In this document: positions 1-64,000 of the stretch, in pieces
Layout of the letters: every line of letters starts with the position of its first letter
How positions within the stretch are numbered: the first letter of the stretch is position 1
Assembly: GCF_963921235.1 (NCBI RefSeq)
Contig: NC_086097.1
Location: 106,394,001 to 106,458,000, forward strand
Length of the DNA: 64,000 bases
Source: Mobula hypostoma
Taxonomy: Eukaryota
Direction: 5' to 3'
Notes under the pieces: generated by a model
Databases searched by the model: none
The model's input: the letters and a program-made list of their open reading frames with translations, nothing else
What the model was told of the DNA's origin: nothing
Made by a program: the position numbers and the translations under genes

Positions 1-669
1 CCACCAAAGTGGATAACCTCACATTTATCCACATTAAACTGCATCTGCCATGAATCTGCCCTCTCCCCAGCCTGTCCAAGTCACCCTGCATTCTCATAAC
101 ATCCTCCTCACATTTCACACTGCCACCCAGCTTTGGCAAATTTACTAATATTACTTTTAATTCCCTCATCTAAATCATTAATATATATTATAAAGAGCTG
201 CGATCCCAGCACTGAACCCTGCGGTACCCCACTGGTCACCGCCTGCCATTCCGAAAGGGACCCGTTAATCGCTACTCTTTGTTTTCTGTCGGCCAGCCAA
301 TTTTCAATCCATGTCAGTACTCTACTCCCAATACCATGTGCCCTAATTTTGCCCACTAATCTCCTATGTGGGACTTTATCAAAGGCTTTCTGAAAGTCCA
401 GGTACACTACATCCACTGGCTTTCCCTTGTCCATTTTCATAGTTACATCCTCAAAAAATTCCAGAAGATTAATCAAGCATGATTTCCCCTTCGTAAATTC
501 ATGCTGACTCGGACCAATCCTGTTACTGCTATCCAGATGTGTCGTAATTTCATCTTTTATAATTGACTCCAGCATCTTTCCCACCACCGACGTCAGGCTA
601 ACCGGTCTATAATTCCCAGTTTTCTCTCTTCCTCCCTTCTTGAAGAGAGGGACAACATTAGCCACCCTG
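1..669 (-). mobile_element. CR1 LINE fragment (ORF2 reverse transcriptase region), 5'-truncated, runs off the window
   Basis: ORF 108..746 contains NYRPVSLTS, YLDFQKAFDKVPH and GVPQGSVLG; closely similar to ORF2 at 35290-38289. Confidence 0.95.
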
Positions 670-1009
670 CCACAACCAGCATCAGAGCCATTAAATGTAA
701 CATCAGATACTGTAAAATAACCAGGTTTAATAAAGATGTTGAACAACTGACTTTATTTTATTTGAACTGTTGTCTTGCTCTTCTGTACATCTGACAAATG
801 CTTGTAGAGTAGTAAAAATGGTCTGGCCATTTTGGCCATTAATTTCCCCTTGCTATTCTGACTTATACACAAAAGGTATTTTTAACAATAAGTTTGAAGT
901 CATTGTATATTCCAATGCTGACCTAGCTGACCTCTAACACCGTGTCCGCTGTGTGGTCGACCTTTACAAAACCTCTGCTCTCTGTATTATATGTTGCATG
1001 GTGCCATCA

Positions 1010-1130
1010 TCAATTAGCACTTTACTCACAGGTTTGCACTCACTCTGGATAATCTGCAAAATTCTTATCTTTGTTTTCAAATCCCTCAATGGCCTTGCCC
1101 TATCTTGTCTCAGTAAACTCTTCAAAATGA
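1010..1130 (+). mobile_element. Ancient L2-type LINE ORF2 C-terminal remnant
   Basis: Translation LHSLWIICKILIFVFKSLNGLALSCLS resembles the L2 C-terminal motif LHWLP..RI.FKIL..VFK.L.GLAP.YL. Confidence 0.5.
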
Positions 1131-1380
1131 ACATTCTGATATTCTGCCATCTCATATTACCTTCTTACACAATGACACCTAATTTCTGTCTCAGGGGCCT
1201 TCCTGGGCCCTGACTGTGAGGCTGTCCTGGTGTTGACATCTTCCATAAGGATTTCTATGGCATTGTCTGTGCAATAGGCTGTCCACTTCCACGGCTGACC
1301 AGAAGATTATTGGTCAGCCTACAATGATGTCCAGCTGCAGCTAGAGGATGTTGCGCGGTTTCAATAATAAGCTTGTGTCC

Positions 1381-2141
1381 GGTTTAAGATGGTACTGCTG
1401 AAGCCCAGCAACTACTTATTGACGGCAAACAAAACAAAGAATACAACTAAATACTTCATTAATAACTTTCTGGTAAAAATTATGATAAACAACAACTGCA
1501 AATAATGGAGAGGCCAGCAAAGGCGAGGCTGAGTTGAGGGTTGAAGCGTGCAGGTACAGGGCGAAGTTGAGACATATTTGAGGCAATGTTGGGCAAGTGA
1601 AATGAGGTGAGGCCAGTCCATCTAAACCAAGAGCGAGATTTGATCAGTTCAAGTGTCAGGCCAATTTGGAAAGGTTGGGTACAGGCCGAAACATGGCGAT
1701 GTGGTCCAGATCCAGAGTATATCGATGTGAAAGGATCTGGAGTTTCTAGAATGAGGAATGACCTGGTGTTTGGACAATTTAAACGATGGGTCAGATGGAT
1801 CGAAAAAGGGTGTTGTTGGGACCAGAGGCAAGGGTTGGGCCGGTTCTGCTCACTGCTCCATGACGTTTACTTGGCTCTGCACTGAACTGAAGCTGAGGCT
1901 GTGGCCTGCTCCGGCTGCCCCAGGCTTCGTGTCTGTGGACTCACTTTTGTTCCGAATGCTACTTGCTTACTTTTATTATTTGCAAGACTTGTTATTTTTT
2001 CTCTCTGCACTCGGGGTGTTTTAAGGCATTTTTTTATGAATTCTTTGGGTTTCTTGTTTTCTGGCTGCCTGTAAGGAAACGAATCTCAAGTTTGTATAAT
2101 GTATACATACTTTGATAATAAATGTACTTTGAAATTTGAAA
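1381..2141 (+). mobile_element. Non-coding, non-autonomous retroposon with a Rex1-like 3' tail
   Basis: Ends ctgcctgtaagg..gaatctcaag..tgtata..tactttgataataaatgtactttgaa, as do the copies at 18110, 55085 and 58340; body similar to 55085-55603; 5' boundary approximate. Confidence 0.7.
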
Positions 2142-3033
2142 CAATAACCCATTATTATTATGCAATAATTGTGCTACTACCATTGCATGAGTTGCACATA
2201 TAAATTAATGTATAGGTGGGAGCAGAACAAACTGACAAGGAATCATTGCTTGTTGCCATTTGGTGTGCCTTCTGCAGTGTGAATATATTTCTAGGCCAAG
2301 TTTGAGACTTTCACTTCAATTTGCTGATGGGAATGATTACACATGTAAAATCTTATCACAAGATGAAAATTGGTTACATTTGTGTACGTTAGATGGCATT
2401 ATAATGTACACGTTAGGGCGTATTCTTGAGTTACACGAATATAACAGATATTAAATCAGGTAAGAACCAGTTTTCAGTTCAAAAAAGTAGATTATAAAGT
2501 GTAAGCTGTAAATTGAAGTTAAAAGCATACCCTTGCAAATAAACAATACTGTCTGTGTAGCACAGACTAGGAGATACTGTATGGAAAATGGTGACCATGA
2601 GATACTTGCATATGCATGAGCAAAATGTTAAGACAACAGGACTGTGTTAATTGGCTCACATCAATCCAGGGTTTGGGCAATGAGTTTAAATAATTTGCAC
2701 CATTGCAAACAAGTTCACAGAAGCTTGCAGATCGGACTGATACTATCGCTTAGCTCTATGAATGGTTTGGGTGCCTGGCTCTCTGTCGTCCAGAGGTTTT
2801 TAGAACATTTCTTTTAATTAGTTTCTCCCAGCAAAGGCTTTTGAACCTTTGGAGGTATGTTATCAATTACAATGTGCTTCCATTGTAAATATTTAGCTCA
2901 GAAGAACCATTTGTCAACCCAAAGTATTGAAGTAAACAATGTCATTGCAACTGTTGAAATTGTCTTGCATCACCTGCTGTTACCTTTGATCTCCATTAGT
3001 TCATTACCCACTGCGTTGTATGACAGGCAATCA

Positions 3034-3285
3034 TTGCCTTTCACCATGATTGTTCTTGGCAATTTTTTCTACAGAAGTCATTTGCCATTGCCTTCTTCTG
3101 GACAGTGTCTTTACAAAACAGGTGATCCCAGTCATAAGCAATACTCCAGAGATTATCTTCCTGGCATTAGTGGCTGAATAACCAGGACTTATGATATGCA
3201 CCAGCTGCTCACATGACCATCCACCACCTGCTCCCATGGCTTCATATGACCCTGATTGGGGTACCAAACACCTCCTTTGGCAGAG
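3034..3285 (-). mobile_element. SINE or RTE-type 3' tail remnant
   Basis: Minus strand reads agaagaaggcaatggcaaa...tgtagaaaaaattgcc...catgg, the same tail as 49685-49790. Confidence 0.45.
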
Positions 3286-3759
3286 ACTTGATCTTAAGGG
3301 TATAAAAACGTGATGTACTTTGAGTTTGTGAGCCTCCACTTCCCGTGTCTCCATAAGAATCTCTGTTTCTAATGATGAATAAATAGTTTCATATCTCAAC
3401 TCAAATGTCTCTCCAGTGACTTCAATCACAGTCACAACACACATAAAGATAATAGATAATGATAAAAAATGATTAATTTTTTTGCGATCCTTCTCTCCTT
3501 CCCCATCTCTAGCTAAGGTGCAATTCAGAAATATACTTTGTATATAGGCTACCACTTGGGAGAAGTCAAACACATCCTCTGACTCCAGTCAGCTGTTGCA
3601 CAATCCCACGAGAGATGTAGGATTATGACTATAGCAATCCATTAACCCCATCCTGACTCAGATCTCAAAAATATGAAAAAACATTGGTAGGTCAATTGTA
3701 GGACTGCTGGGTGCAATAGAGACAGGACCCAGATGCAGTACCAGAGAAGGTTTACTCAC

Positions 3760-3843
3760 CTCACACATCAGTGACAATACCAAGCAGTGCACAACTACAC
3801 ACACATTGTCATACATCTTCCACTTCACTGCACAAGCCATATG
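3760..3843 (-). other. Candidate 84-nt exon of an unidentified host transcript
   Basis: Acceptor ccttcttttttcttttcatttactgtgcag| and donor GAG|gtgagt in non-repeat DNA; open only in frame 0 (HMACAVKWKMYDNVCVVVHCLVLSLMCE). Confidence 0.55.
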
Positions 3844-4344
3844 CTGCACAGTAAATGAAAAGAAAAAAGAAGGCAAGATTTAGAAATAATTAAAACACAG
3901 AGTGATGGCAACACACAAGCAGATTAGGCAGCACCTGTGGAGACTGAAACAGATTTCACGTTTCAAGACAATTTCTGACATTTTAGGTTTTAATTTTCTA
4001 TCGTACACACTGTGAGTTACATGCAGACACAGCATACAGACAAATTTCACACCCAACACGATTCCCTAACTATTGTACACAACAGTGGCAGCAATGTTCT
4101 GGCAATGTTCCGAAGGCACATTGCCTTGAGAGCAGAATGCTGGCAATCACTGGACCATGGGTACTGAAGGAGTAGAGATCACATATCTAATCATCCTCAC
4201 ATTCAACAACTTGGCCCAGAATATATTTTTGTTCTACAATTTTTAGATGGCTCTTAAGACTCAATTTCTTTTTACATCCACCCCTCCGCCATTTCACAAT
4301 ATTCTTAACTGAAACATCAAAATATACAGTGAAGTGGGTCACTT

Positions 4345-4589
4345 GCGTCAAATCAAATCAGCAAGGACTGTGCTAGCCTGCTCGTGAGTGTTGCTATGCT
4401 TCCAGTGCAAGCCCATAACTCAATACCCCTAACCCTATGTCTTTGGAATGTGGGAGGAAACCAGAGTACCTGGCAAAAAGCCATGTGGTCACCAGGAGAA
4501 TGTACAAATTCCTTACAGGAACTTAAACCCAATTGCTGATTGCAGGCATTGTAAAGCAGTGTACTAATTGCCACGCTACTGTGCCGCCC
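4345..4589 (-). mobile_element. tRNA-derived V-SINE/HE1-like SINE
   Basis: Minus strand begins gggcggcacagtagcgtggc and carries the V-domain-like ttctcctggtgaccacatgg...ggtttcctcccacattccaaagac. Confidence 0.8.
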
Positions 4590-4832
4590 TGAAGAAGAAA
4601 TTCTGAGGTACCTGAAGTATTGCTTGAAGAAATTTCTGCCTAACTATATCAGCACATCACCTACAGCACCAGAGTATCCAACACACTTGACCACTGCTGC
4701 ACTACCATGGAGAATGCCTACTGTTCCACTCCTCAACCATATTCCAGGAAATTTGATCATCTGGTTGACCTCCTCCAGCCTGCATATAGGCAGAGACTAA
4801 AGAGCAAGGGTTAGAGGTAAAGGCAACAAAGA

Positions 4833-5042
4833 CAAACAAGAGAGCATCTGCAGATGCTGGAAATCCAAGCAACAAACACAAAATACTGGAGGAACTCAGC
4901 TGGCCAGGCAGCATCTATGCAAAAGAGTACAGTCAACCTTTCGAGGTGAGACCCTTCATCTGTGCCCCAAATGTTGACTGTACTCTTTTCCATAGATGCT
5001 GCCTGGCCTGCTGAGTTCCTCCAGCATTTTGTGTTTGTTGCT
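4833..5042. mobile_element. Penelope-derived inverted-repeat (hairpin) insertion
   Basis: Long inverted arms (caaaatactggaggaactcagc / gctgagttcctccagcattttg); flanked by 13-bp TSD aaggcaacaaaga/aagacaacaaaga; arm matches termini of 59074-60193. Confidence 0.8.
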
Positions 5043-5463
5043 AAGACAACAAAGAGGTAGTCACAGGAGGTTGAGGAGTGGCTATAGGACTGTTTTGACT
5101 CTTTGGATTTGGCCATGTTCAAAGATTCATCAGAGGACCAGAATAAATATACCATGGTTGTCATGGATTTATAAAGACATTCATGGTCTCCACAAAAATC
5201 ATTCAGAGTCTTCACCAACAAGAAGACCTGGATGAATAAAGAAATTCACCATCAGATGAGGGCTACATTGGTAGTGTACTTTCCCAGCATGGTGGTAATC
5301 TGGGGAAGTACAAGAGGTCCAGGGGTGATTTCACGAAAGCCACCTCACATGCGAAGTGGTAATTCCAGACCAAACCTGAGTCACAGGTGGGGTTCTCAAC
5401 AGCTGTGGCAGGGCTTGAATGCCTAAACGTTCTTCAAAGCAAAACCAAGTAGCATAATTGGCA

Positions 5464-5614
5464 CACAAACACGAGGAAATCTGCAGATGCTGGAAATTCA
5501 AGCAACACACACAAAATGCTGGTGGAACACAGCAGGCCATGCAGCATCTATTGAAGAAGTACAGTTGACGTTTCGGGTCTCGGCCTGCTGTGTTCCACCA
5601 GCATTTTGTGTGTG
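5464..5614. mobile_element. Penelope-derived hairpin insertion
   Basis: Inverted arms caaaatgctggtggaacacagcaggcc / ggcctgctgtgttccaccagcattttg; 14-bp TSD tagcataattggca/tagcataactggca. Confidence 0.8.
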
Positions 5615-6013
5615 TAGCATAACTGGCAACAAGGTTTTGCTCCCTGATGAGCTCAATGCCTTTAATACTCACTTTGACCAACAAAACTTGGAGACACCTG
5701 TACAAACCCCCACAGTCCCCAATGACCTTGTGATCTCATCTCTGAGGCTGATATGAGAGCATCCTTCAGGAGGGTGAATCCCCAGAAAGCATCACCCATA
5801 GAGAATACTGAAGAACTTTGCTAATCAACTGGTTGATGTGCTAACGATCATCTTCAACCTCTCACTTCAGCAGTCTGAGGTAAATACTTACTTCAAGCAG
5901 GCATCAATCATGGTAAACATAGTAACCTGCCTCAATGTCTATCACCCAGAAGCAGTGACATCCATTGTGATGAAGTCCTTTGAAAGGTTGGTCATGAAGT
6001 ATATCAACTCCTG

Positions 6014-6497
6014 GGGTGTGTCATGGGAGAAGCAGAGAGCCGGCTGCTGGCTGTGTGCCCAGAGACCTGAGTTCTTTGGGCACAGAGCTCAGAAAAAGCA
6101 ACACAACAGACTTTTAACACCATAAATCAGTGAGTTGTTTTGTTATGTCCGCCCCTTTGCTGGGAAACGGAGACACCTCTTTCTCCCTTATTAGGGAGAC
6201 AGAGAGCCCGTGGTATGTCAAATAGACCTTGGGGTACTGCAAGTCTGTGTCTTTACTGATGCTTTGCTGCACACCTGAGTGCATGGTGAGGGATGCCGAT
6301 GCTTTTAGCTGGTGGGAGGGGGGGTCATTGCTTTGCTGCTGCTTGTGCGTGGAAGGGGGGTTAGGGGGGCTGTGGAGTTCTAACATTTAACTGTTGTTCA
6401 TTCTTTGGGGGCACTTCTCTGTTTTCATGGATGTTTGCAAAGAAAAAGAATTTCAGGATTCTTGTATACACTTCTTTGACATTAAATGTACTTATTG
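6014..6497 (+). mobile_element. 5'-truncated non-autonomous retroposon (same family as 52430-53230)
   Basis: Near-colinear with 52725-53220; 8-bp TSD aactcctg (6006-6013, 6498-6505) inside the Rex1-like host. Confidence 0.85.
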
Positions 6498-7621
6498 AAC
6501 TCCTGCCTGAGGAGTAACCTGGATCTGCTCCAATGTACCTACCACCACAGCCGGTCAAGAGAAAATGTCATTTCAATGGCTCTTCAGTAACATCTGGACA
6601 ATGAAGGTGCATATGTTAGGATGTTCTTTATTGATTACAACTCAGCATTCAATACCATCACCCCCCCAAATCGCATCACCAAGCTTCACCCTAGGCCACA
6701 GTACCTCAATGTGCAAATGGATTCTCAATTTACTCACTGGCAGACTCAAGTACTCAGAAGAGCATCTGAGAAAGCACAACACGTCAAACCTTTAAGTGGA
6801 TGGACTCCAGCAGCAGAAGTCCATGAACATACACTCAGTGGCTACTTTATTAGGTACGAGAGGTATCTAATGACATCTCCTCTACTCACCATCAGAATAA
6901 ATGCACCAAAGGGCTACGTGCTTAGCCTCCTGTTCTTCTCATTTTATGCTTATGATTGTGTGGCTAAGCACAACTCCAATGCTGTATTTAAGTTTGCTGA
7001 AGACATCACTGAGTTGGCCAAATCAAAGGTGGAGCTGAATTTGCATTTAGGAGGGAGACTAAACATCTGGTTGAATAGTGTCACAAAAATAACCTTTATA
7101 CAACATCAGCAAAAGCAAAGAGCTGATTACCTGCTACAGGAGGAAGAAGCTGGAGGTGCATGACCCAGTCCTCATTAGGAGAATGCAGAGGATATAGTAG
7201 CTTTAATTCCTTGACATTAATATATCAGAGGATCTGTCCTTTGAGCAGCACATCAGTGTCATCACAAAGAAGACATGACATCATCTCTACTTTCTTAGAA
7301 GTTTGGCATCAAGGACAGTGGCTTCATCATGCCCAGGAATGGAAAAATCTACAGAGAGTTCTGGATTCAACCCAGTCCATTACAGGCAAAACCCTCCCTA
7401 CCATTGAGTACTTTTACATGGAGCCATGCCACACGAGAGCAGCATCCATCATCGAAGACCTCCACCATCTTTTTCTCACTACCACCAATGGGTAAGAGGT
7501 ACAGGGACCTTAGGTCCCTCACCAACGATTTTCCCACATCTATCCAGCTCTTGAACCAGTGTGGTAACTTTATTCACCACTGCTCTGAACTGATTCAACT
7601 ACCTACAGACTTACTCTCAAG

Positions 7622-9628
7622 TAGTGGTGCCGCCAACATCGCGGCCACTCTCCCAGATGAGCTCAGTCGCTTTTACGCTCAGTTCAATGTCGCTAACTCT
7701 GAGCCTCCGAGGAAAGCCACCGCTACAACCTGCAACCTGGTCATCTCAGAGGCTAAGGTACGCAGATGTTTCCAATGAGTGGACAGTCGCAAGGCTGCGG
7801 GACCGGAATGCATCCCAGGGCGAGTACTCAGGATGTGCGTACTCAGAATGCTTTGAGAGGCTGGTCAAGGATTATATCTGCAGCTTGCTGCCACCCAAAC
7901 TGGACCCCCGACAAGTCGCCTACCAACACAACCAATCAACAGATGATGCAATAGCCATTGCTCTACATACCGTCCTTACACATCTGGAGAAGAAGGATGC
8001 TTATATGAGAATGCTGCTCTTGGACTACAGTTCAGTGTTCAACACCATAGTTCCATCCAGGCTCAACAGGAAGCTCAGAGACCTCGGCCTTGACCCTGCC
8101 TTGTGCAACTGGATACTGGTCTTCCTGTCAGATCGCCAGAAGATGGTAAGAGTGGGCTCCCTCACCTCCACCCATCTGTCACTCAACACAGGAGCCCCTC
8201 AGGGCTGTGTACTAAGTCCCTTCCTTTACTCCCAGTATACCCATGACTGTGTCCCCACCCACAGCTCTAATCCGCTAATTAAATTTGCCGACGACACTAC
8301 ATCGATTGGCCTAATCTCAAATAATAACGAGGTGGCCTACTGGGAAGAAGTCATCTCTCTGACACAGTGGTGTCAAGAAAACAACTTCTCCCTCAATGTC
8401 ACAAAAACAAAGGAGCTGGTTGTGGATTACAGGAGGAATGGAGACAGGCTAACCCCTATTGACATCAATGGATCTGGGGTTGAGAGGGTAAACAGCTTTA
8501 AGTTCCTCAGCATCCACATCACCGAGGACTTCACGTGATCTGTACACACCAGCTGTGTGGTGTAAAAGGCATAACAGCGCCTGTTTCACCTCAGACAGTT
8601 GAGGAAGTTTGGTATGGGCCCCCTAATCCAGAGAATTTTTACAGGAGCACAAATGAGAGCATCCTGACTGGCTGCATCACTGCCTGGTATGGGAACTGTA
8701 CCTCCCTTAATCACAGGACTCTGCAGAGGGTGGCGCAGACAGCCCAGCACATCTGTAGTTGTGAACTTCCCATGATTCAGGACATTTATAAAGAAAGGTG
8801 TGAGAAAAGGACCTGAAGGATCATTGGGAACCTGAGACACCCCAACCACAATCTATTCCAGCTGGTACCATCCAGGAAACGGTACCGCAGCATAAAAGCC
8901 AAGACCAACAGGCTCCGGGACAGCTTCTTCCACCAGGCCATCAGACTGATTAACTCATGCTGATTTGAGTGTATTTCTATGTTACATTGATTGTTCTATT
9001 TATTATAAATTACTATGAATTACTATTATTGCACAATGCACATTTAGATGGAGATGTAACATAAAGATTTTTACTCCTCATGTATGTACATAGAACATAG
9101 AATAGTACAGCACAGTACAGGCCCTTCGGCCCACAATGTTGTGCCGACCCTCAATCCCTGCCTCCCATATAAGCCCCCACCTTAAATTCCTCCATATACC
9201 TGTCTAGTAGTCTCTTAAACTTCACTAGTGTATCTGCCTCCACCACTGACTCAGGTAGTGCATTCCATGCACCAACCACTCTCTGAGTAAAAAACCTTCC
9301 TCTAATATCCCCCTTGAACTTCCCACCCTTTACCTTAAAGCCATGTCCTCTTGTATTGAGCAGTGGTGCCCTGGGGAAGAGGCGCTGGCTATCCACTCTA
9401 TCTATTCCTCTTATTATCTTGTACACCTCTATCATGTCTCCTCTCATCCTCCTTCTCTCCAAAGAGTAAAGCCCTAGCTCCTTTAATCTCTGATCATAAT
9501 GCATATTCTCTAAACCAGGCAGCATTCTGGTAAATCTCCTCTGTATCCTTTCCAATGCTTCCCCAGCCTTCCTATATGTGAAGAATGTAAGAAATAAAGT
9601 GAATTCAATTCAAGTCAATTCAATTCAA
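7622..9628 (+). mobile_element. Rex1-type LINE, 5'-truncated, with (TTCAA)n tail
   Basis: ORF 7624..8538 has LDYSSVFNTI, GAPQGCVLSP and KFADDT; 3'UTR ends aataaa..ttcaattcaagtcaattcaattcaa. Confidence 0.9.
9088..9573 (-). mobile_element. CR1 LINE 3' fragment nested in the Rex1 3'UTR
   Basis: ORF 9151..9555 (ERIQRRFTRMLPG, LERRRMRGD, FFTQRVV); microsatellite tail (ttctatg). Confidence 0.92.
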
Positions 9629-9906
9629 TGATGCTTAGTATTATTTTATTTGCAGTTTTTCTTCTTTTCTACATTGGTTGTTTGTAGGTTTTTGCCTGTT
9701 CATGTATATTTTTTCATAAAATTTTATTGTATTTCTTTTTTCTAAATGAATCTCAAAGTAGTAATTTTTACTATTTTTAATATCTAATATTTGTAATCCA
9801 GGGAGTGGGAAGCGCAGAATCAAACATCGCTGTGATGATTGTATGTTCTAGTATCAATTGTTTGGCGACAATAAAGTATAAAGTGTAAGTAGTATATGGT
9901 TACATA

Positions 9907-10298
9907 CACATAGTGGCCACTTTATTAGGTACACCTGTGCACCTGCTCATCAATGCAAATTTCTAATCATTCAATTATGTGGCAGCAACTCACTGCATAA
10001 AAACATGCGGAATAGGTCAAGAGGTTCAGTTATTGTTCAGAGCAAACATCAGGGAAGATATGTGATCTAAGTGACTTTGACAGTGGGATGGTCTGAGTAC
10101 CTCGTGGGATTTTTATGCACAAAAGTGTCTAGAGTTTATAGAGAATGGAGTGAAAAACAAAGAAAACATCCAGTGAGCAACAGTTCTATGATCAGAGGAG
10201 AATGGGCAGACTGGGTCAAGCTGATAGGAAGGTGACAGTAACTGAAATAACTGTGTTTTACAGCAGCAGGAAGTACCTAATAAAGTGCCCACTTAGTG
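9907..10298. mobile_element. Tc1/mariner non-autonomous element (MITE)
   Basis: TIRs cacatagtggccactttattaggtac / gtacctaataaagtgcccacttagtg flanked by TA on both sides. Confidence 0.85.
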
Positions 10299-10493
10299 TA
10301 TGTAAGACAGCAAGGAACTTCCACTTGTAAGAGAATGTTGTTCCTTCACAAGTTCTTTGACACATTTTTGACAGTTACTTGTAAGAGTGACAGTCAACAG
10401 TGCAGTGCTACACCTATTCTCTGAGTTTTCTTTTGAATATGATCTGGAACATGCTGTGCATTGCCTTGCAATTTGCTACCATTTCTATCTTAC

Positions 10494-10540
10494 CTGCAGT
10501 TAATTACACTCTTCCTGGGCCGTGGAATTGCTGTGAACAC
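10494..10540 (-). other. Candidate 47-nt exon of an unidentified host transcript
   Basis: Acceptor ttattgtatttattctgtag| and donor CAG|gtaaga; frame 0 reads VFTAIPRPRKSVINC. Confidence 0.5.
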
Positions 10541-10904
10541 CTACAGAATAAATACAATAAACTCATATAGGATTACTCATGTAACCATTTAAAATCCTTC
10601 TACTACTCCTGATGCATTCGGTTACCTCATTGCACTTCGCAGTGTGCGTTCTGAAGCAATTTCAATGAACTTGCACAACATAAGATGCTGAGGCAGCTGC
10701 TCATACTAATAAGGAATATAGTGGTTGTAGAATGGAAGAAAAATATAGTCATGACTTCTGTGTCTGCTAGAAAATATCAATGTCTTGGCTGCATTTCTCC
10801 CTTCAAGTAGAGAGCTGCTGATATACCCTATCAAGATTTGAATAAAGGTTTGGGGAAAGTATCAGAGACTAGCTAGTGCCTCTCGCAATAGCTTGCCTAT
10901 AATT

Positions 10905-11172
10905 TGTATTTATTTAATGATACAGCACAGAGTAGGCCCTTCTGTCCCTTTGAGACACACTTCCCCAGCAATCCTGACAAACCTGATTAACTCTAACCGA
11001 TTCACAGGACAATTTACAATGACCAATTATCCCACCCAGTACTTCTTTGGACAGTGGGAGGAAACTGGAGGACCTGGAGAAAACCCACACATTCCATGAA
11101 CATCACTGTAACTGAACTTTGAACTCAGGAACTGTAACAAGTCGTGCTAACCACTGCGTTACCATGGCATCC
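10905..11172 (-). mobile_element. V-SINE/HE1-like SINE
   Basis: Minus-strand head gatgccatggtaacgcagtggttagcacg; V-domain gtgggttttctccaggtcctccagtttcctcccactgtccaaaga. Confidence 0.75.
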
Positions 11173-11671
11173 AAGGTACTTAAGGAGAAAAAAGAAAAAA
11201 AACAAGAGGTTACTAATTTATCCACAGGTGTTCAGACAGCCACAGGACTGTGGTTTCTGTAATGAACGGCTGTTCTCTTGAAATTATTCAGTTTTGCAGT
11301 GTGTATTTCAGCACCTGAGCTATTGCCAGAAAATGGCTACATCATAAACATGTTATGAGACGCTTTTAACAGTGCTGAATATTTTTGCCAGAGTACTTAA
11401 TATTTAATATAAAGCTAATGTGGACATATTTCATTATATCTTGAAAGACTCACTGATTTGATTTGACACAAACTATGTAATTCACTCTACGTTTCAGTGT
11501 ACATGTGACAAATAAATGTCAAATATATGTGACTAATCTTTAATCTCTACTGGTTTGTTTTCAAAAAATATAATTTAACTATAATGTATTATTTTGAATT
11601 CTATAGATTGTAATGTCACATGTTTCCTTTATAAAAAGGTATAATGTAAACTTATTATCAAAGTACATATG

Positions 11672-12143
11672 GACTCAGTGGTCACTTTATTAGGTACCTC
11701 CTGTGGTTCCTCAGTGTATGTTTGTGCTCTTCTGCGGCTGGAGCCCATCCACTTAAAGGTTCGACATATTGTGATTTCTCAGATGCTCTTCTGTACACCA
11801 CTGTTGTTTACTTGAGTTATTTTTGGCCTTCCCGTCAGCTTGAATCAGTCTGGCCATTCTCCTCTGATGTCTCTCATTAACAAGGTTTTTTCACCCATAG
11901 AACAGCTGCTCACTGGATTTTGTTTTTTTTTATTTTTCACACCCTGCTCTGAAAGCTGTAGATCTGTGTGAAAATCCCAGGGGACTTCTTCCCCATTCTC
12001 ATGTTTGGTCTGAACAACAACTGAACCTCTTGACCATGTCTGCATGCTTTTATGCATTGAGTTGCTGACACATGATTGGCTGATTAGATATTTGCCTCAA
12101 TGAGCAGGTGTACAAGTGTATCTAATAAAGTGGCTACTGATTG
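11672..12143. mobile_element. Tc1/mariner MITE, same family as 9907-10298, opposite orientation
   Basis: TIRs actcagtggtcactttattaggtac / gtatctaataaagtggctactgattg; internal sequence is the reverse complement of 9907-10298. Confidence 0.8.
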
Positions 12144-13294
12144 TACAGTGCACAGATACAGAATTTGTCTTTGCTTTATTTGTCATTGAAGGCATTTATC
12201 ATTTTGTATGATTCTTTAGGATCTATTTCCCTATCTGTCTGCAAATATTCTTAAAGAGCACAGCCTAACTTTCTACATTGCTGCAAACCACCTCTTATTC
12301 TGCTTAATGAAAGATAATTTATTAATCTTTTTTTTAATTTTAATTATTAGAGGGAAGCATAATTATGTTCTAGCTTTGTGCTGGCTTGTATATTCCTTTA
12401 GGGTACAATTTTGTTTTAATACTGTAATAATATGATTGTCTGCAGTGATACTCCATTGTGACAGACATTGACAGTCAAGCATACTCAATATTCTTCTGTA
12501 GTTCTTGTGTCAGATTATAAACTCCAGTCCCTCCTATTCCCTGCAGATGTTTAAAAAAATAAAACATTTGACTCGCATGAAATGTTAACTTTATCAACGT
12601 TTATTAATTTCACACTTTGCCTAGGCCAAATGCTCAGACAATACTGTCATTGCTGCTGCAGCCTGCAGCCGTTTGGCAGTACTGTAAGTCACCCTCAGCA
12701 GTTTTTGCTCAGCAGAATGTGTACTGTACAAGTGGAGAGTGAAAGAATTAACTCAAAAACTAAAATAAAAAAAATCACCTTTCAAGATGTTGTCAATATC
12801 TTTCAAGATGTTCCTCTAGTGGGAGATTTTGGATCAGAGAGCACAGTCTCAGAATAGAAGATGAGGAGGAATTTCTTTAGCCAGAGGGTGGTAAAATCTA
12901 AGGAATTCATTGCCACAGAGAGCTGTGCAGGCCAACGCATTTCTCTCCAGTGCCTTGATATGCCTGTTATGGGGAGTTCAGGCCTCAGCAGGGATTACTG
13001 CTACTTGCATAATTAGATGGACCTGCTTATATCAACGGCATTAACGAATTAGTTCTATTTCTTACTGCAGCAAACACTACATTCAACCTAGATGAAAGGA
13101 CCAAAACTGGCTAGGAGTATTGTTACAAATCAGGTGACTGAGTGGCATTAGCACCATAGTGGGGGCATATTTAGTCCCCTAAATGTTTTTGTGCATCTGA
13201 GTCTTCATCATCTTTGCAACTAGTAGGTGAGGGATACCTTTAGCTTTTGGGACAGAAATCTGGATCAGCTGAGTATAAGAAGATAAAATAATGC

Positions 13295-13637
13295 TCTCTC
13301 TAATATCCACAAGTCATAGTGAGGACAGAAACATGAAGATGATACAGTTTAACACGTGGCTAAGGAGTTGGTATAGGAAGGAAGTTTCAGATTTTTGGAT
13401 CATTGGGAAGGTAGGACCTGTACAGAATAGACAGTTTGCACCTAAACTGGGGGGGGGGGCAACTAATATGCTAGTAGGAAGGGTTTGCTGGCGTTGCGGG
13501 AGGCTTAAAGGAGAGTTGCAGGGGGATGGGAACGAGAGTGCCAGAAAAGATAGTGGAGTGGTTGTAGAGACAGATGCTGTTAAGACCTTAGACAAAGTCA
13601 GGAATCAGGAGGTTGAGCACGATGAGACTAATGTTCT
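13295..13637 (+). mobile_element. Old CR1 fragment spanning the ORF1 end and ORF2 start
   Basis: FNTWLRSWYRKE and LQGDGNESAR match the ORF1/ORF2 junction at 18673-18830. Confidence 0.75.
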
Positions 13638-13675
13638 AAGTTCAAAGTTCAAAGTAAATTTTTATTATCAAAGAA

Positions 13676-16600
13676 AATATAAGACCATCAGACAAAGGAG
13701 CAGAAGTCGGCCATTTGGCCCATTGAGTCAGCTCCGCCATCTTATTATGAGTTGATCCATTCTCCCATTTAGTCCCACTCCCCCACCTTCTCACGATAAC
13801 CTTTGATGCCCTGGCTACTCAGATACCTATCAATCTCTGCCTTAAATACACCCAATGACTTGGCCTCCACTGCTGCGCGTGACAACAAATTCCATAGATT
13901 CACCACCCTCTAACTAAAAAAATTTCTTCCCATTTCTGTTCTGAATGGGCGCCCTTCAATCCTTAAGTCATGCCCTCTCGTACTAGACTCCCCCATCATG
14001 GGAAACAACTTTGTCACATCCACTCTGTCCATGCCTTTCAACATTCCAAATGTTTCTATGAGGTCTCCCCTTATTCTTCTAAACTCCAAGGAATACAGTC
14101 CAAGAGCGGACAAACGTTCCTCATATGTTAACCCTCTCATTCCCAGAATCATTCTAGTGAATCTTCTCTGTACCCTCTCCAACATCAGCACATCCTTTCT
14201 TAAATAAGGAGACCAAAACTGCCCACAGTACTCCAAGTGAGGTCTAACCAACGCCTTATAGAGCCTCAACATCACATCCCTGCTCCTATACTCTATTCCT
14301 CTAGAAATGAATGCCAACATTGCATTCGCCTTCTTCACTACTGACTCAACCTGGAGGTTAACTTTAAGGGTATCCTGTACGAGGACTCCCAAGTCCCGTT
14401 GCATCTCCGAACTTTGAATTCTTTCCCCATTTAAATAATACTCTGTCCATTTATTTTTTCTGCCAAAGTGGATAACCATACACTTTCCAACATTGTACTT
14501 CACTTGCCACTTCTCTGCCCATTCTTCCAATCTATCCAAGTCTCTCTGCAGACTCTCCGTTTCCTCAGCACTACCGGCCCCTCCACCTATCTTCGTATCA
14601 TCAGCAAACTTAGCCACAAAGCCATCTATTCCATAATCCAAATCGTTGATGTACAATGTAAAAAGGAGCGGCCCCAACACAGACCCCTGTGGAACACCAC
14701 TGGTAACCGGCAGCCAACCAGAATAGGATCCCTTTATTCCCACTCTCTGTTTCCTGCCAATCAGCCAATGCTCTATCCACGTATGTAACTTTCCCGTAAT
14801 TCCATGGGCTCTTATCTTGTTAAGTAGCCTCATGTGTGGCACCTTGTCAAAGGCCTTCTGGAAATCCAAATATACAACATCCACTGCATCTCCCTTGTCT
14901 AGCCTACTGGTAATTTACTCAAAAAATTGTAATAAGTTTGTCAGGCAGGATTTTCCTTTAAGGAACCCATGCTGAGTTCTACCTATCTTGTCATATATGC
15001 CTCGAGGTACTCTGTAATCTCATCCTTGACAATCGACTCCAACAACTTCCCAACCACCAACGTCAAGCTAACAGGTCTATAATTTCCTTTTTGCTTTCTT
15101 GCCCCCTTCTTAAATAGCGGAGTGACATTTGCAATCTTCCAGTCCTCCGGAAGCATGCCAGAATCTATCGACTTTTGAAATATCGTCGCTAATGCCTCCG
15201 CAATCTCCACAGCTACTTCCTTCAGAACACGCGGGTGCATTCCATCTGGTCCAGGAGATTTATCTACCTTTAGACTATTCAGCTTCCTGAGTATTTTCTC
15301 TGTCGTAATTGTGACTGCGCACACTTCTCTTCCCTGCCACTCTTGAGTGTCCAGTATACTGCTGATGTCTTCCTCAGTGAAGACTGATGCAAAATACTCA
15401 TTCAGTTCCTCTGCCATCTCCTTATCTCCCATTACAATTTCTCCAGCATCATTTTCTATCGGTCCTATATCTACTCTCACCTGTCTTTTACTCTTTATAT
15501 ACTTGAAAAAGCTTTTAGTATCCTCTTTGATATTATTTGCTAGCTTCCTTTCATAATCTTTTCCCTGTTAATGACCTTCTTGGTTTCCTTTTGTAAGGTT
15601 TTAAAAACTTCCCAATCCTCTGTCTTCCCACTAATTTTTGCTTCCTTGTATGCCCTCTCCTTTGCTTTTACTTTGGCTTTGACTTATCTTGTCAACCACG
15701 GTTGCATCCTTTTTCCATTCGAAAATTTCTTATTTTTTGGAATATACCTGTCTTGCACCTTCCTCACTTCTTGTATGAACTCCAGCCACTGCTGCTCTGC
15801 TGTCTTTCCCGCCAGTGTCCCTTTCCAGTCAACTTTGGCTAGTTCCTCTCTCATGCCACTGTAATTTCCTTTACTCCACTGAAATACCAACACATCAGAT
15901 TTCGGCTTCTCTTTTTCAAATGTCACAGTGAACTCAATCATGTTATGATCACTGCCTCCTAAGGGTTCCTTCACCTCAATCTCTCTAATCACCTCCGGTT
16001 CATTACACAATACCCAATCCAGTACAGCCGATCCCCTAGTGGGCTCAACAACAAGCTGTTCTAAAAAGCCATCTCGCAGACATTCTACAAATTCTCTCTC
16101 TTGAGATCCAGTGCCGACCTGATTTTCCCAATCCACTCGCATGTTAAAATCCCCCACAATTATTATAACACTGCCCTTCTGACAAGCCTTTCCTATTTCC
16201 AGTTGTAATTTGTAGTCCACATCCCTGCAGCTGTTTGGAGGCCATCAGGGTCCTTTTACCCCTGTTATTTCTTAGCTCAACCCATAAAGATTCTAAACCT
16301 TCCGATCCTATATCACCTCTTTCTAATGATTTAATATCATTTCTTACCCATAAAGCCACGCCTCCCCCTCTGCCTACCTTCCTATCCTTCCGATACACCG
16401 TGTATCCTTGAACGTTCAGCTCCCAGAGACATGCATCCTTTAGCCAGGTCACAGTGATGGCCACAATATCATACCTGCCAGTCTGTAGCTGTGTGACAAG
16501 ATCATCCACCTTATTCCTTATGCTGCGTGCATTTAAGTACAACACCTTAAGACCAGTATGTGATACTTTCCACTTTGATTTCACTGCAACTTTATTGCAT

Positions 16601-17797
16601 TGTAACTCATCCCAATGGCTACAAATTTGACCCATCACCCGCCTGTCTTTCCTGACATCTTTACTGCTCACTATCTTAGATTCATTTCTGTTTTCCCCTT
16701 CCTCCGCTCTGTCACCTGGTTCCTATCCCCCTGCCAAATTAGTTTAAACCCTCCCTAACAGCTCTATTAAACGTTCCCGCCAGGATATTGGTCCCCTTCG
16801 GGTTCAGGTGTAACCTGTCCTTTTTGAACAGGTCATACTTCCCCCAGAAGAGATCCCAATTATCCAAGAATCTGAAGCCCTGCCCCCTACACCAGTCTCT
16901 CAGCCACGCATTCATCTGCCTGGTCCTACTATTCTTGCCCTCACTAGCACGTGGCACAGATAGCAATCCCAAGATTACTACCCTGGAGGTCCTGCTTCTC
17001 AACTTCCTTCCTAACTGCTGGAAATCTCTCTTCAGGACCTCCTCCTTTGTCCTATCTATGTCATTGGTACCAACATGTACCAAGACAACTGGCTGCTCAC
17101 CCTCCCCCTTCAGAATATTCAAGACCCGATCCGAGACATCCCGTACCCTGGCACCTGGGAGGCAACACAGCATGCGGGTATCTCTATCAGGCTCACAGAT
17201 TCTCCTGTCCGTTCCCCTGACTATGGAATCCCCTACGACTACCGCATTTCTCAACTCCCTCCTTCCTTCTCTCCTGCACAACAGCGCCAGGCTCAGTGCC
17301 AGAGACCTGGTCACCGTGGGCATCCCCTGTCAGGTCATCCCCCTCAATAGCATCCAAAACAAGATATTTGTTGCTGAGGGGGACAGCCACAGGTGTGCTC
17401 TCCTCTATCCAGGCCTATCCCTTCCCTCTCTTGACAGTGACCCAGTTTCTGACCTCTGTAGCCTGGGGATGACTACCTCCCTGTAGCTGCTGTCTATCAC
17501 CTCTTCACTTTCCCTGATAAGCAGTAGGTCATCAAGCTGCAGCACCGGATCCCTAACACGGTCTCTGAGGAGCTGCATCTCGGTGCACCTGGCGCAGATG
17601 TGGTCATCGGGGAGGCTGGATTCCCACATCTGACACCCTGAACAAAGCACTAACCCTGCAGGCATGCTATCTAATTCTACAGGAATGAAACAAGAAAAAT
17701 AAGTCTACTCACCCACTTACCTCGCCAAACAAACAAACTTTTTAAACCTTTAGCTCGCACCGTTAGCTGTGTGAGACCTGCTGTTCCTGTCTGTCTG
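13676..17797 (-). mobile_element. Near full-length CR1 LINE with frameshifts (zinc-finger/leucine-zipper/esterase ORF1; APE-RT ORF2)
   Basis: Successive minus-strand ORFs 17405-17665 (CSGC..CARC), 16739-17323 (GDS, GTND, DRLH), 16144-16671 (NARS), 15684-16220 (GDFN, SDH), 14983-15480 and 13910-14884 (PQG, FADD). Confidence 0.97.
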
Positions 17798-17800
17798 GAC

Positions 17801-18669
17801 ATCATATATGTCATCATATATGTCATCATATACAACCCTGAGATTAATTTTCCTGTGGGAGTATTCAGCAAATCTATAGAATAGTAACAGGATCACTGAA
17901 AGATCAACTGGAGTTCAAGAGACAAAAACTATGCAAATGCAAATATAAATAAGTAGCGTTAAATAACAGGAAGATTTGATAATGAGTCCTTAAAGTCAGA
18001 TCATTGGATGTAGGAACTTTTCAATGATGAGGCAAGTAAGTGTAGTTATCACCTTTTATTTAAAAAACCCTGATCTTGAAACCTGGTGGTGCTAGTCCTG
18101 ACGCTCTTGGTTGGGAGGAGAACCAATTTGCTCATTCTCTGAGGTTGTCATCTCCCTGTTGCTGAGGCTGCGAAGACTGACCTGGCTACTGTGCTCTGTG
18201 CCGCTAATATGTTGAACTGATAACTGAGGTTTTGGGCTGCTCTGGGGTTCGAACTTGTGGGCTCAATTTTGGTTCAGAATGATTTGTGTTTTCTTTACTT
18301 CCTCTTGTGCATTGAGTTTATTTATTTTTATTTTTATTCTTTTTTTTCTTAATTTGGTTCTTTCAGATCTCTTGCTTTGCAGCTACCTGTGAGCAAGCAA
18401 ATCTCAAAATTGTATAATTTATACATTCTTTGATAATAAGTGTACTTGAATCTGGAATCTTGTACCTTCTACCTACTGGCAGCAGCGAGAAGACAGCATG
18501 ACCTGGATGGTGAGGATCTCTGATGATGAATGCTGCTTTCTTACAACCGTGTTTCATGCACATATGCTCAATGGTTGGGAAGCCGTTACCCGTGATCTGC
18601 CGGGCTAAATCCACTACCTTTTATAGGATTTTCTGTTCAAAGGCCTTGGTGTTTCCATGTCAGTCTATG
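17801..18669 (-). mobile_element. Rex1-type LINE 3' part (host split by the CR1s; continues at 13638-13672 and 21778-21882)
   Basis: ORF 18363..18614 KKAAFIIRDPHHPGHAVFSLLP; tail gaactttgaac/ttgataataaa; sequence resumes across both CR1 insertions. Confidence 0.8.
18110..18457 (+). mobile_element. Non-autonomous retroposon 3' part with Rex1-like tail
   Basis: gctacctgtgagc..aatctcaaaattgtataatttatacattctttgataataagtgtacttgaatc; short tcttg duplication at the flanks. Confidence 0.7.
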
Positions 18670-18672
18670 ATG

Positions 18673-21600
18673 ATCAGTCTTCTGGGGCAGGTGGGACCTG
18701 TACAAGAGAGACGGGTTACACTTGAACTACAGGGGGACCGATATCCTTTCAGGGAGGTTTGTTAATGCTATTGGGGAGGCTTTAAACTAGATTTGCAGGG
18801 GGATGGGAACCAGAGTGCCAGAGCTGATAGTGTGGCTGGGGTGAAAATAAATGATGTTAAAAGTTCAAGCAAATCTGCTAATAGAAAGGTTGTGAGTGAT
18901 GGTAAAAATATTCTGAGGTGTATATATTTCAATGCTAGGAGTATTGCGGGGAAGGCAGATGAGTTGAGGGCGTGGATTGACACGTGGAATTATGACATTA
19001 TAGCAATTAGTGAAACTTGACTACAGGAGGGGCAGGACTGGCAGCTGAATATTCCAGGGTTCCGATGTTTCAGATGTGATCGAGGCAGAGGAATGAAAGG
19101 TGGGGGAGTAGCATTGCTTGTTTGGGAAAATATTACAGCAGTGCTCAGGCCGGACAGATTAGAGGGCTTGTCTACTGAGTCCTTATGGGTGGAGCTGAGA
19201 AACAGGAAAGGTATGGCCACATTAGTGGGATTGTATTACAGACCACCCAATAGTCAACGAGAATTGGAAGAGCAAATCTGCAGAGAGATAGCAGGCAACT
19301 GCAAGAAACATAAAGTTGTGGTGGTAGGGGATTTTAATTTTCCATATATTGATTGGGTCTCCCACACTGTTATGGGTCTAGATGGTTTAGAGTTTGTAAA
19401 ATGTGTTCAGGAAAGTTTTCTAAATCAATATATAGAGGGACCAACTAGAGGGAATGCAATATTGGATCTCCTGTTAGGAAACGAGTTAGGACAAGTGACA
19501 GAAGTCTGTGTAGGGGAGCACTTTGGTTCCAGTGATCATAACACCATTAGTTTCAACTTGATCATGGACAAGGATAGATCTGGTCCTAGGGTTGAGGTTC
19601 TTAACTGGAAGGCCAAATTTGAAGAAATGGGAAAGGATCTAAAAAGCGTGGATTGGGACAGGTTGTTCTCTGGCAAGGATGTGATCAGTAGGTGGGAAGC
19701 CTTCAAAGGAGAAATTTTGAGAGTGCAGAATTTGTATGTTCCTGTCAGGATTAAAGGCAAAGTGAATAGGAATAAGGAACCTTGGTTCTCAAGGGATATT
19801 GCAACTCTGATAAAGAAGAAGAGGGAGTTGTATGACATGTATAAGAAGCAGGGAGTAAATAAGGTGCTTGAGGAGTATAAGAAGTGCAAGAAAATACTTA
19901 AGAAAGAAATCAGGAGGGCTAAAGAAGACATGAGGTTGCCTTGGCAGTCAAAGTGAAGGATAATCCAAAGAGCTTTTACAGGTATATTAAGAGCAAAAGG
20001 ATTGTAAGGGATAAAATCGGTCCTCTTGAAGATCAGAGTGGTCGCCTATGTGCGGAACCAAAGGAAATGGGGGAGATCTTAAATAGGTTTTTTGCATCTG
20101 TATTTACTAAGGAAACTGGCATGAAGTCTATGGAATTAAGGGAAACAAGTAGTGAGATCATGGAAACTGTACAGATCGAAAAGGAGGAGGTCCTTGCTGT
20201 CTTGAGGAAAATTAAAGTGGATAATTTCCCGGGACCTGACAGGGTGTTCCCTCGGACCTTGAAGGAGACAAGTGTTGAAATTGCAGGGGCCCTGGCAGAA
20301 ATATTTAAAATGTTGCTGTCTACAGGTGAAGTACCGGAGGATTGGAGAGTGGCTCATGTTGATCCGTTGTTTAAAAAAGGATCGAAAAGTAATCCGGGAA
20401 ATTATAGGCCAGTAAGTTAACGTCGGTAGTAGGTAAGTTATTGGAGGGAGTACTAAGAGACAGAATCTACAAGCATTTGGATAGACAGGGACTTCTAGGG
20501 AGAGTCAACATGGCTTTGTGCGTGGTAGGTCATGTTTGACCAATCTATTGGAGTTTTTCGAGGAGGTTACCAGGAAAGTGGATGAAGTGGATATTGTCTA
20601 CATGGACTTCAGTAAGGCCCTTGACAAGGTCCCGCATGGGAGGTTAGGTAGGAAAATTCAGTTGCTAGGTATACATGGAGAGGTGGTAAATTGGATTAGA
20701 CATTGGCTCAACGGAAGAAGCCAAAGAGTGGTAGTAGAGAATTGCTTCTCCGAGTGGAGGTCTGTGACTAGTGGTGTGCCACAGGGATCAGTGCTGGGTC
20801 CATTGTTATTTGTCATCTATATCAATGATCTGGATGATAATGTGGTAAATTGGATCAGCAAATTTGCTGATGATACAAAGATTGGAGGTGTAGTAGACAG
20901 TGAGGAAGGTTTCAGAGCCTGCAGAGGGACTTGGACCAGCTGGAAAAATGGGCTGAAAAATGGCAGATGGAGTTTAATACAAACAAGTGTGAGGTATTGC
21001 ATGTTGGAAGGACAAACCAAGGTAGAACATACAGGGATAATGGTAAGGCACTGAGGAGTGCAGTGGAACAGAGGGATCTGGGAATACAGATACAAAATTC
21101 CCTAAAAGTGGCGTCACAGGTAGATAGGGTCGTAAAGAGAGCTTTTGGTACATTGGCCTTTATTAATCAAAGTATTGAGTATAAGAGCTGGAATGTTATG
21201 ATGAGGTTGTATAAGGCATTGGTGAGGCCGAATCTGGAGTATTGTGTTCAGTTTTGGCCACCAAATTACAGGAAGGATATAAATAAGGTTGAAAGAGTGC
21301 AGAGAAGGTTTACAAGGATGTTGCCAGGACTTGAGAAACTCAGTTACAGAGAAAGGTTGAATAGGTTAGGACTTTATTCCCTGAAGCGTAGAAGAATGAG
21401 GGGAGATTTGATAGAGGTATATAAAATTATGATGGATATTGATAGAGTGAATGCAAGCAGGCTTTTTCCACTGAGGGAAGGGGAGAAAAAAACCAGAGGA
21501 CATGGGTTAAGGGTGAGGGGGGAAAAGTTTAAAGGGAACATTAGGGGAGGCTTCTTCACACAGAGAGTGGTGGGAGTATGGAATGAGCTGCCAGACGAGG

Positions 21601-21777
21601 TGGTAAATGCGGGTTCTTTTTTAACATTTACGAATAAATTGGACAGATACATGGATGCGAGGTGTATGGAGGGATATGGTCCATGTGCAGGTCAGTGGGA
21701 CTAGGCAGAAAATGGTTTGGCACAGCCAAGAAGGGCCAAAAGGCCTGTTTCTGTGCTGTAGTTTCTATGGTTCTATG
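18673..21777 (+). mobile_element. CR1 LINE, 5'-truncated in ORF1, ORF2 complete but frameshifted
   Basis: ORFs 18793, 19093, 19941, 20518 and 20931 give NARS, GDFN, SDH, PQG, FADD and the C-terminal FFTQRVV; (ttctatgg) tail. Confidence 0.97.
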
Positions 21778-21889
21778 GATGCACTCAGTTAATATACTCT
21801 CCACTACATATCTATAATAGTTTCTCAAAGCTTTAGATGTCATGCCAAATCTCCGCAGACTCCTAAGGAAGTGGAGGCGCTAAGGAACA

Positions 21890-22575
21890 TATGAGTTGCA
21901 TTGTAAGTTAGTTATATTTCAGTGCAAGAAATGCTTTAGATAAGGCAAATGAGCTCAGGACATGCACCAGCAAATGGAATTATGATATCGTAGACATTCA
22001 TGAGACTTGGTTGAGGAGGGGCAGGTCTGGCAGCTCTGTATTCTGAGGTTCTGTTCTTTTAGATGTGATAGATCAGGAGGAATGTTGTTACTAGTCAGGG
22101 AAAATGTCATAGCAGTGCTCTGTCAGAACAGACTGGAAAACTCGTCTAATGAGGCATTATGGGTGGAACTGAGGAATAATAAAGGTATGACCATGTTAAT
22201 GGGGCTACATTATAGACCATCCAACAGTTCACAGGATTTAGAGGAACAAATCTGTAGAGAGATCACAGGCAGTTGCAAGAAATATAAGGCTGTTACAGTA
22301 AGTGATCTTAACTTTCCACATATTGACTGGGAATCCTGTACTGTAAAAGGACTATGTGTTATAGAATTTTGTCGAAAATGTTCAGGAAAGTTTCCTTAAT
22401 CAGTACATAGAAGTCAATACTTGATCCCCTTTTAGGGAATGAGGCAGGGCAGGTGACAGAAGTTTGTGTAGGAGAACATTTTGCATCTAGTGATCATAAT
22501 GCCACTAGTTTCAAGGTAACTATGGAAAAGGATAGGTCTAGTCCTTGGGTTGAGATTCTAAATTGCAGAAAGTCT
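21890..22575 (+). mobile_element. Old CR1 endonuclease-region fragment
   Basis: ORF 22007..22399 LWVELRNNKG, YRPSNS, SDLNFPHIDW. Confidence 0.85.
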
Positions 22576-22721
22576 CTGAAACTCTGTGACAGTCGGCTGT
22601 TGATAGCAGGGGGTATGTGTAGTACTGGCTAATAATGGTACCATCTCTCTTAGACAATAGAAAGGCTAGTGCTAGTCGATAACCCCAAAGGTGAAGAAAT
22701 ATTCTAAAGGAAGGATGAAGC

Positions 22722-25250
22722 AACTGTGGCTGACAAGGGAAGTTAAAGACTGCATAAAAGCAAAAGAGTGGGCATTTAATAATGCAAAAAATAGTGGCAA
22801 GTTTGAGATTGAGAAGCTTTTAAAAACTAACAGAAGGCAACTAACAAAGCCATAGGGAGATAAAAGATCAAACGTGAAGGCAAGCTAGACAATAATGTAA
22901 AACCAAATGTTTTTACTGATCTATAAAGAGTGAAAGAGAGGTGAGAGTGGATATTGGACTACTGGAGAGGTAGTAATGGTGGATAAAGAAATAGCAGATT
23001 AACTTAAGAAGTATTTTGTATCAGTCTTTGCTGTGGAAGTCACTAGCAGTATGCCAGAAATTTGAGAGTGTCAGCGGGCAGAAGTGAATGTAGTTGCTAT
23101 TACTAAGGAAAAGGTGCTTGGAAAGCTGAAAGGTCTGAAGGTAGATAAGTCACCTAGACCAGAGATTGTGCAGGCATTAGTAATGATCTTTCAAGAATCA
23201 CTAGATTCTGGAATGATTCTGGAGCACTGAAAAATTGCAAATATCACTCTATTCTTTAAGAAAGCAGGGAGGAAGAAGAAACCAATCGGTCTATAAGACC
23301 AATTAGCCTGACTTCAGTGGTTGGGAAGATATTGGAGTCCATTATTAAGGATGAGATTTTGGGGTACTTGGAGACACATGATAAGGTAGGTAAAAGTCAT
23401 CATGGTTTCCTTAAAGGAAACCTTCCCTGACAAATCTATTGGAATTCTTTAAGGAAATAACAGGCAGGATAAACAAAGGAGAGTCAGTGGACCTAGACAC
23501 TAGACATACAGAGTTCCAGACAGGTGGCTTTCTCACTGCTGAGTCCATTGGCTTGTTAGCAAGGGGCGTGAGCTGAAGGTAAGGAACAATGTTATTCAAC
23601 TTAGGAATATTGTGTCAACCAATCAGGATGGTGGAATTGGGAGAAGGTTCAAGAGAATGCTGGCGAAGAGGTTTTTGCAACGAACACTGGCGTGGGTCGA
23701 GGTCTTTTTGGTGGGAGCTGGGAGAAGACAGGAGGGAAGGTGGCTGAGGATGCCGTCCCTGTTGCACAAAGTGCTTTGTGCAGATGAAAGGCTTCAAGGA
23801 GGAAGGACTGATACTCCCATGGGGCAGCCTGTTAGTTCAAGATGGATTTCGAGCAACATTCAGAAGGTGTTGTGTGCTTTCACGCAGACCATGGGTCCAC
23901 CACGAGTTAAAGACAACTTTAAGATGAGCTCCTACTTATGTGCACATTTGGACTGGGTTAACTGTAATGGGCCCTTTTCATTTTTTCTTTTCTTTTTCCT
24001 AACTGTTCGTTAAAGCTGAAATTTGTAAATACAATTTCTTTATAATTGTATGTGGTGTACAACCTGTTACTTCTTCCCGACGGGTAATTGCAAGTGGGCA
24101 GCATTTACAGAGTATTCCCTCAGATCGGGGTGCAGGTGGTCAAAGCGTCCTGGCTCTCAAGTCTGGTGGGACCCAAGTCATATTGACCCTAGACGTACGG
24201 AGTACGAGACAGGTGGTTTTTTCACTGCTGAGTCCATTGACTTGTTAGTGAGGGGCTAACTAGCCACGTTTCTAGAGAAGCCCGGTAAAAAGGGGTTTCA
24301 TTTGGATTGTCAGAAGGCCTTTGACAAGGTGCCGGACATGAGATTGCTTAACAAGGTAAGAGCCCATGGTATTACAGAAAAGATACTGCATGGATAGAAG
24401 ATTGGCTGATCGGTAGAATTCACAGGTTCTGGGAATAAAGGGGGCCTATTTTGGTTGGCTGCTGGTGACTAGTCGTGTTCCACAGGGATCAGCGTTGGGA
24501 CCACTTCTTTGCACATTTTATGTCAATAATTTGTATGAAGGAATTCATGGTTTTGTGTCCAAGTTACAAGATGATACAAAGATAGTTGGAGGGACAGGTA
24601 ATGTTGAGGTAGCAGAGAGTCTTCAAAAGGACTTGGACAAAATAGGGGAATGGCAAAGAAGTGGCAAATGGAATATAGTGTTGGGAAGTGTACGGTCATA
24701 CACTTTGGTAGAAGGAATAAAGGCATAGATTATTTTCTAAATGGGCAGAAAATTCAAAAATCAGAGGTGCAAAGGGACTTGAGAGTTCTTGTGCAGGATT
24801 TCCTAAAGGTTAACTTGCAGGTTGAGTCAGTAGTAAGGTAGGCAAATGCAATGTTAGCATTGATTTCAAGAGGACCAGAATATAAGAGGAAGGACTTAAT
24901 ACTGAGGCTTTATAAGGCATTGGTCAAACTGTACTGTGAACACTTTTGGGCCCCTTAGGCCCAAAAGGATAAAGCTGGCATTTGGAGATGGACCAGAGGA
25001 GGCTCACGAGTATGATTCTGGGAATGGAAGGGTTAACATATAGGGAGCATTTGATGGCTTTGGGCCTGTCCTCACTGTCGAATGAGGAGGGGATTTCATT
25101 GAAACCTATCGAATATTGAAAGGACTAGATAGAGAGGATGTGGAGCCGTTCAGGGCCAGGAGACACAGTCTCAGAATAGAGGGGCATCCATTTAGAACAG
25201 AGATGAGGAGGCATTTCTTTAGTCAGAGGGCAATGAAATCCATAGAATTC
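22722..25250 (+). mobile_element. Degraded CR1 ORF2 (RT) interrupted by an LTR-like insert
   Basis: VPQGSALGPLL, WQMEYSVGKC; colinear with other CR1 copies on both sides of 23492-24300. Confidence 0.9.
23492..24300 (+). mobile_element. LTR-like insert with an internal ~65-bp direct repeat
   Basis: Ends ggggtttca; 23920-24070 resembles the reverse complement of 30660-30800; 23500-23566 repeats at 24189-24256. Confidence 0.55.
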
Positions 25251-25289
25251 ATAAAGTTATCAGTTGATTAGACTGTTAGATTGTTGGAA

Positions 25290-25412
25290 ATCAAAACAAT
25301 AACTACAGATGTTGGAAATTTTAAAATGAACACAAAATTCTGGTGGCACTCAGCAGCATCTTTGAAAAGAGAAAAGGAGTTAATATTTCCGGTTGAAGAT
25401 CCTGCTTCAGGT
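25290..25412 (-). mobile_element. Penelope-like terminal repeat remnant
   Basis: ctacagatgttggaaat..acacaaaattctggtggcactcagc..; minus strand has the degenerate ctgaagca...gaaa motif. Confidence 0.55.
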
Positions 25413-25479
25413 GGATTAAAATACAGATGATATGATTAAACTCCTCTGAAGGCAAAAATTTATGCCATTGAGGTGATGT

Positions 25480-25570
25480 AGAAACATAGAAAATAGGTGC
25501 AGGAGTAAGCCATTCGGCCCTTCGAGCCTGCACCGCCATTCAGTATGATCATGGCTGATCATCCAACTCA
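25480..25570 (-). mobile_element. Severely 5'-truncated CR1 3' tail (91 bp)
   Basis: Matches 35202-35290; 6-bp TSD tgatgt (25474-25479, 25571-25576). Confidence 0.9.
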
Positions 25571-26298
25571 TGATGTGCGCTACTCAATGCAAGTTGCCTC
25601 ACTAAAAGTTACTAATGCGAGCTGCCAGGATCATATGATGTAACCTTGATGGAAATCTTTTTAGAATCCTTTCAGACATGGCATTTCTGCAGTCATGCTC
25701 TTTGAAGCCTATCACTCATGACATCCTAATCAAACACAAAACACTAATTTAGCAATGTTTGGTGCCTGGCTGAGGTATTGCTGCAAGTTAGTGAAGTAGT
25801 GTGATCTCTCGAGTTGAGTATGATGTTTTCCCAAAGGGGTTGTCTATTGATGGGTCCTCAACTGGCTGCAGAGGCCGATTCAGAACCCATGTATCCAGGA
25901 TGTTAGAGTGGATTCTCTTAATGGAGAATGCTTGTGTGTGACATAGTCACATTATGACATCCTCCTTCCTTAATCTTCAGCATTAAGGTGGAATTTTTAT
26001 TCCCTCCTCTTATGGGGTGCCATGCCATGTGAAGGAAATATTTACCACATCTTTGTATCCTTTGTCTATTATTCACTTGCTGAAAGAATGTCTGTGGACG
26101 TAGATTTACAGTGGTGTGAGCTACGTGAGGTGCTCTGTGAGAATGAGAGGCAAGTCCTGAGAATCTACTGATTATTAAAGTGTCCCAGAAGCAAACTTGA
26201 TGAAACTCTCTCCTAGTTCAAAGTTCAAAGTACGTGTACAGTATACAATCTCGAGATTCGTCATCTTGCAGGCAGCCACAAAACAAAGAAACAGCATA

Positions 26299-26771
26299 AT
26301 ATAGGCAAACAACAGGAATTCTGCAGATGCTGGAAATTCAAGCAACACACATCAAAGTTGCTGGACTGACGAAGGGTCTCGGCCTGAAACATCGACTGTG
26401 CCTCTTCCTAGAGATGCTGCCTGGCCTGCTGTGTTCACCAGCAACTTTGATGTGTGTAGCATAATATAGACATCCGTTATTCTCATGAGACCATGGATTT
26501 GCGCCTTGGGAAGTTTCCAGGGCGCAGGCCTGAGCGAGGTCGTATGGAAGACCAGCAGTTGCCCATGCTGCAAGTCTCCCCTCTCCATGTCACCGATGTT
26601 GTCCAAGGGAAGGGCATTAGGACCCATACAGCTTGGCACCGGTGTCGTCGCAGAACAATGTGTGGTTAAGTGTCTTGCTCAAGGACACACATGCTGCCTC
26701 AGCCAAGGCTCGAACTAGTGACCTTCAAATCACTAGATGAACGCCTTAACCACTTGGCCACGCGCCAACAC
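26299..26771 (-). mobile_element. tRNA-derived SINE with CORE-like middle and RTE-like tail
   Basis: A box tggccaagtgg, B box agttcgagcc, gtgtccttgagcaagacacttaacc; TSD aaagaaacagcata/aaggaacagcata. Confidence 0.8.
26305..26457. mobile_element. Penelope-derived hairpin with hammerhead-like core, nested in the SINE tail
   Basis: Perfect 12-bp TSD agcataatatag; inverted arms acacacatcaaagttgctgg / ccagcaactttgatgtgtgt; ctgacga-agg..cct-gaaac at 26366-26390. Confidence 0.85.
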
Positions 26772-27071
26772 AAGGAACAGCATAGAACTCATCTTTAAAA
26801 AACCCACAAAAAGACCATCAAATGTGTGAGAAAAGAACAAATTACGCAAACAAATAACATATAGAACATTAAACATCGAAATGCAGAGTTTCCAAAAGTG
26901 AGTCCACAGCCATGAGTCGCCGAGCAGAGTGACTCAGTCAGTTCAGCGCTGTGTTAATTGTTGCAGGCCACAGCCGCAGACCCAGTTCTCGATCAAATCG
27001 TGCAACTAGTGAAGCACATTCACTGCTGAGGACACTAATCATCAAACCACAGTTGAAAGTGAGTCTACAGT

Positions 27072-29698
27072 TGGAGAAGGAAGTCTGAGAATCGGAGCGG
27101 GAGTGCGGAGGAAGCCATTTTGAATTTTTTCAGGTTTTTTTCATCGGCGTTCAGAGAGGCGGGACTGCGCAGGCGTGTGACGTCGGGCAGTGAAGTGCGG
27201 AGGATTTAAAAGGCCAGAAATCCTGATTCGGGTTTAACTCGGAGAAGGAAGTCTCAGAATTGGAGCCGAAGTGCGGAGGAAGCCATTTTGAATTTTTCGG
27301 TTTTTTTTCATTGGCATTCAGAGAGGCAGGACTGCGCAGCCATGTGACATCGGGCAGTGAAGTGCGGAAGATTTAAAAGGACAGAAATCCTGATTCGGGT
27401 TTAATTCAGAGAAGGAAGTCTGAGAATCGGAGCGGGAGTGCGGAGGAAGCCATTTTGAATTTTTCAGTTTTTTTCATCGGCGTTCAGAAAGGCAGGACTG
27501 CGCAGGCGTGTGACATCGAGCAGTGAAGCGTGGAAGATTTAAAAGGAACACAGCCTTATACAGCGGGCAGCGGAGTGAGCCGGGAGCAGAGTGAAGGCTT
27601 AAGGGCTTTGGCTCAACGGGCTTAGGCAGAAACGGGTGAGGTGAGGAACGTTTGGTATTCATTTTTTGTTGTTATTTGAGGAGAGGGAGAAGTATGAGTG
27701 TGAAGGCATCTTGTTGTTCTCAGTGCCGGATGTGGGAGGTCATGGAGTCTCCCAGCCTCCCGGACGTCCACATCTGCGCCAGGTGCACCAAGATGCAGCT
27801 CCTAAGAGACCGCATTAGGGAATTGGAGCTGCAGCTCGATGACTTCCATCTGGTCAGGGAAAGTGAGGAGTTGAAAGAGAGGATTTACAGGCAGGAGGTC
27901 ACACCGGGGCCACAGGAGGCAGACAAGTGGGTCACGGTTAGGAGGGGGAAGAGGAGGAGTCAGGTAATAGAGAGTACTCCAGTGGCTGTGCCCCTTGACA
28001 ATATGTACTCCTGTTTATGAGTACTGTTGGGGGGACAGCTTACCTGGGGGAAGCAACAGTGGCTGTGCCTGTTGGATTAGATACTTAGACTCTTAGGCAC
28101 AGAGTCCGGCCATATAGCTCAGAAAGGTAGGGAAAGGAAGAGGAAGAGGAGGGAAGCAGTAATAGGGGACTCAATAGTTAGGGGGTCAGATAGGTGGTTG
28201 TAACATCCTTGGTCTGAATGCTCCTGATCTCTGTCCCCTGCCTATCCTTCCTCACACACTGTCTACTAGCTTTCTCTATTTGTGAACTAACCTCCTCTCT
28301 CCTAGTCTCTTTAATTTGATTCCCACCCCACATTCTAGTTTAAAGTCACCTCAGTAGTCCTCGCAAATCTCCCTGCCAGGATATTGGTCCCCCTAGGATT
28401 CAAGTGTAACCTGTCCTTTTTGTACAGGTCACACCTGCGCCAAAAGAGGTCCCAATGATCCAAAAACTTGAATCCCTGCCCCCTGCTCCAATCCTTCAGC
28501 CACGCATTTATCCTCCACCTCATTGCATTCCTCCTCTCACTGTCGCGTAGCACAGGCAGTAATCCCGAGATTATTACCTTTGCGGTTCTTTTTCTCAATT
28601 CCCTTCCTAACTCCCTATATTCTCCTTTCAGGACCTCTCCTCTTTTCCTACCTATGTCATTGGTACCTATATGTACCACGACCTCTGGCTCCTCTCCCTC
28701 CCACTTCAGGATATCTTGATCGCAATCAGAAACATCCCGGACCCTGGCATCAGGGAGGCAAACTACCATCCGGGTCTCTGGACTGCGTCCACAGAATCGC
28801 CTATCTGACACCCTGCTATTTCCACACTAACTTCCCTCAAGGTCCTAGGAAATATCTTGTCCTGACCTGGAGACTTATCCACTTTTATATTCCTTAAAAG
28901 GGCCAGTACTTCCTCTTCTTTTATCGTCATACTTTCCATAACTACCCTTCTTGTTTCCTTTACCTTACACAATTCAATATCCTTCTTCTTAGTGAATACT
29001 GAAGAAAAGAAATTGTTCAAAATCTCCCCCATCCTTTTGGTTCCGCACATAGCCGTCCACTCTGATTCTCTAAGGGACCAATTTTATTCCTCACTATCCT
29101 TTTGCTATTAATATAACCATAGAAACCCTTTGGATTTATTTTCACCTTACTTGCTAAAGCAGCCTTGTATCTTCTTTTAGCTTTTCTAATTTCTTTCTTA
29201 AGATTCTTTTTACATTCTTTATATTCCTCTATCCCTCTGTTCTACAGCATTCTTCAATGCCCTACCATTTACCATGTTAGTTAGGTTTTTATTCTTTGGA
29301 GCGTAGAAGGTTGAGAGGGAACTTGATGGAGGTGTTTAAAATTATGAGGGGGATTTATAGAGTTGATTTGGATAGGCTTTTTCCATTGAGAATGAGGGAG
29401 ATTCAAACAAGAGGACATGAGTTCAGAGTTAAAGGGCAAAAGTTTAGGGATAACATGAGGGGGAACTTTACTCAGAGAGTGGTAGCTGTGTGGAACGAGC
29501 TTCCAGCAGAAGTGGTTGAGGCAGGTTCGATGTTGTCATTTAAAGTTAAATTGAATAGATATATGGACAGGAAAGGAATGGAGGGTTATGGGCCGATTGC
29601 AGGTCGGTGGGACTAGGTGAGAGTAAGAGTTCGGCATGGACTCGAAGAGCCGAGGTGGCCTGTTTCCGTGCTGTAATTGTTTTATAGTTATATAGTTA
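27072..29698 (+). mobile_element. CR1 LINE with intact 5' and 3' ends but internally deleted and inverted segments
   Basis: 5'UTR monomers and ORF1 start (+), ORF1 end and ORF2 pieces (-) at 28201-29275, 3' end (+) at 29277-29698; candidate TSD tacagt (27066-27071, 29699-29704). Confidence 0.88.
27073..27546 (+). promoter_or_regulatory. Three tandem ~168-bp CR1 5'UTR monomers (putative promoter array)
   Basis: Units start at 27073, 27241 and 27408; unit 1 has gccatttt (YY1-like), gaggcgggac (GC box), tgcgcaggcg (NRF1-like), tgacgtc (CRE) and tttaaaa, and units 2-3 carry decayed variants. Confidence 0.75.
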
Positions 29699-30511
29699 TA
29701 CAGTCAAAAGCTATGAGCCATGAGCCGCAGAGCTGATTGACCCTTGCAGCGTGGGACCCGAGACTCCTGCACCATCTGCGGGCAGACCTGTCAAATGCAG
29801 GACACACGTTTACTTTCTGCTCTCATCCTCATCGATTTTAACCTTGCTCAACACTTAAATAAATGTGTTGTAATGGAGCAGACCACAGGTTTGTATTCTG
29901 CCATTAGAAATCGATGCAGCGACGGCTGTAGCTACGCTGTACACCGAATCCTCCAGGAGATTGCAGAAGTGCTAATTCATTCAGTCTGCCCAAAATTTGA
30001 TTCTTAAAAGGGAAATTACAGGCTGCAATCAATCCCAGTTCAAAAGAAGTATATTTAGAACAAGAAGAAGTGTATCCAGTAGTTTTGTATGCTGTCTGCA
30101 AGATGTCAGCATTGGTCACTGGTGCCATCTTATCAGATCTCATTATCCACAGAGACACTACCTGATTCTCTTGTTGACCTTCCTCATCAAGCTCACCCTC
30201 AGGAGTTTGTAAACTTTCAAGATACATGGGGTTGACTGTTCAAAAATTCCTCAATGGTCACCAATGATGTGCAGATTGAAGGAGGCATGCCTGTAATTCA
30301 TGAACAGCTGCACATTCTGAAGAACAAACAAATGAGACACAAGTATAGTCCACACTTTGGGAAAGCCAACAAAAAGTTGTCAAATCCACATGCTCATTGA
30401 GCCGGTTCCTCATCAAGAAAGGAAAATTGGAAGAAGTTCCTTCTCCTGGGGAATAGAGTTTCACTGACCACCTAAATATTGCATGAGCAGCAAACCATGA
30501 GGTAAAGCATA

Positions 30512-31009
30512 TGAAACCTGCTGGTTTCCTTGGCTGCATAAGTCTAGCGAAGACACACTCCGGTTCTGCTAAACCTGTGAGATTGAGATGGCTCTCCCAC
30601 CCCAAACCCTGGTTTGTGTAGATGCTGGGTACTTTGCAACCCTGTTACAACTCAGTGTCAAGAAACAACAGATAACACACTGTGTACGATTAAAGGAATT
30701 ATATTTATGAATCTTAACTAAAGGGTTAGTAAAGAAAAGAAAGAAAAAACAAAAAGGGCCCATTATAATTAAACTGTCAAATGTGCACCAGTTGGAACTC
30801 AAGTCACCATCCTCAGTTGATCTCATTGCTCGGCTCCAATGGGATCATGATCTCCCCACCTGGTCGTATCCTACGACTGGTTCTCTTTTCATCTCCCGCT
30901 GAAGAAAGGACCCAGCTCACATTCCAAAGCATCCATTATTTCTAACCATAACCCAAACACTGCTTCTGTACAAGACCACTAGCAGTGAAACCTTTCCCAG
31001 GATATTACG
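30512..31009 (-). mobile_element. Degraded solo LTR-like element
   Basis: Begins tgaaacc (reverse complement of the ggtttca end at 24300); shares gggcccatta and tgtgcac blocks with 23492-24300; no TSD seen. Confidence 0.5.
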
Positions 31010-31406
31010 AACAGATAGGAGTAAGGTGCTGGTGCAGTGTAAACACTATGGCACTTGCGGAATTTAAATTCAGCTAATTTAAACAGGAGGAAAAAATTTG
31101 CTATCCTCACTCTGTCTGGCCCATATGGGACTCAAGACCAGGAGAAAGTTAATTAACTTTTAACTGCCCCCAGGCTGCCAAGTTCTCTCAAGTTGTCATG
31201 TTCAGACAGAAAAAGGGTAAAAAAAAATAGAGGCAGAGTGACAAAACGCCAATGACCTTGATATCAAATTCAGCAAAGTCCTCCACACTGACGTTTGTGG
31301 ACTGGTGTTGCAATTAGAAGAACTGTCCCATAAACCAATAAAGCAACAGTCTTGCATTGTAGTCACCAAGTCATTCTTTCAGCATCAGACTCTTCCACAA
31401 GGCTCT

Positions 31407-32411
31407 ACTTACTTTACATTTATGACTGTGTGGCTAAGCACACTTCCAACGCCATATTCAAGTTTGCTGACAACATCGCTGTTGCAGGCCAAACCAAAGG
31501 TGGTGATGATTCAGCATATTGGTGGGAGACTGAAAATCTGACCGAGTGGTGCCACAACAACTCAGTGTCAGCAAGACCAAAGAACTGATTATTGACTTCA
31601 GAAGAAAACCGGAGGTCCATGAGCCAGTCCTCATTGGAGGATCAGATGTAGAGAGGGTCAGCAACTTTAAATTCCTTGGTGTTATTATTTTGGAGGATTT
31701 CTCCTAGGTGTAGCACCTAAGTGCAATTATGAAGAAAGCACGGCAGTGCCTTTACTTCCTTAGGAGTCTGTGAAGATTCAGCATAACTTCTAAAACTTTG
31801 ACAAATTTCTCTAGATGTGTCGTGAGGAGTATATTGACTGGCTACATCACAACCTGGTATGGAAACACCAATGCACTTGAACGGAAAATCCTGCAAAAAG
31901 TAATAGATATGACCCAGTCCATCACGGGTGGAGTCCTCCCCACCACTGAGATCATCTATACGAAACGTTGTCGCAGGAACGCAGCATCTATCATCAGGGA
32001 TCCTCACCACCCTGGACATGCTCTTCTCACTGCTGCCATGAGCAAGAAGGTCCAGGAGCCTCAGCACTCACACCACCAGGTTCAGGAACAGTTACTACCC
32101 TTCAACCATCTGGGTCTTGAACCAAAGGGAATAACTTCACTCAAACTTTGCTTGCACCATCAATGAAATATTCCCATACCCAACAGACTCACTTTCAAGG
32201 ACTCTTCATCTCATATTCTTGATATTTATTGCTTCCTTTTCTATTTGCACAATTTGTTGTCTTTGGCACACACTGGTTGAATGCCCAAGCTGATGCAGTA
32301 TTTTATTGATTTTGTTATGGTTATTATTCTATAGATTTATTGAGTAAGCCCACAAGACAATGAAGCTCAGGGTTGCATATGGTGACATATATATACTTAG
32401 ATAATAAATTA
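31407..32411 (+). mobile_element. Rex1-type LINE 3' part
   Basis: YDCVAKHTSNAIFKFADN, SILTGYITTWYGN, AASIIRDPHHPGH; typical 3'UTR ending gataataaat. Confidence 0.9.
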
Positions 32412-32415
32412 ATTA

Positions 32416-33079
32416 TGTAGCCTCCTGGTAAGCCTCAGGCTCGCTCAACTCGCTTTTGTCTAGGGGGAGCAGCCTTCGGCCCCACCAAACTGGGTAATCA
32501 AGTTTGTGTGGATACTGTGTGATGTACCCCACCCCACCAAATAACAGACAATACTCCATATGTGATCTTACTGGAACTACGTATTTAATAGAGATAAAGT
32601 ATAAAAGGAAAATAAAAGGTACCAAACTTATCAAAGTTCAACCACTTCATGCACAACAGTTGGAGCTCAATTAATGGAGTCTTCTTTCCACCATTCGATC
32701 CCCTCCGACCCCCTCAACCATCGCCTGGGACCAACCATGGTGGTCGATCAGATGCTCCACACGAGTCTATCTTCGACTCCTCTCCTCGCCGAAGACCCTG
32801 GGCCTCGGACTCCCACTCGGGGACGGTCCCGCCGCCCAGGGTCACAGTATCGCGTCTCTTCTCTCTGTCCCCATCGCGCCTTCTCCCCCAAAGCCCGTGA
32901 ACAATAGCTTACAGACACACAAGAAAGAATAACATCTATCCCAATTGGTTAGCAAATGAATACAATTCTCTTTATAACCCAAACAAGCTGCTAGAGAGAG
33001 AACTTTCTCAGCAGTTAACATAACAGAGAAGCCATTTTGATTAGCCTCGGCAGTAACATAAAAGAAGAAACCCCTTACA
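32416..33079 (-). mobile_element. Solo LTR (664 bp)
   Basis: TG...CA termini (tgtag.../...ttaca) with 4-bp TSD atta at 32412-32415 and 33080-33083. Confidence 0.85.
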
Positions 33080-33567
33080 ATTACTTTAAATTACAATACC
33101 TGAGTATGTCCTGTCAGATGCATCAGAGCTGAAAGTGTAATGGTTTACAGGTGGAAGTGAATGATCTTGGAAATCTTTAACATTGACTCCAAACCAATTT
33201 AAGGTCAAAAGTGGGCTGCTGAGTTTAAATCCTGAAACTCCCTCCCCAGCAGCATTGTAAAATCAACTCTACCACAAAGACAAAGCAGCTCATGAAGATG
33301 ACTCACCAGCATCCCGACTGCATTCGGAATGGACATACCAATGATGCCCACATCATGACAATTAAATGTTACAAACAAAAGCAATGGAAATCTGGAATGT
33401 TCAACACTGGCAAACCAGCTCAAGCACATATCTCTGGCTGGATAATTGCCTGGGTTTATCACAATTTAGACAGAAGCAAAGACTATATTCTGGTAGAATC
33501 TTCAAACGTGAGCACTTAACTGCTTCCTATGACCATTTTCAGCATTCATTATACAGGAAGCTTCGTG

Positions 33568-34502
33568 CGGTTGACACGAAGCTGGGTGGCAGTGTTAGCT
33601 GTGAGGAGGATGCTAAGAGGATGCAGAGTGACTTGGATAGGTTGGGTGGGTGGGCAAATTCATGACAGATGCAATTTAATGTGGATATATGTGAAGTTAT
33701 CCACTTTGGTGGCAAAAACAGGAAAACAGATTATTATCTGAATGGTGGCCGATTAGGAAAAGGGGAGGTGCAACGAGACCTGGGTGTCATTATACACCAG
33801 TCATTGAAAGTGGGCATACAGGTACAGCAGGCGGTGAAAAAGGCGAATGGTATGCTGGCATTTATAGCGAGAGGATTCGAGTACAGGAGCAGGGAGGTAC
33901 TACTGCAGTTGTACAAGGTCTTGGTGAGACCACACCTGGAGTATTGTGTGCAGTTTTGGTCCCCTAATCTGAGGAAAGACATCCTTGCCATAGAGGGAGT
34001 ACAAAGAAGGTTCACCAGATTGATTCCTGGGATGGCAGGACTTTCATATGAAGAAAGACTGGAAAAACTGGGCTTGTACTCGTTGGAAGTTAGAAGATTG
34101 AGGGGGGATATGATTGAAACGTATAAAATCCTAAAGGGATTGGACAGGCTAGATGCAGGAAGGTTGTTTCCGATGTTGGGGAAGTCCAGAACAAGGGGTC
34201 ACAGTTTGAGGATAAAGGGGAAGCCTTTTAGGACCGAGATTAGGAAAAACTTCTTCACACAGAGAGTGGTAAATCTGTGGAATTCTCTGCCACAGGAAAC
34301 AGTTGAGGCCAGTTCATTGGCTATATTTAAGAGGGAGTTAGATATGGCCCTTGTGGCTACGGGGATCAGGGGGTATGGAGGGAAGGCTGGGGCGGGGTTC
34401 TGAGTTGGATGATCAGCCATGATCATAATAAATGGCGGTGCAGGCTCGAAGGGCCGAATGGCCTACTCCTGCACCTATTTTCTATGTTTCTATATTTCTA
34501 TG
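33568..34502 (+). mobile_element. Young CR1 3' fragment (same subfamily as 35192-39713)
   Basis: ORF 33669..34403 nearly identical to the ORF2 C-terminus; same 3'UTR and (tttctatg) tail. Confidence 0.97.
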
Positions 34503-34819
34503 AAATGTTTAAAATAGCATTGATATCCTTAGACTGGAAGTGCTCACAATCACATCATACACGAGGTTGACACCATTTCAAAGCTGCGATATAAAGCAAG
34601 GCAACAATTTTCTGAGCTAAGTGACTGGTTCTTCAATCAGGGAACCATCGCAGACCATTGTTTAGACATCTACAGAGTTCACATCTCTTTTTTTAAGCCT
34701 GGGATGAGAAAGTCTGGTCCTGAGGGTTGAGGGTCTGAAGCTTACCTATCTTTATTATTTTTAATTTATTTACATCATTTTTTCAAGTCTCAGATTCTGA
34801 CTAAATGTTTGTTTCTTGG

Positions 34820-35191
34820 GAATCAGAATCAGTTTAACATCACGGGCGTATGTCATGAAGATTATTGTTATGTGGCAGTAGCACATTGCAATACATAATC
34901 ATAGAAACTGTAAGTTACAGTAAGTGTGTATAATATATACATATATATATAATAGCGGCAGTGAGGTAGTGTTCAGGGGTTCAATATCCATTCAGAAATC
35001 TGATGGCAGAGGGGAAAAAGCTCTTCCCGAATCGTTGACTGTGTGCCTTCAGGCTCCAGTACCTCCTCCCTGATAATAGCAATGAGAAGAAGACATGTCT
35101 TGGGTGATGAGAGTCCTTAATGATGGATGCCGCCTTTTTGAGGCACTGATCCTTGAAGATGTCCTGGATACTATGGGGCCTAGTGCCCATG
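34820..35191 (-). mobile_element. Rex1-type LINE 3' part, host of the full-length CR1 (resumes 39714-39815)
   Basis: KKAASIIKDSHHPRHVFFSLL...FFPSAIRFLN; (ctgatt) tail. Confidence 0.85.
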
Positions 35192-35289
35192 ATAGAAACA
35201 TAGAAACATAGAAAATAGGTGCAGGAGTAGGCCATTCGGCCCTTCGAGCCTGCACCGCCATTTATTATGATCATGGCTGATCATCCAAC

Positions 35290-38200
35290 TCAGAACCCAG
35301 CCTTCCCTCCATACCCCCTGACCCCTGTAGCCACAAGGGCCATATCTAACTTCCTCTTAAACATAGCTAATGAACTGGCCTCAACAGTTTGCTGTGGCAG
35401 AGAATTCCACAGATTCACCACTCTCTGTGTGAAGAAGTTTTTCCTAACCTCGGTCCTAAAAGGCTTCCCCTCTATCCTCAAACTGTGACCCCTCGTTCTA
35501 GACCTCCCCAACATCGGGAACAATCTTCCCGCATCTAGCCTGTCCAATCCCTTTAGGATCTTATACGTTTCAATCAGATCCCCCCTCAATCTTCTAAATT
35601 CCAACGAGTACAAGCCCAGTTCATCCAGTCTTTCTTCATATGAAAGACCTGCCATCCCAGGAATCAATCTGGTGAACCTTCTTTGTACTCCCTCTATGGC
35701 AAAGATGTCTTTCCTCAGATTAGGGGACCAAAACTGCACACAATACTCCAGGTGTGGTCTCACCAAGGCCTTGTACAACTGCAGTAGTACCTCCCTGCTC
35801 CTGTACTCGAATCCTCTCGCTATAAATGCCAGCATACCGTTCGCCTTTTTCACCGCCTGCTGTACCTGCATGCCCACTTTCAATGACTGGTGTATAATGA
35901 CACCCAGGTCTCGTTGCACCTCCCCTTTTCCTAATCGGCCACCATTCAGATAATAATCTGTTTTCCTATTTTTGCCACCAAAGTGGATAACTTCACATTT
36001 ATCCACATTAAATTGCATCTGCCATGAGTTTGCCCACTCACCCAACCTATCCAAGTCACCCTGCATCCTCTTAGCATCCTCCTCACTGCTGACACTGCCA
36101 CCCAGCTTTGTGTCATCCGCAAACTTGGAGATGCTGCATTTAATTCCCTCATCCAAGTCATTAATATATATTGTAAACAACTGGGGTCCCAGCACTGAGC
36201 CTTGCGGTACCCCACTAGTCACCGCCTGCCATTCTGAAAAGGTCCCGTTTATTCCCACTCTTTGCTTCCTGTCTGCTAACCAATTCTCCACCCACACCAA
36301 TACCTTACCCCCAATACCGTGTGCTTTAAGTTTGCACACTAATCTCCTGTGTGGGACCTTGTCAAAAGCCTTTTGAAAATCCAAATATACCACATCCACT
36401 GGTTCTCCCCTATCCACTCTACTAGTTACATCCTCAAAAAATTCTATGAGATTCGTCAGACATGATTTTCCTTTCACAAATCCATGCTGACTTTGTCCGA
36501 TCATTTCACCGCTTTCCAAATGTGCTGTTATCACATCCTTGATAACTGACTCCAGCAGTTTCCCCACCACCGACGTTAGGCTAACCGGCCTATAATTCCC
36601 CGGTTTCTCTCTCCCTCCTTTTTTAAAAAGTGGGGTTACATTAGCCACCCTCCAATCCTCAGGAACTAGTCCAGAATCTAACGAGTTTTGAAAAATTATC
36701 ACTAATGCATCCACTATTTCTTGGGCCACTTCCTTAAGCACTCTGGGATGCAGACCATCTGGCCCTGGGGATTTATCTGCCTTCAATCCCTTCAATTTAC
36801 CTAACACCACTTCCCTACTAACATGTATTTCGCTCAGTTCCTCCATCTCACTGGACCCTCTGTCCCTTACTATTTCTGGAAGATTATTTATGTCCTCCTT
36901 AGTGAAGACAGAACCAAAGTAATTATTCAATTGGTCTGCCATGTCCTTGCTCCCCATAATCAATTCACCTGTTTCTGTTTGCAGGGGACCTACATTTGTC
37001 TTTATCAGTCTTTTCCTTTTTACATATCTATAAAAGCTTTTACAGTCCGTTTTTATGTTCTCTGCCAGTTTTCTCTCATAATCTTTTTTCCCCTTCCTAA
37101 TTAAGCCCTTTGTCCTCCTCTGCTGAACTCTGAATTTCTCCCAGTCCTCAGGTGAGCCACTTTCTCTGGCTAATTTGTATGCTACTTCTTTGGAATTGAT
37201 ACTATCCCTAATTTCTCTTGTCAGCCACGGGTGCACTACCTTCCTTGATTTATTCTTTTGCCAAACTGGGATGAACAATTGTTGTAGTTCATCCATGCAA
37301 CCTTTAAATGCCTGCCATTGCATATCCACCGTCAATCCTTGAAGTGTCATTTGCCAGTCTATCTTAGCTAATTCACGTCTCATACCTTCAAAGTTACCCC
37401 TCTTTAAGTTCAGAACCTTTGTTTCTGAATTAACTACGTCACTCTCCATGTTAATGAAGAATTCCACCATATTATGGTCACTCTTACCCAAGGGGCCTCT
37501 CACGACAAGATCGCTAATTAACCCTTCCTCATTGCTCAAAACCCAGTCCAGAATAGCCTGCTCTCTAGTCGGTTCCTCGACATGTTGGTTCAAAAAACCA
37601 TCCCGCATACATTCCAAGAAATCCTCTTCCTCAGCACCTTTACCAATTTGGTTCACCCAGTCTACATGTAGATTGAAGTCACCCATTATAACTGCTGTTC
37701 CTTTATTGCACACATTTCTAATTTCCTGTTTAATACCATCTCCGACCTCACTACTACTGTTAGGTGGCCTGTACACAACTCCCACCAGCGTCTTCTGTCC
37801 CATAGTGTTACGCAGCTCTACCCATATCGATTCCACATCTTCCCGGCTTATGTCCTTCCTTTCTATTGCGTTAATCTCTTTTTTAACCAGCAACGCCACC
37901 CCACCTCCCCTTCCTTCATGTCTATCCCTCCTGAATATTGAATATCCCTGAACGTTGAGCTCCCATCCCTGGTCACCCTGGAGCCATGTCTCTGTGATCC
38001 CAACTATATCATAATCATTAATAACAATCTGCACTTTCAATTCATCCACCTTATTACGAATGCTCCTTGCATTGACACATAAAGCCTTCAGGCGCTCTTT
38101 TACAACTCTCTTAGCCCTTTTTAATGCTTGCCCTGGATTTGTCGGCCTGCCACTTTTACTTTTCCCCTTTGTACTTTTTGCTTCTACGCTCACTTTACAC

Positions 38201-38304
38201 CCCTCTGTCTCTCTGCACTGGTTCCCATCCCTCTGTTGTGAACTAACCTCCTCACACCTAGCCGCTTTAATTTGATTCCCACCCCCCAACCATTCTAGTT
38301 TAAA
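35290..38304 (-). CDS. CR1 ORF2: APE endonuclease plus reverse transcriptase (no ATG before the endonuclease; -1 frame relative to ORF1)
   Basis: About 1000 open codons; NARS, TETW, GDFN, SDH (APE); NYRPVSL, PQGSVLGP, FADD (RT); the track start at 38289 is TTG. Confidence 0.95.
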   Translation of the reverse strand, partial: FKLEWLGGGNQIKAARCEEVSSQQRDGNQCRETEGCKVSVEAKSTKGKSKSGRPTNPGQALKRAKRVVKERLKALCVNARSIRNKVDELKVQIVINDYDIVGITETWLQGDQGWELNVQGYSIFRRDRHEGRGGGVALLVKKEINAIERKDISREDVESIWVELRNTMGQKTLVGVVYRPPNSSSEVGDGIKQEIRNVCNKGTAVIMGDFNLHVDWVNQIGKGAEEEDFLECMRDGFLNQHVEEPTREQAILDWVLSNEEGLISDLVVRGPLGKSDHNMVEFFINMESDVVNSETKVLNLKRGNFEGMRRELAKIDWQMTLQGLTVDMQWQAFKGCMDELQQLFIPVWQKNKSRKVVHPWLTREIRDSINSKEVAYKLARESGSPEDWEKFRVQQRRTKGLIRKGKKDYERKLAENIKTDCKSFYRYVKRKRLIKTNVGPLQTETGELIMGSKDMADQLNNYFGSVFTKEDINNLPEIVRDRGSSEMEELSEIHVSREVVLGKLKGLKADKSPGPDGLHPRVLKEVAQEIVDALVIIFQNSLDSGLVPEDWRVANVTPLFKKGGREKPGNYRPVSLTSVVGKLLESVIKDVITAHLESGEMIGQSQHGFVKGKSCLTNLIEFFEDVTSRVDRGEPVDVVYLDFQKAFDKVPHRRLVCKLKAHGIGGKVLVWVENWLADRKQRVGINGTFSEWQAVTSGVPQGSVLGPQLFTIYINDLDEGIKCSISKFADDTKLGGSVSSEEDAKRMQGDLDRLGEWANSWQMQFNVDKCEVIHFGGKNRKTDYYLNGGRLGKGEVQRDLGVIIHQSLKVGMQVQQAVKKANGMLAFIARGFEYRSREVLLQLYKALVRPHLEYCVQFWSPNLRKDIFAIEGVQRRFTRLIPGMAGLSYEERLDELGLYSLEFRRLRGDLIETYKILKGLDRLDAGRLFPMLGRSRTRGHSLRIEGKPFRTEVRKNFFTQRVVNLWNSLPQQTVEASSLAMFKRKLDMALVATGVRGYGGKAGF

Positions 38305-39230
38305 GTCACCTCAGTAGCCCCCGCTAATCTCCCTGCCAGGATATTGGTCCCCCTAGGATTTAAGTGTAACCCGTCCTTTTTGTACAGGTCACACCTGCGC
38401 CAAAAGAGGTCCCAATGATCCAAAAACTTGAATCCCTGCCCCCTGCTCCAATCCCTCAGCCACGCATTTATCCTCCACCTCATCGCATTCCTACTCTCAC
38501 TGTCGCATGGCACAGGCAGTAATCCCGAGATTACTACCTTTGCGGTCCTTTTTCTCAACTCCCTTCCTAGCTCCCTATATTCTTCTTTCAGGACCTCATC
38601 CCTTTTCCTACCTATGTCATTGGTACCTATATGTACCAGGACCTCTGGCTCTTCACCCTCCCACTTCAGGATATCTTGGACACGATCAGAAATATCCCGG
38701 ACCCTGGCACCAGGGAGGCAAACTACCATCCGAGTCTCTGGACTGCGTCCACAGAATCGCCTATCTGACCCCCTTACTATCGAGTCCCCTATCACAACTG
38801 CCCTCCTCTTCCTTGCCCTACCCTTCTGAGCTACAGGGCCAGACTCTGTGCCGGAGGCAGGGCCCCTGTCGCTTCCCCCGGGTAAGCTGTCCCCCCCAAC
38901 AGTACTCAAACAGGAGTACCTGTTGTTAAGGGGCACAGCCGCCGGGGTACTCCCCATCACCTGCCTTTTCCCCTTCCCCCTCCTAACCGTGACCCACTTG
39001 TCTGCCTCCCGTGGCCCCGGCGTGACCACCTGCCTTCCACTCCTCTCTATCACCTCCTCGCTCTCCCTGACCAGACGAAGGTCATCGAGCTGCAGCTCCA
39101 GTTCCGTAACGCGGTCCCTTAGGAGCTGCATCTCGATGCACTTGGCGCAGATGTAGACGTCCGGGAGACTTGGAGACTCCAGGGCCTCCCACATCCGACA
39201 TCGAGAACAGCAAACTGCCCTCACAGTCAT
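38295..39230 (-). CDS. CR1 ORF1: Cys zinc-finger and leucine zipper plus SGNH/GDSL esterase
   Basis: ATG at 39230 (MTVRAV); CSRC...CAKC, LLRDRVTELELQLDDL, VIGDS, PGAR, GTND, DGLH. Confidence 0.93.
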   Translation of the reverse strand: MTVRAVCCSRCRMWEALESPSLPDVYICAKCIEMQLLRDRVTELELQLDDLRLVRESEEVIERSGRQVVTPGPREADKWVTVRRGKGKRQVMGSTPAAVPLNNRYSCLSTVGGDSLPGGSDRGPASGTESGPVAQKGRARKRRAVVIGDSIVRGSDRRFCGRSPETRMVVCLPGARVRDISDRVQDILKWEGEEPEVLVHIGTNDIGRKRDEVLKEEYRELGRELRKRTAKVVISGLLPVPCDSESRNAMRWRINAWLRDWSRGQGFKFLDHWDLFWRRCDLYKKDGLHLNPRGTNILAGRLAGATEVTLN

Positions 39231-39393
39231 AATGCCCCTCTCCTCAAATAGCAACAGAAAATGAATGTCAAACCTTCCTCGCCTCGCCCGCTTCCGCCTA
39301 AGCCCGGTGAGCCGAAGCCCTTAAGTCTTCACTCTGCTCCCGGCTCACTCCGCCGCCCGCAAACTACGCTGCCCGCTCTCTGAGGCTTTGTTC

Positions 39394-39713
39394 CTTTTAA
39401 ATCTGCCGCGCTGCACTGCCCGACGTCACACGCCTGCGCAGTCCCGCCTCTCAGAAAGCCGTTGGAGAAAAAAAATAACGAAAATTTCAAAAATCTCTTT
39501 TTCGGCACTCCCACTCAGACTCTCAGACTCCTTCTTCGAATCAAATCCAAAGCAGGATGTCTGCCCTTTTAAATCTGCCGCGTTGCACTGCCCGACGTCA
39601 CATGCCTGCGCAGTCCCGCCTCTCAGAAAGCCGTTGGAGAAAAAAAATAACGAAAATTTCAAAAATCTCTTTTTCGGCACTCCCACTCAGACTCTCAGAC
39701 TCCTTCTTCGAAT
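39394..39713 (-). promoter_or_regulatory. Two tandem 172-bp CR1 5'UTR monomers
   Basis: Repeat period 172 (ttttaaatctgcc at 39395 and 39567); minus strand shows GC box, tgcgcaggc, tgacgtc and tttaaaa in each unit. Confidence 0.8.
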
Positions 39714-40019
39714 GGAGCTCATGATGGAGCACAACTTTCTGCAGCTTTTTTTGATCTTGTGCAGTGCCCCCCACACCGCTTCCCCCACACCAGACGGTGA
39801 TGCAGTCAGTTAGCATGTCCTTTATATTATTCTCTACCACAGAATAATTATTAACATAGTAATTATTCAGCACCTACTTCATCTGCATTCATATCAACAT
39901 TATTATTTAAGATGACTAATGTTGTTCTTGACTAACAATTTTACCTGATAAATCTACAAAAGCTCAGTTATATTGATTTTATATTGTATCTCACTTCCCT
40001 GTCATTAATACAAACACAT

Positions 40020-40450
40020 GGATGCTGTGCAGACTTGAGAACATGAACTCTAGAAAAAGGTTGAACAGGTCAGGACTTCATTACCTGGAGCATAGGAGAA
40101 TGAGGGGAGATTTGATAGAGGTATACAAAATATTAAGGGGTACAGATCAGGTAAATGCAGGCAGACTTTTTCCACTAAGGTTGAGTGAGACTAGAACTGG
40201 AGGTTAAGGGTGAAAGGTGAAATGTTTAAAGAGAGCATGAGGTGGAATTTCTTCACTCAGAGTGTGGAACGAGCAACCACAGAAGTGATGGATGTGGGTC
40301 TGATTTCAACATTTAAGAGAAATTTGCATAGATATACAGATGCGAGGGGTACGGAGGGCTATGGTCCAGGCGGAGGTTGTTGGGACTAGGCAGAATAATA
40401 GTTTGGCCGATGGATCTGTGTCTGGCTGATGTGTTCTACAACTTCTATGG
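40020..40450 (+). mobile_element. CR1 3' fragment
   Basis: LEHRRMRGDLIEVYKIL..GRLFPLR; 3'UTR like 21700-21777. Confidence 0.88.
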
Positions 40451-40999
40451 TAATCCTATAGCCTCACCAAGTGTACAGACTTGTATTTCATTATGACAGA
40501 TTCTTCCCCGCCACTCTACAAACTTCACTCTACCACCAATACTGCATGCACTCCTCCCAGTACGATCACTTGTCATTTAATAGTAATGCAGATAGATTGA
40601 TAGATTTCCCTCCTCTGCTCTTAAAGCATCCTCCTCACCCCGATCCTATTCAGTCTGCTCCTCTTTCAGTTACGCAACTTCTCTTTTTCCACCTTTGCAT
40701 ACTATCCCTCAGCAGTCAATTCTGGCATCCTCTCTTTCACCACCGTTGAGGCAAACTCCCTCCTTAGTCTAGATGATCCAAATAATCCAAATAATTATTG
40801 AAATCCTCAGATAATACTCTTTTCCCAACAATTTCATTAGATTTCTGAAGTCCCTGCTTTTGTGTGACATTTATTTTTGCCTCAAGACATGAGGCTGAGT
40901 AGAATCTCTCTGTATTGCAATAGAAGTTGATCAGAAACTGAGCTGGGTCAGCCACATAAGCACTTTGACCAGGTTAGAGGCTGGATATCCTGTGCTGAG

Positions 41000-41530
41000 T
41001 GTTGGTACTCCATCCTGTTTCCACCATCCACAGAGCCCCATCCAGTAAGGTAATGGAATACTCTCTGTTTGCCTGAATAAACAAAGCTTGAATAACAATG
41101 AAGAGGTTTGGCCTCAATTAGGAAAAAATGCAACCTGTCATAATGATAACACATTCACAAAATAACACATTTGCATCACCTGTCAGCTCATCGCAGCTGT
41201 ACTATGTACTATATAACAGCACTCCCCAAATGTATGAATCTTAATATCCTCCAAGGTCTTTAGGGGCATGAAAACATCATCACTTGTATTTTTCCCTACA
41301 GTCACACAACATACTGACTTGGAAATACATTGTTAGCCCTTCCTCATCACTGGTCTATGTTCTGGAACTCCAATCTCAACAGCACAGTGGAGTACATTCA
41401 CCAGAAGAATTGTAGCAGTTATTAAGACATTAATTTCCCTTCTCAAAGGCAATCAGAGACAGTCAATAATCAAGACCATAAGATATCGGAGCAGAATTAG
41501 ATCATGCTGGTTTGCCAGCAATACTTACAT
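41000..41530 (+). mobile_element. Ancient LINE 3' remnant (related to 49430-50150 on the opposite strand)
   Basis: atggaatactctc..gcctgaat..aaagcttg and ggaactcc..aacagcac blocks recur in reverse complement at 49430-50000; heavily decayed. Confidence 0.45.
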
Positions 41531-42085
41531 TAATTAAAAATATTATCTTTTCAAATCATTCTGTCCCATTTGTTTTGCCAATGCAAAGTTCAAATCAGCC
41601 AACAGTTATCTCCAGTATGGATCAGACAGGCTATGCACGAACAGGATATAGCAGGGGCATTTTCAATGGCTTTTAAAGTCAGCTATAAGCAGGCCAGGTA
41701 AGCATACGGGTGAATTGCATCAAACTCACAGAAAGTTACTCACAGTAACATGACACCCATACACCAACAATTAGGAAATATTCAAGGACACAGTCTTAAT
41801 TCATAATCATATTCTGACAAAAGTAATACATTCATTTTAATATTATATTTGCAGTATAATAGCTATAAAGAAATGCCTTCAAATCTGCAATGTTGTAACA
41901 ATACAGATTTGTGTATTCTAATATTCAACATAAAGACAAAGTGAATCAGCAATCTATTTATAATGACATAGCTTCAGTCAGCCAATCACATATAATTTAC
42001 AGATAAGTCTTAAATGATAATGTTGTTATCGTGAATGTGCTCATTTTATTATGTAAACTTACATGAAAATATTTAATAATTAAGT

Positions 42086-42534
42086 ATAGACTGGATGAAC
42101 TGGGCTTGTACTCGTTGGAATTTAGAAGATTGAGGGGGGATCTGATTGAAACGTATAAAATCCTAAAGGGATTGGACACGCTAGATGCAGGAAGATTATT
42201 CCCGATGTTGGGGAAGTCCAGAACGAGGGGCCACAGTTTGAGGATAAAGGGGAAGCCTTTTAGTACCGAGATTAGGAAAAACTTCTTCACACAGAGAGTG
42301 ATGAATCTGTGGAATTCTCTGCCACAGGAAACAGTTGAGGCCAGTTCATTGGCTATATTTAAGAGGGAGTTAGATATGGCCCTTGTGGCTATGGGGGTCA
42401 GGGGGTATGGCGGGAAGGCTGGGGCGGGGTTCTGAGTTGGATGATCAGCCATGATCATAATAAATGGCGGTGCAGGCTCGAAGGGCCGAATGGCCTACTC
42501 CTGCACCTATTTTCTATGTTTCTATGTTTCTATA
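42086..42534 (+). mobile_element. Young CR1 3' fragment (same subfamily as 35192-39713)
   Basis: ORF 42106..42435 and 3'UTR nearly identical to 34060-34502. Confidence 0.97.
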
Positions 42535-43633
42535 TTCACATTACAGTCAGCAAGAGATGACATCAATCATATAAGGACATAGATAAGATATAGTGTGGAC
42601 AGAATGATTTTCTCCTTTTTATGTACGTATTTATCATCTCAGTTAAGAGTGTAAAATGTAGTCTTTGATATGGGACATGAACCAGTTTGTGGGGGGGGGC
42701 AATGTCCCACACCATAGGATGGAACGGAAGTTATACTGTTAATATAATTAAAACAAACATTGGATTGTAGTGCAAGGTGGAAGTCAGGTAATTATTTTCT
42801 TGCATAAGTAAAGACTTACAATTTTATATAACTCAACAACATCAGTGAGAAAGGGATTTATAATCTCATAATACAGTCTGACAATGAAATAAAACAACAA
42901 TAGCTCAAGTAATCGTCACTGACTAGGACCACAAACTTTGCTTGCTTTATCGTGTTTTTACATATCAGATCATCTGCAACAGAATCTTCACTAAGACAGC
43001 AGATATTATCTGTTGACCTCTTACATTATTATTTACTTCATTAATATAATTTAGTGAGCAATTTGCCTCAATTTTACTACTTCCAGTCTTCAGAATAGTT
43101 CTACTCACAATGACTATATATCAACTAGAGAATACAAGGAATCCTTTGAACCAGTGCACTCGAAAATACACCCCATCCCGCAAATCCAACATCATTCCCT
43201 CTCCATTCTGCTAGGGAGAAAAGTCACTCTTCGATGTAATATAATTGACTGAAATTGATTCTATTGTAAAACTGGCAAGTACTGCATTACGATAGAATTT
43301 TTATCTAAATATGTGCATTGAGAAATCTGTATTTCTTTTTGAAAATGAGGGTTGGCCTAGATTGCTCTGTGCCTCTTGAATTAAAGATGCAATATTTTGT
43401 TGTTAACACATTCTTTTTTTGCAGTGTATGCTTAATATAATAACTCTCTAATGTCTCACCATTACAAGCAGTGATTATGGTAAATTGTAGTAGTACTCAT
43501 AATATCTAGATAAAAGGAAATTAACTGTAAAGAAACACATTTCTGATATAAAGCAATTCTGTTCTACAAATGCACATATTATATCAATTCACATGTATAA
43601 TTTCACATGAGAAGACAACAGAATGTGCTTTAC

Positions 43634-43745
43634 CTTTGCTGTACACAACACAGTTGTTGTTGTTGTCATCTGTTCCCCGCCAAGTCACATCCATCAGCCA
43701 CTTGGGACCAGCATGCATCACTATAGGGACAGCAGTTTTTGTCTT
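43634..43745 (-). other. Candidate 112-nt exon of an unidentified host gene
   Basis: Acceptor tttattatctccctttgtacag| and donor AAG|gtaaag; GC-richer island in AT-rich unique DNA; frame 0 open ([37 protein letters not shown]). Confidence 0.6.
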
Positions 43746-44797
43746 CTGTACAAAGGGAGATAATAAACAGATGCTGTTTGTTTTCTGTGATTAAGAACTT
43801 GATGAATAATACTAATTTTCACAGAACCATAACCCCCAATACATCTGCTGAAAATATATAATCCCATGTTGAGTTTTAACAGAGGACAGAGAAAGGCATT
43901 TAGATTGACAGAATAATTACTAAATCAGAAGTCTCCAAATGGTAATGGATCAGATTAATAAACCTCCAATGGCTTGGATTTAAATCAAAATATATTATCA
44001 CTTTGGCAGCAAATGCTGCAAAGCCTTCTTTGTGAACATCACAGACGTAGGGATACAAATTCATTAATATGTGTTCTATTTTGTTAAAAAGCCATTGTGT
44101 GGAACTACAAAGATCCAATATTCTAAAGATACTCAAAGAATTGTGCATAGAAGATCTGGTATTTTAGGCTATGGGTTTGTGCCCAACTGCAAAGTACACT
44201 TTGCTCTGAACTCTCAACAATATGGATGGTAAACTCTAGTAAGAGAAGAGAAGAATCACAGAGTGAGGGCACGGGGGAGAGGTAAATTAGGAAGGATATT
44301 ATCAGGGGAATATTAGGGTATTGGACTGGGAAGATCATTATGGGAGGGATTGGTTGTAGGAGAAGGCATGTAAGGAGACAGAAACAGTGGAAAAAGATGA
44401 GTAAGCTGTATTCAAAGGTGAAGAGAGGAAATGTGTGGGGAAAAGGGATTCGGGTTCAGAGAGAAGACTGAGTGAATTGGGGAAATGATCAGGAGGAAAA
44501 TATTGATAAGGTTGTTTGACAATCAGTAGGCAAAGCAGGAAGAGGTCAAATAAGCTACAGTGGACTTCAGAAAAGAGTAAAGTTCAATTGCAAGAATGTG
44601 GGAACAATCACTGTGAATATTAAAGAAAAAAGGAACCTCTTTTCAGAAAATGAGAAAAGCTTCTCCATTCTGATATCTTGGCTGTGACCCCACAGAGCAA
44701 GGCTCTTTAATTACACAAAAGTAGGGCTTACTCTCGGACTAAGGTCACTGCAAAACTTGTAATATTTATTATATAAAATGGTTACTTAAATGACAAA

Positions 44798-44995
44798 TAG
44801 CCGGCTGCTGGTGTAGCAGCATCCACAATGAGGTGAGTGGTTCCAGGTTCGAATCCAGCCTGCTCCTTGCACGCTTTCCATCTGTGCTGGGTTGAGCGTC
44901 AAAGCTAGCAACTCAGCCTTGCAAAAAACACACAAATGCTAAAGAAACGCATTGATTGTCGCTTAATGCGCCACAAGGCATGGAGAGGAAGAACG
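44798..44995 (+). mobile_element. tRNA-derived SINE
   Basis: A-box-like tggtgtagcag and B box ggttcgaatcc followed by a non-tRNA body. Confidence 0.65.
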
Positions 44996-45316
44996 TTAAT
45001 GCCAAATGTAATCTGTCATAACATTCTCCAGAGCATACCGTATATTTATGTATATTATGGGAATATTCTGGAGTTACGACACAATAGACAGCATAATTAT
45101 GGATTTCCTAAAGTAATAAACAAACTAAGAATGAAAACTTGTTCACAATTTAACTTCCAACTGATGCTTTGTGTCTAGTGAAAACAATCACTTCACCACC
45201 CCCCCACCCTGACTATAGTCGAAACGTTAAATGTAAGTCAGTAATCACAGCAATTGAAATTATAGATGATGGTTTGTTATCACCTTTGTGTTAAAGAAGG
45301 GCAGAATCACTGTTTA

Positions 45317-45555
45317 GGGCAGCACAGCAGCACAGCAGCACATCGTTTTAGTGCCAGCGACCCAGGTCCTATTCCCAACACTGTCTGGAAGGAGTTTGGA
45401 CGTTCTCCCCATGACCCCATGGGTTTCTTTGGAGTGCTCTTGTTTCCTCCCACATTCCAAAGACGTGTGGGTTAGAAGAGTAATTAGTCACATGGGTGTA
45501 ATAGGGCAGTAAGGGCTCATTGGGCCTGTTACTGTGCTGCATCTCTAAATAAATT
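45317..45555 (+). mobile_element. V-SINE/HE1-like SINE
   Basis: gggcagcacagcagc..; ttctccccatgacc..gggtttc..tttcctcccacattccaaagacgt; tail tctctaaataaa. Confidence 0.8.
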
Positions 45556-45844
45556 TTAAAACATCATTTTGTCAGGAGAATAAGATTCTCTTGAATTCTC
45601 CTGGACTCTCTCTCATGGAGGTTTGTTGTGTGAATAAAGACTTCTGTATTTCCAGTGTGACTCAGTTTTATTCACAACACACATCCTTTCAGTGCTACCA
45701 TAATTGTTAAATATTGTCAGGTGTTGTTCAAACACTAATGATTGCATATAAAACGACTTGGATGAAGTTATAATGTTCATGACTTCTACTTTCACAAGTG
45801 TTCCTTTGGCTATGTCCAGATAGTACTCTTGGTACAAGGGTTAA

Positions 45845-47520
45845 GGATATCTCAGAGCAAAACACAGAACATTCTGAAAGGGGAGAGTGAACAGTCAGAG
45901 GTCATGGCTAATATATTGGCACCAATGACATAGGCAGCAAAGAAAATTTAAAGAGCTAGATAGAACATTTTTAAAAAGAGGATTACAATCTCAGGATTAC
46001 TCACCATGCCATGTGCTAGAAAGGCAAGAGATAAGAAGAAAGTGGAGTTGGATGTGTGGAGCTAGGGCAGGGGGTACAGCTTCAGGTCTATCGATCACTG
46101 GGCTGTATTCTAGGGTGGGTAGGACCAATGCAAGAAGGAGTGGTTGTGCCTAAAATGGAGGGATACCAAAAAGGTTGCATTGAGGTTTGCAAATGCCACA
46201 GGGGAGAGTTTAAAATCAGAATATTGGGGTTGGAAACCACAGCAGCAGGTCAACAGAGAGATTAGGGAACAGTAGAAGATAGATCAAGTAAGTCTGAACT
46301 GAGGAACGGGCTGGGCCATGTTAGAAAATTCAGTGGGACAATGGCAAGAGTATCATGGGTAAAGCAGATAGACATAAAGCCTGGATTCAAGCACAGAACT
46401 ATAATGTGGCCATTACAGACACCTGGTTGAGAAAAGGGCAGGACTACGTCCTAAGGTTTTGATATTTTCAGATACAGAGGGATGATGGCTAAGCAGCAAT
46501 TACTGGAAATCCTGGAAGCAATTCAGAATGCACAGGATGCACATCCCAAAGAGGAAGAAGTACGCTAAAGGAAAGATGACACAACCATGTCTAAAAAGGG
46601 AAGTCAAAGCCAACATAAATGTCAAAGATAGAGCAAAAATTAGTGGGAAGTTAGAGGATTGGAAAGCTTTTAAAAAGAGAAGTCAAAGAATAGAAGGCAA
46701 CTAAAAAAGTCATTAGCAAGGTAAAGATGAAATATGAAAGTAAGCTAGCTAAAAATATTAAAGAGGGTACCAAAAGTTTCTTCAAATACCTAAGATATAA
46801 AAGAGAAATGATCGTGGACACTGGATTGTCGGTAAACGAAACTGGAAAGGTAGTAATGGAGACAACAAAATGGCGGACAAATTGAATAAGTATTTTGCAT
46901 CAGTTTTCACTGTGGAAGACACAAGCAATATGATGGAGGTTCCAGGTGTCGGGGGCATGAAATGTGTGAAGTTACCATAACTAGAGAGAAGTTTCTTGGG
47001 AAACTGAAAGGTATGAAGGTAGATAAGTCACCTGGGCCAAATGGTGTACATCCCAGACTGCTGACAGAGGTAGCTGAAAAGATTATGGAGGCATTAGTAG
47101 TGATCTTTCAAGAATAACTAGATTCTGGAATGGTTCCAGAAGACTGGGAAATTGCAAATATCACTCCATTCTTTAAGAAGGAAGAGAGGTAGAAGGAAGG
47201 AAACTATAGGCCAGTTAGTCTGATCTCAGTGATTGGGAAGATGTTGGAGTTGATTATTAAGGATCAGGTCTCAGGGTACCTGGAGGCACATGATAAAATA
47301 GACCGTAGTCAGCATGGTTTCCTCAAGGGAAAATCTTGCCAGAAAATCTGTTGGAATTCTTTGAAGAAATAACAAGCAGGGTAGACAAAGGAGAGTCAGT
47401 TGATGTTGTGTTCTTGGATTTTCGGAAAGGCTTTGTAAAAGTGCCATACATGAGGCTGCTTAACAAGCTAAAAGTCCGTGGTATTACAGGAAAAATTCCA
47501 ACATGGATAAGAGAGTAGGC
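45845..47520 (+). mobile_element. Old degraded CR1 (ORF1 esterase through RT, internally deleted)
   Basis: attggcaccaatgacatagg (IGTNDI), then ORF2 blocks; ORF 47336..47518 LLEFFEEITSRVDKGESVDVVFLDF. Confidence 0.85.
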
Positions 47521-47582
47521 TGGGAGCAACCAGTATTCAGTAAGTCCAAATGCTTCATGCGGGAGTGGTTTAAAGTGATCAG

Positions 47583-48537
47583 TGTACAGGACCTGTACAT
47601 TCCCGTAAAGAAGAAGGACAAGGATCACAGGGTTTAGGATGACAAGTGTTACGTAACCGGCAACAATGAATATCAATCGAGACAGGTTATATAAAAACAA
47701 CTAAACATTTATTAAACACGGATAAACAATAAAAAAAACAAACGAAAACCTTAACCGGAAGTTAACCGCTATGCAGCCGTTCAACAAATCGTCACTCAGC
47801 ACTGGTTCTTAAAGTGTTAAATGCGAAAACAGTTCTTAAAGCGGTAAAGTCAGATATAGTTCTTAAAATGGTAAATTCGAAAGTCCAACAGATTATATGT
47901 TCAGTTGGGAGAGACTTCTCTGGAGAAGGATTTCTTCATAGACATGACTTTCCTGCTGGTTCTGTCCAAAGGATTCACGATGCAGGAAATAAACAGTTTA
48001 AAACAACTGACCTTAAATTCTAGAGAGCAAACCTTGCATGAACTCTTTTCTCTTTTGTCAAGAGTTATCTTCGATGCAGGTCACTACTCTTTCAACAAAG
48101 ACTCAGTAAGGTCGATCCTTTGTCAAACTGCCAAATGAAACCGACTCCTCTCAATCCTTCGGGTCCTGTACTTCGATAAAGTCTTCACTCTCCCGTACTA
48201 CTGCTGGAATAAGGTACATCAACACATCTAGCAAAAATTGCCAGTCCACCACTATTGTATCTTGCAACAGAACGTAACAACCGTTTTAAAAATGAAACTG
48301 CCTCCTAAAAACAAATGCACAACAGAAACGGAGACACAGATGCACGTTCTAGTTGGAAAACTAAAAACTAAAAAAACTAAAAACTAACTGCGTCATCGAA
48401 GATCTTCCCTTATATACCCGTGGTGCACATGTCATCATGTGACCTCACATTGGTGGGAAAATTACATCAGGTGACTTCCAAAAGACCATTACACCATTCT
48501 CAAAAAAAAATCACAGATCTCCTTGAGGTATGTAACA
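47583..48537 (-). mobile_element. Probable solo LTR (~955 bp)
   Basis: tgtac.../...taaca termini; minus-strand TATA (ggtatataaggg, ~48410) upstream of aataaa (~47710); CpGs retained; TSD imperfect (tcag/caag). Confidence 0.65.
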
Positions 48538-48768
48538 CAAGCAACGCTGAAAGTAACTCAACAGTAATCAGGAGGGATAAAGAGGGCATAAAATGTGTTT
48601 GGCGAGTGGGATTATGGAAAATCCCAGGGATTACTGACAGAAACACCAGACAACCAGGTGAAAATGAATACTCGCAGCTTCTGCAACAAGCTTTACTGAT
48701 CCCTGTATTGGTAATTTCCATTTTGTTACGTCATGGATTAAATGCTCTATCAGTTAAAATGTACTCAC

Positions 48769-48884
48769 CTCAACATCTGTTCCTGTTCTGTCATGCAAGT
48801 AAGTCAACAACGAATTTAGAGTTTGGCACTGTCAAAATTGCAGTCTTAAACATGGATGTCAAAGTGTCCAAAGAACAACTCAAT
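48769..48884 (-). other. Candidate exon (acceptor at 48884 or 48828)
   Basis: Strong donor GAG|gtgagt; acceptors tctttctttag| (116 nt, no open frame) or attttgacag| (60 nt, CQTLNSLLTYLHDRTGTDVE). Confidence 0.3.
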
Positions 48885-49684
48885 CTAAAGAAAGATTACT
48901 TCCTCTCATGGACCAATCACTTACAGAATTTCACAACATATGCAAGCAATTTTGGAAGAAGAAGTAACTTAATTTGTTCACCACATTCTCTAGTGAAGAG
49001 GAAAAGCTACCAGTAGCATCATAAAGTATTGGTCAGGACTCCTTTAGTTGCTAATACTGTAAACAGGTTAACATTGAAGACTGCTCTTGATTAGTAAAAT
49101 TGCAAGGTATTGAGAGAATTCCCAGCACGTGTGCAACTCGATCTTTCCTTCATGGGGAGGTATTAATTAGTGTTTGCACAGGTTACAAAGCAATATGAGC
49201 TGAAGAAACGTTGTAAATTTTCTGGATACTTTAAGTCATTATCAACATGGCGAGTTTGAAAATAATTGGTTCCAAGATGAAGGCAGAAAGTTAACACATT
49301 ACCCTAGAACAAACAGAGGTTTTGCAGATCAGAATTAAATCATCTACCTTGCTGGAAAAGAAGAGATATTGGAAATGTAAGGCTAGCAGTTCATCATGCA
49401 GGTTTCATTTAAATCCAATTCACAGGGTATGGATATCATTAGTAAAGCTAGTATTTATTGTCCATCTTTAAATGTTCTTGGGAAGGTGGTGACCAGGCAT
49501 TGGTGACAGGCTGTAGTCCATTTGGTGAAGATCTTCCTTCAATGCTGTTGAATAGGGAGTAGTGGTATTCAGTCCCAGTGATGCTAAAGGATCAGCAATG
49601 GATTTTCAAATCATGTTGATGCATGACTTGGAGGGAACATGATGTTCCCATGTAATTGGTGCTCCTATCCTTCTAGACACTGCC

Positions 49685-49790
49685 TAGAGAAGGCAATGGC
49701 AAACCACTTCTGTAGAAAAATTTGCCATGGTCATGAGACCATATTGGCTTACTTCTTTTGACACAACACATGATGATGGCGACGATGATG
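49685..49790 (+). mobile_element. RTE-type/SINE 3' tail
   Basis: gaaggcaatggcaaaccacttctgtag...catggtcatgagacc...(gat)n tail. Confidence 0.5.
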
Positions 49791-51300
49791 CTTCTGGTAA
49801 TGGAGATCTCCCCTTTAAGAGGTGCTGATGAGGTAGTGTGAGTTACATTTTGTAGATAGCACTCAACTCAGCTACTGTGCAGTGGCAGTGAAGAGAATGA
49901 ATATATAGGGTCTTTGAGTGCCAATCAAGCATGATGTTTTATTCTGGATGGGGTCAAGCTTCTTGTGAATTGTTGCCGCAGTTCTGATCTCGGCACATGT
50001 TGGGAATAGCTATACTATTGAATGTCAAGGGTAGGTGGTTATGCTTTTGTCATATTGGAGGTGGTCCTTGCTGGGCACTTCTGTGGTACAAATGATACTT
50101 GTTACTTAAGTTATCAGGGAATACTGAATGTCGTCTAAATCTTGTGACAAGTATGATATCTTCTGTGTCCAGTGTCTTAGAAAGCCAGGAGAGCACAATT
50201 TAGGAAGGTGTTTTGGAACTCAACACTTGGAGTTGGAAACATTTGTTAAAATATGTTTTACTTTACTACCAGTTTACTAAGTTGGAGAGCAATAAATAGC
50301 TAATTGTTGATTGAGTTCACATTTATAGTTCCACGTTAAGCATAATGATGCTAAGATACATCTTAGGATACACTGGGACCCATCATCAGTGATGCTACCT
50401 GAGGTCATTAGATGTTTTGGGTCCTGCAACATCAGACATGCTCGCCCAGGCGGCCCAGCCAAAGTTGATCAGGCCTTGGCTCATGTCCCAGCAGCATTGG
50501 TCTATGGGTTACACCTCTTGCTCCATGTCCATCTGGAGGCTTGCTCATACAATTCTGTTACCATCTTTCAGCTGGTTCAGTAGTAGTAGTTGTCAAACAT
50601 AGATTACAGTTATAAGGTTAACATTACTAAACCATTGTTCAACTTCTATGTAAATAAGTGAATTGTAATTTCCATGTTTATGTACCAATTAAACTTGGGC
50701 TGGCTTTGTTATGGAAGTAGCTACTGAAGATACACATTAGAAACTTGGGCATGTAAGGCCCACCACTTCCTGAACATTACTACAGCAGCTGAAAAAATAC
50801 TGCCTATGTGGGAAATACTACAATGGTTTGAATGTCAATTTGATTTAATTATTATTTATTAGATGCTTATTTCCATAAAATTTAGGATAAACAGCATCCA
50901 TGGACAATGATTCCAAGTCAGACTTTTTCCACAGATGAGGTGTAAAACCATGTACTCCACACTTTTAACCGAGCCTGTCTGGCAAGAAAGGGATCGGGGT
51001 GTAATATCCATTTTATACTCTATAAAACAAGAGACAATTAGCCTCTATTTTATAGATTATGATGGTTTATTCTGATTTTAATATTAGCTGCCCAACCTGA
51101 GCTAAAAATATTTTTGGGCATTACAACATAATTACAGAATTAGAAGCCAATAATCCTCAGTAAAAATTTTGCCTGAAAGCAGCTCAGATCAATAAACACA
51201 ATTCTTTTAGGAGAAACTTACAATCACTACAGTACATGATTGAAAAGTGTATAAACTTGTATTTTTGGTGGATTTACTTCTCATCATTCAAACCCTAACA

Positions 51301-52033
51301 CAGCGGTCCCCAATCACTGGGCCGTGGACTGGTACCGGGCTGTGAGGAAAGGATATGAGTCAGCTGCACCTTTCCTCATTCCCTGTCACACACTGTTGAA
51401 CTTGAACATAGGGTTGCCAACTGTCCCATATTTGGCAGGACATCCCATATATTGGGCTAAATTTGCTTTGTCCCGTATTTCCCCTGCTAAGGTAGAGCAT
51501 TCCTATGAAACCTTTCATGCCAAAATGGCGTGAAGTGAAGAAGCAATTACCATTAATTTATATGGGAAAAATGTTTGAGCGTTCCCAGACCCAAAAAATA
51601 ACCTAACAAATCATACCAAATAACACATAAAACCGAAAATAAATAACACTAACATATAGTAAAAGCAGGAATGATATGATAAATACACAGCCTATATAAA
51701 GTAGAAATAATGTATGTACAGTATAGTCGGGAAGGTGAAGGCAAAACCGATTTGTGGGGGAAAAAAAATCGGCACGTATGCGCATGCGCACACAGGTGCC
51801 CGCACAAGGCTTCATGGTCATGGTAGTCTTTCCTGGGGTAAAGTGTCTCGGGATGTGACTGCTACTTTAGTCCCTTATTTGGGAGTGAGAAAGTTGGCAA
51901 CCCTAACTGTAAAAGACATGTTGAGGTGAGTTTAACCATACTTGAACACCGCCCACCCCCCCACTCAGCCGGTCTGCAAGAATATTGTCAATATTAAACC
52001 GGTCCGCGGTGCACAAAAGGTTGGGGACCCCTG
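51301..52033. mobile_element. hAT (Charlie-like) non-autonomous DNA transposon
   Basis: TIRs cagcggtccccaa / ttggggacccctg; perfect 8-bp TSD ccctaaca. Confidence 0.92.
51409..51940. mobile_element. Second hAT-type element nested inside the first
   Basis: TIR tagggttgccaact / agttggcaacccta (51892-51905); 8-bp TSD cttgaaca at 51401-51408 and 51941-51948. Confidence 0.8.
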
Positions 52034-52429
52034 CCCTAACACACTGAATTTGAATGACTGATGTTATAGCACAAATCGTGTATTGTATTATATGTAGCTG
52101 GAAGGTGTAGCAGTGTTTTGCTACCTAATGTTAAAGCTTTCAGTTAAAGCCACTACATAGTTTTATGTGAAATATGATCTTCTTTTACTGATAAAAACTT
52201 GCAAACCTTATCAAAAATGGTTCATGATTTCTATGCACCAAAGGGCTTTCTTGCCTGAGGAGTTCTGCGAGGAGCTGAATCGATCTGAGGTCACAGGACT
52301 ACTTCAGAACATGAAACAAATTGGACAGTCACATTTTGGTCAGCTCACCAAGATAAATAACTCAGTTTTCACTTTGGTAATATATATTTCACAAATAAGC
52401 AGGAAAAAATGGTTGAGGAGGTTTTGAAA

Positions 52430-53230
52430 GGTGGAGCTTAGTCAAGATGGCGCTAAATGGCGACTCCTTTGCTTGCATCTTCGGAAACAGCTCCATTTCC
52501 ATCTTTAATATCTCTATTTTTCCCTTTCAGGGTTCTTCTGAAGGCCCTGGCCTGGAGTTACACACTGACCTCGGTTCTTTGCGGGAATGGGGCTCATTCT
52601 CAGGTTGTCATAACAGGCTGTATTCCGACGTGCCAAGGGCATGGCCTAAGAGTTCAGCTCACCTTTGGAGGCCTAGAATCTCAGGGCTCTGGAGACAGGC
52701 AGATCGAAAGTCAGTGTCCTGAACCGGTGTGTCATAGGAGCTGGAAGATCTTTGGCTATGTGCCCAGACCTGAGATCTTTGGGCACAGAGCGCAGAAAAA
52801 GCAACGCAATGGACTTCTAACATCGAAAACCAGCGAGTTGTTTGTTATGTCTCCCCTCTCGCTGTGAAACGGAGTCACCTCTTTCTCCCTTATTAGGGAA
52901 AGAGAGAACTTGTGGTATGTCGAATACCAGGTAAAGTCTTTGGGGTACTGCAAGTCTGTGTCTTTGCTGTTGCTTTTGCTGCATACTTGAGTGCTCGGTG
53001 GCAGGTGCCAGTGTGCTTTTATTTGCTGGTGAGGGGAGGGGGATCATTACTTGCTGCCACTTACATGTGGGAAGAGGGGAGCCGGGGGGGACTTTGGGAT
53101 TCTAGCATTTAACTATCATTCATTCTTTGGGGCACTCCTCTGTTTTCATGGAGGGTTGCAAAGAAAAGCATTTTAGGAGGTATGTTGTATACATTTCTCT
53201 GACATTAAACATACCTTTGAAACTTTTGAA
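52430..53230 (+). mobile_element. Apparently full-length non-coding retroposon (head aagatggcg)
   Basis: 3' 500 bp colinear with the TSD-flanked copy at 6014-6497; tail tgacattaaacatacctttgaaacttttgaa; no tRNA A/B boxes seen. Confidence 0.75.
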
Positions 53231-53774
53231 AATTCCATGGATCAACAGGGTCGTACTGGGCAACAGAACCCCATTCAATCTATTTTAAGTCTGATGCATC
53301 TGCTGTATTCCAGGGACCTTTCAGGATAACTCTGATTTGCACTGAGCTGTTTACCAACAAACTTGTTAAGTACGATCACGAGAAGGGGGATGGTGAAACA
53401 AGTTGGTGAAGTGGGGGTTTTACTTACACTGCTTCCACTTCTCATCTACTAGCAAACACAGAACAACTCTGGTGACCTGAGTGGTGCACCTTGAAGCGTA
53501 CTTCTAGATATGTTGGAGCAATTCCCCCTTCGTCTTTCTGGTACAGCATACCTGTGTGGGGTAACTTTCCTCTCTTGGACTGAACTACCTATTTCCACCT
53601 TGAGTTTAAATGAATTCGATCTCACTGAAATGTACAAGACTTTTACAGGACTTGCTCGGGTAGACGCAGAGTTGTTATTCCTTGACTGGGTAGTCTTGAC
53701 CTAAGCATCATAGCCTCAACGCAAGGGATCAGCCATTAAAGGCAGCTTCAGAAGATAGTCACAAAGCCCTAGAT

Positions 53775-54430
53775 TTATACTGCAGGAAAAAGAGCCCTTC
53801 AATCCAATTCATCAAGCTGTACAAAGTACCTTGCTGAGCTAGTCCCATTCATCTTCACTTCACCCAAATCCCTCTAAATGCTTCCTATCTTGTACTTGTC
53901 AAAACTGTATTTGAAATGTTGTAATTATACCCACCTCTCCGACTTCCTCCGGCAGCTCATTCCATATACCCACCACTCTCTCTGAGAAAAATTTGCCTCT
54001 CAGGCCCACTTTAAATTGTTCCCCTCTCACCTTGACCCTATATCCTCTAGTTTTAGATCCTCCTAACGTATCATCCTTTCTAAGCCTCTCTATAAGGTTA
54101 GCCCTCAGATTGCTTCACTCCAGGAAAAATAGTCACTGTGTTTCTGTCTCATAATTCAAGCCTTCTGGTACCAGAAACATCCTTGTGAACCTTTTCCCTG
54201 TCTTTTCTAGCCGAATCACTTTTGTTTTCTAGTATGGCGAACAGAAATGCACACAATTATAGTTATAGGACATCCCAACTCTTGTACTCATTACCCTGTC
54301 CAATAAAGGCAAATATGCCACATGCCTTCTTACCCTTCTACTTTCCTATACCACCACTTATAAGGAACTGCTTACTTGTATCCCTAAGTCCCTCTGTTCT
54401 TCAAGACTCCCAGGGCCTGTCAATTCACCC
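53775..54430 (-). mobile_element. Old CR1 3' fragment
   Basis: Reverse complement of ttctcagagagagtggtgggtatatggaatgagctgcc and other CR1 C-terminal blocks. Confidence 0.75.
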
Positions 54431-54869
54431 AGAGGATGGAATTCTGGAACTTCCTATTCAAGAGGATGATCAGTATCTTTTTGAAGAATCAAATGATAGG
54501 GTTAGTATTGGAGAGTCTGCTCAGTTATAATCTCTGAATGGTGGAGCAGGCACTCGGAACAAATGGCCATTTTTTTTTACATTCTTCCATTCTCAATCTG
54601 TTCTGTGATCTCCACCTGTCAAGACTAGTAATTCCAATTTTTTTCTTCTTCCCGTAACTATGGTTACCCTTCTATGACACTTGACTGAGCCATCAGCTCT
54701 ATCTTTTTCATTTCCAACACCTGTCTATCCTCCAACCCAGAATCCTTTTGTCTTCATTTTCCACCTTATCAGTCATCACTTACAATGGATTGTTCTACAT
54801 AACTTTTGACACCATTAATCATACATCTTCCTTCTCCCTTCCACCTCAGCAATCTGGAAAACTATTTCC

Positions 54870-55070
54870 TCTGTGACCTCCCTTTAAGTCTCTCATTCAC
54901 CCTAACAATGCATCTCAAATCTTGTTTCACTTCTAAGTACTCGTAACCTTCCCACTTCTGATGAAAGTTCATCAAACTGAAATATTAACTCTGTGTCGCT
55001 CTCCACAGATGTTGCTTGACATGCCATTTCCAGCATCCTCTAATTTTAATTCAGATATCCAGCATCTGCA
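54870..55070 (+). mobile_element. Penelope-like terminal repeat remnant with hammerhead-like core
   Basis: ctgatga-aagtt..aact-gaaa at 54958, followed by acagatgttgcttgac...tccagcatctgca. Confidence 0.6.
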
Positions 55071-55084
55071 TTAATTTATTTTTT

Positions 55085-55603
55085 GGATCACTGATACCAG
55101 AAAGTAAGGAACATGCCAATGTTTGAATGACTGAAGTGCTGGGCCAGATTAAAAAGGTTTCGGTATCGAACCTTTGCCCCAAGAGGGTATCAAAGTGACA
55201 GGGGGAGGGTCCAAGAGCGAGGAACGACCCACTATTTAGCCTATTTAAGCACCGGGCCAAAATGAAAAGTTCAGGTTATCGGGGCCAGAGGTGAGTGACG
55301 GGCCAGTGTTCAGCTTGCTGCTCATGGGGTTTACTCATCTCTGTGCTGAACTGAGGCCGTAACCTACGATTAACTAGCTCTGCAGTGATAAACTGGCTTC
55401 ATGGCTGTGGAGTCACTTTTGTGAACTTCATTTCTGAATGCTATTTGCTTACTTTTCTCTGTTTGCATGATTTTTTTCTTGCACTTTGGGTGTTTTGAGT
55501 CTTTTTTTCAATGGGTTCTATTGGGTTTCTTTGTTTTGTAGCTGCCTGTACGGAGATGAATCTCAAGATTGTATGTAGAATATATACTTTGAACTTTGAT
55601 AAA
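55085..55603 (+). mobile_element. Non-autonomous retroposon with Rex1-like tail
   Basis: Colinear with 58430-58755 and 1820-2141; tail gaatctcaagattgtat..tactttgaactttga. Confidence 0.75.
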
Positions 55604-56896
55604 GTATTGGATTCATTTTCACAAGCCAGCTCTTCATTTATATTGAAGTAACTTATTAAATATCCCATAATCTTAATCATCTCATCTTTGAGTTATCATC
55701 ATTCAGTCACCATTGAGTTATCATTTCAGTCGATACAACAAGTACCTACTTTACTCAAGAATGTTATTATGGTCCAGCATGTTAAAATATGAAAACTTGT
55801 CTACAAATAGCTGATAGATACCACAGTAAATTCAAACCAAGGATAATGTATACATATAGCATTGATATTCACTCCATTCTGATAGCCTACTTCTAATTAC
55901 AACACAGCACAATCCTTTTATATATCGAAATCCATGCTTCAAATTGCAGTATGTCACAGAGATGAATATATTCTACTGATGCCATCGATCAGTGCCACTT
56001 TAAACTGCCACTCCATGAGGAACTGATTGACGTAAGCTAAACCTCTTGCGAACTCTGAAAATGTCAAAGAATGGTGATAATAATATAGCAAAGATCTTCT
56101 ATAAACTGTCAGCAACATGAGATGAAACAAAAGATGAGAAGTTTTCTCGGAGAACATGAAAAGCTAAACCTGTGTTGTGCTTTGTTCAAAAAAATTTAAA
56201 ATGCTGATATGAACCATAATTGACCAGACTTATGCTGTAGAGAAATATTCCCTGCACAATCAAGCAGGTCACAAATTAAAACTGTAGTTGCAAATACTAG
56301 ATAGGAAAATGGGGATTAACAGTTGGAATACAGTCTGGAGTATCTGCTTTTTACTACAATAACTTAAATGCTTTGGATCATTACTTTGGCACTCCATGCC
56401 CGAAACTAAAGATTTGATGTAACTCAAGCATCAAAATGCAGTGAAAATAATCACAAGGTGGTGCAAAAGCGGAACATTAAATAATATGTGTAAGGGATTA
56501 GTAACCTGTGACTTACATTGAGCTCCTGATCCTGACTAGGCCAAATACGATGATGTCTGAACAGAAAGTAACGAGGTAAACAATTGAAGATGTATCAGGA
56601 ATCTGCTAAGGGACTTGTGATGTCTGGTTTATGCTGATACAAACCCTTTCAGGCAAAAATAAATGCAGGAACACAGACAGGTAAATAAATGGAAACTTAT
56701 TTAGCTGCCTCTGTTTGTTAAGTCTAAGGACCTGTGCTGAATAACTGGCTGAAGTGTTCACTGAGATCTTTAACCTATTGCTTCAGCAGTCTGAGGTACG
56801 CAACTGCAACAATACCCACACCTAAGAAGAACCTAGTAACCTGCCTCAATGACTATTGTTCAGGAATGCTTACGCTCCAGTGATGGAGTCATTGAG

Positions 56897-57222
56897 CCAT
56901 AGAGAAGTACAGCATAGAAACAGGCCCTTCAGCCCATCCAGTCCATGTCAAAGCCATGTGCCTACTCCCATTGTCCTGCGCTGTGACCACAGTCCTCCAT
57001 AGCCCTACCATCCATGTACCTATCCAAACTTCTCTTAAACATTGAAATTGAGCTCGCATACACCACTTATGCTGGCAGTTCATTCCACACTCTCACGACC
57101 CTCTGAGTGAGGAAGTTTTCCCTCATGTTCCTTAAAATTCTCACCTTTCACCCTTAACCCATGACCTCTGGTTGTTGTCCTACCTAACCTCAGTTGAAAA
57201 AGCCTGCTTGCATTTACCCATC
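56897..57222 (-). mobile_element. CR1 3' fragment nested in Rex1
   Basis: Reverse complement of cctcactcagagggtcgtgagagtgtggaatgaactgcc; CR1 3'UTR gaagggcctgtttctatgctgtac. Confidence 0.85.
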
Positions 57223-58339
57223 TATGGAGTGGTTAGTGATGAAACATATCAACTCCAGCCTGAGAAGCAACTTCAATCCACTCCAATTTGCCGACTAGAG
57301 CAATAGGTCCACAGCAGATGCCATCTCAATGGCTCTTCGCTCAACGCTGGAATATTTGGACAATGAAGAGGCATATATCAGGATGCTCTTTATCGACTAC
57401 AGCATGGCATTCAATACTATCACCCTCTCAAAACATATCAATAAGCTTCAGGATCCTGGCCACAGTACTTGCTTGTGCAATTACATCCTCAGTTTCCTCA
57501 CTTGCAGACCTCAGTGAGTTCAGATTGGCAACAACATTTACTCCACAATCTCCATCTGCTTAGCCCCATGCTCTACTTGCTTTACATTTGTGACTGTGTG
57601 GCTAAGCACAGCTCCAATACCATATTCAAGTTTGCTGACAACACCACTGTTGTAGGTCGAATCAAAGGTGGTGACAAATCAACATATAAGTTGGAGATTC
57701 AAAACCTGGCTGAGCAGTGCCACAATAGCAACCTCTTACTCATCGTCTGCAGGACCAAGGAGCTGATTATTGACTTTCGCAGGAGGAAACTTCAAGTCCC
57801 TGAGCCAGTCCTCATCAGCGGAACCGAGGGTCAGCAACTTTAAATTCCTCAGTATTATCATTTCAGAGAACCTGTCCTGGGCCCAGCTCATGAGTGCAAT
57901 TAAGAAGAAAGCATGACAGTACCTCTATTTCCTTAGGAGTTTGTGAAGGTTCAGCATGACATCTAAAACTAAAAAATTTCTATAGATGTGTGGTGGAGAG
58001 TATAATGACCGGCTGCATCACAGCCTAATATGGAAACACTAATGCCCTTGAATGGAAAATCCTACAAAAAGTAGTGAATATAGCCAGTCCATCACAGGTA
58101 AAGCCCTCGCATCATTAAGCACAAGTACACGGAGTGTTTTTGCAGGAAAGCAGCATCCATCGTCAGGGACCCCCATCACCAAGTCATGCTCCCTTCTCAC
58201 TGCTGCCATCAGGAAGAAAGCACAGGAGCTTCAGAATTCACACCACCAGGTTCAGGAAGAGTTATTAGGCCCTGAACCACAGGGGACAACTTCACTTGCA
58301 CCATCGTTGAAACATTCCCACAACCTATGGATTCACTTT

Positions 58340-58755
58340 CAAGAGTCTTAAGAGCCAAGCTAAATCGGAAAAGTCAGTTACAGGACGAATTGAAGCAGCA
58401 GTCTCCAGGCCCGAGAGTGTATCGAAGCAATTGAACCCAATGTTTGGACGTCGATTTAGGCTGCAGGCCAGATTGAAAAGGTCAGAGTGTCGAGGCCTAA
58501 GGTGAGTGACTGGCCGGTTCAGATCGCTGCTGCATGAAGTTTACTCGACTCTGTGCTGAATTATGAGACTTGAGAACTTCAGTTCAAAATGCTATTTGAT
58601 CGCAGGTTTTTTTTCTCTGCATATTGGAGGCTGGATGGTCTTATTTTAATGGGTTCTTTTGGGTGTCTTTGTTTTGTGGCTGCCTGCTAAGAGACAAATC
58701 TCAAGGTTGTATAATGTACACATACTTTGCTAATAAATGTACTTTGAACTTTGAT
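58340..58755 (+). mobile_element. Non-autonomous retroposon nested in the Rex1 3'UTR
   Basis: Host reads ttcactttcaag...|...atctcat across it; shared tail aatctcaaggttgtataatgtacacatactttgctaataaatgtactttgaactttga. Confidence 0.75.
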
Positions 58756-59073
58756 GGATCTCATCTTCTCAATATTTATTATTATTTCTTCTTTCTTTTA
58801 GTATTTGCACAGTTTGCTGTCTTTTGCACAGTGGTTGTACACCTAGCTGGAGTGGTGTTTCATTGATTCTATTATGGTTATTGGATTTATTGAGTTTGCC
58901 TGCAAGAAAATGAATCTCAGGGTTGTATATCGTGACATGTCTACTTTGATACTAAATTTACCTTGAACTTCGAAAATTATTTATCCAAATAATTGTTTAT
59001 TGCACAATTATGCCAACATCAGAATCAGAAATAGGTTTATCATCTCTGTCTTATACAGTATGACATGAAATTT

Positions 59074-60193
59074 TAAACACAAATGAGTCTACTGATGCTG
59101 GAAATCCAGAACAACACACACAAAATGCTGGAGAAACTCAGCAAACAGTGGATGTTTTAGGCCATGACCCTCTATCAGGACAGGAAAGAAATGGGGAAGA
59201 AGCCAGAATAAGAAGGTGTGGGGAGAGGAAGAAGTACAAATCCGTGAACCTTCGCATCCCGCACAGCATTCTCCGCAAATTCTGCTACCTTCAACAAGAC
59301 CCTACCACCAAACTCATCTTTAATTTCCCCCTCACGCTTTCTGCAGGGATCTCTCCCTCTGTGATTTCTTTGTCCACTCGTCCCTCCCCACTAATCTCAC
59401 TCCTGACACTTATACTTGCAAAGGGAAGAAGTACCCATTCACCTCCTCCCTCACCTCCATTCAGGGCCACAAACAGTCCTTCAAGGTGAGGCAACACTTC
59501 ACCTGTGAATCTTTTGGGGTCATCTACTGTATCAGGTGCTCCCAATGCAACCTCCTCTACATTGGTGAGACTCGATGTTGACTGGGGGACCTCTTTGTTG
59601 AGCACCTTCACTTCATCTACAAAAAGCAGTTTTTCTAGGTGGCCAACCATTTTAATTCTAATCCCCATTCCCATTCTGACATGTCAGTCCACAGCCTCCT
59701 CTATTGCCATGATGAGGCCACTCTCGGGTTGGAGGACTGACATCTCATACTCTGTCTAGGTAGCCTCTAACTTGATGGATTTCTCCTATTCTGGTAATTT
59801 TCCCCTTCCCCCTTCCCTCATCTTTAATTCCTCACTCTGGCCCCCTCTTACTTCTTCTCTTCTTGTCACCTGTCTATCACCTCCCTCTGGTACCCCTCCT
59901 CTTTCCCTTTCTCACATGGTCCACCCTTATCTCCTATCAGATTCCTTCTTCTCCAGCCATTTCCCTTTTCCACTTATCACCTCCCAGCTTCTTACTTTAT
60001 TTCCTCCTCCTCCATTCACCTAGCTTCACCGATAACCTCTAGCTTGTACTCCTTCCCCTCCCTCCATTCTCTTATTCTGGCTTCCCCTTCCTTTCCAGCT
60101 CTGACGAAGGGTCTCTAAAATGCCTGAAATGTCGACTGCTTACTCATTTCCTCAGATGCTGCCTGGCCTGCTGAGTTCCTCCAGCATTTGTAC
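59074..60193 (+). mobile_element. Penelope-like element, 5'-truncated, with GIY-YIG endonuclease remnant and inverted terminal repeat
   Basis: 59460-59590 reads QGHKQSFKVRQHFTCESFGVIYCIRCSQCNLLYIGET; inverted pseudo-LTR at the 5' end; perfect 14-bp TSD atgacatgaaattt. Confidence 0.92.
60096..60138 (+). ncRNA. Minimal hammerhead-ribozyme-like motif in the Penelope terminal repeat (degenerate)
   Basis: cagct-CUGACGA-agg...cct-GAAA-u-GUC-gactg: both core boxes, stem II and a GUC cleavage triplet. Confidence 0.6.
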
Positions 60194-60766
60194 ATGACAT
60201 GAAATTTATCGTTTTGCAGCAGCAGTACTGTGCAAAGAAACCAATAGTTGTCTTCAATCAACTTCTTTTGCTCCAGTAGCTTTGCTACGTGGCTGCAGTG
60301 GCTGGAAAACATACAGGACTCAGAAGGCAGATAACTAGGGCCTATCCTTATCCTTCAATATTGATCCATCAGAACAGTGTGACCCTGAAAGACATTAGGC
60401 ACTCTCTTAGGGTGGTTAACTCACAAGTTCCCAGAGTACCTCCTGTTGACCATGAGGAAATTTCTCTGATGATTAACTACAGGCTCATCACTAAAGCTGC
60501 AGAAGCCTTGTGATTCTCTAGAGGCTCTGAATGTGAATTGGAGGTTAAGCTGCACATGACCTAATAATTTTGGAAGTCGGCAATGCCGGTGCATTCCAAC
60601 ACCTATGCTACCTCAGTCCTTGGGCTGAAGAAAAGGGAAGTAAGCTCAAGTCCAGATCAGGACTGCTGTTCTGAAGAGACTATTGCATTTATCAGCTCCA
60701 GCTACACTGAATAATCATAAAGCTGGACAGCTGAATTTGACCTCATCTATCAGAACAGGGTGTAAG

Positions 60767-61055
60767 GGTGCCATGGTAACACAGCAGTTAGTGTAACGCT
60801 ATTACAGCATCTGCGGCTCAGGTTCCATTCTGCCGCTGCCTGTAAAGAGGATGGCTGTAAGGAGGATGCCTGTAAGGAGGATGGCTATTCTCCCTGTGAC
60901 TGCGTGGGTTTTCGTCAGGTGCTCCAGTTCCCTCCCTCATTCCAAAACCATACCAGTTAGTAGGCTAATTGGCCACATGGGTAAAATCGGGTGGCACAGA
61001 CTCATTGGACTGGAAAGGCCTGTTACCATGATATATCTCGAAACAGAATAAAATA
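60767..61055 (+). mobile_element. V-SINE/HE1-like SINE with an internal 15-bp triplication
   Basis: gggtgccatggtaacacagcagttag..; tgtaaggaggatg(g/c)c x3 at 60841-60885; V-domain; tail aataaaataa. Confidence 0.8.
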
Positions 61056-61479
61056 ATAGCCCAGATACTGAAATGAACCTGTAGTTAAGGTTCAGATTTT
61101 ATTTCTGATTGCCCTGGTAAATGTATGCCCACTTACTGGGACAGGCAGAAATCAGGAGATGGCCTACTGTAGATTCTGCGGGGTGAGGCCATTGATGTTT
61201 TGGGTTCCTGTACAAGCTCAGTTTTGAAGTCTTCTCACAATAGCAGGGATGGAACTATGCATACACCCACTGCAAGTACTGAAATGATGGAGGTGAAGAG
61301 TGAATGCCTCACTGGTAGTGAATATAACCAGGCTTCAGACAGACCAGGAGCAGAATGCAGGACGTGCAATTAACGGCATACATAAGGGAGAAATAAAGCC
61401 TCAGAAGTTGTGCTCTTGCAGTAAAGGCAGTATATCTATGTTAGGAGTTAAGGTCTCATATTCAGATGTCTTGTGAGCT

Positions 61480-62698
61480 CTAGCCCCAACTAGGAGTTGA
61501 GGATGCCATCGTCTACCTGCTGAACCATGTCTACGCCCACCTGGACAAGCCAGCGAGCACTGTGAGGTTCATGTTTTTTGACTTCTCCAGGGCGTTCAAC
61601 ACCATCCACCCTGCTCTGCTGGGGGAGAAGCTGACAGCGATGCAGGTGGATGCTTTCCTGCTGTCATGGATTCTTGATTACCTGACTGGCAGACCACAGT
61701 ACGTGTGCTGGCAACACAGTGTGTCCGACAGAGTGATCAGCAGCACTGGGGCTCCACAGGGGACTGACTTGTCTCCCTTTCTCTTCACCATTTACACCTT
61801 GGACTTCAACTACTGCACAGAGTCAGAAAACATCTTCATAAGTTTTCTGATGATTCTGCCATAGTTGGATGCATCAGCAAGGGAGATGAGGCTGAGTACA
61901 GGGCTACGGTAGGAAACTTTGTCACATGGTGTGAGCAGAATTATCTGCAGCTTAATGTGAAAAAGACTAAGGAGCTGGTGGTAGACCTGAGGAGAGCTAA
62001 GGTACCAGTGACCCCTGTTTCCATCCAGGGGGTCAGTGTGGACATGGTGGAGGATTACAAATACCTGGGGATACGAATTGACAATAAACTGAACTGGTCA
62101 AGGAACACTGAGGCTGTCTACAAGAAGGGCCAGAGCTGTCTCTATTTCCTGAGGAGACTGAGGTCCTTTAACATCTGCCGGACGATGCTGAGGATGTTCT
62201 ACGAATCTGTGGTGGCCAGTGCTATCATGTTTGCTGTTGTGTGCTGGGGCAGCAGGCTGAGGGTAGCAGCCACCATCAGAATCAACAAACTCATTCGTAA
62301 GGCCAGTGATGTTGTGGGGATGGAACTGGACTCTCTCACGGTGGTGTCTGAAAAGAGGATGCTATCCAAGTTGCATGTCATCTTGGACAATGTCTCCCAT
62401 CCACCACATAATGTACTGATTCAGCACAGGAGTACATTCAGCCAGAGACTCATTCCACCGAGATGCAACACAGAGCATCATAGGAAGTCATTCCTGCCTG
62501 TGGCCATCAAACTTTACAACTCTTCCCTTGGAGGGTCAGACACCCTGAGCCAATAGGCTGGTCCTGGACTTATTTCCTGGCATAATTTACATATTACTAT
62601 TTAACTATTTATGGTTTTATTACTATTTAATTATTTATGGTGCAATTGTAACGAAAACCAATTTCCCCCGGGATCAATAAAGTATGACTATGACTATG
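61480..62698 (+). mobile_element. Rex1-type LINE, 5'-truncated, (atgact)n tail
   Basis: MFFDFSRAFNTI, GAPQGT.LSPFLF, KTKELVVDLRR, YKYLG, RKSFLPVAIKLYN. Confidence 0.93.
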
Positions 62699-63154
62699 TT
62701 TCAGGGTGTGATACTCCTTAGAGTGAAGTCTGCAGCAACAGGGTTGGACAGTGTAATGAATCTCCAGTGAATAAAATATGGCCTGTAGACCCCATTCAGC
62801 CCATGGGATGGTCCATTGGGTGCACCTACACAGCACACATGCTGTCTGCATAGTCCTGTGAAATTCCTTCTGTTCCATCTCACCACTTACCTGTTTGCCC
62901 TGGAAAATTCTGCTTTTGACCTGTGAAGTTGACTACTTACCTGCATTCCACAAGGTCCTAGTGTCTCTGACATTAATGTTTCAATCTTAAATTGCTGAAG
63001 TATGTTTTCGTTTAATTGTACAATCAGGAGATGACTCCAGTAATATAAAATTGTGATGATCACACATGCCTGCACAAGTGAAAATTTCCACTCCTCAATA
63101 TTTAAAGGGAGCCTCACAACCTTCTAAATACAGATTGGGTGATGATAATTATAA

Positions 63155-64000
63155 TCACAGTCAGAATCAGGTTTAATATCACTGGCATATTTGCAGCAAC
63201 AGTACACTGCAACACATAATAAAAAACTATAAATTACAATAAGAAGTATGTACATAAAAAAGTAAATTAAATTTATTAAGTAGTGCAAAGAGAGAGCAAA
63301 ACAATACTGAGATTCATGGTTCATTATCCATTCAGAAATCTGATGGCGGAGGGAAAGAATCTGTTCTTGAAACGTTGAGCTTGTGTCTTCAGGCTCCTGT
63401 ACCTTTTCCTTGATGGTAGCAATGAGAAGAGGACATGTCCTGGGTGACGGAGGTTCTTAATGACAGATGTGCCTTTTTGATGCATCACTTTTTGAAGGTG
63501 TCCTGGATGTTGGGGAGACTAGGGTCCATGATGGAGCTGGCTCAGTTTACAAATTTCTACAGCTTATTTTAATCCCATCAGGTGCCCCCACCCCATACCA
63601 GACATTGGTGCAGTTAGAATGCTCTCCACGGGTAGAAATTTGCGAATGTTGTTGGTGACATATCAATTCTTCTCAAACTCCTAATGAAATATAGCTGCTG
63701 GCATACTTTCTTTGTAATTTAATTAGTAAGTTGGGCCAGGATAGGTCCTCAGAGATGTTGACACTCAGCAATTTGAAACCATTCACACTTTCCACTTCTG
63801 ACCCCTCAATGTGTGTTCCCTTGACTTCTCTTTACTGACGTTCACAATGAATTCCTTGGTCTTACTGATGTTGAGTGCAAGGTTGTTGCTGCGATGCCAC
63901 TCAACCAACTGATCTATCTTGCTCCTGTACACCTCTTCATCATCATCTGAAATTCTGCCTACAACAGTAATGTCATCGGCAAATTTATACATGACGACTG
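63155..64000 (-). mobile_element. Rex1-type LINE 3' part, runs off the window
   Basis: YKFADDITVVGRIS..NNLALNISKTKE; (ctgatt) tail; similar to 34820-35191. Confidence 0.88.

Follow-up and report, generated by a model that had tools for sequence, protein, structure and literature searches.

Among the closest described counterparts of the junction analysed here are viral frameshift sites. The ORF1a/1b site of PRRSV has U_UUA_AAC as its slippery heptamer and, 5 nt downstream, a pseudoknot (PMC9000960), and on mammalian ribosomes this heptamer is ranked among the most shifty (PMC5009743). Within the 64,000-nt stretch of DNA that we analysed (the window), a CR1-type LINE meets the arterivirus and coronavirus ORF1a/1b design at three points—an identical heptamer, in the same phase, leading into a polymerase-bearing fusion—but differs in that no hairpin or pseudoknot is supported (folds were pseudoknot-free), in the 0-frame stop codon adjoining the heptamer, in a run of five or six G at 10 nt, and in being a cellular retrotransposon. 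A stop next to the shift site is shared with plant viruses: at the pea enation mosaic virus site, G_GAU_UUU_UGG_UAG, which has a 0-frame stop nearby, replacement by a sense codon strongly affects frameshifting (PMC5009743), whereas these viruses rely on RNA structures downstream and at long range and use a different heptamer. The logic would be that of gag-pol expression in retroviruses and LTR retrotransposons, in which an abundant RNA-binding or structural product accompanies a rare enzyme-bearing fusion, but LINE ORF1 is unrelated to Gag and CR1 has no protease to release the enzymes. To our knowledge, no particle is described for a CR1-type LINE.

Among LINEs themselves, other APE-type elements with ORF2 in the −1 frame offer an earlier case of frameshifting, from another clade and another host kingdom. 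SART1, with its UAAUG coupling, and human L1, with its unconventional reinitiation, likewise have a bicistronic RNA with a stop at the junction (PMC3708506); neither has a slippery heptamer there, whereas CR1 keeps the heptamer throughout and the AUG only in places. How ORF2 is translated from bicistronic LINEs is called 'not clear' in a passage of the same article (PMC3708506), and in the literature searched we found frameshifting described neither for CR1 or L2 nor for any vertebrate LINE, an earlier mention in older CR1 or LINE papers or in Repbase being possible.

The element lies on the minus strand. Its 5′ UTR contains a 172-bp unit in 1.9 copies (39393–39713; 98% match, Tandem Repeats Finder), upstream of an ORF1 (38295–39230) that runs from an ATG at 39230 to a TAG at 38297–38295 and encodes 311 aa with an N-terminal CxxC...CxxC motif of the zinc-knuckle kind, a coiled-coil-like stretch and an SGNH/GDSL esterase (Pfam PF13472, E 8e-16, residues 176–324 of the stop-to-stop frame). 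Its closest homologue among the matches listed is 98% identical (311 aa). ORF2 carries an apurinic-type endonuclease domain (37465–38034; Pfam PF03372/PF14529, residues 93–282 of P0002) and a reverse transcriptase domain (35962–36615; Pfam PF00078, E 1e-33, residues 566–783 of P0002), and a tandem-repeat search together with the sequence places an octamer microsatellite (period 8, 3.5 copies) at the 3′ terminus (35192–35218). An octamer microsatellite, with a hairpin, ending the 3′ UTR is described as a CR1 hallmark (PMC4316615), and the esterase type is given as the only identifiable ORF1 type in CR1 and L2 (PMC13343379). Judged by its ORF1 type, SGNH plus a motif that resembles a zinc finger, and by its octamer 3′ end, and with an APE-type endonuclease and reverse transcriptase in ORF2, the element is a CR1-type LINE.

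ORF1 ends ACT TTA AAC TAG, or Thr-Leu-Asn-stop, so that the candidate −1 frameshift site T_TTA_AAC (38304–38298) stands in X_XXY_YYZ phase relative to the ORF1 0-frame. The stop directly 3′ of it (38295–38297) is invariant in position across all lineages and varies in identity among TAG, TAA and TGA. ORF2 lies in the −1 frame relative to ORF1 and is open from the heptamer to a stop at 35292–35290 (35290–38304; the stop-to-stop frame, 35290–38310, has 1006 codons); a TGA at 38313–38311 shuts this frame two codons ahead of the TTT. Downstream, a G-rich block, GGGGGGTGGGAATC (38274–38287), opens with a G6 run (38287–38282) that begins exactly 10 nt past the heptamer and is a candidate frameshift stimulator. 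A first-pass annotation of this DNA had described a U_UUA_AAC site in ORF1 phase with ORF2 in the −1 frame, closed by a TGA just upstream and lacking an ATG before the endonuclease; our reading of the strand agrees on each count, and the first methionine of the ORF2 frame, counted from the TTT, is residue 168 in this copy and, for 28 of 30 siblings (lineage A), residue 207, both inside the endonuclease.

Comparison among lineages reveals no conserved start codon for ORF2. In the lineages compared, a stop shuts the ORF2 frame 2–5 codons upstream of the heptamer and no AUG lies between the two; the first AUG after the heptamer is scattered from codon 5 to codon 207: it is codon 105 or 68 in lineage B, 39 in C, 59 in L092 and L094, 29 in L097, 23 in L102 and 5 in L101. 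Half of the six intact lineages, namely A, L092 and L094, have it past the first endonuclease motif (NARS). A stop-start overlap or adjacent AUG occurs in five lineage representatives—as UAAUG in lineage E of the source genome (6 copies read) and in L113, and as an in-frame AUG two codons after the stop (codon 5) in L091, L095 and L101—and a nearby AUG is absent from the other twelve (A, B, C, D, L092, L094, L096, L097, L099, L102, L107 and L120).

We compared codons at 17 junctions with an intact ORF1 end and profiled positions across 19 junction representatives; the lineages are mutually related, so these counts are partly non-independent and correspond, by our judgement, to about nine deep lineages. 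The heptamer is in ORF1 phase at all 17 junctions, the final leucine being TTA and the final asparagine AAC in every one, against free synonymous use upstream: a conserved leucine about 20 codons earlier is TTA in 3, TTG in 2, CTG in 5, CTA in 4 and CTT in 3, and the remaining asparagine codons of the ORF1 tail are AAT rather than AAC by 22 to 6. The codon preceding the heptamer's Leu-Asn pair has T in its third position, X, at 16 of 17 junctions while encoding Thr, Ala, Gly, Tyr, His, Ser, Cys or Phe; the sole exception, L097, carries G_UUA_AAC, a site of the kind used by equine arteritis virus (PMC5009743). In the position profile, heptamer positions 0–6 and the first two letters of the stop are identical in 18–19 of 19 junctions and G occupies +17 to +21 in 17–19 of 19, with agreement of at most 15 of 19 everywhere else between −36 and +51, leaving only two near-invariant islands: the heptamer with its stop, and the G5–6 run.

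Protein sequences extend this pattern. A Leu-Asn C-terminus is found in 142 of 257 ORF1 homologues listed (83 among the 120 homologues listed of 156 matches, and 59 among 137 further representatives), from rays, sharks, coelacanth, frogs, turtles, squamates and a hummingbird where species are named. The residue before Leu-Asn takes 13 identities in these 142, yet amino acids that have no NNT codon appear there in 2 of 142, versus 50 and 51 of 142 at the two preceding positions. Because TTA and AAC are fixed while synonymous codons vary elsewhere, and because X is kept as T across amino-acid changes, these comparisons indicate that selection acts on the nucleotides of the heptamer and not on the amino acids, which answers the question, raised by the first-pass annotation, of whether conservation goes beyond Leu-Asn coding. 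Dual coding as the cause of this conservation was rejected, since the Phe-Lys of the −1 frame is untranslatable without frameshifting or an upstream non-AUG start and the frame is shut 2–5 codons upstream. In five unrelated metagenome-derived elements the −1 frame from the heptamer encodes an endonuclease, with or without a reverse transcriptase.

Other ORF1 homologues end in Gln-Gly-Asn or Ser-Lys-Asn, for which the protein ends would allow the heptamers G_GGA_AAC and A_AAA_AAC. A scan of viral contigs found no DNA of Gln-Gly-Asn- or Lys-Asn-ending lineages, and the relatives that such sequences have in the source genome are only 32–39% identical, these being the Leu-Asn lineages.

We propose, with a probability of roughly three in four, that CR1-type LINEs use the junction as a signal for programmed −1 ribosomal frameshifting. 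The majority of ribosomes would read UUA as Leu and AAC as Asn and end translation at the adjoining stop, releasing the 311-aa ORF1 protein. A minority would move one base back on U_UUA_AAC, with both tRNAs re-pairing to UUU and AAA, read CUA next and continue through a linker, the endonuclease and the reverse transcriptase, yielding a Gag-Pol-like ORF1–ORF2 fusion of ~1,313 aa. The efficiency of the shift would probably be set by the adjacent stop, as a slow A-site event, and by the single-stranded G5–6 run 10 nt downstream; we infer the shift itself, its ratio and these two roles from sequence. Among the canonical features of −1 signals, the junction has the phased heptamer, an overlapping −1 gene with no start of its own and conservation at the nucleotide level; in place of the canonical stimulatory RNA structure 5–9 nt downstream, which pseudoknot-free folds do not show, it has the G5–6 run at 10 nt. 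The fusion of CR1 ORF1 to ORF2 by frameshifting, as originally suggested for this locus, thus gains support from the nucleotide-conserved heptamer, the lack of a conserved start and the −1 frame in the metagenome-derived elements.

The main rival is termination-reinitiation, given the UAAUG or nearby AUG of some lineages: the 40S subunit would stay on the RNA after the ORF1 stop and begin again in the frame of ORF2, from an adjacent AUG or a non-AUG codon. The invariant position of the ORF1 stop would suit such a scheme, as would the precedent of SART1 and the unsettled state of LINE ORF2 translation in the account cited above (PMC3708506), but the nearby AUG is missing from twelve lineages, and reinitiation predicts neither that a canonical slippery heptamer should stand exactly in phase with ORF1 nor that X should be preserved across amino-acid changes. 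In calicivirus-type reinitiation, the tethering element lies upstream of the stop. At the CR1 junction, the 36 nt upstream (−36 to −1), a possible seat of such a motif, contain no conserved island, ORF1 coding conservation confounding the comparison farther upstream, and the conserved G run sits on the wrong side, downstream of the stop; we regard reinitiation as improbable. Translation of ORF2 from a message or entry site of its own—an internal promoter, a splice product or an IRES—with the heptamer kept as some other RNA or DNA signal, seems very unlikely: nothing specific speaks for it beyond the reported use of IRESs by mouse L1 (PMC3592465), while half of the six intact lineages have no AUG ahead of the first endonuclease motif, the closed stretch just upstream of the heptamer offers none either, and the conserved island coincides exactly with the phased slippery heptamer. 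Nor do contigs of four public runs contain a joint at the junction, rare spliced forms being able to escape contigs.

Least probable of all, in our estimate, is a shift at the RNA level, in which a fraction of transcripts would gain or lose a base because the polymerase slips on TTTAAA. We found no point in its favour; homopolymers known to slip are far longer than the three T and three A present here, runs of 9 being described in bacteria (PMC5009743), and it predicts neither the X_XXY_YYZ phase nor the T at X. No indels at the heptamer appear among the rows listed for contigs of the four public runs, which drop rare variants; the same rows show no variants at 38265–38304 while the flanks vary, an observation we do not count as evidence. 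A look-up of public RNA runs listed none that contains the junction.

The G5–6 run begins 10 nt after the heptamer at 14 of 18 junctions, with a spacer that varies in sequence. Minimum-energy folds of 16–18 lineages share no hairpin on the G run, and the 100 nt past the heptamer fold no more stably than shuffled sequences in 8 of 8 lineages (z −1.62 to +1.18, in a pseudoknot-free model). The G-quadruplex that the first-pass annotation had suggested looking for did not emerge as a common feature, only 3 of 16 lineages having a two-tier form in their best fold, and an Rfam search of the junction returned no family near threshold. A simple G:C helix on the G run was also considered and set aside, no C-rich partner being visible by eye in the ~90 nt after the run. 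Because the run would be translated as part of ORF2, whose codon 7 is GGG, some constraint at the protein level is possible.

A second arterivirus site offers a lead. At the PRRSV nsp2 site, G_GUU_UUU, a protein complex bound to a C-rich motif 10 nt past the slippery sequence stimulates frameshifting (PMC9000960). The CR1 junction may resemble it in having a short, unstructured, sequence-specific element 10 nt from the slippery site, but its motif is G-rich rather than C-rich, its heptamer is different and binding in CR1 is only a candidate. We raise, as a speculation we doubt more than we believe, that vertebrate CR1-group LINEs have for hundreds of millions of years used a structure-independent signal in which U_UUA_AAC is combined with a stop that must adjoin it and with a single-stranded G5–6 tract exactly 10 nt downstream. 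A trans-acting factor would land on the tract, perhaps the zinc-knuckle ORF1 protein of the element itself, whose level would tune the output of fusion, and the sister lineages ending in Gln-Gly-Asn and Ser-Lys-Asn would have swapped in G_GGA_AAC and A_AAA_AAC. Were this so, the tract would be the first stimulator of frameshifting in nature to depend on a run of G, and CR1 the first cellular mobile element with a frameshift stimulated by a protein.

Most vertebrate species are described as having CR1-group elements as their dominant retrotransposons (PMC13343379), and the conserved slippery site provides a specific, directly testable answer to the question of how LINE ORF2 is translated. Frameshifting, if it occurs, predicts an unrecognised ORF1–ORF2 fusion and would explain how the enzymes are recruited to their own RNA particle; it would also enlarge the small set of vertebrate-encoded −1 sites by thousands of copies in each genome and supply a natural case of a shift without an RNA pseudoknot. 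For annotation, ORF2 models that begin at an internal methionine and gene models that cross the junction (P0038, P0054) are probably wrong.

The window holds further copies of the junction. TTTAAACTAG occurs three times (18781 on the plus strand, 28335 and 38295 on the minus strand) against 0.2 expected; this count is not independent evidence, because the copies are repeats, and independent evidence for conservation of the heptamer comes from lineages other than the window repeats. A decayed copy from the lineage of the 38295 element has TTTAAAC TAG at 28335–28344 (minus strand), lineage B has GCT TTA AAC TAG with a G5 run at +10 at 18781–18790 (plus strand), and lineage C has GGT TTA AAC TAA, again with a G5 run at +10, at 16739–16748 (minus strand). 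The earlier claim of an identical heptamer plus stop at four sites therefore stands for the heptamer at all four and fails for one stop, that following 16742–16748, which is TAA and not TAG; the G-rich block said to follow each junction is present at all four. In the 28338 copy, a 4-nt deletion has shortened the block. In the family as a whole, 40 scored copies are 100% identical across 241 nt of the junction, and the −1 frame is open to the end of the locus in 24 of 30 copies, on which grounds we consider the CR1-type family of the 38295 element to be young.

The studied element, a CR1-type LINE on the minus strand, carries a 311-aa ORF1 (ATG 39230 to TAG 38297-38295) with an N-terminal CxxC...CxxC motif and an SGNH/GDSL esterase domain (Pfam PF13472, E 8e-16). 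ORF1 ends in ACT TTA AAC TAG, which places the heptamer T_TTA_AAC (38304-38298, minus strand) in X_XXY_YYZ phase; ORF2 (35290-38310, minus strand; 1,006 codons stop to stop), encoding an apurinic-type endonuclease and a reverse transcriptase (RT), lies in the -1 frame relative to ORF1 and is closed upstream by a TGA two codons before TTT. Both the in-phase heptamer and the -1 frame had been read from the window by the first-pass annotation, and the three further junctions that it listed are all present, although the stop after the copy at 16742 is TAA, not TAG. The 5' UTR of this intact element (39393-39713, minus strand) holds 1.9 copies of a 172-bp unit at 98% identity, recalling the promoter monomers of mouse L1, and the element terminates in a period-8 microsatellite (35192-35218, minus strand), a conserved trait of CR1 3' ends according to PMC4316615.

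Scanning metagenome contigs with an ORF1 alignment yielded 39 loci at 24-52% identity, 16 of which have N-TTAAAC plus a stop between ORF1-like sequence and a G run (TTTAAAC in L091-L096, L099, L101, L102, L107, L111, L113, L120 and L126; GTTAAAC in L097). Most other loci stop before ORF1 ends; the motif is missing from L103 and L119, which appear degraded, and L114 has the heptamer, then TGC, then the locus end. In each of the five metagenome loci tested, the -1 frame from the heptamer codes for endonuclease, either alone or together with RT. In the 17 junctions whose ORF1 end is intact, 4 of them in the window and 13 metagenomic, the final Leu is TTA and the final Asn AAC in every case, as against varied synonyms elsewhere: the conserved HL-motif Leu ~20 codons upstream is TTA 3, TTG 2, CTG 5, CTA 4 and CTT 3 times, the remaining Leu codons of the last 50 use all six synonyms, and the remaining Asn codons are AAT 22 to AAC 6. 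The heptamer is thus conserved beyond synonymous Leu-Asn coding, a test that the first-pass annotation had proposed. The codon ahead of it ends in T in 16 of the 17, across eight encoded amino acids, the sole exception at the X position being G_UUA_AAC, the equine arteritis virus shift site; U_UUA_AAC itself is listed as one of the heptamers on which mammalian ribosomes shift most (both according to PMC5009743).

Protein termini extend this pattern to other genomes. An ORF1 homologue search gave 156 matches at 29-98% identity; among the 120 listed, whose named sources include rays, skates, sharks, coelacanth, frogs, turtles, lizards, a snake, a hummingbird and an alligator, 83 end in Leu-Asn, as do 80 of the 90 that keep a C-terminal GxHLx motif. 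Among 150 proteins listed by a profile search against 1.84 billion representatives, 137 were new, and 59 of these end in Leu-Asn. The residue preceding Leu-Asn takes 13 identities among 142 such proteins, only two of which have a residue lacking an NNT codon (Glu, Lys, Gln, Met, Trp); such residues number 50/142 and 51/142 at the two positions immediately before it. A requirement for U at the X position would predict this near-absence. Gln never precedes Leu-Asn (0/142). In a sister group of esterase-type ORF1 proteins, termini are Gln-Gly-Asn (P0112, P0117, P0165, P0173, P0181, P0185, P0198, P0219 and P0244; 9 of 10 Gly-Asn enders) or Ser-Lys-Asn (P0190, P0259), which, judged from protein only, could be coded by the classic heptamers G_GGA_AAC and A_AAA_AAC.

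Within the 3.48-Gb host assembly, at least 40 scored junction copies of lineage A, the family of the studied element, are 100% identical over 241 nt (1,243 first-look candidates), and the family is young, since the -1 frame is open across 541 codons to the locus end in 24 of 30 fetched copies. The heptamer is present in all 30 lineage A copies and in 60/60 copies of lineages B and C (30 loci each), represented in the window by two of the further junctions. Lineages D and E were located with divergent ORF1 queries and read as short stretches. The lineage D junction is GCT TTA AAC TAA, and 8 of 10 old copies keep its heptamer intact; that of lineage E is GAT TTA AAC TAA.

A position profile of 19 junction representatives, anchored on the heptamer and scored from -36 to +51, contains two islands only: the heptamer with two leading stop letters (18-19/19) and G at positions 17-21 (17-19/19), every other position reaching at most 15/19. 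The distance from the heptamer to the start of the G run is exactly 10 nt in 14 of 18 junctions, across a spacer of variable sequence; the remaining starts are at 7, 8, 9 and 12, two of these copies being visibly mutated. Because the ORF2 frame splits the run over codon boundaries (xxG GGG Gxx) while flanking residues vary, the pattern points to RNA-level constraint, though codon 7 is invariably Gly. The PRRSV nsp2 site has a protein-bound C-rich stimulator at the same 10-nt spacing, as described in PMC9000960. When window 38190-38233 (minus strand) is compared with lineage E (L140), lineage A has ~18 additional codons that separate the junction from a block, Asp-Gly-Asn-x-Cys-Arg-Glu-Thr-Glu-Gly-Cys-Lys, that adjoins the junction in lineage E; this insert contains its own G block, so the run still lies 10 nt from the heptamer.

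A downstream RNA fold, which the first-pass annotation had suggested looking for, found no support. In pseudoknot-free folds of the 100 nt past the heptamer, eight lineages folded no better than shuffles (z -1.62 to +1.18). The junctions have no hairpin in common, and an Rfam search gave no family near threshold; a two-tier G-quadruplex featured in the best fold in 3/16. No natural G-quadruplex stimulators are known yet, according to PMC5009743.

Programmed -1 frameshifting at U_UUA_AAC is the reading best supported by these sequence comparisons, with a probability of roughly 0.75. Termination at the stop adjoining the heptamer would give the ORF1 protein, and a minority of ribosomes would make an ORF1-ORF2 fusion of ~1,313 aa (311 aa plus 1,002 aa). 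LINEs require ORF2 protein in very small amounts, so a weak, pseudoknot-free signal could be adequate. The fixed place of the stop suggests a role for it in frameshifting, for which pea enation mosaic virus offers a precedent (as presented in PMC5009743).

Termination-reinitiation at the ORF1 stop, an unlikely general explanation, could work in lineages with UAAUG (lineage E and L113) or with an in-frame AUG two codons past the stop (L091, L095, L101). The TAATG (L140-L144 and L148 of lineage E; L113:3052-3066), in which an in-frame ATG begins within the TAA that follows the heptamer, is the SART1-type stop-start layout, here superimposed on a slippery site. Across lineages, however, the heptamer is conserved and the AUG is not: the first ORF2-frame AUG is codon 207 in A, 105 or 68 in B, 39 in C, 59 in L092 and L094, 29 in L097, 23 in L102 and 5 in L101. 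Counted from TTT, the first Met of the ORF2 frame is residue 168 in the studied copy and residue 207 in 28 of 30 lineage A siblings; NARS, the first endonuclease motif, lies near residue 79. In A, L092 and L094 the AUG falls past NARS, so that starting there would delete conserved endonuclease sequence. Separate expression of ORF2 seems highly improbable, and transcriptional slippage at the junction more improbable still.

Frameshifting is stated for the Dictyostelium LINEs TRE5-A and TRE3-A (in PMC5911963) and for Drosophila HeT-A gag (in PMC5009743), and frameshifting of this kind is therefore already known. For CR1 or L2 we found no report in the full-text literature searched, whose coverage leaves out key older CR1/LINE papers and one on an amphioxus CR1-like element. 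Passages from a 2016 review of recoding and from a 2013 study of how APE-type LINEs recode gave no case of frameshifting in CR1 or L2; look-ups in two CR1 surveys, one of 2014 and one of the CR1 group from 2026, matched neither 'frameshift' nor 'overlap', nor, in the latter, 'slippery'. The CR1 junction is a canonical heptamer within an unusual architecture: the adjoining stop is obligatory, the G run lies 10 nt away, and no structure is predicted.

Several public entries for this ORF1 (P0023, P0028, P0038, P0054, P0069, P0070, P0114) bear misleading names, among them Pseudomonas aeruginosa SGNH hydrolase, ribosomal protein S24 isoform, hydroxyacid oxidase 2 isoform and TMEM204 isoforms, and look like contamination or transposon-derived model artefacts; the gene models P0038 and P0054 read Gly-Phe-Lys-Leu across the junction into the endonuclease. 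LINE debris is dense in the window: the loci 108-752(-), 7594-8538(+), 13910-14914(-), 19021-19956(+) and 61768-62556(+) hold further RT and endonuclease fragments and one ORF that matches the ALKBH8 N-terminal Pfam family.

Follow-up and report, generated by a model that had tools for sequence, protein, structure and literature searches.

The closest described counterparts of the element reported here are mouse L1 families. According to the available parts of the respective reports, the 5' untranslated regions (UTRs) of L1Md A, Tf and Gf consist of CpG-rich tandem monomers of about 200 bp, which are followed by a unique tether, and two monomers are far stronger than one (PMC6454616, PMC9022269, PMC10620060). 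The 5' ends of mouse L1 copies are phased within the unit and daughters are shorter than their donors, as stated in the accessible text of PMC10620060. The re-expansion of the arrays is called unclear in the available portion of PMC6454616, which names cDNA priming and unequal crossing-over as proposals; neither PMC6454616 nor PMC9022269 contains the word 'TATA' in its main text. For the tandem promoter of Drosophila HeT-A and for partial tandems of Penelope, the accessible part of PMC2377424 describes that the upstream copy drives the downstream copy. In some ORF1-less vertebrate elements of the CR1 group, one to five subunits of 100-500 bp are located near the 5' UTR; the same source, as far as it is accessible, lists chondrichthyan L2 elements without ORF1 (PMC13343379). 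Direct repeats of 32 bp are reported for turtle and pufferfish CR1 5' UTRs in the available text of PMC2734521, and the A-module of Dictyostelium TRE5-A is introduced in the accessible part of PMC3159450 as a 200-bp 5' module with promoter activity. As far as that description goes, the element presented below resembles TRE5-A in having a putative 5' promoter module in a non-LTR element; clade and host differ. The A-module of TRE5-A occurs in tandem copies, and initiation is internal. Phased eroding monomers (mouse L1), upstream firing (HeT-A) and 5' arrays (ORF1-less CR1-group elements) are thus known already. TATA-phased monomers in CR1 were not found in a search of the openly accessible literature.

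The window analysed here, a stretch of 64,000 nucleotides, contains an intact 4.5-kb LINE (element A; 39713 to 35192, minus strand) bearing a monomer array at its 5' end. Judged by its ORF1, its tail and the motifs of ORF2, and not by a reverse transcriptase tree, element A belongs to the CR1 clade and is a young ray element. The intact ORF1 (38295..39230, minus strand) codes for 311 amino acids, which comprise an N-terminal CxxC...CxxC arrangement, a coiled coil predicted by eye, and an SGNH esterase matching PF13472. It shares 98% identity with a Mobula hypostoma protein and has homologues in rays, skates, sharks, coelacanth, frogs, turtles, and birds; the profile of the ORF1 family matches PDB entry 4c1b (ZfL2-1 ORF1 esterase) with E=1.4e-34. 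Further matches of this profile at 14 metagenome and 7 genome loci (22-34% identity) were taken as unrelated SGNH proteins and set aside, and a scan of viral contigs gave 0 loci. ORF2 (35290..38310, minus strand) is likewise intact; its frame of 1006 amino acids from stop to stop contains an APE endonuclease and a reverse transcriptase (PF03372, PF14529, PF00078) and overlaps ORF1 in the -1 frame. Its C-terminal motifs are presumably of the CR1 type. In all four ORF1/ORF2 junctions examined (38295-38310, 28335-28350 and 16739-16755 on the minus strand, 18775-18790 on the plus strand), TTTAAAC followed by a stop closes ORF1, and ORF2 is open in the -1 frame with no methionine ahead of the endonuclease domain; TTTAAAC is likely a -1 ribosomal frameshift site. 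The 3' UTR and a short tandem-repeat tail occupy 35192..35289 (minus strand). The tail is built of 8-nt units (35192-35214) and not of poly(A), and the same tail is found at 34470-34502 and 42500-42533. At 33566-34501 and 42088-42533, there are 5'-truncated copies of family A, which are 94-95% identical.

Like mouse L1, the ray CR1 has tandem CpG-rich monomers and a unique tether in front of ORF1; mouse L1 belongs to the L1 clade and the starts of its Tf and Gf families are tied to a downstream YY1 site, whereas the ray element is a CR1. The tether of element A (39231..39392, minus strand), which is the unique sequence between array and ORF1, has matches in the window in elements A and B only; 128 of the 146 aligned bases of the two tethers are identical. 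In the available text of PMC13343379, the arrays of CR1-group elements belong to ORF1-less elements only and are presented, in a figure legend, with no analysis of promoter, phasing or TATA boxes, and the words 'promoter', 'monomer' and 'tandem' are absent from the main text; in contrast, the ray CR1 possesses an ORF1 with esterase.

TRF detected the array of element A at 39393-39713 (period 172, 1.9 copies, 98%) and that of element B at 27073-27547 (period 167, 2.8 copies, 89%). These periods bear out the two 172-bp and three 167-168-bp monomers noted in the preliminary description. Monomer 1 of element A (39542..39713, minus strand) is a full period of 172 bp including a 23-bp linker (39564-39542); monomer 2 (39393..39541, minus strand) comprises 149 bp, lacks the linker and has the TATA-like box at its end. 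The two are identical in 145 of 147 columns. The array of element B (27071..27546, plus strand) consists of three monomers of 167/168 bp, which share 125-128 of 141-142 columns. One period comprises a body of 149 bp, with TTTAAAAGG at its end, and the 23-bp linker, which is found between units only; in both elements the unique tether adjoins the last unit. In all five units, TGCGCAG, TGAC(G/A)TC and GATTTAAAAGG follow each other in this order, as had been claimed. The accompanying statement that the units share motifs and otherwise differ in sequence is correct for the motifs but not for the remainder, as the units of A and B are homologous throughout (78-81% according to BLAST; 104-113 of 147 columns). 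Units are more alike within a family than between families, the last unit included. In the window, the monomer is confined to the two 5' arrays, with no copy at any 3' end, and monomer patterns gave 0 matches in metagenome contigs and viral contigs. The observed/expected ratio of CpG is 1.25 and 1.19 in the arrays versus 0.31 in the window. Many differences among the B units are CpG transitions, a pattern compatible with units that were nearly identical when they were inserted and were methylated afterwards.

Downstream of its array, element B comprises the tether and the N-terminal half of ORF1 (amino acids 1-157; 27547..28194, plus strand). The rest (28195..29704, mixed strands) is a rearranged composite: an inverted ORF1 segment (amino acids 153-311; 28814-28338) overlaps the sense half by 15 nt, an inverted ORF2 piece (29229-28745) stems from a distant CR1 family, and a CR1 3' end in sense orientation (29281-29604) has another tail type, the tail ending in TACAGT (29699-29704). 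The composite may be due to template switching between different CR1 RNAs or to a later inversion. Additional CR1 pieces of several ages are located at 1-668, 18677-21700, 21900-25240, 25479-25570 and 45800-47560. An older, near-full-length CR1 (approximately 17800-13675, minus strand) has an ORF1 with esterase, and its short 5' UTR contains no monomers. It could be the monomer-less daughter of another family or an element with an internal promoter, and is neutral for the model discussed below.

One period and the start of ORF1 were compared with public contigs of four runs. The head-to-tail joint 39564→39393 is present in three of the four runs, which represent two organisms (DNA of organism A, DNA of organism B, and run X6 of organism A, which we guess to be RNA). 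This finding indicates that the tandem is a trait of the family and not a local accident. In organism C, 43 contigs depart from the reference at 39452, which is the edge of the motif block defined below. In all four runs, summed contig depth drops across the start point (for example, 175k, 120k and 35k in the last three bins of X1). Numerous ends at this point would explain such a drop, but we made no use of it, because parts cannot be ranked by the depth of contigs and the last bin borders the end of the compared sequence. The comparison returned no site of frequent molecule starts, which contigs are unable to reveal.

Both insertions had been described as beginning at an equivalent point about 30-35 nt past TTTAAAA, which proved to be accurate. 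The first base of element A is at 39713-39711, as 2 nt are shared with the target, and this start corresponds to 32-34 nt after the first T of the preceding TTTAAAA. Element B begins at 27071-27072, 34-35 nt after the first T of the box. Element A is a clean insertion: both of its flanks are collinear with a host repeat that is present as an intact copy near 63.5 kb, and no further element sequence lies beyond the 5' end of this ORF-intact copy. The interrupted repeat seems to be of the same type as the LINE frames at 61768-62556 and 7594-8538 (both plus strand), which gave one RVT_1 and one ALKBH8_N match. At the 5' junction of A (39714-39731), a short target duplication replaces about 10 host bases. 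Element B is flanked on both sides by TACAGT (27066-27071, 29699-29704); its 5' end is somewhat less secure, since the body of B is a rearranged composite. A third end was contributed by run X6: two of its contigs diverge from the element behind 39541, and 104 foreign bases follow beyond 39540 in record 24. These ends correspond to offsets 32-33 and represent at least one further insertion, with a flank unlike that of A. The chance that starts fall within 3 nt in a 170-nt unit is p=0.04 for two and p=0.0013 for three of them. The three 5' ends may point to a common start of the family, as suggested before, with the reservation that one contig of X6 breaks off within the unit, at 39424. Among the matches listed for the three other runs (DNA or unlabelled), there was no loose end at 39540-39541, although contigs whose flanks differ widely may escape such a listing.

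The arrangement of motifs places a candidate core promoter directly in front of this point. The TATA-like box TTTAAAAG, a 7/8 match to TATAWAWR, is located at 39566..39573 in monomer 1 and at 39394..39401 in monomer 2 of element A (both minus strand). The predicted +1 positions are 39542 and 39370, the latter being a CA step in the tether. The first T of TTTAAAA is at 39573 and 39401 (minus strand) in A, and at 27205, 27372 and 27538 (plus strand) in B, where +1 is predicted at 27236, 27403 and 27569. Each of three units scanned contains one TATAWAWR site with at most one mismatch. Further upstream, matches to consensus sequences mark a candidate GC box, a candidate NRF1 site and a candidate CRE: in monomer 2 of A (39422..39448, minus strand) the GC box is at 39448, the NRF1-like site at 39440 and the CRE-like site at 39428, and the same sites occur 172 bp upstream in monomer 1. 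If the first T of the box is set to -31, these sites are at -78, -70 and -58, respectively. The GC box reads GGCGGG in A1, A2 and B1, and GGCAGG in B2 and B3. A pyrimidine-purine (Py-Pu) step follows 31 nt after the box in all five units (background 0.19), the contexts in linker and tether being unrelated. It is the sole Py-Pu step at offsets 28-33; the next one is at 36, downstream of the bases which copies retain. In mouse CAGE data, according to the available text of PMC1779604, TATA boxes are located at -32 to -29 (best at -31/-30) and transcription starts at Py-Pu steps. All four motifs together were seen in none of 3000 dinucleotide shuffles and each alone in 2-6%, for motifs that were picked after the sequence had been seen. 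The genomic 5' ends are 1-4 nt downstream of the predicted +1, and none of the three retains the +1 base.

The comparison of the two families adds a second line of evidence. Between A and the majority sequence of B, 5 of 60 columns differ in the block from GC box to TATA-like box, whereas 17 of 55 do so in the 5' half once its T tract is left out (Fisher p=0.004, with the block edge chosen in knowledge of the sequence). This contrast may in part be due to fast change in the 5' half. It is weakened by the fact that the identity of the motif block (92%) is not far above that of the tether (88%) and similar to that of the esterase DNA (94%).

We consider it somewhat probable, reading the promoter role from the motifs, that each unit fires into the next one, that daughters lose one unit, and that arrays are re-duplicated. 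The array would then serve a young family of ray CR1 elements as promoter, and the monomer would be a TATA-type RNA polymerase II proximal promoter made up of GC box, NRF1-like site, CRE-like site and TTTAAAAG, with a start site 31 nt past TTTAAAAG, at the border of the next unit. Firing of the last unit would start at 39370 in the tether. From a copy of n units, RNA containing no more than n-1 of them would be made; new copies would begin at a unit border, 1-4 nt short of +1, presumably through loss at integration. One-unit copies, being without linker, would produce monomer-less daughters only; the persistence of the family would depend on copies that have at least three units, and arrays would need to be re-expanded. 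Upstream firing is favoured by the distance of the box (-31) from the Py-Pu step, by the location of the sites at -58 to -78, by the conservation of the block, and by the lack of a shared downstream core element. For this part of the preliminary description, the geometry is supportive; the phasing is common to mouse L1 and the ends are 1-4 nt past +1, hence they are not decisive. Phasing alone cannot separate an upstream from an internal promoter, because mouse L1 is also phased and loses monomers. Two further points count against upstream firing: an obligate loss of one unit per cycle would be costly, and the predicted monomer-less copies starting near 39370 are missing from the window.

These two difficulties do not arise with an internal promoter of the type known from mouse or human L1, which we regard as possible though doubtful. 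Each unit would initiate at its own first bases by means of an initiator and downstream factors, namely YY1 in B, and GC box, NRF1 and CRE sites acting from +90 to +135. One unit would be enough and extra units would add strength, the TATA-like box would be secondary or accidental, and erosion would occur only upon use of an inner unit. Such a promoter predicts the same phased 5' ends, involves no obligate unit loss and predicts no monomer-less daughters. A precedent exists in mouse Tf, where, according to the accessible text of PMC10620060, transcription starts peak 15 bp upstream of an internal YY1 site and each daughter loses 0.6-1.8 units. In agreement with an internal promoter, the YY1-like sequence GCCATTTT is found in B at 27114, 27282 and 27449, about 43 nt inside each of the three units. 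In contrast, the YY1 core (GCCAT/ATGGC) is absent from the UTR of A, so that neither family has YY1 just downstream of the start in the manner of Tf and Gf. A DPE does not fit in any of 15 placements, and no downstream core element is shared. Moreover, an internal promoter should conserve the first 50 bases of the unit, yet these are among the least conserved (14 differences in the first 45 columns), whereas the block containing TTTAAAAG is conserved best. Spacing argues in the same direction: the distance from a start to its own box is 138-140 in A versus 133-134 in B, whereas that from the box to the next start differs by 0-3. In all three internal junctions, the unit begins 32 nt after the box, and the length of the units varies by indels in the 5' half.

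It is very unlikely that the common 5' end is no start site but marks a point where reverse transcription preferentially stops or its product is joined, determined by RNA structure or microhomology, and that the array is a CpG-rich satellite-like duplication of enhancer value at most: the ends are off the Py-Pu step and show 1-2 nt of microhomology with the target, a small G+C stem is located in the linker just upstream of the start (39567-39549), and three ends are a small number, but the full-length, ORF-intact element A terminates exactly there, the motifs have a promoter-like order and canonical spacing which shuffling did not reproduce, and the block is selectively conserved across families and organisms. 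Folding of a two-unit RNA, carried out with no shuffle control, did not bring out a clear stop structure where the element starts. Rfam had 0 matches within 26800-40200, which indicates that this region contains no known structured RNA.

If upstream firing is the correct reading, arrays have to regain units. Regeneration by duplication, as proposed in the preliminary description, is supported by the homogenisation of units within each family. Family-specific changes are present in all units including the last one, which argues that the arrays were re-duplicated or homogenised after the split of A and B. The linker, 17 of whose 23 bases are kept between A and B, is found between units only; consequently, the lineage would never have passed through a one-unit state. 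Units might be regained if the cDNA end derived from unit 1 realigned on a later unit, thus adding one in-phase period, or by unequal crossing-over. In two respects the ray CR1 is unlike its mouse counterparts: the conserved core element lies upstream of the putative start, in the previous unit, where Tf and Gf have starts tied to a downstream YY1 site, and the last unit is homogenised to the same degree as the rest. The difference from HeT-A is of another kind. In HeT-A, the 3' UTR of a complete element next to the transcribed one serves as promoter and is transcribed within its own element, whereas the ray CR1 has a dedicated 5' array; its monomers are located inside one dispersed element with no 3' copy, which does not correspond to a 3'-end promoter of the HeT-A type.

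A broader conclusion, which we deem unlikely at present, is that a vertebrate LINE can do without an internal promoter by using an upstream TATA promoter that is regenerated by strand transfer between 5' repeats. If true, 5'-repeat strand transfer would serve the purpose for which LTR elements use repeats at their two ends, and the 100-500-bp 5' arrays of many CR1-group elements may have the same basis. It has long been asked how non-LTR elements retain a promoter which is expected to be lost upon reverse transcription. With a start that would be pinned by a TATA box, the young and intact CR1 of the ray would offer a sharper system for studying the loss and regain of monomers. In addition, such insertions would bring along complete TATA promoters, from which transcription could run into host DNA.
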